The notes under the pieces are model-generated. The model had not been told where the DNA came from, did not search any database, and was given only the letters and a program-made list of their open reading frames with translations. Shown piece after piece: positions 1 to 64,000 of a DNA stretch of 64,000 nucleotides (position 1 is the stretch's first letter; every line of letters begins with the position of its first letter). Made by a program: the position numbers and the translations under genes. Location of the stretch: the NCBI GenBank assembly GCA_030704615.1, contig CM060734.1, forward strand, positions 868,001 through 932,000, in the 5' to 3' direction. The stretch comes from Takakia lepidozioides (Eukaryota > Plantae > Bryophyta).

Positions 1-1209
1 CCAGTCCCAGATTGCGATCTCTCTTTTCTCCCGCCTTTCAAGTCCAGTACGAACACACAGTGAGGAGCTTGGCAATTGGTGGAAGCGACATGTATAGCGA
101 TGAAATATCGCAACAAAGCAATTAGCCGCATTGGAATGACAGCAAGTCAGGACGACTTCAAACGGCAAAGCGTGGACTTGTTAGCGGTGCGGGACAATTG
201 GAGGGGACTCCGGACAACCTATGACTCAGTGGCAGGGTCAAAGACCCCAGAGCCATCACCGGGATTTGATTTCCAAATATACCACAAAATATGTGTGTAG
301 TGAAAATACGACGAATGGCGAGAAGCGCAACGTTTTACCACCGATGGAGCTGAGAATTTACAGGCTGATACGGGGTATATAATTGTAGTTTGTCACTAAG
401 TTTGGTGATTTATGGAGCTGATTAGCAGCAGGGCCAAATTATTGAGTCGACGGCACTCACAAGGCCTATTATTTGCATTTCTACTTCTTGGATGGATGAA
501 AAATCCTGGAATTCGCCTTGAGGAGCTGGATGGATGAAATGACAACTCGCGCCAACTCCAATTGGATGGATGAAAAGACAGCTTTCATTTGCCTCTAAGA
601 CTTTTCATCCATGTGGAATAGTATATTATAGATCCTCCAAAGAAACAACAGTTTAATGAATATTTTCCGTTAGTCTATTAGGCACAAGTATAAAAGAGGG
701 GGCAAGGCTTCTCTTATTCTTCATCTAGCTCATTTGCTTAGTTTCCTCTTGCTTGTTGTTGTAGTGTTTGCTAGCTTTTGGCTTGAGGAGGGGCTAGATC
801 CTAGGGAGTGAAGCTTGAAGCTCCCTAGTTAGATAGGATTCTTGTAAGCTAAGGCAAAGTGGCCTAGCTTGTGGGCCTTTGAGCCATTTTCATTTGTGAA
901 GGAAGAGGACAATTTCATGTGGAGGAAAGTGACTTGAGGACGAGTAGGAGGGGCTGGTATGGACTTATGGATGAGAGCCCAAGTGGAGGCCGCATAGAGT
1001 ACCATTACTTGAGTCGATAGAGCATCCCAAGCACTCTCGCATAGAAAGGTTGATCCCATCTTACCATTTTCACCATTTGTGTATGTGATTCATTTATTTT
1101 CCAAGCAAAGCTTGAAGTTGAAAATCTGATTTAGACTCTTCAAAAGAGGAGAGTGCATTGTGGAATCCCATTATTTCATGTCTAGAAGTGACAAGGGGAA
1201 GACCCCATA

Positions 1210-1528
1210 GTCTTGGCCCACCCACCACGGCCCCAATGGACCGTGATGAGTCCCAAGACTCCCCACGACTCTCACCACAAGGTCTCAGCCCTATGGTGAG
1301 TCCTATGCCACCCCCACTAAGACCCACTAAGCTACCACCACCCCTCGTGGAACCACCCCCACCGCACCGGTGTGCGGGGCTCCACCTAGTGAGTGCCTCT
1401 GCTTCCTTGAGTGCCTTGGGCACTCAAGGGTGCTTCAGCCCCCATACCTATTGTTGCCACTGCCCCCACCATAGGGGCAGCCCCTCTTGTGTCCCAACCC
1501 CCTGCCCTCAAGGCAAAGGGCCGCGACA
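1210..1528 (-). mobile_element. Truncated LTR fragment of the gypsy chromovirus family
   Basis: Matches the U3 half of the LTRs at 2040-2763 and 17816-18542; ends in the LTR terminus ...gggccgcgaca at 1528. Confidence 0.85.
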
Positions 1529-2039
1529 CTTACACTTGAGATCTTCTATAACAGCTCACATTAGATGGCAGGTTGATTATCTGACGCATTGTGTCCAGTG
1601 CCGGTATTTTGCAAACCATTACATGATCCGCAGAGAGCATTGTAATTATTGCAACCAATCTCCTCCACCAAAATTCCAGAGGAACAGATCCTAGACTTAA
1701 ACGTAGATTATTTTGCCAACAATTAGGAAAAGATTTTTTCAATTACCAAGAAGAACAGTTCAAGTAACAACGTCTGAAGAAAAAATGGAAGAAACTTCGA
1801 TTAATCAACCCATAGAGCACTTGAATATACATTTGAACGGACAAGACTCTAAAGTTCTGAATCCTCAATATCATCTCTATCTGTAGGCCCGACCAAACCC
1901 AGTAGCCCGACATCTAATCCACCGTTGAGTCCGAGAGGTTCAATGGCGCAATCGCAACCACCTCCGGCACCTCCGGATATCCCAATCGTGGTGCCAGCAG
2001 GTTTGGCTCCATTACCACTACCGGGTCACTAGCCTTGGT

Positions 2040-2763
2040 TGTCGCGGCCTTTTGCCTTGAGGGCAGGGGGGTCGGGACACATGAGGGGTTGCCCCTGTGG
2101 TGGGGGCAGCGGCGGCGATAGGTATGGGGGGCTGAAGCACCCTTGAGTGCCCAAGGCACCCAAGGAGGCGGAGGCGCTCACTAGGTGGAGCCCCGCACAC
2201 CGGGTTGCGGTGGGGTGGCTCCACAAGGGTGGTGGTAGCTTAGCGGGACTTAGTGGGGTGGCATAAGACTCACCATGGGGGCGGAGACCTCGTGGTGGGA
2301 GTCGTGGGGAGTCTTGGGACTCATCACGGTCCATAGGGGCCGTGGTGAGTGGGCCAAGACTCACCGCGACTCATCACCGGGAGTCGAGGGTTTTCGTGGT
2401 GGTTCGCCATAAAATGGCATGGCTGGTTGTGAAACCCCCGCGGACAGCTACAGAAGTATATATAGGGAGTAGTAACCCCGAGAACGGTGCAAGCCCGTTG
2501 GTGACCAAAAACTAGTGAGTAAGCGAGCGAGCCGGAAAGCGACCAAAGAGTGGGGAGCTGTTCCGGACTGCCACTACCAAAGGGAATTCCCGCTGGTTCC
2601 AAATCGGCGGAGGGTTCTTTGGGAGAACAAAGGGGGGCCGTTATGCCCCGGTGAGCAGCCGAAGCTCCAAGTTGGCCCGGCGGCCAGGTTGGGAGTCAGG
2701 CGCGCGCATCAAAGCGAGTAACTATGACTTGAGGGGGAGCTTACCGAAGTGAGGTGCGCGACA
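2040..2763 (+). repeat. 5' LTR (~724 bp) of gypsy copy 1
   Basis: TGTCGCG...CGCGACA termini, followed by the primer-binding site. Confidence 0.93.
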
Positions 2764-2765
2764 CT

Positions 2766-2777
2766 TGGTATCAGAGC
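2766..2777 (+). promoter_or_regulatory. Primer-binding site (tRNA-iMet)
   Basis: TGGTATCAGAGC 2 nt after the LTR; variants at about 7513 (+) and 17802-17813 (-). Confidence 0.92.
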
Positions 2778-2818
2778 TTAGAGTTCAGTATGCGATCGAC
2801 CTTGGGATTGGCCTCATC

Positions 2819-5800
2819 ATGGGGTTGGGCAAGCCGAAGCGAAAGCGGAACGGCCCAAAAGATGATGATCCTGGTGAGCCCGATGGGGGCGACGTGTCAC
2901 CGAGGCGGCCGTTTGAGGAAGCGATGCATGTTTCCGAAAACGAGGCCGCTCAAGAGCGGGAGGAATCCAAGGAGTCGGAGCCCGAGGAATCCTTGAGAGC
3001 TCCGACAAACCAAGAGATGCCTCCCATGCCGGCAGCCTTTGGGAAGGGTTGTTGGCGCAGTTTGGCGGGACGTTGAAAAACGTGTTGAAGGCGGCTAATG
3101 CCACTTCCACTAAGGCAAAGTTTAAGGTGAAGCCTAAGGAACCCGACACCTTCGAGGGCGTCCGAAATCGGAAGGCACTCAACACCTGGCTCCTGGAGCT
3201 AGAGCAGTACTTCCGGGCGGCCAAGTTGAGTGACGAGGATCGGGTGGAAGTGGCTCCCACCTATTTGAGGGGCTATGCTCAACAATGGTGGCAGAAACGC
3301 CTTCACGACCGAGGTCCAAACCCGGAAACCTTGAACTGGAGTGGGTTCAAGGAATTGATGAAGAGATAGTTTGTGCCCCTCAACGCGTCCTGGCTTGCCC
3401 GAGACAAGATGAGGAATTTGAAGCAAACAGATGACATTCGGGGGTATGTCCAGGCTTTCAATGTGCTGTTGCTCAAAGTCGCGGACATGGCAGAACCAGA
3501 AATGGTCTTCAACTTTGTGGCGGGACTGGCCCCATGGGCCAGGCGGAAGTTGGAGGAGAAGCCACCCAAGACTTTGAACGAGGCAATTGAGAGGGCTGAA
3601 TGTTTCTCGGATGTCCCTAGGGGTGAGAGACAAGGCCATACGGAGCTGAACCACAAGAAGACCTGGCGGGAAGGTGACTCCTCCCGACCGGAAAAGAAGT
3701 GGGATAGGCCACGCGGCGACAATGGCATGTGGAAATCGAAGGGATGGCCTTTACACGTCAAGGCGGCACCCGGTGCTTCGAAAGGAAAAGCGGGTGGAGC
3801 GGCTTATGGCGGACAGAAGGTGACCTTTGATGGAGTGTGTTTCAATTGCGGGGAGCTCGGGCACATGGCCAAGAAGTGCACGAAACCTCGACAATTGAAC
3901 ATGACTCGGGCAACCACGGAGCTGTCGGAAGATACCATCAGTCGCTTGATGGAAGCGGTGGTCGCCAGGACTTGCAAGGTAGGCAACTATTCTTGTGAGT
4001 TGTATCAGGAAACTGGCGCCCTACGTAAAGGGAGTCAGTTATTGTTCGTGGATGGGATAATATCCGGAACTAACGTGTCGTTGTTGGTGGACACAGGAGC
4101 GTCGCACTCCTTCATGACGCCGGCGGCGGCGCGAAAGTTGGGACTCCCGACAAGTGACGTGGGGGCCTCTATTGAGGTGCGTTCTGCCAAAGGAGAACCA
4201 CAGTTGACGACAAAGTTGGCGTTTGATGTTCCTCTTCAACTAGGGAGTTGGGAGGGACGTGAGAACTTCACCATCTGCGAGATCGATGGAGTAGATCTCA
4301 TTTTGGGGATGACTTTTTGAGCAAATCCGGAGCGGTCATAGATGGCCGCAAGAGAGTAGTCACGCTGCCTTGTGGGAATGGTAGCGAGGTCTTACGAGTG
4401 TCGGAAACGCCCAAATCCGTGGGAGGGCGAATAAAACCTTCTGTCAGCAAGGGAGTGGGCCGTGGAGGAGGCACACAAGCCCCAGTTTTTGCTTTACATT
4501 AGAGAAGTGAAAGGAGAGGCGATGGGGAGCCGAGCCCAGATTGGATCAAGGGGATTTGGAGAAATACCAGGATGTGATGCCAGAGGATTTACCAAGCGGC
4601 TTGCCACCACGAAGAGGAGTTGACCACAAGATTGAGGTGACACCGGGAACAGAACCGCCTGCCAAGGCACCCTACCGGTTGAGCCACAGGGAGTTGGTCG
4701 AGCTGAAGACTCAGCTCAAGGATCTAATGTCAAAGGGGTACATCCGGCCGAGTAAGTCACCTTACGGAGCCCCGGTGCTATTCGCAGACAAGAAGGATGG
4801 GACGCTGCGGATGTGTGTCGATTACAGGGCTTTGAATAAGGTGACTATCAAAAATCGGTACCCTTTGCCAAGGATCGACGACCTCTTCGATCGGTTGGCA
4901 GGAGCGAAGTATTTCAGCCGGATCGACTTGCGCTCCGGCTATCATCAATTCGGGTGGCGGAAGGAGATGAGGAGAAGACCGCGTGCAGGACAAGGTATGG
5001 TTCATATGAGTTCTTGGTGATGCCTTTTGGGCTCACCAATGCACCAGCGACATTTAGCACGCTGATGAACAGCCTTTTCCAGGAGTGGTTGGATGACTTT
5101 GTGATCGTGTACATCGACGACATCTTGGTGTACTCGAAAACAAAGGAGGAGCACCTGGAGCACCTCAAAAGGGTGTTCCAAAAATTACGAGAAGGGAAGC
5201 TGTATGCCAAAGCTTCAAAGTGCGAATTCGGGGTCACAAAAGTGGAGTTCCTGGGGCATGTGATTACACAGGATGGGATCAAAATGGATGACAGAAGGTG
5301 AGGGTGATCTTGGACTGGGAGCCTCCGACTTCGGTCCCGGGAGTGCGATCCTTCCTAGGACTCGCCTCCTATTACCGGAAGTATGTGAGAAATTTTGCCA
5401 AGATCACGGGGCCGTTGTCGGACCTTCTGTGTAAATCCAAAGTCTGGGTATGGAACACATTTTGTGGCCAAGCTTTTGGTGAATTGAAGCACCGGATGGC
5501 GGAAGCTCCAGTCTTGAAAATCCCGGAGTTCGATCGTCCATTCATACAGATGCGTCGGACTTTGCGATTGGGGGTGTACTTATGCAAGATGGACGTCCAG
5601 TGGCTTACGAAAGTAAGAAACTGAATGAAGTGGAGCGACGGTGGCCGACGCACAAAAAAGAGATGAAGGCGGTGGTGCATTGCCTTGAGCTTTGGCGCCA
5701 CTATGTTGGTTCCAACCCAGTGAAGGTGTTCACGGACAATGTCACAGTGAAGTATTTTGCCACGCAGCCCAAGTTGTCCCCAAAACAACTTAGGTGGCAA

Positions 5801-6847
5801 GATACTTTGGCGGTGTTCGACGTGGATATCCAGTACAAACCGGGACGGGACAATGTGGTGGCCGATGCTTTAAGTAGAAAGCAGCAGCTCTTGTTGGTGT
5901 ACAAGGGTGAGACGGCGCTCCAAAGGAAGATCCGGAAGGCTTGCCGGAAGGATGAGCTGGCGAAGTCCGTGATGCAGGACTTGAGGATGGGGGTTAAATC
6001 GCAGTTCCACTTGCAAAATGGACTGCTCCGGTATAAGCAAAAACGTCTCTACGTGCCAAAGGGAGGGATCAGAGATAGCCTCTTGAGAGAATGCCATGAT
6101 AGCCCGCTTGCGGGCCACGGCGAAGCCAAGCGCACTGCGGCACTCCTGAAGAAAGAGTATTTCTGGCCCAAACTGAGGGAGGAGGCAGAGGAGTATGTCA
6201 AGACATGCACCACATGCCAACAAAACCGGAGCGAGTACAAAAAGCAAGCGGGGCTGTTACAACCCTTGTCGATTTCAAAGGGGACTTGGGAAAGCGTCTC
6301 GATGGATTTCATGACTGCTATGCCGCTGTCAAAAGGATTTGATGCAATCATGGTGGTGGTGGATAGGTTCAGTAAAATGGGCCATTTCATCCCCACCAAG
6401 GAGACGGTAACGGCGCAAGAGACAGGGCGACTTTACTTCGCCCACGTCTTAAAGCATCATGGAGTCCCGAAGGATATAATCTCGGACCGCGATCCAAAGT
6501 TTACGAGTAAATTTTGGAGGGCACTTTGGAAGAAGATGGGGACGAGGCTGAAGATGAGCACCACCTTCCGACCTACGACCGACGGCCAAACCGAAAGAGT
6601 GAATTCCGTAGTGAAGCAGATCTTGCGGAATTACGTGTCGGCAGACCAAACAGACTGGGTGGAACACTTAGACGCGGCAGAGTTCTATTATAATAACACA
6701 GAACACTCCGCAACGGGAGTTTCCCCTTTCGTATTGGTCTATGGAAAAGCACCTCTGGTGCCGACAAGTTGGGCCGCCCAGGACGTTGAGGAACCGGCAG
6801 TAGCGGCGGTACTGGAAGAACGCGAGCGTTTGTTGAAGCTCGCAAAG
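2819..6847 (+). pseudogene. gag-pol of Ty3/gypsy chromovirus copy 1 (gag, zinc knuckle, protease, RT, RNase H, integrase), 3'-truncated
   Basis: CFNCGELGHMAKKC knuckle, [10 protein letters not shown] protease, YIDD RT, integrase HHCC and DDE motifs. Frameshifts and a TAG at 3367; breaks off before the chromodomain. Confidence 0.95.
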
Positions 6848-7510
6848 TGGCAGTGGCAGCGATAGGTACGGGGGGCTGAAGCACCCTTGAGTGCCCAAGG
6901 CACTCAAGGAGGCGGAGGCGCTCACTAGGTGGAGCCCCGCACACCGAGTTGCGGTGGGGGTGGCTCCACAAGGGGGGGTGGTAGCTTAGCGGGACTTAGT
7001 GGGGGTGACATAGGACTCACCATAGGGCGGAGACCTAGTGGTGGGAGTCGTGGGGAGTCTTGGGACTCATCACGGTCCAATGGGGCCGTGGTGGGTGGGC
7101 CAAGACTCACCGCGACTCATCACCGGAAATCGAGGGTCTTCGTGGTGGTTCGCCATAAAATGGCATGGTTGTTTGTGAAACCCCCGTGGACAGTCACAAA
7201 AGTATAGATAGGGAGTAATAACCCCGAGAATGGTGCAAGCCCGTTGGTGACCAAAAACTAGTGAGTAAGCGAGCGAGCCAGAAAGCGACCAAGGAGTGGG
7301 GAGCTATTCCGGACTGCCATCTACCAAAGGGAATTTCCACTAGGCCCAAATTGGTGGAGGGTTTGTTGGGGGAGTAAAGGGGGACCGTTATGTCCTGGTG
7401 AGCAGCCGAAGCTCCGAGTTGGCCCGGCGGCCAGGTTGGGAGTTAGGCGCGCGCATCAAAGCGAGTAACTATGACTTGAAGGGGAGCTTACCGAAGTGAG
7501 GTGCGCGACA
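6848..7510 (+). repeat. 5'-clipped LTR shared between two tandem internal regions
   Basis: Homologous to about 2105-2763; ends in gtgcgcgaca and is followed by the PBS variant TGGTATCAAAGC. Confidence 0.9.
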
Positions 7511-9100
7511 CTTGGTATCAAAGCTTAGAGTTCAGTACGCGATCGTCCTTGGGATCGGCCTCATCATGGGGTCGGGCAAGCCGAAGCGAAAGCGGAACGG
7601 CCCAAAAGATGATGATCCTGGTGAGCCCGATGGGGGCGACGTGTCACCGAAGCGGCCATTTGAGGAAGCGATGCATGCTTTTGAAAGCGAGGCCACTCAA
7701 GAACGGGAGGAATCTGAGGAGTCGGAGCCCGAGGAATCCCTGAGAGCTCCGACAGACCAACAGATGCCTCCCATGCTAGTAGCCTTTTGGGAAGGGTTGT
7801 TGGCGCAGTTTGGTGGGACGTTGAAAGACGTGTTGAGGGCGGCTAATGCCACTTCCACTAAGGCAAAGTTTAAGGTGAAGCCTAAGGAACCCGGCACCTT
7901 CGAGGGCGTCCGAAATCGGAAGGCACTCAACACCTGGCTCTTGGAGCTAGAGCAGTACTTCCGGGCGGCCAAGTTGAGTGACGAGGATCGGGTGGAAGTG
8001 GCTCCCACCTATTTGAGGGGCTATGCTCAACAATGGTGGCAGAAACGCCTTCACGACCGAGGTCCAAACCCGGAAACCTTGAACTGGAGTGGGTTCAAGG
8101 AACTTATGAAGAGATAGTTTGTGCCCCTCAACGCGTCCTGGCTCGCCCGGGACAAGATGAGGAATCTGAAGCAAATGAATGACATTCGGGTATATGTTTA
8201 GGCTTTCAATGTGCTGTTGCTCGAAGTCACGGATATGGCAGAACCAGAAATGGTCTTCAACTTTGTGGCGGGACTGGCCCCATAGGCCAGATGGAAGTTG
8301 GAGGAGCCACCCAAGACTTTGAATGAGGCAATTGAGAGGGCAAAGACAAGGCCGTACGGAGCTGAACCACAAGAAGACCCGGCGGGAGGGTGACTCATTT
8401 CGACCGGAAAAGAAGTGGGATAGGCCACGCGGCGACAATGGCACGTGGAAATCGAAGGGAGGGCTACACGCCAAGACGACACCTGGTGCTCCGAAAGGAA
8501 AATCAGGTGCGACGCCTTATGGCGGACAAAAAGCGACCTTCGATGGAGTGTGCTTCAATTGTGGGGAGCCCGGGCACATGGCCAAGAAGTGTACGAATGC
8601 CTGACAATTGAATATGACTCGGGCAACCACGGAGTTGTCCGAAGCTTCTATCAACCGCTTGTTGGAGGCGGTGGTCACCAAGACTTGCAAGGTAGGCAAC
8701 TACTCTTGTGAGTTGTATCAGGAAACTGGCGCCTTGCGTAAAGGGAGTCAGTTAATGTTTGTGAGTGGGATAATCTCCGGAGCTAACGTGTCGTTGTTGG
8801 TGGACACAGGAGCGTCGCACTCCTTCATGACACTGGCAACGGCACGGAAGTTGGACTCCCGACAAGTGCAGTGAGAACCTCTATTGAGGTGCGTTCTGAT
8901 AAAAGAAAACCACAATTGGCGACGAGGTTGGCGTTCGATGTTCTTCTTCAGCTCGAGAGTTGGGAGAGACGTGAGAACTTCACCATTTGCGAGATCGAGG
9001 CAGTGGATCTCATTTTGGGGATGACCTTTTTTAGCAGATCCGGAGCGGTCATAGATGGCCGCAAGAGAGTAGTCACGCTACCGTGTGGGAATGGTGGCGA
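7511..9100 (+). pseudogene. Degenerate gag-protease of gypsy copy 2, truncated
   Basis: Near-identical translation to copy 1 with multiple stops; ends at [11 protein letters not shown], where unrelated sequence begins. Confidence 0.92.
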
Positions 9101-10614
9101 AAGTTGGGGATTTCTCCCGGGCACCTCTCCAAGGGACACCAGTCGACCTTTTGGTAGTTCGACCCGAGTCCACGTAATTGAAGATTACATCATCCTCCAC
9201 AGGCTTGCAGGTGGAGTCAATGTGAGCTGCAAGGTCCCTCAACTGGAACTCAGCAATACCAGGAGAAAGAGTGTCCTTCCGCACCCTCACTAGGCACAAA
9301 GCTTCGAACACCCAAGTCTGCCAAAAATCACGAAGAGAGCATGAGCAAAAAGACACAACCTACTTTTGACACTTTATGAAGAACCACGAAACTTTAATTC
9401 AAAGGAACGAACTCACTTTCTGCCCTGGGAACTCGCCCTTCGTAAGAGGCAGAGCGTTGATGCATGTCCAAGTTTTGATGACACGAAACCCGGAAGCTTT
9501 CATGTAGCTGAAAAGAGTTCTCCGTGCTGACATGTCATTTGACTGCATGAGAAGAAGACCCCCCGAGTCAGAAAGAAATTTGTTGCTGAATGAGAAAGCC
9601 CACTGCCAGTAACGAGAATCCAATTTGTTCCAAGTGGGGGTTGCATTGGAAGGCAACACATCATGGACAGACAAACCGTCAGGAATGTCTAGCACCACAA
9701 GGTCAGTGGCGTATGCCTGCTGAACTCCATTCACCCAATCTGGCCTTTTGTGACCTATAACCAAAAACAAGAGACAGTGTCACAAGCCTAATCCAAATTC
9801 AACACGAAATCAATCTCGTTGACAAGCCAGAATGAGTTGCCAAAACAAAATCATTCATACCACAGTTAAGACATATGTGCTTACCTGAGTAAGGAACGAA
9901 ACAAGCATGTCCCATGATTTCGACGGTACCCCTTTGAATGTGGACTTCCTGGATTCCATCACTGCCAGAAAACTTTCATTCATCATCTTACGATGGAACT
10001 GGCCCAAAACCCTAGATGGATGTTCTCTCGCCTCGAAAGGCTACTCCCTCGACTTTGTTGTTCTCCTATCCCTCCTAGTTGGAGAAGGGTGTCTTTCAGC
10101 GACCTCTGATAGGCCCTGTTCCTGCAGAGTTGCACTCTTCCCCTTCCCCTTCGGATCCTCGGCAATCTTCCCCTTCCGTTTTGGAGTAGCAGATTTCTCA
10201 GGCTCTTTTGCAGCCAGAGCTTGAATGATTTTGTCCTGAATGTCTTTGTCAGCAAGTGGGGCAAGTGCCGCGGCGTTGTTGTTAAGGTTTCTCAAAACCA
10301 CTTCATCGAATGGTGTGTCCTGTTTTGGCAGATCGAGGTACCACCCACAGTCTCTGAAGTGCGCCCTACTCCAGTCTCTGGCAATACCAGCCGTGTACAT
10401 TGTCTTGTCGTTGGAGGGGTCAGCCCATGAATAGATGAAGTCAGGGTCATCGCTAAGGTACTTTCCCAGTATGAGGACATGTTACATGTACCTGAATCAC
10501 TCACACCCAAAACCCAGACAGTCATTCGATCTGAATAGCACACAGATCACATCTCACGAGAAGGGTATTGGAATGGAGATCAGTAACTCGTTGAAACTAA
10601 CATTTATCAGCCAG

Positions 10615-11406
10615 AATCAACCTTGCGTTGACACAATGTTGATTCCAGCTGAAAAGAAAAACCCCAAACCTGCTGAAGTGCACTTTCAACGAGCACTTAC
10701 GAGAGGGAAAGCCCATTATCCTAACCCATCGCATGCACAACATGGAATCCCCAATCAACCTTGCGTTGACGCAAAGTAGATTGGCGGATCCACATATGAT
10801 AATGTTGCATGAAAAAAGACAGTGATTGACAAGCGGAATTCAACATTGCGTCAACGCAAGGTTGTTTTCATGAACAAAAGAAATGAAAAACAGTGCTAGA
10901 AAACAACCATCTAAAGATCTGTTTGTATGGATATTCAACCTTGCGTTGACGCAAGGTTGAATACCTCTGCTGGAAAAACCTGTCCATGGTATTTGATAAC
11001 TTTAACTTTCCTACAATTGTATGGAAATCGGGCTATTTCTGTGGGACATTTCTAGCAATCCATACCGTCAAACAACGTTGCGTCAACGCAAGGCTGTTTG
11101 GTGGTACAGTGTCAGCTCTAACGACATTTCACTCCAAACAGACTTTATGTTCATCCTGGCAGCAACGGAACTGGAAACGACAGCAAATAACAGCCCAAGA
11201 ATACATAAGACCTACATAGCCTGGCCCTTCATCAACCTTGCGTTGACGCAAGGTTGATTTGCCTTGCGGATTTTGCCCTTTAACATGCAAAAAATGACAT
11301 CATTGGATCCCCCAAGTACAGGAAAATGAAACCAAAACCACTTGTACATGAAGATCAAGACACTGGCGTGGCAGCCGGGATACAAGCTTGCATTAACGCA
11401 ATGTTG
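10615..11406. repeat. Cluster of 7 family-1 palindromes (CAACCTTGCGTTGACGCAAGGTTG-like)
   Basis: Copies near 10615, 10751, 10841, 10932, 11069, 11231 and 11383, with dissimilar spacers. Confidence 0.9.
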
Positions 11407-11576
11407 CTCGGCTGCACGTCCAGAGCCCTCAGACCTCCCTCAAAACCTGCATATTCGTAATTCTCCATAGAAAACACGACACAAGAATACTGAAACATAC
11501 ACTTCTAGTACCACATTTGTTTCTTGGAGGTCACACCTGTACAACACTCGTTTCATTGCTTGCTCGCTGTTGTGTT

Positions 11577-14500
11577 TGTCGCGCACCTCACTTCGGTAAG
11601 CTCCCCTTCAAGTCATAGTTACTCGCTTTGATGCGCGCGCCTGACTCCCAACCTGGCCGCCCGGGCCAACTTGGAGCTTCGGCTGCTCACCGGGACATAA
11701 CGGTCCCCCTTCGCTTCCCTCTAAACCCTCCACCTATTTGGGACTAGGAGAATTCCCTTTGGTAGATGGCAGTCCGGAACAGCTCCCCTCTCTTTAGTCG
11801 CTTTCCGGCTCGTTCGCTTACTCACTAGTTTTTGGTCACCAACGGGCTTGCACCGTTCTCGGGGTTACTACTCCCTATATATACTTCTGTAGCTGTCCGC
11901 GGGGGTTTCATAACCAGCCATGCCATTTTATGGCGAACCACCACGAAAACCCTCGACTCCCGGTGATGAGTCGCGGTGAGTCTTGGCCCACTCATCACGG
12001 CCCCTATGGACCGTGATGAGTCCCAAGACTCCCCACGACTCCCACCACGAGGTCTCTGCCCCCATGGTGAGTCCTATGCCACCCCCACTAAGTCCCGCTA
12101 AGCTACCACCACCCCTTGTGGAGCCACCCCCACCGCAACCCGGTGTGCGGGGCTCCACCTAGTGAGCGCCCCGCCTCCTTGAGTGCCTTGGGCACTCAAG
12201 GGTGCTTCAGCCCCCCATACCTATCGCTGCCGATGCCCCCACCACAGGGGCAGCCCCTCATGTGTCCCGACCCCCTGCCCTCAAGGCAAAGGGCCGCGAC
12301 ACACACCCCTACCAACAGGGAGTCGATGTCCTCATCGACTTGTCCATTTTGTAGAAACAAACATCCAAGTTGTGGCGTCCCACATCAAGGAGTTTGTTTC
12401 CGCACCATGGCGTCCCATGGCAAAGAACCAAACCCCACACTTGACTCTACTCTCCACTAGCTAGTTCGGCCGACTTCCTCCAAGTCCCGGCCAAGGGTGG
12501 AGCCTCTCCAGCTCCTCCCAGTGCACTCTTCTTGGCCTACTTCAAGGCCAAGGAACGATCCTCCCGAGGATCGAATCGCCTTACTGCAACAACATTGCTT
12601 GCGATCCCTCATGATGCCGCTTTTGGCATCACCTTGAGCAAGGGTTCCCTGGAACCCTCTTTGACTAGGAAGATAACCTTGAACCAACCGTGCGCCCAAT
12701 CACTACAATTGGGTCCGCCTTGGAATGCTGGCCTGAGGTACGGGAACACGCCGAAGCCGCACTACGACTTCGTCCCGAGGCTACACGATTATAGTACGTG
12801 AACGGAAGCACGTAGCTTCCGCGTTAGCCCGCACTACAAGGCAACCCCCTCGGTAGCGCAGTTATAGTACGCGCACGCGCCAGGTGCGCACTAGCACGTG
12901 AACTCCCAAAGAAGTCGCAAGTTTCCTTGCCCCTTGGATGGGGGTCACCCGATTTCGGCACTACGCAAACACACGATTAACCCAATTTACCTCTCCCACT
13001 TTTATAAGCTAGCATGCATTCTACACACTAGCCAACCATACCATGCATCACCATTCCAAACAAAATAGGACGCACAACATTTGGAACCCATTTCCTTTAT
13101 AACAAATTTTTGTACAATACAAGTTTTTGCAATCGGATTCCTAAGCTAGCTAAGCCGGGCTAAGCATGCATTTCCTCCCCCACGCTCCAAGGTTGATGTC
13201 CCCATCAACGTTTCTTCCGCTTTTGAGGTCGCCCTTCGAAAGCTGCAACGCCTCGGATGCGTTTCCCATTTCTGAGGCACGCACCCAAGATGCCTCCACA
13301 TGATGATAGCCCTTCCATTTGACGAGATACTCCGTTTCTCGGTTCTTGAACCTCCTCGACTTAAGTATTGCCTCCACCTCGTACTCAGGTTCATTTTCAT
13401 GATCCAACAGCATAGGTGGCGGACGCAACACTTGATGCCGATTCGGACGCGCTTCATCTTTGAAGTAAGGCTTCAAAAGGGAGACATGGAATACTGGGTG
13501 CACCTTGCTGTTTGCCGGCAGCTCCAATTCATACACATCCTCATTCATAACCTTCCGAATGCGAAAGGGTCCCGCATACGGAGGTACGAACTTCGGACTC
13601 ACTTCCGGAGGTAGTCGGAAATTCTTGATGTTCAACCAGACCTCTGTGCCTGCCTCAAACTTCACTTCCCTCCGCTTCCGATTCGCCTGCCTTTCATACC
13701 GTTTCCTAGCTTTGGCAATGTTGTACTTTGCGAGCTTCAACAAACGCTCGCGTTCTTCCATACCGCCGCTACTGCCGGTTCCTCAACGTCCTGGGCGGCC
13801 CAACTTGTCGGCACCAGAGGTGCTTTTCCATAGACCAATACGAAAGGGGAAACTCCCGTTGCGGAGTGTTCTGTGTTATTATAACAGAACTCTGCCGCGT
13901 CTAAGTGTTCCACCCAGTCTGTTTGGTCTGCCGACACGTAATTCCGCAAGATCTGCTTCACTACGGAATTCACCCTTTCTGTTTGGCCGTCGGTCGTAGG
14001 TCGGAAGGCGGTGCTCATCTTCAGCCTCGTCCCCATCTTCTTCCAAAGTGTCCTCCAAAATTTACTCGTAAACTTTGGATCGCGATCCGAGACAATATCC
14101 TTCGGGACTCCATGATGCTTTAAGACGTGGGCGAAGTAAAGTCGCCCTGTCTCCTGCGCCGTTGCCGTCTCCTTGGTGGGGATGAAATGGCCCATTTTAC
14201 TGAACCTATCCACCACCACCATGATTGCATCGAATCCTTTTGACAGCGGCATAGCAGTCATGAAATCCATCGAGACGCTTTCCCAAGTCCCCTCTGGAAT
14301 CGGCAAGGGTTGTAACAGCCCCGCTTGCTTTTTGTACTCGCTCCGGTTTTGTTGGCATGTGGTGCATGTCTTGACATACTCCTCTGCCTCCTCCCTCAGT
14401 TTGGGCCAGAAATACTCTTTCTTCAAGAGTGCCGCAGTGCGCTTGGCTCCGCCGTGGCCCGCAAGCGGGCTATCATGGCATTCTCTCAAGAGGCTATCTC

Positions 14501-17500
14501 TGATCCCTCCCTTTGGCACGTAGAGACGTTTTTGCTTATACCGGAGCAGTCCATTTTGCAAGTGGAACTGCGATTTAACCCCCATCCTCAAGTCCTGCAT
14601 CACGGACTTCGCCAGCTCATCCTTCCGGCAAGCCTTTCGGATCTTCCTTTGGAGCGCCGTCTCGCCCTTGTACACCAACAAGAGCTGCTGCTTTCTACTT
14701 AAAGCATCGGCCACCACGTTGTCTCGTCCCGGTTTGTACTGGATATCCACGTCGAACACCGCCAAAGTATCTTGCCACCTAAGTTGTTTTGGGGACAACT
14801 TGGGCTGCGTGGCAAAATACTTCACCGTGACATTGTCCGTGAACACCTTCACTGGGTTGGAACCAACATAGTGGCGCCAAAGCTCAAGGCAATGCACCAC
14901 CGCCTTCATCTCTTTTTCGTGCGTCGGCCACCGTCGCTCCACTTCATTCAGTTTCTTACTTTCGTAAGCCACTGGACGTCCATCTTGCATAAGTACACCC
15001 CCAATCGCGAAGTCCGACGCATCTGTATGAATCTCAAATGGACGATCGAACTCCGGGATTTTCAAGACTGGAGCTTCCGCCATCCGCTGCTTCAATTCAG
15101 CAAAAGCTTGGCCACAAAATGTGTTCCATACCCAGACTTTGGATTTACACAGAAGGTCCGACAGCGGCCCCGCGATCTTGGCGAAATTTCTCACATACTT
15201 CCGGTAATAGGAGGCGAGTCCTAGGAAGGATCGCACTCCCGGGACCGAAGTCGGAGGCTCCCAGTCCAAGATCGCCCTCACCTTTCTGTCATCCATTTTG
15301 ATCCCATCCTGTGTAATCACATGCCCCAAGAACTCCACTTTCGTGACCCCGAATTCGCACTTTGAAGCTTTGGCGTACAGCTTCCCTTCCCGCAACTTTT
15401 GGAACACCCTTTTGAGGTGCTCCAGGTGCTCCTCCTTTGTTTTCGAGTACACCAAGATGTCGTCGATGTACACGATCACAAAGTCATCCAACCACTCCTG
15501 AAAAAGGCTGTTCATCAGCGTGCTAAAGGTCGCTGGTGCATTGGTGAGCCCAAAAGGCATCACCAAGAACTCATATGAACCATACCTTGTCCTGCACGCG
15601 GTCTTCTCCTCATCTCCTTCCGCCACCCGAATTTGATGATAGCCGGAGCGCAAGTCGATCCGGCTGAAATACTTCGCTCCTGCCAACCGATCGAAGAGGT
15701 CGTCGATCCTTGGCAAAGGGTACCGGTTTTTGATAGTCACCTTATTCAGAGCCCTGTAATCGACACACATCCGCAGCGTCCCATCCTTCTTGTCTGCGAA
15801 TAGCACCGGGGCTCCGTAAGGTGACTTACTCGGCCGGATGTACCCCTTTGACATTAGATCCTTGAGCTGAGTCTTCAGCTCGACCAACTCTCTGTGGCTC
15901 AACCGGTAGGGCGCCTTGGCAGGCGGTTCCGATCCCGGTATCACCTCAATCTTGTGGTCAACTCCTCTTCGCGGTGGCAAGCCGCTTGGTAAATCCTCCG
16001 GCATCACATCCTGGTATTTCTCCAAAATCCCCTTGATCCAATCTGGGCTCGGCTCCCCATCGCCTTCTCCCTTCACTTCTCTAATGTAAAGCAAAAACTG
16101 GGGCTCGTGTGCCTCCTCCACGGCCCACTCCCTTGCTGACAGAAGGTTTATTCGCCCTCCCACGGATTTGGGCGTTTCGACACTCGTAAGACCTCGCCAC
16201 CATTCCCACATGGCAGCGTGACTACTCTCTTGCGGCCATCTATGACCGCTCCGGATTTGCTCAAAAAGGTCATCCCCAAAATGAGATCCACTCCATCGAT
16301 CTCGCAGATGGTGAAGTTCTCACGTCCCTCCCAACTCCCCAGTTGAAGAGGAACATCAAACGCCAACCTTGTCGCCAACTGTGGTTCTCCTTTGGCAGAA
16401 CGCACCTCAATAGAGGCCCCCACGTCACTTGTCGGGAGTCCCAGCTTTTGTGCCGCCGCCGGTGTCATGAAGGAGTGCGACGCTCCTGTGTCCACCAACA
16501 ACGACACATTAGTTCCGGATATTATCCCATCCACGAACAATAACTGACTCCCTTTACGCAGGGCGCCAGTTTCCTGATACAACTCACAAGAATAGTTGCC
16601 TACCTTGCAAGTCCTGGCGACCACCGCTTCCACCAAGCGACTGATGGTATCTTTCGACAGCTCCGTGGTCGCCCGAGTCATGTTCAATTGCCGGGGCTTT
16701 GTGCACTTCTTGGCCATGTGCCCGGGCTCCCCGCAATTGAAACACACTCCATCAAAGGTCGCCTTCTGTCCGCCATAAGCCGCTCCACCCGCTTTTCCTT
16801 TCGAAGCACCGGGTGCCGCCTTGACGTGTGAAGGCCCTCCCTTCGATTTCCACGTGCCATTGCCGCGTGGCCTATCCCACTTCTTTTCCGGTCGGGAGGA
16901 GTCACCTTCCCGCCGGGTCTTCTTGTGGTTCAGCTCCGTACGGCCTTGTCTCTCACCCCTAGGGACATCCGAGAAACATTCAGCCCTCTCAATTGCCTCG
17001 TTCAAAGTCTTGGGTGGCTTCTCCTCCAACTTCCGCCTGGCCCATGGGGCCAGTCCCGCCACAAAGTTGAAGACCATTTCTGGTTCTGCCATGTCCGCGA
17101 CTTCGAGCAACAACACATTGAAAGCCTGGACATACCCCGAATGTCATCTGTTTGCTTCAAATTCCTCATCTTGTCCCGGGCAAGCCAAGACGCGTTGAGG
17201 GGCACAAACTGTCTCTTCATCAATTCCTTGAACCCACTCCAGTTCAAGGTTTCCGGGCTTGGGCCTCGGTCGTGAAGGCGTTTCTGCCACCATTGTTGAG
17301 CATAGCCCCTCAAATAGGTGGGAGCCACTTCCACCCGATCCTCGTCACTCAACTTGGCCGCCCGGAAGTACTGCTCTAGCTCCAGGAGCCAGGTGTTGAG
17401 TGCCTTCCGATTTCGAACGCCCTCGAAGGTGCCGGGTTCCTTAGGCTTCACCTTAAACTTTGCCTTAGTGGAAGTGGCATTAGCCGCCTTCAACACGTCT

Positions 17501-18542
17501 TTCAACGTCCCGCCAAACTGCGCCAACAACCCTTCCCAAAAGGCTGCCGGCATGGGAGGCATCTCTTGGTTTGTCGGAGCTCTCAAGGATTCCTCGGGCT
17601 CCGACTCCTCGGATTCCTCCCGCTCTTGAGCGGCCTCGTTTTCGGAAACATTCATCGCTTCCTCAAACGGCCGCCTCGGTGACACGTCGCCCCCATCGGG
17701 CTCACCAGGATCATCATCTTTTGGGCCGTTCCGCTTTCGCTTTGGCTTTCCCGACCCCATGATGAGGCCAATCCCAAGGACGATCGCGTACTGAACTCTA
17801 AGCTCTGATACCAAGTGTCGCGCACCTCACTTCGGTAAGCTCCCCTTCAAGTCATAGTTACTCGCTTTGATGCGCGCGCCTGACTCCCAACCTGGCCGCC
17901 CGGGCCAACTTGGAGCTTCGGCTGCTCACCGGGACATAACGGTCCCCCTTCGCTTCCCTCTAAACCCTCCACCTATTTGGGACTAGGAGAATTCCCTTTG
18001 GTAGATGGCAGTCCGGAACAGCTCCCCTCTCTTTGGTCGCTTTCCGGCTCGTTCGCTTACTCACTAGTTTTTGGTCACCAACGGGCTTGCACCGTTCTCG
18101 GGGTTACTACTCCCTATATATACTTCTGTAGCTGTCCGCGGGGGTTTCATAACCAGCCATGCCATTTTATGGCGAACCACCACGAAAACCCTCGACTCCC
18201 GGTGATGAGTCGCGGTGAGTCTTGGCCCACTCATCACGGCCCCTATGGACCGTGATGAGTCCCAAGACTCCCCACGACTCCCACCACGAGGTCTCTGCCC
18301 CCATGGTGAGTCCTATGCCACCCCCACTAAGTCCCGCTAAGCTACCACCACCCCTTGTGGAGCCACCCCCTACCGCAACCCGGTGTGCGGGGCTCCACCT
18401 AGTGAGCGCCTCCGCCTCCTTGAGTGCCTTGGGCACTCAAGGGTGCTTCAGCCCCCCATACCTATCGCTGCCGATGCCCCCACTACAGGGGCAGCCCCTC
18501 ATGTGTCCCGACCCCCTGCCCTCAAGGCAAAGGGCCGTGACA
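11577..18542 (-). mobile_element. Full-length Ty3/gypsy chromovirus (Galadriel-like), copy 3
   Basis: LTRs at 17816-18542 and 11577-12301 differ at only a handful of positions. 5-bp TSD GTGTT at 11572-11576 and 18543-18547. tRNA-iMet PBS and gag-pol with chromodomain. Confidence 0.97.
13150..17760 (-). CDS. gag-pol polyprotein with C-terminal chromodomain (a few single-base frameshifts)
   Basis: ORFs 17002-17814, 16148-17116, 13737-16211 and 13150-13761; [27 protein letters not shown]; chromodomain [11 protein letters not shown]...YLVKWKGY...SW. Confidence 0.93.
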
Positions 18543-20263
18543 GTGTTGGTTTTTGAATTCGTAGGATCTGGAGATTCTTTTGTCTCTCTCAAACTCCCTG
18601 AAGAAGCAGTTGTTCCGGACAGCGAGCTTCCATCTCCTGATATAGGCCTCAAGTGTGATCCGGGGGCAAGCCATCTGGATTTTGTAGTCTGCCATTGACT
18701 CCCCAAATGCAGCCACCGCTCGTTTTTCCAACTGCAGCAAGGAAGATCATAAGAATTTGGGAGAGAGTACGAATGTGCACAATCGTTTGAAAAGGGTTTT
18801 GTGAATGTCTTACCTGGCTCTAGAAGGTTGCTTTGTGTAGCCACTGGTCGAATGTGTGGTCGCTAACAACTTTTATTGCTTGTGTCTTCGAGTCCCTCTC
18901 AGGAGTTGGGAAAATGTTGGTGTCTCTCACAAGTGGATCCGAATTCCAGATCTCCAACCACCTGATTTTGGTTGCATTGTCCACCATTGATATGGAAAGG
19001 CGATGCAGTTTCTCTTGGGTCATTTCTGGTTTGGAGCCATACTTGTCATAATGTGCTTTCACCTGCTCCAGAAATTCCGTGCCAAGACTTGGATCTGCTA
19101 TGCGGATTTGTTTGTCGAACGCACTCATGAGGTTCTTCCTTTGATTGTTCATCTCGAATCTCATAATGTCCTCAAGCCCAGTTGCAGACCTCTGCTCTTC
19201 TGTGTGGGAAACATAGTACTCTGCTTTCGCCTTTAAGCCAGTCTCTGCTATTTCTTGCTGCATACATTACAGGGAGAAAGGATCAAACACTGGTGTTTCT
19301 TGATAAAATTTACACTAGCAACAAACAAACAGATGTGAAGAAGCTTACCGTGTACATGTAGTCAAGAAAAAGCCTCCCTTGTCAGGCTGTACCATGTGCT
19401 TGTCTTTTTTTCAGCGCACCTCTTCATCTGCTGAGGACTGAGCACGTTCGTGAATGACTCCAGTGGCATCAACCCTATCTTCTGGATACGGAATAGAGTG
19501 TGGCAGAGATTGGTCGTCACATGGGAGGTTTCATTGGACCTGAAAAAACCTTCAACTCATAAGATGATTTCGAATTGTGAAAACGCAGATCGGGTGGGAA
19601 CAAGGTTGGTAACTTACTTGTTTATGTCGTGCATGGCTGTCAAGAGCTGCGTGACATGTCCTTTGTGGTCGAGTACCATGGAAACCACGCTCCAATGCCA
19701 TTCGATCTCGTCCGAGTGCAAGCTTGAAATGTAATCCATCCAGGCAAGCAGTCTATGGTTCCCATCCCAGACAAAAAACATCTTTCCCAAAAATGCTTTT
19801 GTCGAGGCCTTTTTGGACAGCTTAAACTCGAATTCCCTGTTTACATCCCGCTAGCATGCATCCCAACTTTGCTCTATGTCCTCTGTTACAAGACACTCCT
19901 CTCCTTTCGTGTTCACAGTGGATACATAAAACACTGCAAATCCCTTAACATAGTCGTGAATAAAATCATTCTTCAACTTCGTGATGTCGTTTCTCAATGC
20001 GGGTCGAACCGCGGGCATGGAGATCATCCTGCATAGTGGGATAAGCAGGTTTCCGCCGGGAACCTCCATCGACAGAATCACCTTCGAGAAGTTCACTTTC
20101 TGCCCACCTATAACCTCCTCGGCCTTGTCTTCATAGTGTTCCTCAAATGAATCTTCATCACCATCACCTTCTGCCACTGCCACATCTCCCCTCACGAATT
20201 TCCTTTTTCTTCTCCTCTACAGAGAATGAATATCCTTGTGAGTGACAGATTGAGCTCCCATGG

Positions 20264-20870
20264 ATCAACCTTGCGTTGACGCAAGGTTGATTGATAGGGT
20301 TGTAGCTTAGTCTGAAATGCATACCGGAACAGTCCAGTGAACCCACTAAATGCCTTGCGTTGACACAAGGTTCTTTTGGGGGCTTCACATAATCAACTTT
20401 CCCTACCTTGCGGTTCATGACACGGGACTTCGGATGCTGGGAATGGACAGAAGAGGCATCCAAATCAGCCTCGCGTCAACGCAAGGTTGATTTGAGTGCT
20501 GCATCTGCTTCGTTTCACCTTCATAAACATACACTTTAGAGGTCGAGATCAACCTTGCATTGACGCAATGTCGAGTTCTCAGTTTGGCGTTCAACAAACA
20601 AAAAAAAGCAAATGGCAAAACAAACTACAACCTCTGCTTTCTTCTTGGCACTTGATGATGCGTCGGGAGCATTCATCTTTTCCATGGGGTCTGGAGGCAG
20701 CATGCTGCCAAGCAGATCCGGCAGGTGGGAATGAACATAAGAGGCACTCAAATCAACCTCGCGTCAACGCAAGGTTGATTCGAGTGCTGCATCTGTATCG
20801 TTTAGTGCCCAAACATACACTTTGGAGGTCAACATCAACCTTGCGTTGATGCAAGGTTGATGTCGACCTC
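20264..20870. repeat. Cluster of 6 family-1 palindromes in the 5' introns of gene A
   Basis: Copies near 20264, 20352, 20462, 20548, 20751 and 20834. Confidence 0.9.
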
Positions 20871-21015
20871 TCTGCTTAGCATGGAACAGACAAAAAAAGG
20901 AAAAGGCAAATGAGGGTTGATAACCACCTCTGGTTTCTTCTTTGCACTTGATGATGCTCCGGAGGCATTCAGCTGCGTGAGGTCTGGAGGCAGCATGCTG
21001 CCAAGCAGGTCCCGG
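20461..21015 (-). repeat. ~290-bp tandem duplication of an exon plus palindrome-bearing intron
   Basis: DLLGSMLPPD...ASSSAKKK.E is encoded twice, and each unit carries two palindromes. Confidence 0.85.
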
Positions 21016-22070
21016 TGGTGGGAAACAGCGGCAGACGGCAGCGTTCCCGCGTCCTTCTCTCCTCCCTGCTCTCTCATGATCTGGTTCTCCACTCGCAGCG
21101 CTTCCTCCCGAGCCCAGCTGACTTCCTCCTCCTCCCCTCCCTCTATTGGAGGTTGCTCTTTGGTCGCCTCCGGAATCGCTTCAAGGCTTTCCTCTCCAAA
21201 CTGTGGATGCAGACTCGGGTTTTGCCCTTCGTCCTCATCTCCGACGGAGGTTTCTTCTCCCATTCTAAGTTCCCATCTCGCCTTCCTCATCCTCTCCTTA
21301 GCGTGTGCCCTTTGCTTGTTTGATGTGAAATAAAGTGTTCTTCGACGCTTTCTTCTCCCTCGGGATGGGGTCACCACCTTTGCAAAATCCAGGGTTGCAA
21401 TGAGAAGAAGGACAAGAAGGAAAAAAAAAAGGCACTACGGGCATGTTCACCGCAAGGCCATCCACGCCAAGATGATCGCTCGAAACGACCTAAGCGCCAC
21501 ATGCTCATTCCACATGCATGGCGGACACGTGTCCAACTATCCGTTATGAATATCACCGGAAATCATTTGTTTCTCATTCACCGAAATTCGTTCGGGTCGG
21601 CCTCTCATCCGCAAAAGTTCATTATTGGGTATCCGCTTTTGGGATGATTCAGAGGAATGTGCAGTTGGTACAGTTGTACAGCGATGCAATTGCCGTTAAC
21701 ATTGAATGGAAATGGGCACCTCATCTGGCCTCTCTGACATGACAGCAAAATGGCGGCTCTGTCAGTCAAAATTGCGGAATTCGTTGTCCAAGGCACTGGT
21801 GGTACACCTGTGAAAAAACAGTTGGATTCTTTAATTGGGGTTGACATTATCCACTCCGCATTTGGGCACTCTGTGACCATTCACTTGGTTCGCATGTCCA
21901 CACATTTCTTTGATGTGCCGAACCGCGTTAGGAGACCTGCATGCGAGAGCGACAACTGCAATTGTGTGTAAGGACGTCTTGTATACAGCCCAAAAACTCC
22001 ACTCTAGTACAACCTGCAATCAGAAGCAACATTGGACTATGAACTGTGCGCTTTGAAGCAACATTGATAG

Positions 22071-25000
22071 ATGGCCTCCCAGGCCATGGGCTCCCTTGAC
22101 GCGGACTTCTTCAGTGAGGACCACCCTGTGCCATTTTCTTACGAGGTGGAAGATGACGATTTTGCGGAAGTGCATGAACACGTGCTTTTGATTACTCCAC
22201 CTTGGAAAATGGAACTCTATTCCTTGAGAGGGAAGTGTACGATGCCAATGGAAAATTGCTCAAGTACGCGTTCCAGAAACTTTCGCATACTGCACCAACC
22301 ACACAATGGAGAGTGCCTCCAGGCAGATACAGGGCGCTCAGTGCTCCTCGGAGACAGTCTGCAGGATCGTTCCTTATGGCAGCATCAGTGGCCCAGGAGA
22401 AAACACCCGTGGTTGTCAAGAAGGAGTCAAGTACCGTTAACACTGTAGTTGAGCTTTCGGACTCATCCTCCAATGACGCATGTGAAATACCGCCTGTGGA
22501 TCAGCCATGTCCAGATCAGGAAGCAGATGTGGAGGAGATCACCAGTGTCATTCCCAAACTGAAAGCCATGGGTGGGATGGCAGGATTCAAGAGTGAGTTG
22601 AGGGGGATTGACTGGAGCACTTTCAATGATCAGAGGGTGGCATTCTTGCCAGAATCTTTTGATGGTAATACTGTTTTTGAGCTGCCTCCTCCGGGTCGCG
22701 TGGGGGGCATTTCCAGTCTCATGGAAGAAATGGACAAAAAGCATGATGGGCACCCTTGGTGCCGCACAAAAACCTCCAATATTCACAACCATGACAACCT
22801 CATATTCAGGAGAACAGTCTGTAATGGGCACCTGAAATGCGAGAACATGAAATGCAGACACTTCGCACTGTCAGGTGTGCAAAACCAAAGCGAATGGGAT
22901 AGTGTCACTGAGAATCCATTCAAGCCTGGGGTGACACCACTATATAGTAACACTTTTGTGTGCAAGTTTTGTAGGCTACCACCTTGCTGCCTTGCATTGT
23001 GTGGCGCCAGAATGTACTATGTGGTGCATCGATTCAAAACCTTGACTAGAGCCTGTGTCCATTTCGGTTTTCACAACCACCCTATGTCCAAGGGGGATTA
23101 CAGGGAGAGCGTTGAGACAGTCTTGCATCTGATAAGGCAAGAGTTGGATACCAATCCAACTGGAACCACTTCTGCAATTGCCATGGGGGCAAGCAAGTCC
23201 TTTCTGGAAAGCCGTATTCTGTGTGCATCGGATTCGGTTGGAGGAAACTAGAGGGACCAGCTTTGGACATTGTTATGGACCATTTCTCGACATTGACTTC
23301 TCCAAACATTAGGAATCAGGTGAACGCTTTAAGAATGGGCTATGGGAGCCGAGGTTATATGGACAATATTATGGATTTGAAGAAAAGGAGCATGTACGAC
23401 TACATCCAAGACAACGTTTTTCCGGGACAAGGAGCCAGGAAAGTATTCCTGTTCAAAATGTCCACAAAAGGTGAGGGCAGCGGAGTCAGCCTGGTTAAAC
23501 GTATGCAGAAGGGTGGCGATCTTGGCAACTGCTTCCTTATGTTCGATCACGTTGACCAAGAGGGTTAAAGACTGGACCACAATGACATGTCATGTTTACA
23601 ACCCTGTGTACCAGCGTGTCATGACAATTGCAGTGTGTGACATGCAGTCAGAGGACACAGATTCACAGCAGCTCATGTGGGAAGCTCTCATTCGTGTTAT
23701 GGCCTCCAATGGTCTCCCATCTCCCAATTTTGTTGGTTTCATGGCCGACAGTGCTCAAGCGAACTTCAACGCTGTCCGCATTGTGTTCGGGACGGGAGAT
23801 CCAAAAGTGCCAATGCCTGGAAAAGAATGTACGTGTCTTTTCCATTGGACACAATCCATGGACAAACACACAAAGACAGATATCAAGCCGGATATGCAGA
23901 GTATGCATCATCAACTATGCAAACAGTACAAAGACGCCAAAACTATGGGGGAAGCGAATACATTGTTCCAGACAATTCATGCCTGGTGGTACTCATCTGG
24001 AGCGACATCGGAGGACAGCATGAGGGCACTGGAAGACTGGTTCGCATTTTGGCACTTCCGTTACTGACAGTGGGGAGCAGCCATGACAACGGTGAGCTGT
24101 TTGCATTCACCTTCCTTTGGGTGCTTCGGATATGTCTTTCAGGGTCCCCATCCTAATATCGGCTTTGTGTTTTTTCGCTTTGCAGCATATGTCCATTGAG
24201 GAGATGACGGACACGCCTTCTTGCAATCTAGCGAAGACAGTGCACAATGCCTGGTTGCAGCAATCCGACAGAAAAGGAAGAGATTTGTATGCGGCCACGG
24301 CCGATGACCTTATCCGTGCTCTGCAGCAGCAAACCAGATACAGGTCATTCTTGAGGGGTGGCCTTGGTGGCAAAGGCCCGAACAGGAGCGAGTTGATGTT
24401 GCGGGCAGCCAGAAGATTGGGGGATCCCAACAAAATAGCACGGGCAGTGAGCATATGTGCAGATGACACCCCTCTCGTGGGTAGAGTTCCCCATCTGGAA
24501 GGCGAAGAGAGATTCGGGTCTTGCAAACGGAAATTGGACACCCCTCCCGGATCGGATGCAGATTCCCATAGGGCGGACAGGGTCAACTTCTCCACGCCAT
24601 GTGTTCCCTTGGATTAGAGATGGAATTGTGGAACATCCACAGGTGAGGGCCATTCAGCCCCAGACCGGACCCCTGCATCAAGCACTGTCACTGCAATGGT
24701 TGAAGACCAGAACGTGGTGCCGCATGTAATGGAGTCCATGTGCTTGGACGAGGTTTGGCATATAGAACGCACAAGTGCTGGATCGAATGTGAAATGCGCG
24801 GCGATCAGGGCCACCAATCATGAAAAATGTACATCATTAATATCTAGAGGCAAAGAACGCACTGCAGCTCCTACATTCACTGGTTTGTTTCTCCCTTACG
24901 GACAAGGAGAGGCAAAGAACCACAAGTTCTGGTTCTACGCTGACGATTGCGGGAGATGTGTGCGTGGGACAGTGAGGCCCTCCGTGGTGAGGAAGCCTAC

Positions 25001-25567
25001 TCCACTAACCGTGTGGCCTGTGAAGATGGGCACAGGTCTCACTCGCCAAGAGATCGCAATGCTGGAAGAGGCAGATTTCTCCCTAGCCAGACATTCCATT
25101 GCACGTGGAGGTGCTTCAAGTTCAAGCGGTTCACGGGTACCTCCGCCTGACGCTCACTTGTGGCCAACCAGACGGAATGGGAAGCTGGTTCGACGATTCC
25201 CTCCAACCGCAGAACACTACGGCAAAATCGAGTCCGCGAGAATGCTTCACGCTCATGTTGCGGGAACAATGGAAGTGCCTGATCCAGGGTATGGTCGGGT
25301 CTTCACCATGATCTCATCACATCTGTGCTGTAGGACAGGACGTACGACATCACTGTTTCCAATTTTCCCAATTGCACCTGTCCTGATTTTGTTGGTATGC
25401 TTTCAAGTAGTTTGGGAAAGAGAGGAAAGTTCATACCGTGCAGACATCTTTACTTCGTCTTCTTGAGAAGGATGGTTTGTGATCCAAAGCGCGACTTCTT
25501 CATTCACCAAGCCACTATGAGTTTCAACGAAGTCAACACACTTCTACAGTGGGATACAAGCCCATAG
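22071..25567 (+). pseudogene. MULE/Mutator-like DDE transposase with GCM/WRKY-like zinc domain and C-terminal SWIM finger
   Basis: DGHPWCRTKTSN...CNGHLKC...CKFC...HFGFHNH; MFD; FMAD...CLFH; NLA(K for E)TVH after an intron at about 24092-24186; SWIM CTCPDF...PCRH, stop at 25567. Frameshifts and stops present. Confidence 0.82.
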
Positions 25568-25764
25568 ACAACATGCACTTGACATGAAGAAATATGTGTT
25601 TTCCTTGACTACAACTTGTAATGGAATGAATGTTCAAGTCCAGTGTCTCTCAATGTATGTCCTCTAACATCTTCGCTATATGTGGGTCAACGCATTTGTC
25701 GCATTGGTTTGTCATTCACTTTTCATTAGCAAACACAAGAAACTACCTTCAGATAGACAGATGA

Positions 25765-26005
25765 TCAAATCAACCTCGTGTTAACACGAGGTTGACTTGA
25801 AGTTCTCCAAATCCACCTTGTGTCGACACAAGGTTGATTTTAGTTCTAAGAAAACAACATCATGTCAACACAAGGTTGATTTGGAGATGTTCAAATCAAC
25901 CTCGTGTTGACACAAAGTTGATTTTTGTTGCAGGAAAACAACCTCGTGTTAACACAACGTTCATTTTGGTTCTAGGAAATGAAGCTCTTGTTAACAGAAG
26001 GTTGA
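25765..26005. repeat. Subterminal array of ~6 family-1 palindromes at ~43-bp period
   Basis: caacctcgtgttaacacgaggttg, ccttgtgtcgacacaagg and similar copies near 25765, 25809, 25855, 25893, 25939 and 25985. Confidence 0.85.
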
Positions 26006-26094
26006 ACTCCAAGAAAGCCCGAAACCCTTCATCCGTTTCATCTTCATGTGGTGAAATCAGCAGTTGTAGGCTCCACGGTTATAGGCCCACCTTC

Positions 26095-26211
26095 TTTGTG
26101 GTGACGTGGCATGACCTGGACCAGGCTCACGCCACGTCAGCTGCGTGAGCGTAGGCTCACGCCACATCATCGTTGTGTGAGTGTACGCTCACACGCTCAT
26201 GCGCCAGGCTC
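26095..26211. repeat. Putative right terminus of MULE element 1 with short GGCTCACGC repeats
   Basis: ggctcacgc repeated near 26124, 26154 and 26207; abuts the truncated gene C. No matching left TIR is visible. Confidence 0.5.
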
Positions 26212-26698
26212 ACGCGGTAGTGTTGTTGTGCCAGTGGGGATCCCATGCTGACAATTCTTCCGCAGTGGGCCCACGAGTTTCACCGTCCTCATTCTCAATG
26301 GAAACGTAGAAGGCGGGAGAACCTAGGCAATACCCTTCTCGAAATGCAAACTTCAGCTTATCCACATCACCTGGAAGAGCCTGCCTGACGATGGGGAGGG
26401 AGACCACGCGACAGAGTGGAATTTGCAGTGTCCGAGCGAAGACCCTGCTCCCCAGAACTTTGCTAATGCTTCCTCCTACTCTCATCAACCACAAGCTTCT
26501 CCAAGTGCCCACTATCCAATTGTCCATCCTGATCATACACTTCTTTTTCGACAAGCACAAATCCTATTTCAAAAGGGATATTGTAGTCAACCCTTCTTCA
26601 TGAACAACTGCAAAACCATCGTCATCGGTAGTTGCAGTCAATGGAAGACTCGCAGCACTGGAATGAAAACGTGCGATGGTCTCTCCTTGCTTGGACAT
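26212..26698 (-). pseudogene. Gene C: transposase-type N-terminal domain joined to a ParB-like domain, truncated
   Basis: MSKQGETIARFHSS...DDDGFAVVHE / EIGFVLVEKEVYDQDGQL resembles the transposase start DDDFAEVHE / ENGTLFLEREVYDANGKL. It is followed by IPLCRVVSLPIVRQ...GY..GSPAFYVS...WDPHW. Confidence 0.7.
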
Positions 26699-28124
26699 GG
26701 TTTCGTCAAAGGAAGCTGACAAAGAAGAAGAGCATAACTTTCAAAGTGATGGCACACAATTTTTTCAAGGGTACCAACCGTTAACCAACTGCGGTGCAGA
26801 AGATTGGTACAATGCAAAACATCGCACCAACACTGAATACTATGCAAAGTGGTGCTGTGTGTGAAGGCAATAGGAGGCATTACAATTTTGGGTAAGGATG
26901 ACATGCATGGGGAACATTTACAACTAACACCGGAGTCCGAGGAACGGCCGTGCCAAATTGTCAGTTCCCGCCAGGCAAAATTGGCTTCAATGATGCCAAG
27001 CGGCGCTTCTGGCGCAGTCTTTGGATTCAGGACCAGCAAACCCTGCACTGGATGATAAGCACTTCATGAAGGAATGACGGCGGTGGCCCCATGACTCCCC
27101 ACCGCTAACACCGGACAGGCTACAATCCTCATTTCCCCAAACAGGCATGAGGAGGAATTTGATACGACTGTCACCGCCGTGCGGATCTGGGACACTGGAC
27201 GTGCAACACCTATTTACTGACGCCCAAAATCCTTCTGGTGGCTAACGACCATTTTTGTAAACAAGTAGGAGGAGTTCATTTCCGCCGTTGGGCATAATTT
27301 TCCTGCCAGCCCTGGTCAACCCCCTGACATTCTGTTCTCCAGAAGTAGCCAAAGTTCAATGTCTGGATTCCATTTGCTGGCAACTACTCTATTACATTTG
27401 CGGCGGTGAGATATACATTGCATTGAATTCGAAATATATGGACACATGTCATGCTCCATATATCCCACGTAAGTCATATTTGAAGCCGCCGATGTCCAGT
27501 ATTTGTGACTCGGTGATCTGCATAAATGCCCAAAACGGGACACATGTCACTGAATTCAAAGGTCCACATGTGTGGCCCAAAATCGGCGGTGTGGCGATGC
27601 GCGTGGTAACCGTCTTTCACGTCGAGTTCCTTGCAGTTTCCAATGAGGGCGTTTTTTTGCAAGTTAGCCACACTGGAGAGCGGTGAAGTTAGAGTGAGAA
27701 AGCGTAGGCAGTCATTGGATTACACTTCTACCAGGGTGAGGAGAAGAGCGAGAGAAAGAATGACGAAGAAGCGTCTAGCGATGCCCACCAGGATTCCGGA
27801 GGACGATGCTGTCCATCCGGAGGTTGGGCTCAAGGAAAGACAGACTGAGGGTGTCGGATTGAACTCAGAGGGCACCCAGATGGAGGAGGTGGATGAAAGC
27901 GCTGTCCAAATACTGGCGAGCATGGGCGCAGTAGAGGAGACAGCGGGAGGTGAAACCGTGGATGCAATGGAGGTAACATTGCGTCGGATGTGTGACGAAG
28001 TGAAGGGGAAGCAAAAAACTGCATCGCCAGGTCCTGCCGATGGAGGTGACAAGGCAAAGAAACAGAAGCAAACAGTGAGATTTCTAAACCTTCCCTTCCC
28101 TGCATTTCCAAGTGTCTGCTTGAA

Positions 28125-28744
28125 GATGCGATGATGGTCGACGATCATCGCATCCACGACAATGCAGACATCTCCAGGAATGAAAGTCCGCAGTTTTGCT
28201 GGCTTTTTTGTTTTGCATCACAGTAATGGTGGGTCGCTTGATTCTGATCATCGTCGACGATCATCGGGACTGTTGGTCACTGAGAATGAGCCTAGAATCA
28301 ACTCAGTCTGTTTGTTTCAGTGATTTCTGCCATGCCTTTTGTGATGATCGTCGACGATCAACACAAAAGGAGGGCTTGAAGAAAGACAAGTTTGTAAAAG
28401 TGATCTTCTAGTTACGGGGAGCCTGCCGTTTCTAATGATTGTCGACGATCATCAGAAATATAGTGCATAAAGAGAGACGCCCAAAAGTGAAGAGGAGGGT
28501 TGTAGATTTCCTGCAGCCTGGCCATTTGTGATGATCGTCGACGATCATCAGAAACGGAGGGCATAAACAGAGAGTCGTAGAACTGCAGAAGGAGGGTTGC
28601 AAGTCTTCACGAGCTTGGCCGTTTGTGATGATTGTTGACGATCATCACAAATCGGCTGCCACACAGAGAGACCTATTAGTGTCAAGAAAGAGAGGAGTAA
28701 GTTTCAAAGAGAGTGTTCATGTGATGATCTTCGACGATCATCAC
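28125..28744. repeat. Array of 7 family-2 palindromes (GATGATCGTCGACGATCATC), ~96-bp period
   Basis: Copies near 28130, 28246, 28343, 28434, 28530, 28627 and 28723. Confidence 0.92.
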
Positions 28745-29113
28745 CATTTCACATGTGAGCTAGGAGGCAAAGGAAATAGGGGAACCGAAATTTCATTATC
28801 TGCACATGTTTTGGCAGAGAAAAGGGGGTAAGAAAGCTGCGGAGAAGCGTGTCGAGTATGACGATGATGAAGATTATAGTGATAAACCAGAGACCACCTA
28901 TTTGGGGAGAGCAAAGGAGCTCATGTCGGGCCAAAAGGTGAACTCGCAACAGGTCATCAATGAGATGATGGTGCCTAGAGGTCGTCTCAAAATTCCGCTT
29001 TGCAGTATGATCTCGATGCCCGTCGTGCGTCCTCCCATCTCCTAGGATATTGACAAAGCTGGAGGCAGATTTTGTGCAGGGGTATCGGAATGGATAGGTG
29101 GCTTTCTACCTTG

Positions 29114-29784
29114 GGGGAGGTCACTCCTTATCTAGTTTCCAGGCACTTGAGGCAAAAATACATTTTCTATGGGGGTATTAATTTTATTTTCTAAATTTTT
29201 GGCCACCCTATTATTACATAATTTTATAATATGACATGTTTTTTGGCAGGTTACATTATTTATATTTTATAGCTGGCAACAAATATTGGACACCCTATAT
29301 TAACTTGAATTGTTTAAAAAAAAATTATGGGGTTGTCATCCTTCCTCTCTCAATCTATGCTTCTTCACTGTCACGCACTGCAAGCTTCAAAACTTGTGGG
29401 CCACAATGCTTGCACCACTGAGGGCACCACTATTTCTCTCTGCCTGTGTAGCACAATGCCGTCATGAATTGCAGACAGAAGAGAGGGAAGCCTAGGGTTA
29501 CTGTGCACATGTGCCTACGCCCTCTTCGCTGTGTGTCCCAAATTGTTGAGACGTGTCCCTTTAATTTCTCTTCACCTTATATTAGATTTAATTTTTCTTG
29601 AATCTTATTTCACCTTATATTAGATTTAATTTTTCTTGAATCTTATTTTAATTTAAATGTGGTGTCGCCAAAATATTAGTACTCTATAATATTTTTAAAT
29701 GTATTTAAAATTTTATTTTCTCAGATTTTTTAGCTCCTTATTTGTTTTTGCAATTAAATGATAATATTTGGAAGTGACCTCCCC
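29114..29784. mobile_element. AT-rich MITE inserted in the ParB exon of gene B
   Basis: TIR GGGGAGGTCACT...AGTGACCTCCCC with 3-bp TTG on both sides; internal ~39-bp tandem duplication near 29571-29650. Confidence 0.8.
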
Positions 29785-31271
29785 TTGTTTTGTACGAATC
29801 CCTTGCAGATACAAATGGAAACATCCTCACTCACGGACACAAACGGGAACATTGCCAAAGTGGACCGGCACACAAAAGCGAAATGGGACGTCGGCTGGAA
29901 GGAGGCGAACGAGGAATTCGAGGGAGCCCTGATGGGGAGTAGGCACACCATGGAGTTCAGAGATAGAATGTTCTTTGTGTGGGACGATAATCACCGCCTC
30001 CTAGTATGGATGAGTTATATTGACAAAGTGCACTCAACGAATAGCACTGCATGGTTGAGGCCATGGTCCTTGACCCAAGCAACAACATTGTTCGTCTCCT
30101 TACCGCCATGCACGACACAAATAAGTGAGATGCTGGAAACCAATCCTTCATCTCCCTCCTGTTCCATTTTCCGTGTTTGCAGAATCTTACTGTGGTTCTA
30201 TCATTTGCACAGATCAACCGAATCCTCGCACGTCAAGACGAATCTTGTGCACACCATTTTTCGCATGCGAAGGATCGTGTTGATGAAGCTGGAAGAGTTC
30301 CGAACTGTGCTGCCAGAGGATATCTTGAAGCAATGCGAGACTGGTAGAGCCGCTGGGACATGGTATACCCTGACGAGGGATGCTTTTCTGGAGTACATGT
30401 ACTCGGTAAGTCTCTTTCTAAGTATAAGTTCTGTCATGCTTTCCACAGTGCGGAACAACTAGCGGCTAACGGTCGTTGTCGTTTGCAGCAAGAAATCGCA
30501 GATGCATGTGAGAGAGGTAAAGCAGAATACTACTCTAAAGTGCCGGAGGAGGACAGAACAGTGAAAGGAGTGGAGCAGTACATTACGAAGGAAATGGACG
30601 TGCAAAGGAAAAACCTCTTTTCTGGATTCATGAAGCAGATTCGGATTGCTGATCCCGTTTTCGGGGAAGAGTTCCTTGCCCAGATCAAGTTGCATTATGA
30701 CAACCATGCAAAGCCTGAAATGACACGGGAAAAGCTACACAGGTTGTCTTTGGCCATGGTCGACAGCCAGACCAAAATTAGGTGGCTTCAAATTTGGAAC
30801 GCAGACCCGACAGTAAAAGACCTTAATATGTGGCCGAAAAGCACCAAAGATCCTGGGTCGAAGGTCGTTGGTTTCAGTGACTACGTTTTGACCAGTGGCT
30901 CAAACACAAAGCAACATTCTAGGCTCAGGTAAGCCCAATGTTTTAGTACGATTTCCCCTCAACATGCTCTGGTTGTTTGGTGCATTCCTGTTCTGCTGCT
31001 GAATGAAGTTGTCGGTTGTGTGCAGCTAGAGAGAAGAGCGGTCACGGTCCTCGCCAAAAACCTGTAGGACCTGAATATTGTCATGACCCCACCAGAATAC
31101 ACGCTGGAGCAGTATATCCGCAAGTGGAGTGGGCTCACTTGGAAACATTGTTTCTTCAAGGAGTTCGCCAGAGAAGGGGGTATAAACAGATCAAACGACC
31201 AAAAGGGCGGTGACCTAGCGGTGTTGAGGGTCATCTATAGGTTTGTGTCCTTCGTGTCCCTCCTCTCAAAT

Positions 31272-32369
31272 CGGATGATCGTTGACGATCATCGGTGTTC
31301 AAGTGGGTGATTTTATTTGGTATGCATGGTATTTGCTGGACAGGTTCAGAAAGACAGGGTGAGGACCGAAAGTCCTAGTGATGATCGTTGACGATCGTCG
31401 TTAAAGTAGACAGGTCCTTGCAAGAACTCTCTTGGAATGTATGCTTTGGTGAACGCGCATTCCTATGGATCTTCGAAGTTCATCAGACATTGTCCATGAT
31501 TATCATTCACTTCCTAGATCAATAAGGGAACCCCGCATTGCCCATGTGGATGCCAGACGTAGGTGGGATCAAATGGCATTTGCAATGATCGTTGACGATC
31601 ATCAGATTTCCTTGTATTCATCGTAAAAGGGTGTCTTCTTTTCGGACAAGTACACGAAAAATGTGCTCCTGCCAGGGAAGCTTTTGAGTGCGGTTCCGGA
31701 TTACATGGACATGTGGTGCGACCCTGCAAACGATGGAACAATGTTCACTGTCGGAATTCTGCGGAATTGGGCTACGGATCATTTGCGAGATTGCGGATGG
31801 TTACATGGACTGCCCAGCAGATGCGTGCCCTTTCTCGGAACTGGAAATGAGGAATCGGAACCAGAATGCAGCATCTGTACGCCCAGTATCTGACAGGAAA
31901 CTACACGAAAGTTCATAATCTGACAGTGAGAGAGCCTCCGAAGGAGTCAACTCCAACGAAGCAAAAGAAGACACAGAGAAAGCAGAAAGAAAAAGCTAGG
32001 GAGGCTGGCAACAAAACTCAGAAGCAAAAATCTCCTTCCCACAATGCTCAGCCACCACATGACACCGTTACAAATACGCACAAGAAAGGTTCCCGCAAAG
32101 TTTCCGAGCGCCCTTACGATGCCAGACCTCATCCTTCCACGGTCGATTTTCCAAGGGAGATCAAGATGGTCAATGGGAACTGGCTTGCCACGATGGAGAC
32201 CCGGAAGAAGGGATACGCAGGCGTGAAATCCCCGACTTGGGACAACATCGTCTCCTTCCTAAATCTGCTATAACCTCAGCACCTCCTTCCAGATTGAGTT
32301 CTTGATTCACATAGTGCACAATGAAAGGCAGAATGGTGTTTGCGATGCTCGTCAACGATCATCGCAAAA
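31272..32369. repeat. Four more family-2 palindromes in gene B introns
   Basis: Copies near 31274, 31380, 31585 and 32344. Confidence 0.85.
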
Positions 32370-33920
32370 CGGTGACAAGCTCTGTTCTGACTTTGCAATA
32401 GGAATGGTGCAGGTGAGCTCAAGACCATTTTGGGTCAATGGAGTGCAGAAGCAGTTTGCCGCAGATCTGGTGATTCTGGAGATTCGGGACGGGCAATCTG
32501 TCCCAGATATTCGTCCGGTGGATAAGACCCCAGCGTGGAACAACTTCGATGAGCATTAATGGAGCTGGATTTTTGGGTTTTGCAATACATTCCTTTCGGA
32601 CACGGGAGCTCTCCTTCTGCTGCAGTCATGCGACAAAGACTCCCGTCGGACACTGGCATGGACTACTTGAGGTCCTCTGGCTTCGATATTGTGAAGACTT
32701 GAATTGTGTAAACTGCCTCTACCTTACAAAGGGAGGTTGCCAGGGCCAGGTGGTGAGTGCCAGTTGCTTTTCGCTGCCGCTATTCCTGTGATGCCCCACC
32801 CGTGCCTGGGAGGTTTTCCAACCACTAAGAAATCATTTTGCAGGTCTTCTTTCAGTTGTTCTCTGTATTCTAACTCTGCAATCCATAGTGCAGACTCGTA
32901 TGTTTGAGGCTGTCTGCCTCACCAGAATCCGGAAGGACACAACTCCAGGGGATGTGCCCGCTTTTAGGCTCAATAAAAACACCTGTTTCATTGATCCCAC
33001 CTGCGAGCCACACATCGACGACATGCTGTTTAACTATGTGGAATCGACAGACATCTTGAGAAAAACCAATGGAGCTAAGGGGCTGTATGCAATGTGGTGT
33101 CATGGAGCATAGTGATGACAGGACCTGCAAATATCACCTGGATTGCACATGAGGCAAAGCTCATTAATGCTTCTACCAATTTTCTGTCTTTGTTGTTTCA
33201 TTTTCTCATTGAGTACCAATTCTGAAGTTCCCACTGGCCCATTTATTGGTTTTTTCACATGCTTGTGGAGGGCTATGTCTGGTCTTTTTTCTTCCATGTT
33301 TTGAGCAGTCCCTTATCATCCCATAAGCTCCATCAATAATGCTTTTTGGGCTGCTTGTGGAGGGCTAGTTACCTTCAGCTTGTTTCATTTGCAGTGGTCA
33401 GTCTCAGCTGCTTGTGGAGGGCTATGTCATTTTTGTTTCAGTGTGTCATTGAACAATGCCTCATCCCATAAGCTGTTATTTGGTTAGTGGGCTGCTTGTC
33501 AAGGCCTCCAATCACTGTTTGATGGGCCTTGTATAGCTTGTTGAGGTTAATATATTCTCAGCCCAAGAGGTACACTATGGTGTGGGCTTTTTCTGGAGGT
33601 CTCTTTATTGTTTGTTTCTTTTTTTCAGTGGCAATTTTTGTGGAGGTTTCTCATGCCATATGTCATCACATGAGCTGTTTGGGCTTGTTGGTACTTATTG
33701 GGCATCTTTGACAGCATGACACTAGGTGTTTTACCACTTACCTCATACTGATGCTACTGGCCTCAACAGTTTTGTAGCACCTGCACCTTATGTCAATATT
33801 GTGCATGATAGCTTGTTGCTTGGTTTCTTTTTTATTTTGCGTGGGTAGATGGTCAACTGGAAACAGCAGCGGCAGCAGCACAATTGATAGAACAAGGCAC
33901 TGCTAATGAAGGCACCTTCT

Positions 33921-35065
33921 TCAACACATTTCAGCCTCCTGCCTCCCATGTTGGGCATGACCAGAAGGGAACCTTTGGATAGTCCATATCGGGTCTGGAT
34001 TGACATTGGAGGAGCCCGTAGGGTCGGGAAGCCATCTGGGACAGTGCACTTGAACATCAGAAAGTAATAAAAAAAAACGAGGTGTGAGATAATGTGATAA
34101 TTGGACAAGGAGAGGGGAAAGAGCATCCAGTGTGGGGGGTGGGGATGAGTGTTCTCCCTGATCGGAAGAGGGCATTGAGGGGTCGCTTCCGCTGGTATTG
34201 CAAAGATACTAACATGGCATCCCCAGACCTGGCACCATACCAGCCGTGGTCTCCAGCCCGCTCGTGAAGTTTGCTACAGGCAGCAGGCCAAGTCGACTGC
34301 GCGATCCAGCGATGGGCAGCGGCGTCGTAAGAATTCCCCATCCAACAGAGCGGTGTAGATGGGTCTTGGGGAGCATATGCCGTGGAGATGGGCCATCGGG
34401 CACTGAGGGGCCTCATCTTGGTGAAGAGCAGCAATCGCTTGATGATGTCCTTGCTGTAGCCTGTCAGGATAGCATATCTCCACAGGGGATAGTAAACCCT
34501 AATTCCTAGTTCGTATCTTGTAAGCAAATCCTTGAATTTAGGAAGCATGGGAGGCCATCTCGGGTGTAGCGCTCTGAGTGTGTAGCGACGGGAGTTCTGA
34601 CGCATCATACAGCTGAGCCAAGTTGTGGGGCTTGTTCACTATAGCCGCGTTGTGGTGGACAAGCATATTGCACGTTGGGGGTGTCTTATACGCCAAGCGG
34701 GGCCACCAGGGGGTTTCCTTGTTGTAGAAATGTCTCCCGGTCGGTGACAAGGTGCCAGACCACGAACTAGTAAGGGCCGATTGTGACTCCGCATCGAGAG
34801 AGCGCGGCTCGGAGTAGAAAAACTGGAACTTCGGGGGGTCGAGTGGGGTGGTGGGGAGCGGGGGAGTATCACCGCACGTCTTGGAAAACAGAGAAACTTG
34901 GTAGCTTACAGGGGTGATAGTGTTGAATCCGCGGGCGGCAAACTTCACGGAATCCACCAGTGCGGAGCTTAAAAGGAGCGCAAGGAGAATGCCATACAGA
35001 AGCAAGTGTCGACTGTCCTGGTCGTGGCACTGCGCAGCAGCGTGAGGAGTGCGCAACTTGGCCAT
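33921..35065 (-). pseudogene. Unidentified gene or gene fragment with an N-terminal hydrophobic segment
   Basis: Consecutive ORFs 34538-35077 (HLLLYGILLALLLSSALV) and 34057-34608; no recognisable domain. Confidence 0.3.
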
Positions 35066-35254
35066 GGCGGCGGCCAAAGCTAAACTAGAATGAAGCTAAA
35101 ACAGTGGGAGCACTAAAGAAAGGTCGTAAGATACAAAGAGGGAGAGAAAATATAGCGGAACCCTAGCAGAGTTAGTCATGGCTAAGGTAGCGAGAGACAA
35201 AGCGGGAGGGCGGAGCTCCGCCCTCCCTTCGCTGCGCTTAAGAATCGAGAAGAG

Positions 35255-36300
35255 TCAATCCAAACTTGGCCTTGCTAATCACAACGGAAATTGAAAAAAT
35301 ATTAGCCGCTGGCTTTATCTTCCCTGTTGAGACTTCAAAATGGGTGTCACCAATGGTGATTGTAAGGAAGAAAACTCACCAGAGGGATGCTCTGCCTCTG
35401 TTTATCAATTTTGAAAGTCTCTTTCTTGCTGAGGCAAAGGCCCAGGCCCTCCGACAGGGACAAGGCATACTGCACCTGATTCAGTACGGGCCGGCAACGA
35501 CAACATTTGTGTAGTGTTACATTTGGCCACAACATTTTCAAAAGTCCAATACTTCCAAATATTTATGAATTGATTGATGATGCTTTAAAGTGGGTAAGTA
35601 TGTTGTAGTAAGAGTACACTATATGAGTCCCATTTGATCTTTTCCATAGAATGTAAAGAGTATGGGTCAATAGAGAGTAAGTATGTACTGCAGAAATGAT
35701 GTTGTTATAGTTTTATTGAGCCACCGTAGTTTGCTTTCACCCGCAAGCACATTGGTTCTTTGTCTAAAGATGAAGTACGTGTAACATCTGGAATTACCTC
35801 TTCCGGTGCCCGCACTAACATCTCTCGTTGTTGTCGAGTCATTACGGCGAATGTTTTCTCCTCACGTTCCTCCTCCTCTTGAATGGTTGATACTTCGGTG
35901 TGGACCCAAGTCATATTAGGTTGCACTAGTAACTTTTGCGTCATTGGACTAGAGGAAGTCCCTGCTTATGGAGGAGGTTGCATGGATGTTGATGCTTGAT
36001 TGGATCTTCGATTTCTCTGGTCCTGAGATCGTCGCCACGGCAGTTGAGTTTGCGTTTACTGCACCACAGGATCTGTAAATGACATCCTAGGCTGCTGACT
36101 AAATTGAGATTGGTTCATGGGATTGGAATTTGGGAAACTTTGTAATATCTGAGGAGCAAAGTACATCCTGTGTTGGGGTGTTAAATTTTCTGGAAGCACA
36201 TGATTATACTGATCAGGGAATGGCGCTCTTTGGGACGTGCTAGATTGTGAGCAGCTCACGTGAGCAGAAAATACTGTGAGCAGAATTCTGCTCACGTTCC
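35255..36300. mobile_element. Scrambled retroelement debris (gypsy RT fragment, LINE 3' fragment, gag-like pieces)
   Basis: EIEKILAAGFIFPVETSKWVSPMVIV is RT domain 1; HQRDA..LF.NFESL..AKAQAL matches the LINE C-terminus; AVMTRQQ linker. Confidence 0.55.
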
Positions 36301-36340
36301 TCGGAATTAGAATTTAGGGTTGGGCCTATTACCGCGGCCC

Positions 36341-37031
36341 GTTGCCCTTGGTTGTCTTCCTAGAGCGCCCCATTGAATCACCAATGTCTAAAACCGCCCT
36401 CTAGCCAGTCAAGGGACGAACTTCTTTGAGATTGAGTTGATGTGAGACTCTATTAGAAGCATTTTTGGGCATTCCAACCTTCAAAATACCTCTGTTATCA
36501 AGTCTCGAGATGGAGCCATTGGCCATGAAATCCAAGCCTAAGCTAGAGCATGTAGTTTTAAAGGACACATCGTCCATCCTGGGATTCACCCCAAAAACTA
36601 CACATGAAGCCCTAGATTTGGCATAAGTAACCAATTCCCAGGAATCACCCTGGGGAGTGTTGCTGTTGACAGTAGGTAATGTAATGATTGTTTTCGTAGG
36701 CCATAAGTTTAAGCACAAGGACCAACCCTAGCCCAAGTGCCGAGTATGCTAGACAGACCATACGACTGCCCAATTTGGGCGGAGGGGCTGCCCCCAAGCG
36801 GTAGGGGTCCGCTTGTTACCATTCGGAGATCACACTCCAGGGAGTTGCAGGGAATGGCCCGTGTAGGCATATTCTAAAGAGGGAAAGGCCCCAAGCTTTC
36901 CAACTAAATCCAATGCACTACCTTACCTCGAGCAAAGCGCTTCAGGTCGAAACAAACAAAGACACGAGGTCACAAGGCCGGCATTTAGTCACAGAGACAT
37001 TAATGTACTCCCGTATCAAGTCCACCCAATG
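36341..37031 (-). mobile_element. LINE 5' end fragment (5' UTR + start of ORF1)
   Basis: Highly similar to about 45428-46098. Confidence 0.9.
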
Positions 37032-37072
37032 GCAGTAGGCTTCCTAGAGGACAGGGAGAAAGGGGACAGAGA

Positions 37073-40054
37073 ATGTACTCATAAGACGTTGTTTGCCGTA
37101 GGCTTGTGGCCATTGACCCCGCACCCAGTTTGAGCGGAAACCAAAGGGACAGAACCTACCTCTGTCAGGGGCTGACATTGGTAGTAAGACTTACCTTTAT
37201 ACAAAGAATTGATTCGGGTTTTTCAGATATCCTCTAGAAATCCCTTCGCACAAGCATCAATCTGCTGTGTGTGATTTGCCCAAAAACTAGGCCTCAGAAG
37301 GGCCTGGGCTTTTGGCTCAGCCTCGAGACTTTCAAAGTTGGTAAACAGAGGTACAGGCACAATTCTCTTGATAGATTGGAGGAGAGCTTCTCTCTGGTGA
37401 GAGTACCCCGGACAGTGAATCAGAAAATGAATATTGTCTTCAGATTGCCCACACAACGGGCAATTGCACTCTCCCTTTCCTCTCTGCTTCTGTTTACTGT
37501 TCAAAGGTAGGCTTCCTGCCCTGAGTTTAAATTTCAGTCTGGTGTCGGGAGTGGGTAGACCCTTGAGGTCATCCATGATATCCTCCCCCATGTCACAGAC
37601 TGGAAACAAGTTCAGGGAAGTTTTCTGCCTAACTTCATTTGCATCAGACAATTTACTAGTAACAGACATGGCTTTGGACACTACAGTCTCTAAGTCAGAT
37701 TTATCCAGCAAGGTCAAGACTTGCGGGTCCAGATTCAGATCCTTGAGAATCTCTTCTACTCTCTTCTGCCAGGACTTAGCCTATTTGACAGGGCGGGCTT
37801 GTTTCCAAGATATAGAGTCGATGAACTTAGGGTATCTGGTGTTGGACGTGTTGCAACTGACCCCACCATCTGACCTTGAATTCATCTCGTCGGGAGCTTA
37901 AGGAAGGGATGCCAAACTCAGCCTGAACAGCCACATTGGCTGTTTTGGAGCATGCTGACATACACTCCTTAAGCACCCCCACTTGAATGGATTCTAGAGA
38001 CTTAGTCTGGTTGGAGTTATCAACCCATATAGCAGATCCGTAGGTCTAATAACGCGGCAAAGCAAGGTTTTCTTGACCTCAGAGTTAATCCCTCTACAAT
38101 GTAAAAATTTAGTGAGACTCAGCACTTTGCCCTTGCCAGTTTGAACAACTTTCGGGATATGTGCATCCCAGATATAGTTGGAGGAAAACTCAACGCCTAG
38201 GTATGTGTAGGAAGAGAGGACTAGAATCTCTTGGCTACCCCACTGCCACTTAAGATCACTTCCTCCCTCTCCTCTGTCGTTGAATGCCACCACTGCACAT
38301 TTACTGACATTAGCCTCTAGCCCCCAAAGATCAAAGTATCTCTTCGTGCAATCAATCAATTCCTGGAGGTTGGAAGGAGTCTCCCCTATGCCTGCGAAGT
38401 CATCCGCAAACATAAGGGCTGAAATGGTGGCATCACCCACCCTTAACCCAAATCCCTCACGTTCCACATCCTCGAGGAGTTGATTGATGAAAACATTGAA
38501 GAGCAGAGGGGAGAGAGTACATCCTTGAGCTACACCTTGGTCTATGTCAAAGAAGTTGGACTTCTGTCCGTTAACAGTGACACAGCTTTTGGTGTGAGCA
38601 TACAAGTTGTGGACAACTCTCCACATCTTTCCCTTGATCCCACAAGACCAGAGGCGGAACCATAGGCCATCTCTCCACACTGTGTCATAAGCCTTTTTGA
38701 CATCCAGGAAAAAGACATAAGTGGGTTTCCCTTCTTTTTTCCTTCCCTGGATAATCTGGCTTAGAGTGAAGATATGGTCCACACAGCCCCTGTTTCGCCG
38801 AAAGCCAGCTTGGCCTTCGTGAAAACAACCTCTAGATTCCAGATCAACCTCGAGACGAGTACTTATAACTCTGCAAAATATCTTTCCAACAGCATTGAGG
38901 AGCGTGATGCCACGATAGTTCCCTGGGTCTTCTCTGTCACCCTTCTTGTATAGATTGACAATGACCCCCTGTCGCCAGCGAAAGGGGATCATTTCAGTCT
39001 TCCAGATAAGGTTAAAGAGGAGAACTAGGGCCTCTATCATGGGATCGCCACCGTGCTTGATAAGCTCGTTGACTATGCCATCAGGACCACCTGCTTTATA
39101 TCCATTTAGATGTTCAATTGCTTCCACAATCTCAGAAGAACTAATGGGAGCGTTGTAGGCTTTTGAAATATACTCCAGATCATCAGGGCTGTTTTGAATC
39201 ATAGGAACAGTTTTACCAACTGTCCTTCCATTCATCAGAGGACCCCACACTGTTAGACCTAGAAGTTCTGCCAAGGATACTGTAGTGGGTTTCAAAGGTT
39301 TTGACAATGTCAACCGATGAAGTTACCACTGCACCCTTAGTAGTCGACAGCTTTTTGGCTTGTACAAGCGTTGAAGGGCCAACCAGAATCTCTTGTCATT
39401 ACCACCATGGTGGTTTGAGTTTATTTCACTGTATAACTTGTCCCAGTATAATTTCTTCTGAGCCCTTACAAGCAGATTGATATCTTTACGGATCTGGTAG
39501 TACCTCGCCCACAATTCTTTGTTGGTTTTCAAATTGCAGCACTCTTTATAAAGGACTCATCTCTCAGCTATCTTGAGTTTAATCTCATTGGTCCACCAAT
39601 TAACAGCTCTACCGCAGACAATTAGTTTCCTCCCAATGATCTTGTCAGCCGCAGAGGAGACGAAACTCTCCCAAGAATCCACTGCTCTTTCGACTTCATT
39701 TCTTGCATTGTCAGCGCGAGACTGAAGGTCTTGGAGCGAATGGACAAAATGAGGAAGAGCCTCTTGCAAGGCCTGGACATACTCAGCCTTGACCTCTTCA
39801 TTATGGAATTTTTCTAGGCGCCACTTCCGAATCGAACGTTTCACAGATCTCTTGGTGTTGGGAAACACCTTTTGATCTCAGTCCAAACCAGGAAGTGGTC
39901 AGAGGTACCAATATCAGTTCTGTCGATCAACGCATTGGCACTCTGGGGAAACAAATTTTTGTCCATTAAGATATAATCCACAATGGAACGTTCCCCAGTT
40001 TGGGCTTTCTCGCGAGTCCACTGCACTTGGTCACCTTTTGCCCTATTGTTCAAG
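37073..40054 (-). mobile_element. 5'-truncated RTE/RTEX-like LINE
   Basis: End of APE (IVDYI, TSDHF), RT (QGCTLSP, MFADD) and C-terminal CPLC...HFLIHC; GACAGAGA occurs at both ends. Confidence 0.93.
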
Positions 40055-40068
40055 GCCAGACAGAGAGA

Positions 40069-40137
40069 TTGTACTCATAAGACGTTGTTTGCCGTAGCCT
40101 TGTGGCCATTGACCCCACGCCCAGTTTGAGCGGGAAA
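40069..40137 (-). mobile_element. ~69-bp LINE 3'-end insertion with 14-bp TSD
   Basis: LINE 3' terminus flanked by GCCAGACAGAGAGA at 40055-40068 and 40138-40151. Confidence 0.85.
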
Positions 40138-40454
40138 GCCAGACAGAGAGAGAGAGAGATACACACTAGTGCAGGCCATGAACTACTGTAGCTGCAAAAC
40201 AAACCAGCAATGTTATGTTGGAGCAAACAGAGGATGCTTTGCTTCCAGGAGGATGGGAACAGGTGATTTAAACAGCTCTTGCTGGTAAACAATTACACAA
40301 TTGGCCGCAAGCATGACTGCGAGTAATATTACAATCTGCTTGGCTTGAAAATTATCCACATCAAGCAGTTTCTCAGATGACTGGTTTTGCAGCTAGTCAC
40401 AAAGAAATATAATCGGGTACCTTGGCAATAGGGCCAAGCACATCACCCCGCAAG

Positions 40455-43400
40455 CTAGCTCTTTCTAGTTAACTTCACATACGTTATCAAGAGAATGGCT
40501 AGAATCAGGACGGTAATAATGGCCCCCATTGTCCACTTGTTTCGAGTCATGCGTCGTGCCATGGAATTCAGGATTCGCCGACTCTTCCCAATGCTGTCAT
40601 CCACACCATGCAGCTGCATCCAAAGCACACTTGAGATACCTTGAAATGCCACAGCAATGAATGGAGCCCTCAAGAGATTGTAAGTGCATCTGTAAACAAT
40701 TGAAGCAAACCACCTTACAGGGCTCCATGTTCCACTTTCCTTTATTTATGACAGCATCCAGTTCCAAGTGCTAGATGAAGAAGGAGAAATACTGACTAAC
40801 ACTGGAATTCAGTGAGTACGATTCTGGCCTTCCAGTTGTTTTCTCCAGAAAACCCTTCAACAAAAGCATTGTTTTGCAATTAAGGACTTTCCAGAGTAGT
40901 CCGAAGCAAGGTCGCAGCTCCAATCCATGCATTCAGCATACCAAACTTGAGAAACTATAAAGTAGCAAGGTCAATTCTGACAATATAAAAACAGGCAGTG
41001 CTGCACAAAACACCAGCCAAATCCTCAGAAGAAGTGGGGTGGCAAGGGGGAGGGCGTTAGGGCTACAGTTTCAAGAAGAACTTTTCAAAAAGGGGTACCT
41101 ACCCCTTATGTGCCGGTAGGGGCATCCCTCTGAAAAGGACCTTTAACTGGCCCACCAAGCAACACTCTCCTCAACATCGCGCTCCTCCAATGAGAGAAGT
41201 GAAAGAGTAGCACTAACTGAAATATTTGAAAAAAAATCAAACAACAGAACCTTGCCAAAAGGAAAAGATTGTACTCATAAGACGTTGTTTGCCGTAGCCT
41301 TGTGGCCATTGACCCCGCGCCCAGTTTGAGCGGGAACAAAAGGGACAGAACCTACCTCTGTCAGGGGCTGACATTGGTAGTAAGACTTACCTCCATATAA
41401 AGAATTAATCCGGGTTTTCCAGATATCCTCTAGAAATCCCTTCACACAAGCATCAATCTGCTGTGTGTGATTTGCCCAAAAACTAGGCCTCAGGAGGGCC
41501 TGGGCTTTTGGCGGAGTTGCGTGTATGGAAAGCCCAAGTACGGCATACAAACAATGCCAGAGGCTCCCCCGGTGTGGCCGGTGGAACCTCGAGACTTTCA
41601 AAGTTGGTAAACAGGGGTACAGGCACAATTCCCTTAATAGATTTGAAGAGAGCGTCTCTTTGGTGAGAGAACCCCGGACAGTGTATCAGAAAATGAATAC
41701 TGTCTTCAGATTGCCCACATAACGGGCAATTGCACTCTCCCTTTCCTCTCTGCTTTTGTTTGCTGTTCAAAGGTAGGCTTCCTGCCCTGAGTTTAAATTT
41801 CAGTCTAGTGCCGAGAGTGGGTAGACCCTTGAGGTCATCCAAGATGTCCTCCCCCATGTCACAGACTGGAAACAAGTTCAGGGAAGTTTTCTGCCTAACT
41901 TCATTTTCATCAGACAATCTCATGGCAACAGACATGGCTGAGGACACTACAGCCTCTAAGTCAGATTTATCCAGCAGGGTCAAGACTTGCGGATCCAGAT
42001 CCAGGTCCTTGAGGATCTCTTCTACTCTCTTCTGCCAGGACTTAGCCTGTTTGACAGGGCGGTCCTGTTTCCAAGATATAGAGTCGATTAACTTAGGATA
42101 TCTGGTGTTGGGCATATGTTGCAGCTGACCCCACCATCTGACCTTGAATTCATCTTGTCGGGAGCTTAAGGACGGAATGCCAAACTCACCCCGAACAGCC
42201 ACATTGGCTGTTTTGGAGCATGCTGACATACACTCCTTAAGCACCCCCACTTGAATGGATTCTAGAGACTTAGCCTGGTTGGAGTTATCAACCCATATAG
42301 CAGATCCGTACTCCAAGGCAGGTCTAATAACGCGTCAAAGCATGGTTTTCTTAACCTCAGAGTTGACCCCTCTGCAGTGGAAAATTTAGTGAGCCCCAGA
42401 GCTTTGCCCTTGCCAGTTTGAACAACTTTCCGGATATGTGCATCCCAATTACAATTGGAGGAGAACTCAACGCCCAGGTAAGTGTAGGAAGGGAGGACCG
42501 GGATCTCTTGGCTACCCCACTGCCACTTAAGATCACTTCCTCCCTCTCCTCTGTCGTTGAATGCTACCACTGCACATTTGCTGACATTAGCCTCTAGCCC
42601 CCAAAGATCAAAGTATCTCTTCGCGCAATCAATCAACTCCTGGAGATTGATTGGAGTCTCCCCTATGCCTGCGAAGTCATCCGCAAACATAAGGGCTGGT
42701 ATGGTGGTATCACCCACCCTTAACCCAAATCCCTCACTTTCCACATCCTCGAGGAGTTGATTGATGAAAACATTGAAGAGCAGAGGGGAGAGAGTACATC
42801 CTTGAGCTACACCTTGGTCTATGTCAAAGAAGTTGGACTTCTGTCCGTTAACAGTGACACAGCTTTTGGTGTGAGCATACAAGTTGTGGACAACTCTCCA
42901 CATCTTTCCCTTGATCCCACAAGACCAGAGGCGGAACCATAGGCCATCTCTCCACACTGTGTCATAAGCCTTTTTGACATCCAGGAAAAAGACATAAGTG
43001 GGTTTCCCTTCTTTTTTCCTTCCCTGGATAATCTGGCTTAGAGTGAAGATATGGTCCACACAGCCCCTGTTTCGCCGAAAGCCAGCTTGGCCTTCGTGGA
43101 AACAACCTCTAGACTCCAGATCAACCTCGAGACGAGTACTTATAACTCTGCAGAATGTCTTCCCTTCTTGTATAGATTGACAATGACCCCCTGTCGCCAG
43201 CGAAAGGGGATCATTTCAGTCTTCCAGATAAGGTTAGAGAGGAGAACTAGGGCCTCTATCATGGGATCGCCACCGTGCTTGATAAGCTCGTTGACAATAC
43301 CATCAGGTCCACCAGCTTTATATCCATTTAAATGTTCAATTGCTTCCACAATCTCAGAAGAACTAATGGGAGCATTATAAGCCATTGAAATATACTCCAG

Positions 43401-46400
43401 TTCATCAGGGCTGTTTTGAATCATAGGAACAGTTTTTCCAACTGTGTCCCTCCATTCAGCACAAGACCCCTCACTGTTAGACCTAGAAGTTCTGCCAAGG
43501 ATACTGTAGTGAGTTTCAAAGGTTTTGACAATGTCAACCGATGAAGTCACCACTGCACCTTTAGTAGTCTTCAGCGCTTGTACTTGCTAACCGTTTTTCA
43601 GCTTGTACAAACGTTGAAGAGCCAACCAGAATTTCTTGTCATTACCACCATGGTGGTTTGAGTTTATTTCACTGTATAACTTGTCCCAGTATAATTTCTT
43701 CTGAGACCTAACAAGCTGATTGATATCTTTACGGAGCTGGTAGTACCTCGCCCACAATTCTCTGTTGGTTTCCAAATTGCAGCACTCTTTATAGAGGGCT
43801 CGTCTCTCAGCTACCTTGAGTTTAATCTCATTAGTCCACCAATTAACTGCTCAACCGCAGACAATTAGTTTCCTCCCAATGATCTTGTCAGCCACGGAGG
43901 AAACGAAACTCTCCCAAGAGTCCACTGCTCTTTCGACTTCATTTCTTGCGTTAACAGAGCGTGACTGAAGTTCTTGGAGCGATTGAACAAAATGAGGGAG
44001 AGCCTCTTGCAAGGCCTGGACGTACTCAGCCTTGACCTCCTCATTGTGGAATTTTTCTATGCGCCACTTCCGAATCGAACGTTTCACAGATCTCTTGGTG
44101 GTGGGAAAACACCTTTTGATCTCAGTCCAAACCCGGAAGTGGTCAGAGGTACCAATATCAGTTCTGTCGATCAACACATTGGCACACTGGGGGAACAAAA
44201 TTTTGTCCATTATGATATAGTCCACAATGGAACGTTCCCCAGTTTGGGACTTCTCACGAGTCCAGTGCACTTGGTCACCTCTTGTCCTGTTATTCAAGGT
44301 CAAAAGCTGAAGCTCTTCTAGACAGTTAATTAACCGTCTGCCATTAGAATTCAGCTCGTCCTCACCAAAAGGTCCAATGATATCGTCCTGATGGATCCCT
44401 TTGCCCACCCGGGCATTGAAGTCCCCCAATAGTACCACCTGACCTTTGGCAAGGAACGAAGCACAGTCCAGCTTTACATCTTCGAAGGTCTTGTCTTCGT
44501 CAGCACTAAGGGTCCCCTCTGTGGGCATGTAAACACAACCAACAAAGAGGTCCTTTGTACTCATGCCGCCCTTCAAATTCAGTTTTAGCCAGATACTATG
44601 CTCGTACCTCAAACCCTTGTTGATAATTTCACAATTGTCAAACAAGAAATCACGGACAAAGAATCCGACCCCTTTTTGACCGCGTTTGGCAGAGGCTGCC
44701 TTGAGAGTACACATCTTACCTGCCCATTTATAACCAATGACATCTCCAACCAGTTTATCCGATGTTTCCCATGTTTCTTGCCCAGCACAGATATGAATAT
44801 CATTAGTCCGAAGAACTTGTCCCACTTCAAGTTGTTTCCTTTGGTTGGTCAACCCTGAGAAGTTGAAAGTGGCCAGCCGCCCTTTGCGTGTGAATTGTTT
44901 GTCGTCTAGGTAGCTTGTGATTGCTCCTGGACGGCCAACCGTTCTGCAAAGGGGGGACAGTTACCCCATGTGTAGATTTTGCTCGTCTTGTGTAAACTTT
45001 GAGAATTGGTAAACCATTCAGGGTACCAAATCTTTCAGTTACACGACACACAGGCTCCGCACACATAGGGGCAGATTGTCCGTCAGACTGCTTGGGGACA
45101 ATTACCCCGTGTATAGATTTTGCTCGTCTTGTGTAGACTTTGAGGATTGGTAAACCATTTAGAGTACCAAATCCTTCAGTTACACGACGTTCAGGCTCTG
45201 CACACTTAGGGACAGATTGTCCATCTGACGGCTTGGGGACAATTACCCCGTGTATAGAATTTGTTCGTCTTGTGTAAACCTTGAGGATTGGTAAACCATT
45301 CAGAGTACCAAATCCTTCAGATTCAGGACGTTCAGGTTCCGTACACTTAGGGGCATCTTGTCCTTCTGGCTGTTTGGATTCAACCTCATCCAGAGCATCA
45401 AACCGATTAGAAACTCTCAAGTTGAAGTTGTTGCCCTTGGTTGTCTTCCTAGAGCGCCCCATTGAATCACCAATGTCTAAGACCACTCTCCAGCCAGTCA
45501 AGGGACGAACTTCTTTAAGATTGAATTGATGCGGGACTCTATTAGAAGCACTTTTGGTCATTGCAACCTTCAACGTACCCCTGTTATCAAGTCTCGAAAT
45601 GGTACCATTAGCCATGAAATCCAAGCCTATGCTAGAGCATGTAATTTTAAAGGACACATCGTCCATCCTGGGATTCACCCCAAAAACTACACATGAAGCC
45701 CTAGATTTGGCATAAGTAACCAATTCCCAGGGATCACCCTGAGGAGTGTTGATGTTGATAGGAGCTAAATTTTTGATTGTTTTCGCAGGCCATAAGTTTA
45801 AGCACAGGAACTAACCCGAGCCCAAGTGCCACGTATGCTAGACAGAGCATACGACTGCCCCCAAGCGGTAGGAGTCCGCTTGTTACCATTCAGAGATCAC
45901 ACTCCAGGGAGTTGCAGGGAATGGCCCGTGTAGGCATATTCTAAAGAGGGAAAGGCCCCAAGCTTTCCAACTAAATCCAATGCACTACCTTACCTGAAGC
46001 AAAGTGCTTCAGGTCGAAACAAACAAGGACACGAGGTCACAAGGCCGGCATTTAGTCATAGAGACATTAATGTACTCCCGTTTCAAGTCCACCCAATGTC
46101 AAAAGGAAAAGAGATATAGAGGAGGAAACCCACAGTACTCTGGGAGTGAAGAAGAGTCTGGCGCTGCTGATGAAGGTCTTGAAGAATGGACACACCCAGC
46201 TCTTCAGTTTCCAGCAACGTTCGCTTACTCTCCTTGATTCGGTCACCAGATTGGTTCAATCTCTCGGTGGACATCAACAACCTGTTCCTCTGATCAGTAG
46301 ATGGCTGCCACGTAGTACACAAAGTATTAGAACCAGACAAAGGTTAGCTTAGTGGCATATCCGGCCCACAGCTCTCCATGTGTTTTGTGTCCTTCTCAAC

Positions 46401-47296
46401 TACTGATGCTAATGATGCTAATGATGAGCAATCGTGCACCTGAATCATGTGCCACATCTATACCGGTAAAGAGATTGAGCATCAGTGACAGAACAGCTTT
46501 TATAAAGAAATGGCAAGGAGATAGAGATTTTATTTCCTTTAGATACCTCGGTGGCTACATAAAAACTAGAGATTGCTGAAAGCAATTGGAGCATCTGACA
46601 GCCGCAACATACCTCCACATGATCACGGAGACCAGCCTCTAGAAGATCGTCCCTAGCAGATAGGGGATCCGTCAACGAGGACGACTTCTTTACTTCCCGT
46701 TTCAAATTAGTCAAATCGGACTTGTACTCTCTCAACTTCGCAAGAAGTGTCCCTTTTTGTGTTGGTGGCAAGCTCCTTGCCTCCAAGTCCATTCTCCGGA
46801 TCTTTCAAACCACACATAAATGATTTAGTACACTAGTAATTGACTCCCAAACAGACATCACTTGCAACCATCAGAAAACATCCTATATCATATTCGCCCC
46901 TTCCAAACCTAAAACTGACAGCTAATCCACACAAGCTGCGAGTCCACAGGGAGACCTTCCCATACCAGTGATTCTGCCTCATCCATTCCAGTCTTGAGCT
47001 CCGTGAGCTTCTGCTTCTTCTCCTCTGCAATTGGACAATGGAGCACGCCATTGAAACATCCATCACCATACCACACAATTGTAGAGTCATCAAGAAGCGC
47101 GGCGGGATCTACAAATCTACTATAAAAATTTCTCACCTAAAACAACTAAGAACAGGCAAAAAGGATCTAAAATTCATCAAATTTGCCACCAAAAAGGAGT
47201 ACCTCCATTCAGAACGGCCACAGTTGTACACTTGCGGGATAAATTCGTGGAGAGCTCGCAGTACTGCCTCTCGTATCCTTCGAAAATCTCGCTCAT
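40455..47296 (-). CDS. VTI1: Vesicle transport Qb-SNARE VTI1 (VTI11/VTI13-like), 5 coding exons
   Basis: Exons at about 47296-47203 (MSEIFEGYERQYCELS), 47025-46967, 46801-46613 (MDLEARSL...KLREYKSDL), 46304-46134 (ETEELGVSILQDLHQQR) and 40614-40455 (C-terminal TM); GT-AG introns. Confidence 0.95.
41269..46099 (-). mobile_element. Full-length RTE/RTEX-like LINE in the last VTI1 intron
   Basis: 13-bp TSD CAAAAGGAAAAGA at 41256-41268 and 46100-46112; ORF1-like region, APE (QETW, GDFNARVG, SDH), RT and zinc motif; frameshifted. Confidence 0.95.
44955..45360 (-). repeat. Three ~141-bp (47-aa) in-frame tandem repeats in LINE ORF1
   Basis: PKC.EP......FGTLNGLPILKVYTRR..S.HGV.VP occurs three times. 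Confidence 0.92.
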
Positions 47297-48317
47297 GGCT
47301 TCTCGCTCGATCGACCCCAGCGATTTCCCTTCTGCGCACGGACCAAAGGTTGCACTCCACCCTCATTCTTCTTTCTACCAATACTCTGCGATACCTGCAC
47401 TAGCCGGTCAGAGGACCGGCCAAAACCGGTCATTTCCAAGCGCCTTGGCTACGTCCGACCTGCTATAGCCGGCTCCTTGGCAGGATGCACAGCATCGGAT
47501 GTGGTTTAAGATGAATGAAGTTTTTCCGCAATGACTCCATCCCCGTGGGGTGGTCGCGGGTTCAAATCCGACCCAATGTCTAGTTTGAGTGTGGGAATAC
47601 GATTTCTTGTCGCCCAAGCGATCCACCGGTCTTTCGCAAAAGCGCGTGAAGGGCGAGCTATGGCGGTCGGCGGCATCACCACAGGCACCAGTTTTGTTGG
47701 AAGAGGGGCGGCGCCTGTGAATCTTCTCGGGGGGTTTCTCATGTTGTAATCCGTGTGGGGCAACCTTCGTTTCTGGATTCTAAACCCATCTTTGCAGTTA
47801 CGTTTGTGTCTCGGTTCCCGGCACATTCGGACTTCCTCCCGTCTCTGTTGATGTCTCAGAGAGATTGTGCGATTTCCACAAGAGGGTTTCCAGTTTTTGG
47901 AAAACTTATCAAGTATTAGAAGTCTGACTTGGTCTGGGATTATTATCATTCTGCAGTTCCTGGTTAGCAGGGGTGAATTTATCTTCTCATTTGACATTTT
48001 GTGTAGCATGTTCGCTTATAATGCTCGCATTGTGAATCAGCAAACAGCTGATTGATTTTTTTTGTCCAACTGTGGTAAGCCATCGGATAGCTCTATTCCT
48101 TCCAGATTATGCGACATGGTATTTTGCGTGCCTTTCATTGCAACCAAGGGTTTGGTTCACTGAGGAGGTGGAGGAAGGGGTTAGGGTTATTGAAGCGCCG
48201 ATTATCTTGTTCTTTCAGAGTTCCCGGAGTCAAGATTGGTTTGAGCTTGGCAAGTGACTCTCTCACAACAATTTCTGTAACGGTAATACGTACACAATCA
48301 GTGGACGGAGCAGGGGC

Positions 48318-51300
48318 ATGCGTTACGTGACGTTGCGGCGTATGACAGAAGCCGTGACCATAATGGCAGCGACGGAGGCGGGCCCGGAAGTGGTAGCAGA
48401 GGCAAAGAAACAATCTTGGGCATCCCTGTGGCAAACCCTGCGGTGGAGCCCAACGTCCAGACAAGATATCATTGCCTCGGAACAACGTCTCCTTACTCTT
48501 GTAAAGTAGGTTTTTCCAATCTTCACTGAATCGTTTACTATGCACGGAACCAATTCAATGACATTCTCCATCTGAACGTTGGGAGATTGCTAATCCTACG
48601 TTATTTCCTGCTCCTAATCATCCCGCGGAAATGATTTGGTGGTCAAAATCATATTTGGCAGCGACTCAAATTCTGGTTTGAAGCAAGTGCTGGTTTACCT
48701 CCTTCCGGTGGTCTTGGAATCCCTGCATCCTCACATTTCAAATGTGAAAGATATTTGGTACATTTTTCATGCACAGCATCTCTTTCTCCCTCCGGTGTGG
48801 AAGGCGCTAACCTAAATTTATCTTGGCAGGACCCCATACGTGCAGGAGCAAGTTAACATTGGATCTGGACCTCCTGGGTCAAGGGTGCGTTGGTTCCGAT
48901 CAACCAGCAACGAGCCTCGCTTCATCAACACTGTCACATTTGAGAACCCTACTGCACCCACTCTGGTAATGGTGCATGGCTATGGAGCCTCCCAAGGCTT
49001 CTTCTTCCGCAATTTTGATGCGCTCGCCACACATTTTCGTATACTTGCAATAGATCAGCTGGGGTGAGTTTTCATTGTCTATCTATTTGAGATGCCTGTT
49101 TAACTAACGAGTCAGGTCTACAAGAATTATGCGCATCCCTTTAGTATGGCATGCCCTTGAGAGTTCTGAGTTGCAAATTTGGTACACAAATTTGGTAAAT
49201 ACAGGACAGTTTATGTGGTAACGTTGCAGTTAGTCATGACAGTCTGAACGGTTGGGTGACTGGTGATCTCCTCTTCTGACAGAAAGCTAGGATCATCCTC
49301 CCCAGATTAGTCTGCACAACCAGGAGTTGTAGCAAGACTGGTCTGGGTATATTCATTAAGTGTTGAACAAGCTGGCACCTCTGTTGCCTTTGGAGTCGCT
49401 TCTTCTTTCTAAAGTTTTAGAGTTTCTAGAAATTGCAAAGAAAAGTATTATGTTGTCATGATGCTTGCATCTGCACTATGCCAACTCCTGCTGAAGGTTA
49501 TGTTAGATGGAGTTCCTAACATAAATGAGTTTGTCCTGCCAGATGGGGGGCATCAAGTCGGCCAGATTTTACCTGCAAAAGTACTGAAGGTATGTCTTCC
49601 ATTTATTTTCTTATTTGATGCAACAAGAAAGTGCTGAGATTATTATTGGGTACAGGCAGATGCAATCCAGCTATATGTTCATGGCATATTTATGGAAGGG
49701 TACAAAGGTTAGAATGCTGGCTAGCTTCTGCCTGCTAAAATCTTATCACAAACTTTGGGATGTTCTTTGTCTATATAACAGAGACAGAGTCATGGTTTGT
49801 GGATTCTCTTGAAGAATGGCGGAAGGCGAAAAAGCTACAGAGCTTCATTTTGCTTGGCCACTCGCTTGGAGGCTATGTGGCAGCTCGATATGCCCTCAAG
49901 GTGTGCTTTTAACTACTAAGCCCTTCTCTTTCATCACATGAATTGTGGGTTGATTGCATATTAGGGGACTAGATTTTGGAAATTGCTAGGCCATGGTCAC
50001 TTGATTTGGTATTGTTGCAAGAATGAGAAAAATAGATGCAGGGATAGTAACCATTCAAAATCCGATCCACTTGTGCTTGTGCTAAAATAGCATCTCATTC
50101 TTGCAAGAGGACAGGGTTACTCTTTCTTGTCCCTGCCCTGAATCCTGCTGCTGCTTGAAAATGGTGGACTTGTTATTTGAGGGGTCGCAGTCAGTGTGTG
50201 AGTGTGTATGTGTGTGTGTGGTGCATAATTGTGTCTCACTCCGACATTCTCTGTCGTTCTACCTTTCTGCAATGCTTAGACTAGACATGTTAGCAAGCAA
50301 GATTTAATGCGAGTCCCCTTTCTTTCTTTCTGTGTGCATACAGCATCCGGAGCATGTGCAGCATCTTGTATTGGTGGGTTCAGCAGGTTTCTCTCCTGAG
50401 TCAGATCGTTTCATGCAATTCAGGTCAACTTGGCGTGGTGCTCTTGCCAATTTTATTTGGGAGTCCAACCTCACCCCACAATCAATCATAAGGTATATGT
50501 TTGTGTTGACTTATACTATCTCAGTGGTTTGCTATGTATTCTAGGTTGTTGCTGCTGGTTGTAGGTTGTGAATGGACTGTTGTGCCATGAGAGTCTGTGC
50601 ATCAACTTTTCTCAATGAGGTTGTATATTGGCTGTTTGACTGAGAAGCCTGTGCAGTCTATGTTGATTTAGTTTCCCATGTTGTGCAGGAGTTTAGGGCC
50701 TTGGGGTCCAAATTTGGTCCGCAAATATGCAGCAGCAAGGTTTGGGACATATGCCTCAGGCAACACATTGAATGAAAAGGAGACCAAATTGTTGTCTGGT
50801 GGGTTATTTTCTGTCCACTGTCAGTAAATCTATTCCAGATGTACTCACCAATGTTATTGAATCCTAGTGTGTAGTTTTGAAAACCAGTAATTCTGGTAGT
50901 GTGTTATAAGAGTGCTCTCATCATTACAGAAGAGATGACTCATTAGACTTTTGCTTGTGGCTATAGACCCTGGTTTTGGTGAAGGAGAAGGAGGGAAAGA
51001 CGGGTATTGGGAGACTAGAGCAGAATGGGGACCCCTGTTGTAGAAGGCTTGTTCTAGAAGTGGGTGATTCATTGAGTATATAAAAGTTGGTTCTCCCCTT
51101 CAGTTGCCCTAGGTAGCTCTTACTTTGATCCAATAGGATTACAATCGGCTCTGAATAGTTGAAGTGGACAAGTATGGTTGAAGGTGGCATTCCTGTTGTA
51201 GATTACATGTACCATACATTGGCAGCAAGAGCTAGTGGGGAGTTGTGCCTCAAGTACATCTTTTCTTTAGGAGCTTTTGCACGGTCACCACTTATCACCA

Positions 51301-52386
51301 GGTATGTAGTCCTAATTAGACACCCTTTGTATGGGTATATCCTCATTTGTAATTGCAAAGTTCGCACAAGAATGGAGACATAGGAGAAACATGGCCAGGG
51401 TGCAATTAGGCTTGCCTGTTTTGTAGTGGGCTTGGTGGGCATAGTTTGAATCCCTTTCTAAATCAGTTGAAGGTAGTTAGTTGGGTTCCAATTCTAATCT
51501 ACAGTGTGTGACCATTGAAGTTTCCAAAGACAGTCATAGCTTATTATTTGATTTTGGGGCTGAAAGATTTGGGGCAAGGACCCCATCCAAAAAACGCTCA
51601 AAGTTCTAAGTTCTGCAACTGGATATGTGGCATGAATGCTTGTTGAGTTTTTTAATATGTTTCAGGGTTTATGAAGTAGGGAAGCAGTGATTTCACTGGT
51701 AGTCAGGAACACATTGTTATGGTTCATGCAGTGCATCGGACTGGAAGGTGCCAACATCCTTCATTTATGGGGTGGAAGATTGGATGGATTACCGCGGTGC
51801 CCAGGAGGCTCGCAAGCACATGAATGTGCCGACTGAGCTATTTCGTGTTCCTCAGGTATTGAGAAAATTGGCGTGCTCTTTCACTCGTTGAAAGATGACA
51901 GACATGTTCATATGTAAGTTGTAATTTTGTGAGACAAGGACCTTCTAAAAGTCGGGTAGTGAATTGTCCCAAATCTTTCACAGCCAACAATGTTCCATTG
52001 GGAAGACCAGTGGTGAAACCATATTTGGAAAAAAATGGCATGGCATTACATATTACTACCTAATCACTATGATGGAGCTACTTTTGGGTTAGGGTATGCT
52101 GAAATAATAGTGTTGATGCACTGCGAACATAGTGTTAATTTAAGGGGTAGCATATAATTCTAAGTGGCAGTAGGAATTCAGCAATATCATGCTTTTTGGG
52201 CTTTCTTTGCTGTTATTTGACCATGAAGGGAAACTTGTGCTGCAGAGTGGACACTTTGTGTTTTTGGACAATGCATCAGACTTCCATTCAACTGTGCTGT
52301 ACGCATGCAGACAGTACCTCCCTGGCCGAGCTATGCAAGAGTTACCAGAGGAACTTATCGAAGTCTCTCATCCAAACAATATCTAA
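48318..52386 (+). CDS. CGI-58/ABHD5-like alpha/beta hydrolase (1-acylglycerol-3-phosphate O-acyltransferase), 9 coding exons
   Basis: [35 protein letters not shown] (GxSxG), FIYG.EDWMD, HFVFLD (HxxxxD). The start may instead be at 48342. Confidence 0.93.
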
Positions 52387-52943
52387 CAGCATTTATGTTA
52401 CATGAAACTGGAGGTTAGGCAACTCAACAGGTGATGTTGACAGCACTACCAGGCAACCTAAGGTGACAGGTTCCTCTGTACTGAAGAGAGTTTGGTGTTG
52501 CCAAGCAGTTTCTTTTGTATATTTGTTTATATTTTTTGCACACCAAATAGGTTGTGCAGTCGATTTTTTCATCCTGAGTATTGCCAATATAGTATCACTG
52601 TTACTACTTCCAATCGACAACTCCGCAGTTGAGTTGGACCTAGCTGAGCTGAACTAGCATAATTCCTGTTAGTCATCACACCTCTGTTATGCAGGTGCCC
52701 TAGCTGTTCCTTGCAGACTTTGGAGTCATATTTCAGGGGCTTCTATTTCTCCAACCTCCTGAAATGATTCAGGCTCTTACGGGGGAGTTACTGGCAGTTG
52801 GAGTTTCATTGTTCCAAGCCAGTTCAGGGTGTTATCAGATGTAGTGGAATTCGTATGTCTTCTTCTTCGAACCTGCTTTCCTTGTCAGTACTCTTTTTGT
52901 CACAATCTCCACTAGTGGAGACCACACACTTTATATCTGTAAC

Positions 52944-55900
52944 TAAGCTGGACTGTGCTAAGTTCCTCGCTAAGGGTCAGGTGGTTTTATTGGGTGACTT
53001 CAATGCCCGGGTGGGCAAAGGTCTTCATCAGGATGATACCATTGGGCGTTTTGGTGAGGACGAGCTGAATTCTAATGGTAGACGGTTAATAAACTGTCTG
53101 GAAGAACTTCAGCTTTTGACCTTGAATAATAGGTTAAAAGGAGACCAAGTGCAGTGGACTCGTGAGAAAGCCCAAACTGGGGAACATTCCATTGTGGATT
53201 ATATCATAATGGACAAAAATTTGTTTCCCCAGAGTGCCAATGTGTTGATCAACAGAACTGATATTGGTACCTCTGACCACTTCCTGGTTTGGACTGAGAT
53301 CAAAAGGTGTTTTCCCAACACCAAGAGATCTGTGAAACGTTCGATTCGGAAGTGGCGCATAGAAATGAAGAGGTCAAGGCTGAGTATGTCCAGGCCTTGC
53401 AAGAGGCTCTCCCTCATTTTGTCCACTTGCTCCAAGACCTTCAGCCTTGCCCTGGCAAGGCAAGAAATGATGTCGAAAAGCAGTGGATTCCTGGGAGAGT
53501 TTCGTCTCCTCTGTGGCATCATTTGGAGGAAACTAATTGTCTACGGTAAAGCTGTTACTTGGTGGACCAATGAGATTAAACTAAAGATAGCTGAGAGACA
53601 AGTCCTCTATAAAGAGTGCTGCAATTTGAATACCAACTTGTGGGCTAGGTACTACCAGATCCGCAAAGATATTAATCAGCTTGTAAGGTCTCAGAAGAAA
53701 TTATACTGGGACAAGCTATACAGTGAAATAAACCGGTGGAGGTAATGACGAGATTCTGGTTGGCCCTTCAACGTTTGTACAAGCCGAAAAACTGTCAGCA
53801 AGTACAAGCACTGAGGACTACTAAGGGTGGTTGACATTGTCAAAACCTTTGAAACCCACTACAGTATCCTTGGCAGAATTTCTTGGTCTAACAGTGAGGT
53901 GTCCTCTGAAAATGGAAGGACACAGTTGGAAACACTGTTCCTATGATTCAAGACAGCCCTGATGAATTGGAGTATATTTCAAAGGCTTACAACGCTCCCA
54001 TTGTGGAAGTAATTGAGCATTTACACGGACATAAAGCTGGTGGACCTGATGGCATAGTTAACGAGCTTATCAAGCATGGTGGCGATCCCATTATAGAGGC
54101 CCTTGTACTTCGCGACAGGGGGTCATTGTCAATCTATACAAGAAGGGTGACAGAGAAGAACAGGGGAACTACCGAGGCATCACGCTCCTCAATGCAGTTG
54201 CCAAGATATTTTGCAGAGTTATAAGTACTCGTCTTGAGGTTGATCTGAAATGTAGAGGTTGTTTCCACGAAGGCCAAGCTGGCTTTTGGCGAAACAGGGG
54301 CTGTGTGGATCATATCTTCACTCTAAGCCAGATTATCCAGGGAAGGAAAAAAGAGGGAAACCTACTTTTGTATTTTTCTTGGATGTCAAAAAGGCTTATG
54401 ACACAGTGTGGAGAGACCGTCTATTCTGGTCATGTGGGATCAAAGGAAAGATGTGGAGAGTGGTCCATAACTTGTATGCTCACACCAAAAGTTTTGTAAC
54501 TGTTAATGGACAGAAGTCTAACTTCTTTGACATAGACCAAGGTGTAGCTCAAGGATGTACCTCTCCCCTCTGCTCTTCAATGTTTTCATCAATCAACTCC
54601 TCGATGATGTGGAAAGTGAGGGATTTGGGTTAAGGGTGGGTGATGCCACAATACCAGCCCTTATGTTTGCTGATGACTTCGCAGGCATAGGGGAGAATCC
54701 TTCCAATCTCCAGGAGTTGATTGATTGCGCGAAGAGATACTTTGACCTTCGGGGGCTATAGGTTAACATCAGTAAATGTGCAGTGGTGGGGTTCAACGAC
54801 CAAGGGGAGGGAGGAGGTGATCTCAAGTCGCAGTGGGGAAGCCAAGAGATTCCAGTCCTCCCTTCCTACACATACCTCGGCGTTCAGTCTTCCTCCAATT
54901 GTAATTGGGTTGCACATATTCAGAAAGTTGCTCAAACTGGCAAGCGCAAAGCGCTGGGTCTCACTAATTTTTTCCACTGCAGAGGGATCAACTCTGAGCT
55001 AAAAAAAACCATGCTTTGTCGCGTTATTAACCTGCCTTGGAGTACATATCTGCAATATCGGTTGATAACTCCAACCAGGCTAAGTCTCTAGAATCCATTC
55101 AAGTGGGGGTGCTTAAGGAGTGCATTTCAGCATGCTCAAAACGCCGATGTGGCTGTTCGGGGTGAGTTCGGCATCCCTTCCTTAAGCTCCCGACGAGATG
55201 AATTCAAGGTCAGATGGTGGGGTCAGCTGCAACATATGTCCAACATCAGATATCCTAAGTTAATCGACTCTATATCTTGGAAGCAGGATTGCCCTGTCAA
55301 ACAGGCTAAGTCCGGGCGGAAGAGAGTGGAAGAGATTCTCAAGGATCTGAATCTTAGCTTGCAAATCTTGACCCTCCTGGAGTAATCTGGCTGTAATCTC
55401 CAAAGCCATGTCTATTACCAGGAAATTTGTCTGATGAAAATGAAGTTAGGTAGAAAACTTCCCTGAACTTGTTTCCAGTATGTGACATGGGGGAGGACAT
55501 CATGGATGACCTCAAGGGTCTACCCACTCTTGGCACTAGACTGACATTTAAACTCAGGGCGGGAAGCCTACCTTTGAACAGCAAACAGAAGCAGAGAGGA
55601 AAGGGAGATGCAATTGCCCGTTGTGTCGACAACCTGAAGACAATATTCATTTCCCGATTCATTGTCCGTGGAGACGCTCTCTTCAAATCTATCAAGGAAA
55701 TTGTGCCTGCACCTCTGTTTACCAACTTTGAAAGTCTCAAGGCTGAGCCAAAAGCCCAGGCCCCTTTGGGGACTAGTTATTGGGCAAACCACACACAGCG
55801 GGTTGATGCTTGTGTAAAGGGATTTCTAGAGGATACCTGGAAAACCTGGATCAATTGTTTATTCCAAGGCAAGTCTTACTACCGGTGTCAGCCCCCGACA

Positions 55901-55995
55901 AAGGTATCTTCTGTTTCCGTCCCTTTGTGTTCCGCTCAAACTGGGCGCGGGATCAATAGCCACAAGGCTACGGCAAACACCGTGTTATGAATACA
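52944..55995 (+). mobile_element. 5'-truncated, degenerate copy of the RTE/RTEX-like LINE
   Basis: Collinear with 41269-44475; ends in gaatacattctctccc. Confidence 0.92.
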
Positions 55996-57189
55996 TTCTC
56001 TCCCTCCACTAGAACTTGGTGGGCTATAATCCCACAACCAGTTCTGAGGTGTTCACTCTACCAAACCCCAAGTTTATAAGAAACAATATGTGTATCTCTT
56101 CCTCCACTAAGGGGGTCTCAGGTCCCAAGGCTCTTGCAGGGCATGCAGAGGTACATCTTTTTCAAGTAAGCTTTTGGTGCCTTTGTAGGTGTGCTTTGTA
56201 GAATTATAAGTCTGGCTCCCTGTTTTGTCTCAAGGGCCTTGTAGCCTGAGTCTGTGTCGACCAGCCCATATTTTTTAGGCGAAATAAAGCTAGAAAGCAC
56301 TCGAACTTTGTGGGTGGCGACACGCCCTTGTAAAAAAACAGGAAAAAAACGGAAAAAAAAAGCCAGAAAACGCCCGTTCCTTGGCGGAGTGTCACCATAA
56401 AGCACCAAGGGAACCACCCCTTGGCGCCTGGGAACCGGATCCCGTGGCACCCGCCATCCAATGGCCGACGCCTGTCGGCTTGGTAGCTGTGGGGGATCTC
56501 GCCACGTGAACTGCCCTGGGCCGTCCGTTCGCCAAGCGTTTTAGGGCTGGAGGGGGTGGCTGTCGCCACTGCGCAGCCGCGGCAGCTGTCACTCTGAGTT
56601 CATCGCCTACTATGTTGTGCCTTGAGTTCATGTGCGTCGCCAGGTTCGTTTAGTGTGCGCTTGTTTATTGGGAGGGACTTCAAGGATGCGGGGTAGCTTC
56701 AATGTCTTTGCTTAGATTTACAGAGTTTGTTTTGTGTTGGAGGGCAGATTCAATAGCCCCTTTGTCTCCATCATCTCCGCGAGTGTAATGAAATATCGAC
56801 GTTGACATTTGGTATTTGGTCAATTTTCATTGGGGCATGCTACCTAGACAGTCTATTTTGGACTTGGTAGCTTAGTATTAGTTCCCCCTTGCATGTTCAG
56901 ATTGCAAGAGGCATCACTGTTCTCTCTGCAGGTTCAAATTGAGTTTTTCGCATGTGCAACTTAGTGCCTTTTGGGCCCAAGATGTAATATATTTATTTAA
57001 TTTGAGTACAAGGGCCTCCGACCTTTTTTTTAATTAAAAAAACATTAAAAAATCTGTTATTGCCATGTGTCCCATCCAAAGTGGGCTACAGTTGACCTTG
57101 GATAAATGTTAAATGTTTTTTTGTTATGTTACCCTTAATGTTATGAAATCTTGGCTCTGTCAAAATTTACACTTGAAAACGACAACAGA

Positions 57190-58150
57190 ACATGAACATA
57201 ATGGTTTTGAAAATAGATATTACCTCAACAATTGTTTTTAACCTCCCTCAAAAATTATTGTTGAGGTTATTTTGTTTAATTTTTAAACATAATGGTTTTG
57301 AAACCTCAACAATTACTCCCTCAAAAACTATTGTTGAGGTAATTGTTTTTAAAAAAAACATAATGGTTGATATGTGATAAATTATAAAAGACATGTTATA
57401 GTTATTCTGCTCTATAGGAATAACAATTATCTAGGGTCAACTCTATGGAGCCACATCAATGACATAGGCCTTTTTATGGTAGCCACTTCAAGCTGGATTT
57501 GGCCCATGCCAAGCGTTTCTTCATGGAAAGTGAGGGGCAGCCCAAAACATTGCAGGCATTGACCGACCACTTAAAGGAAGTCGGGGTGAAGTCCAGAATC
57601 AAATACAAGTCAAAGCTTGTGAAGTTGGTGGCCATTGCAGATCCGGCTCTTGGGCCCGGTTATCACCGTCACGTCAGTCAGTCAGCGTCGGGTCACGTCA
57701 GACCTGACGCTGTGACCTGACGCTGACGAGACCTCCGTCGCGTCAGGTTCCGAGAATATTCTGGTAAAAATAATACTAGGTAAAATACTGCCACTTAAGC
57801 AGCCACGTCGCCGACATGGTGGCGGTGGCAAATACATTTTGAAAATTAACAAAATAAAAGCGACCGTCAATTCTGGCGGTCGCTTTAATTTTTTTTCAAG
57901 AAAAAACCGGATTGGCGGTCGCATTGGCGGTCGTCTAATTTAAAAAAGAAAACAAACGACCGCCGTATTGGCAGTCGCACAATTTTGCAGATATATACAA
58001 AACAAGCGACCGCCATATGATGGTCAGTTAATTTTAAAAAGATATAAAAAACAAGCGACCGCCATATGGCGGTCGGTTAATTTCAAAAATATATTAAAAA
58101 AACAAGCGACATATGAAAATAAAAGCGACTGCCACACCGGTGGTCACTTT
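57190..58150. repeat. Hairpin/palindrome clusters, probably the subterminal region of a non-autonomous DNA element
   Basis: CCTCAACAAT...ATTGTTGAGG twice (57190-57375) and repeated GCGACCGCC/GGCGGTCGC half-sites (57858-58147). Confidence 0.6.
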
Positions 58151-58169
58151 TTTTTTTTTTTTTTAAATA

Positions 58170-61100
58170 TTTGTGAACGGTGTGGCTTAGAGACGCTGAA
58201 GCTTGTTTGGTGGCTTCTTTAGTAAGGGTGCGGAGAAGATTACGGATGGGCCGAGGTTCGGGAAGATCAGGTACGGGGTGTATCATCGAGAAAGGGTATG
58301 TGTGAGCTATGTGGATGGGGTCGTCCGATGGCTCTACTTGGGGTTTAGAGGCCCCAGCCTAGGCAAGGAGGTCTGTCTCTTCGTTGCCAATAATACCAGT
58401 GTGTGAACGGACTTTGAGGAAGTGTATGGGTTTATCAATGGTGATAGCAAGGTTGATAATAGCGGATATAAGGTTTCGGTCGGGGTGATGGTGGTGTGAG
58501 GAAGGGCAAGCTAGATGGTTGCGGAGTATAAAGAGTGAGTTGAGACTGTCAGTGAAAATGTAGTATGGCGGTGGGAATGAGACTAATTGTGTCAGGGCTT
58601 CGAAAATAGCCATGAGTTCGGCTCGGTGTATGGTTGCAAGGCCTGGGAGGCGGTGGGCCGTCCCGGTGCTGGTGGCGGCATAGTACACGCCATATTCGGC
58701 AAGGGAGCCAGATTGGGAGCCATCTGTGTAATGTGAGTGGAGTGGGGGGTATATGGGGGCGGTGGCCCTAGGTGAACAAGGGGGGCGTCGTGAGAGGTTC
58801 TAACACAGGTAGTGGGAGGGCGGGGTAGTGACTTGTCCCATACTTTATTGGTTTTTGGCCTGGGGGGTGGCCTGTTGGTGGGAGCGTATATCGGCAGGAG
58901 TGGGTAAGTGGTGAGTATTATGTTATGGGTGTCGAATAAGAGAAGTTTAAGACGAGAGGGGAAGTCTGGGGGTATGATGAGATGTGGTTATTATGAACTA
59001 GCAGAAGAAGGGTTAGGGTGGGTTCCTTGTGACGTAGGTATTTAGGGAAAGGTAGATTGCGCGTGTATCGGAGTTGGTTGGGTTCAATGGCGGCTAGTGG
59101 TATTACCCCCGAGGGGAGGTGTAGCCAAGGGTGTTGTTGTTCAGGTGACTTTTGCTAAGTAAGAATGAGAATGGTGGTGGAGGGGGTGGCGGCACGGGCG
59201 GCAAACCGTGCCCAATGAATGGCTTCATGTGTGAGGGGTCTAGGTGGCGGGTGGGCTAGGCCCCTACCTGACCAGGTGTGTTGCATAGCAGTGCCATGGG
59301 CTCCGAATACACAGTCTCTGGGGTGTGGGCTGTCATAGGAAGAGAGTTCAAGGGGACATGTGAGAGGGCTTGAGTAGTATGAGTGGATAAGCTGAAAGGA
59401 GGTGATGAGAAACTTGAGGATGTCGGGGGGGATGGTGCTATGGCAATATGCTTGAGCAAGTTTGTGTGTGTGGGGGGGTGGGGGGGTTTTGGGGGGTGTC
59501 ACATATGTATCTTTCTACCAGCCAGCCGACTTCGGTGGCAAAGTCTTGCCTTGGGGGTTGGAGGTGACTGTTGAGGGTGGCGGAGGTGGTATAGGCTATC
59601 CTGACATGAGGGATAGACCCGGCAAAGTGACCATTATGCGTATAGATATTGGATATGGTGCGACTTGGGCATATGGTATGAGAGATTTGGCTGATATCTT
59701 TGTCGAGGTTGCATTCGAAGGTTGTAATAAGAATTTTGGGGGCGTCTAGTTGGGTGCGAATGTTTCGGGTGTCGATCGATTGAGGTTGAGAGACATGTTG
59801 TTTGTGGGTGGGTGCGAGGTATTTGGTGTTGGTTGATTTATGGAATGTGGTGAGAAGCATGTGATTGTGGGTAGGGTCACAGTCTTCATGGGTTCCAAAA
59901 AGGTCGTCTTCTATTTGCCAAGTGTTGTCTTCAATGGGGTAGTCAGCCCATTTACATAGATAGTATGTATCGACACATGTAGCACCAAAAGCGTCTAGAG
60001 AGGTCTGGGTTTTGATACCTTGGATGGCCTCAATAATGAATGCCTCGGGATGGTCAGGGTTTGTGGGTTTAGGGTTGGGCGGGGTAGCGGTAGGGATCGG
60101 AGAGCAGGGGGGGTTAGGTGGAGTAGTGAGGGGGGGACGAGGGGAGATATTTGGAGTAGGAAGATCATGGGAGGTGCGGGAGGTTCTACTTCTGGAGTAT
60201 AGAAGTAGTTGGGGTTGTTCTAAATTCTGGGAGGAGGTCTTGCCGGTTGTGGGGAAAGAGTGGGCACGGGAGATCACATTCGAGGGTACAAAAGGTCGAC
60301 GGGTGACAGAATAGGGAGCGGAGGTGTATCCAATATCTTTGTGTTTTAATGGTGGCCCGAATGAGTTTCTTTTGACAGGGGTGTGAAGTCTCAAATTGTG
60401 AGAAGAATGGGCTTTGGAGACATGCCCGTTCTAGCGGTGATATAGTGTTGGGGAACCTTGGTAAATTAGTTTGTATGCTGATCTTCAATTGGCGCAGAAT
60501 GAGCAGTGTGCGAGCGGTTGAGGAGTAGAGGCATGACTGAGGGTGGAGGGTAGGAAGGGAGTGTAGTCCATTGTATTTAATGGCCATATGTTGAAGAAGC
60601 CCTTGGAATATGCATCATAGGCGACCAGGGTCGTTTAGGGCTTCTTGAATTTGTGAACCTAGGGTACGTGCGTAGGAGGTAATTAGTGGGCTGGATCCTA
60701 AGCCATAACTCTCTTGTGGGAGCTGGGTGAGTGCGTTCGGAGTACTAGTGGGTAGGCCGCAGATACGTTTAGTGAGTTGGATGATATTTTTGTCAAGTAG
60801 TCTAATATTAGGCAAGGAGAAGGGAGCCGCATGGAAAGCATATTGGACTTGAGGTTTGAGGACTTTTTGGATGATGGCTAGTTTAGGGCGGATGGAGATG
60901 GGAGATTTAAGAAGGGCTAGGCTTTTGTTGGTAAGTTTAGCGAGTGTGGAGGCTTTCTGTATGTGCCATATGAGGGACGGAACTAGCTGGATCCCCAGAT
61001 AGGTGTACGGTTCATCTGGGCCCAGAAATGGGAAGGGTTTTTGTTCGTGGTGTATGTGAAGTTTGCAGTGGGAGGCTATCGTGGATTTCGTAAATTTGCT

Positions 61101-64000
61101 GTGGTGTGTAGCCGCGGTGACTGCACATTTGTGGAGGCTTAGTTCCATTCCGGACCATGAATTGAAGCGAGATAATTTATCGACTTGGCGATTGAGATGT
61201 TGAGGCTTGTGTGCTAGGATAGCGAGGTTGTCAGCATATGTTGCCGCTGATATTTCATTAGTAGATGTTGTGTATTGGTACCCAAGGTTACCCCTGGCCA
61301 ACCATCTTAGAAGAGGTTCTAAGAAAACGATGAATAGGTAAGGGCTCAGTGTGTCTCCTTGGATAGTGCCACGTAGAACATGGATAGGGTGAGTGGAGCC
61401 GTAATCGGATCCGGAGTATTCTGTGGTGTTATTGGTGTAAATATTGCCGATGATTTGGATGGCATCGGTAGGGTAGCCTACATCTGTCATTACAGCTAGC
61501 AGAGAGTCGAACGAATTTAAAGAGGAGCTCATGGAACTGTGGGTCAAGAGCTTGAAGTATGGCATTGGGAATGAGGTCCGGGCCGGGGGCCTTGGCTTTG
61601 GAGAGGGTTTTTAGGCATGAGTCATATAAGTCTTTGGTGAATGAGCTCAGAATGCAGTCTGAGGGGAGGCCCCTCTTTTCTAGGGAGAAGCCATCTAAGT
61701 CATGCCATGGGTAGTGTTTGATTTTGCATAAACAATTGAGTGTGTGTAGGTTGGGGTGCAGGCAGTTAGTGACGGTTGGATTTGTAGGAGGACGATGCCT
61801 GAAGCCAGATTTCATTTTTAATTTCATCTGCTTTTGTTAACAAGTGGCCTAATCTGTGTTTAAGACAGTCAATAGGGGGGGGTTAGTTGCAGGATTGAAG
61901 ATAGCTTTGTGGGCTCTTTTGGGGTGTTCGTGTAATAATTTGCCAAAAGAAGCAACAATTTTTTTGTGATTGGCAGTGGCTTTGTGCTTGGTGATGGTAT
62001 AGGCTGCTTTTTTGGCGTCTCAGCCCAGTTTGGATAGGGAGGCGATCCATTGGGGGAGAGAGGCAGGGTCACATGGCGGGGGCATAAGTGAGTGGCACAC
62101 AGTTAAGGTACTTAAGCTGGTTATGCGACGATCGGATCTCCAGTCGCTCTGTGGGAGGGACGAGGCGGAGAGTATGATAGCTAGAGCTCGGCGGATGGTG
62201 TGATAGATATTAAGGTGGGCAGTCCATTCCCGTTTTTGTGTTCTGGTGAGGTAGCCACCGTTTTGCTTTGAGCGGGTGGTCTGGGGAAGGTCTGGGGGGG
62301 CCGAGCATGTGGCAAGAACACTCGTAGTCAGTTCTAGTAACGTGGAGGTGAATATGCCCTCAGCTTGAGCCCAAGCAGTCTCAGGGAATAGGCGTACGTT
62401 GGTATCGGAGAGTACGGGGGTAATTTTGTGTATGAAGATGGAGGAGGCTGAGTGGAAATGATATTGGAACGCCTTTATGTTGCTGTGGGGAATAGGGGAT
62501 AGAATTTGGGGTTGAGGAGGTGGGGGTGTGCATGTCCGGGATGGGCCAGAATGGGACAAGAGAAGGGGGGAGGGAGATAGATACCGGGTAGTGATCCGAG
62601 TTGCAGAGGCTATTAATATGGACATGGCTCTGGAGGTAAGTTGGGATGTCATTACAGGTTCTGAGATAGAAGCCATCAAGTAGGCTTAATGAGGAGTAGT
62701 GGAGACCGCCTTGTCTATAGTCGGCGGGAATGTATTTAAGTGTAAGGAGTTGGGTGAATGCAGCCCATTCGTGGTCCATCGAGGACGGGGCTTGTGGGTT
62801 CCGTTGTATGAGTGACCAGACAGTGCAATATCTCTGTTGAAGTCACCGGCGAGTATGACATGGTGTTGCTGATAATCGGGATGGGTGACTGTGCCGGAGA
62901 TGGTGTGTAGAATGTCCAGTATAAGGGGGAGATCATCAGTATGAGAGGGCATATATAGGTGTATAAGGGTAATGGGGCATAAGGCTGGTGGGTGTAGTTG
63001 AACTATTTGGAGATATGAGCGGATGGGGATGGGGACGGTTATCTTGGTGGTAGTGTTGGGGGAGTAGTGAGAGCGAAGGATCCCTAGTGCTACGCCTCCC
63101 CGGGTGGGCTTGTATGGGGCGGATCAACGCAGGAGGCATTGAGGTGCTGTGTAGGGGTTGCCATATAGTAGGTGATAGTCCGGTAGGAGTTTATTAATAT
63201 AAGAGCTGCTGGTGTTGGTGGTGTGTAGCTTAGTTTCTTGTAGAAGGAAGATGTGTGGTTGTGAAGTGCTAGAGAAGAGGTGAAGCAGGCTTTGTATACT
63301 CGTAGCCAGGGAGCCCACATTCCATGAGGTGATAGTAAGTGTATTGTGGCAGGCCTCGGGGGGCCCGGTCGGGTGGGATGGGACTGGGGGGCCGACAAGG
63401 GCTCCGCGACATGAGTTCTGGTAGGTGGGGGGTCGTAGTCTGGTAATGGCATTGAGTGTGGCGTCTAGGATATCGGCAGAAAGGAAGGGAAATTTGTTAA
63501 TGATGTTTTGTTGGTCATGATCTGGTGTGGTAACCGTTACTAGGTAGTCCCCCAAAATATTGTGGACCACCTTGGTTTGTGAATCTAAGAGTTTGAGGGA
63601 GCGGTGGATCTCGGTTAAACGTGAGGAGGGTCCACATACTGGTGAGAGAGCGGAGGTAGCCCTTTTAGTTGACGTAAAGCCATCACCAAATGGCTTGCGT
63701 GACCTGGATGATATGACAAAGGCAGTGTGGCCATATATATCAGAGATGGCTAGAGGATTGAGTGTGACTGGAAATATCCATTACAAGTTTCGGGAAGAGG
63801 GGAGATAGTGACGATTAGCGAAAAAAAGAGCTGGCATGTGGTAAACGTCTTAAGTTTATGGAGGGCCTTAGTGAGAGCTGGGTATAAGTTGGGGGGTAGC
63901 CCGAAAGTTTCGATGTGGTGCGTGGGTACGTGTGTCGGGTTTGGTTGGTTAGGGAAGTAAGGTATGAAGTGGTCAAGAATGTGTCGGTAGCTATGTGAGA
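58170..64000 (-). mobile_element. Degenerate Dualen/RandI-like LINE: APE - RT - chromodomain - PCIF1-like domain - RNase H
   Basis: SWNVGSL, LQETKL, AGDFNRD, SDHYPV; RGTIQGDTLSPYLF..FLEPLLRWL, YADNL; YLCKWADY...TW; SSPLTC...RDCVFGAHG...W.G.GLAHPP; YTDGS, RAEL, FTDS, KVRSHTGIIGNEETD. Confidence 0.85.

Follow-up and report, generated by a model that had tools for sequence, protein, structure and literature searches.

Palindrome arrays occupy introns of two homologous genes, designated gene A and gene B, in the 64,000-nucleotide stretch of Takakia lepidozioides DNA that was analysed (CM060734.1, positions 868,001–932,000; hereafter the window, in whose numbering all coordinates are given), and these arrays are a real, non-random feature of the sequence. 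Both genes are degenerate copies of a cargo gene carried by a transposon. The palindromes appear, judging from sequence comparison, to be family-specific repeats of its introns and to be, likely though with ample room for doubt, parS-like double-stranded DNA sites for the gene's own ParB/methyltransferase-like product. The two copies are homologous exon by exon (~27–55% identity in the longer matches) and are accompanied by a truncated third member:

9100–21430, minus strand: gene A, eight predicted exons
27652–33113, plus strand: gene B, gene A homologue and transcribed pseudogene
26223–26563, minus strand: gene C, a truncated third ParB-fold exon

Gene A runs from a basic N-terminus through a ParB-fold exon (19617–20216) and helical exons to amino-methyltransferase-like exons (~9780 down to 9100), and is disrupted by stops, an LTR insertion, and a 3′ truncation; gene B is damaged by stops, frameshifts, and one MITE. 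The two insertions are:

11577–18542, minus strand: Ty3/gypsy LTR element in gene A exon 5, target duplication GTGTT (5 bp)
29114–29784, no strand assigned: MITE-like insertion in the gene B ParB exon, 12-bp inverted ends, 3-bp duplication TTG

The gypsy element is a young insertion (LTRs 722/725 identical), and a related organism (run X6) possesses an A-type copy in which both palindrome clusters are present and the LTR element is absent. Positions 1200–9100 contain further, nested fragments of this gypsy family, one of which truncates the last exon of gene A at ~9100. The gene C fragment is an insertion target lying back to back with gene B, and no palindrome cluster was found near it between 26223 and 27660. 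The presence of three diverged family members within 25 kb suggests insertion into related elements. For run X1, from which 7987 contigs were placed, summed contig depth (which is not copy number) was ~8,800–75,000 over 19001–26515 compared to ~56–140 over most of gene B, which points to an A family that is much repeated and a B family that is rare. The remainder of the window includes three LINE-like copies with endonuclease and reverse transcriptase frames (36300–46100 and 52768–55990; the first ORF of one contains a 141-bp tandem repeat), a VTI1-type v-SNARE host gene (PF05008) whose exons (40455–40745 and 46083–47108) are split by LINE copies, an alpha/beta-hydrolase-like exon near 48816–49067, and repeated GCGACCGYCA...TGRCGGTCGC palindromes (57700–58130), after which follows a decayed non-LTR element (58300–64000) with a strong G skew, whose RNase H and reverse transcriptase frames lie on the minus strand.

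The first-pass annotation had placed palindrome clusters of differing sequence in equivalent introns of genes A and B, within surroundings that do not visibly align, and had read this as the mark of binding sites co-evolving with their protein. The clusters are present in both genes, and two sets of sites can be added, an 11th motif B site at 32343 and an array with a 42-bp period at 25771–25965:

10619–11405, no strand assigned: seven motif A palindromes, gene A intron 5 (palindrome scan and motif matching)
20267–20858, no strand assigned: six motif A palindromes, gene A intron 1 (motif matching)
28129–28743: seven motif B palindromes, gene B intron 1, ~96-bp period
31273–31604: three motif B palindromes, gene B intron 5
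32343–32364, no strand assigned: lone motif B site, gene B predicted intron 6
25771–25965, no strand assigned: A-like palindrome array 3′ of the transposase gene, five copies with a weak sixth at 25982

Motif A is 22–26 bp long with the half site TCAACCTTGCGT and a TG/CA centre, while motif B, an unrelated word, has the half site TGTGATGATCGT and a CG/TG/CA centre; the half site of the A-like array is TCAACCTCGTGT. A possible decayed motif A remnant, below the palindrome threshold, lies at 9830–9860 in gene A intron 6, the same place as the lone intron 6 site of gene B.

An unbiased palindrome scan of the window returned 42 matches, compared to 2–14 in 10 shuffles. Motif matching over the whole window placed 11 of 11 motif B matches inside gene B, and of 19 motif A matches (≤5 mismatches allowed) 13 fell in the two introns of gene A, five in the array at 25772–25961, and one, a 5-mismatch match, inside the LTR element. 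Arms were 85–87% identical within one gene, including between its two introns, compared to 30–40% for the 30-nt flanks (87% and 36%, respectively, for the gene A intron 5 sites), while the arms of A and B were only 30% alike, in agreement with the claimed difference in sequence. The paired introns likewise do not align, as had been noted, with local alignment scores of 20 and 22 compared to shuffle means of 21.6 and 20.7. These distributions bear on an origin of the palindromes as dispersed, independent mini-elements inserted into the introns, the outcome named in the first-pass annotation as contrary to its interpretation. Palindromic repeats of unrelated elements are indeed scattered in the loci, but within the 64 kb the elements of genes A and B contain every one of the 11 motif B matches and all but one of the 19 motif A matches, the flanks share no common element body, and in relatives the palindromes recur in the same part of the gene, such that an origin as mini-elements is extremely improbable.

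The palindromes lie in transcribed introns and would fold, and both arms change together between families, as would be expected for hairpins in pre-mRNA or single-stranded DNA that control splicing or small-RNA production. Such hairpins should tolerate G-T pairs, but G-T mismatches were not in excess of A-C mismatches in sense orientation (15 vs 12 in the window, 67 vs 68 in relatives, 82 vs 80 overall), an equality that argues for double-stranded DNA sites over RNA hairpins. Further, the asymmetric centre of the gene A sites occurs in both orientations (CA, n = 8; TG, n = 4; TA, n = 1), and an Rfam search of 9000–34000 returned no match; a hairpin function is therefore judged very unlikely. 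Simple CpG decay was rejected as the origin of the asymmetric motif A centre (central CG, 0/13; arm CG, 21/26).

The annotation had called for exon boundaries to be fixed from RNA, and this could be achieved for intron 1 of gene B, which is spliced, and not for its intron 5, which is retained:

28075–28817, plus strand: gene B intron 1, GT..AG, spliced in RNA-type contigs of X9 and X10
31241–31649, plus strand: gene B intron 5, three motif B copies, retained in RNA-type contigs
10492–11536, minus strand: gene A intron 5, predicted, GT...AG ends, splits an Arg codon

The intron 1 joint, from 28074 to 28818, is present in RNA-type contigs of two studies. Two further gene B introns are spliced, and the region from 31023 to 33113 is unspliced; the acceptor of intron 5 (31648–31649) reads AA instead of AG, which would explain its retention. 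Gene B, though broken, is well covered by RNA-type contigs of two studies, in which the MITE is read through and the last three predicted introns are kept. Intron 5 of gene A is supported by its GT/AG ends, by a break in the protein homology, and by all four relatives inspected (L001, L028, L063, and L075), in which the same codon is interrupted by an intron. One RNA-type contig of a sister copy contains the exon 6/7 joint of gene A and another ends at 10493, only a weak hint of intron 5; no RNA joint across gene A intron 1 or intron 5 occurred among the matches listed. None of the listed runs with the A element is on record as RNA, which says nothing on expression. Plant enhancers are typically located in the first intron, and gene B is transcribed, such that the sites could be intronic enhancers that recruit a host transcription factor or chromatin protein. 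A fixed host factor is not favoured by family-specific arms that are 30% alike between A and B in one genome, and we regard recruitment of a host factor as quite improbable.

The search for relatives confirmed 255 loci, of which 80 were kept and grouped into 37 clusters, with one locus counted per cluster; the exon order of genes A and B was repeated in these loci. Cluster positions were counted for 31 lineages after six of the 37 clusters with too little upstream DNA were left out. In a de novo search, 20 of 31 lineages had at least three palindromes of one family at 200–1700 bp upstream of the ParB match, compared to 8 of 225 other 1.5-kb bins; of these eight, three reflect a further array, built from the same word, in intron 6 and two an insertion in L011. 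The enrichment upstream of the ParB exon (p = 6e-16) is overstated by this p value, as the lineages are related, and 11 of the 31 lineages had no cluster in this position. The upstream stretch is proven to be intron 1 for gene B only, and one relative (L003) has a donor site 5′ of the stretch; for the other relatives we infer that it is also intron 1. The words vary by lineage (CAACTTTCGG-, CCATGTGTGT-, CTTCTCTCGG-, AAGCATTCGG-, and others) and the geometry is constant: the palindromes are of even length and have a Y-R centre, and G is the most frequent base at position −3 in eight of nine motif sets, with a G/A tie in the ninth. The L011 insertion (~4090–7505; +1324 to +4739 from the match) has CACTACTAC...GTAGTAGTG ends, an apparent 3-bp duplication, and its own 50-bp tandem palindrome array, to which arrays in L079 are related. 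Far downstream, seven loci (L016, L022, L039, L041, L056, L074, and L075) share sequence with decayed frames from ~+4200 to +10400 relative to the match, which suggests elements >20 kb with further cargo genes.

The proposed positional equivalence holds firmly for intron 1 but only weakly for intron 5, as three relatives use intron 6. Intron 5 was short in the four inspected relatives and contained no repeated palindrome family, while in L007, L016, and L075 the second array lay in intron 6. Arrays are thus fixed in intron 1, whereas a second one may be located in intron 5 (genes A and B), in intron 6, or be lacking. Between L007, L016, and L075, five of six comparisons had only modestly better conserved arms (76–88%) than the rest of the intron (71–84%), and in the remaining comparison the arms fared worse (25/32 vs 810/997). 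The 6-bp cores were less conserved in all comparisons, probably due to methyl-C decay, and in metagenome loci the palindrome cores look decayed, unlike motif A.

This modest extra conservation between subfamilies, together with the shifting second array and the tandem periods amongst the arrays (42, 51, 96, and ~288 bp), would be compatible with functionless arrays, in which a palindrome-prone seed multiplied through tandem duplication and gene conversion in introns that tolerate it. Some of the gene A intron 1 sites did arise by a tandem duplication of ~288 bp, which takes in the end of exon 1 (20438–20731 vs 20726–21024, 78% identity). Neutral drift does not readily account for conserved arms between spacers that have decayed to background, a pattern that also holds across introns 2 kb apart in the gene without its LTR element, nor for unrelated words at the same place in 20 of 31 lineages, and functionless arrays are considered unlikely. 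Arms that are kept while spacers are random, a fixed geometry, and two-fold symmetry instead fit the sites of a dimeric DNA-binding protein.

The strongest candidate for this binder is the ParB-fold protein, because the sites lie in its own gene and persist in gene B, beside which no transposase match was found, and because, in the available text on red algae, arrays accompany a ParB-like gene under an unrelated transposase. A comparison of motif and protein trees, suggested in the first-pass annotation as a check on co-evolution, yielded a partial answer. On the ParB-exon tree, loci of one motif type fall together, except for S1, which occurs in two separate parts; since kin share motif labels, this grouping demonstrates inheritance in cis and not co-evolution with a binding surface. 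Seven loci (L039, L041, L046, L050, L053, L056, and L075) have 2–4 words interleaved upstream of the match, some at fixed spacings; such interleaving of 2–4 palindromes in one intron is not simply explained by one protein.

The ParB exon, 3′ of the intron 1 array, had 508 relatives (E ≤ 0.001), of which the named ones are from Riccia sorocarpa and Adiantum, and is predicted to adopt a ParB/Srx fold. Its AF2 model (pLDDT 87.8) aligned with Caulobacter ParB (Z = 8.6, rmsd = 2.2, 93 residues), and the top 14 rows of the structure comparison were ParB, Noc, PadC, and KorB, with a weak Foldseek result (E = 0.08). The Pfam ParB family matched neither the exon nor 36 aligned relatives, Pfam returned nothing for 21 of 22 window fragments, sequence searches against solved structures gave chance matches only, a word-index search with the 5′ half of the exon had no match, and scans of viral contigs revealed no relative. 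Amongst the 36 aligned rows, many of them partial, the DGNHR motif was conserved at G (34), N (35), H (33), and R (29), and G152, N153, H154, R155, and R71 were each kept in 29–35 rows. We take DGNHR to be the Box II G-x-x-R nucleotide-binding motif of ParB, a reading that draws in part on a survey of ParB proteins (10.1101/2025.10.10.680097).

The middle region is all-helical in the Riccia model (residues 311–600) and aligned loosely with the DNA-binding part of ParB (rmsd 6.6–9.4, about 7); in this loose alignment no helix-turn-helix was identified after the ParB fold, which counts against the ParB-fold protein as binder. A homodimer prediction for Riccia residues 135–600, in which the alignment was not used and the region's own fold is uncertain, scored 0.00 and speaks neither for nor against a dimer. 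The C-terminal end is predicted to have a beta-class amino-methyltransferase-like fold. The Riccia relative P0154, one of a family whose longest Riccia members are 1191–1244 aa, matched PF01555 (N6_N4_Mtase; E = 5e-5, below the curated cut-off) and has a motif IV-like segment at 960 before a motif I-like segment at 1128, the beta-class order. The best Foldseek matches of this end were CcrM, M1.HpyAVI, and M.BceJIV, none at E ≤ 0.001. The intact catalytic (D/N/S)PP(Y/F/W) motif is absent, with DIPD in gene A, EIRD in gene B, DIPE, DVPR, NVPS, and DVPS in other loci, DLPT/DLPS in Riccia, and DVPF and DFPI in two Adiantum proteins, one of which keeps the aromatic residue of motif IV. As motif IV is degenerate and its aromatic residue is missing from the window, liverwort, and metagenome copies, the protein may bind without methylating. 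In a reading of ORFs, no ParA gene was seen among those read in the window or the recurrent ones of the loci. Identity with MpDN4MT1 was rejected, as that protein has TSPPY compared to D-[ILVF]-P-x and an N-terminal ParB fold here.

Head to head with gene A lies a transposase gene, followed by a candidate element end that interrupts the ParB exon of gene C:

22071–25466, plus strand: transposase gene, frameshifted, with GCM-like and MULE-like DDE domains
26125–26222, no strand assigned: candidate right end of the A element, six subterminal repeats GCTCACRC, terminus CACTAC inward

The GCM-like part was assigned by Atlas at 0.97 (Pfam on 12% of that cluster) and the MULE-like part at 0.94 (Pfam on 75% of that cluster). 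A Pfam search with 20 of the 60 long relatives found gave no MULE or GCM match, whereas inspection of P0249 by eye revealed D, D, CLFH, and E and a motif resembling SWIM. A DDE domain with C-x-x-H, a WRKY-GCM1-type N-terminal domain, and a terminal SWIM are described for MULEs in the available text of PMC1702500, and by its sequence the transposase appears to share this architecture. Across the 37 representative loci, 19 of which had at least 5.9 kb upstream, a transposase occurred upstream on the opposite strand in nine and downstream in none. The segment at 26125–26222 is the likely, if unproven, right end of the A element, and could instead be the end of a separate element; neither the left end nor a target duplication of the A element, which for a MULE would be 8–10 bp, was found in the window, and no element termini were fixed from the loci of relatives. 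The CACTAC terminus at 26222 is CACTA-like, which is odd for a MULE-type transposase.

These features raise an alternative in which the GCM-domain transposase itself binds the palindromes, as internal enhancers of transposition or of element transcription, and the ParB gene is a mere host. The GCM-like part is a DNA-binding domain, its gene is linked to the ParB gene in 9 of 37 loci, and the A-like array at 25771 lies behind the transposase, between it and the likely element end and outside the ParB gene, which counts against the ParB-fold protein as binder. A separate short repeat at an element end is the more usual transposase site. The likely end of the A element bears just such a different repeat, which counts for the ParB-fold protein, and the palindromes are concentrated in ParB gene introns, far from the ends. 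A 2026 preprint reports in its abstract sequence-specific activation by a Mutator transposase, but the red-algal arrays go with the ParB-like gene and an unrelated transposase, and we hold the transposase to be a doubtful candidate.

If the ParB-fold protein is the binder, a dimer of it would read the two half sites, could close on nucleotide, and might then spread over the element. The loading of ParB clamps at parS is known from bacteria, in whose canonical systems loading and sliding depend on CTP. Introns would provide places where sites multiply by tandem duplication without breaking the protein, and when the reading surface changes, a new word could spread through all arrays of a family. 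The C-terminal methyltransferase-like domain may mark or occlude the DNA of the element, and protein loaded on its own element would help it to escape host silencing, working like VANDAL/VANC, such that the copies protected by each transposon family would be those that it recognises as its own. We propose clamp loading, spreading, and anti-silencing here by analogy with these systems. In its fullest form, which we put forward as a speculative possibility, a large transposon clade of seed-free plants would employ a phage-type ParB-methylase as a nucleotide-driven clamp that loads at family-unique, intronic parS-like sites, spreads, and marks the element or shields it from 5mC silencing. Under this clamp model modification might fall on the conserved G-K-Y-R-M-C core, at adenine in GTYRAC families and at cytosine in GGYRCC families, and the variable arms could be a family barcode. 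If correct, eukaryotes would possess a ParB/parS clamp, and its families would supply naturally matched pairs of protein and site as a library. The family offers base-precise candidate sites, many natural protein-site pairs, and liverwort and fern relatives; it makes testable how transposons evade silencing without harm to the host, and could yield new sequence-specific DNA-targeting parts.

Self-recognition by a ParB-like transposon protein is already proposed for algal transposons, as far as the available texts extend. An accessory gene of the Ectocarpus element Sola1-1_Ec32 encodes a ParB-like domain and an N4C/N6A methyltransferase (1104 aa) opposite to the transposase, and the authors propose that the protein binds and modifies the DNA of its own element (available text of PMC12477816). 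The cargo gene described here shares the two domains, a similar protein size, and the opposite transposase orientation, and differs in belonging to a land-plant GCM/MULE element instead of one with a Sola transposase and in its degenerate catalytic motif; the main text of that paper lacks ‘palindrom’ and describes no target sites. The PAG3 gene of red-algal Plavaka elements (Bostrychia) is ParB-like and occurs with tandem inverted-repeat arrays for which its authors draw the parS analogy (available text of 10.1101/2025.02.11.637652). Both systems thus combine ParB-like accessory genes with repeat arrays, though PAG3 has a 2OG oxygenase fusion, arrays adjacent to the gene instead of in introns, and an EnSpm-type transposase. 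The article text covered by the literature search contained no description of the land-plant, intronic, family-specific form; supplements and reference 50 of the Ectocarpus paper may mention land-plant members.

Phage fusions of ParB and an N6N4-methyltransferase (available text of 10.1101/2025.10.10.680097 and PMC4738411) have the same domain order and are the likely origin of the cargo gene. With bacterial ParB/parS and Noc, in the sources available, it has in common the ParB/Srx fold, a Box II-like motif, and repeated palindromic sites, and differs from ParB/parS as a spliced eukaryotic transposon gene with family-specific 22–26 bp sites and no ParA seen. Marchantia MpDN4MT1a/b are likewise beta-class amino-methyltransferases of a seed-free plant, here 4mC methyltransferases with a TSPPY motif encoded by host sperm genes, in a text that as available lacks ‘ParB’ (10.1101/2021.02.12.428880), compared to the D-[ILVF]-P-x motif and N-terminal ParB fold of the cargo family. 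For Arabidopsis VANDAL/VANC, anti-silencing, marked by a sequence-specific loss of 5mC due to the protein, was shown by experiment, and VANC motifs, which change with the protein, occur in introns, in intergenic regions, and in terminal regions (main text of PMC5735166). No exon of genes A or B matched any Pfam family, VANC-type ones included, and VANC motifs are 8–9 nt, with ‘palindrom’ absent from that main text, compared to the 22–26 bp palindromes here. The two systems nevertheless share a Mutator-like element, an accessory gene, and family-specific motifs that multiply by tandem repeats, and the turnover of motifs between families found here is a feature that the available PAG3 text does not describe.
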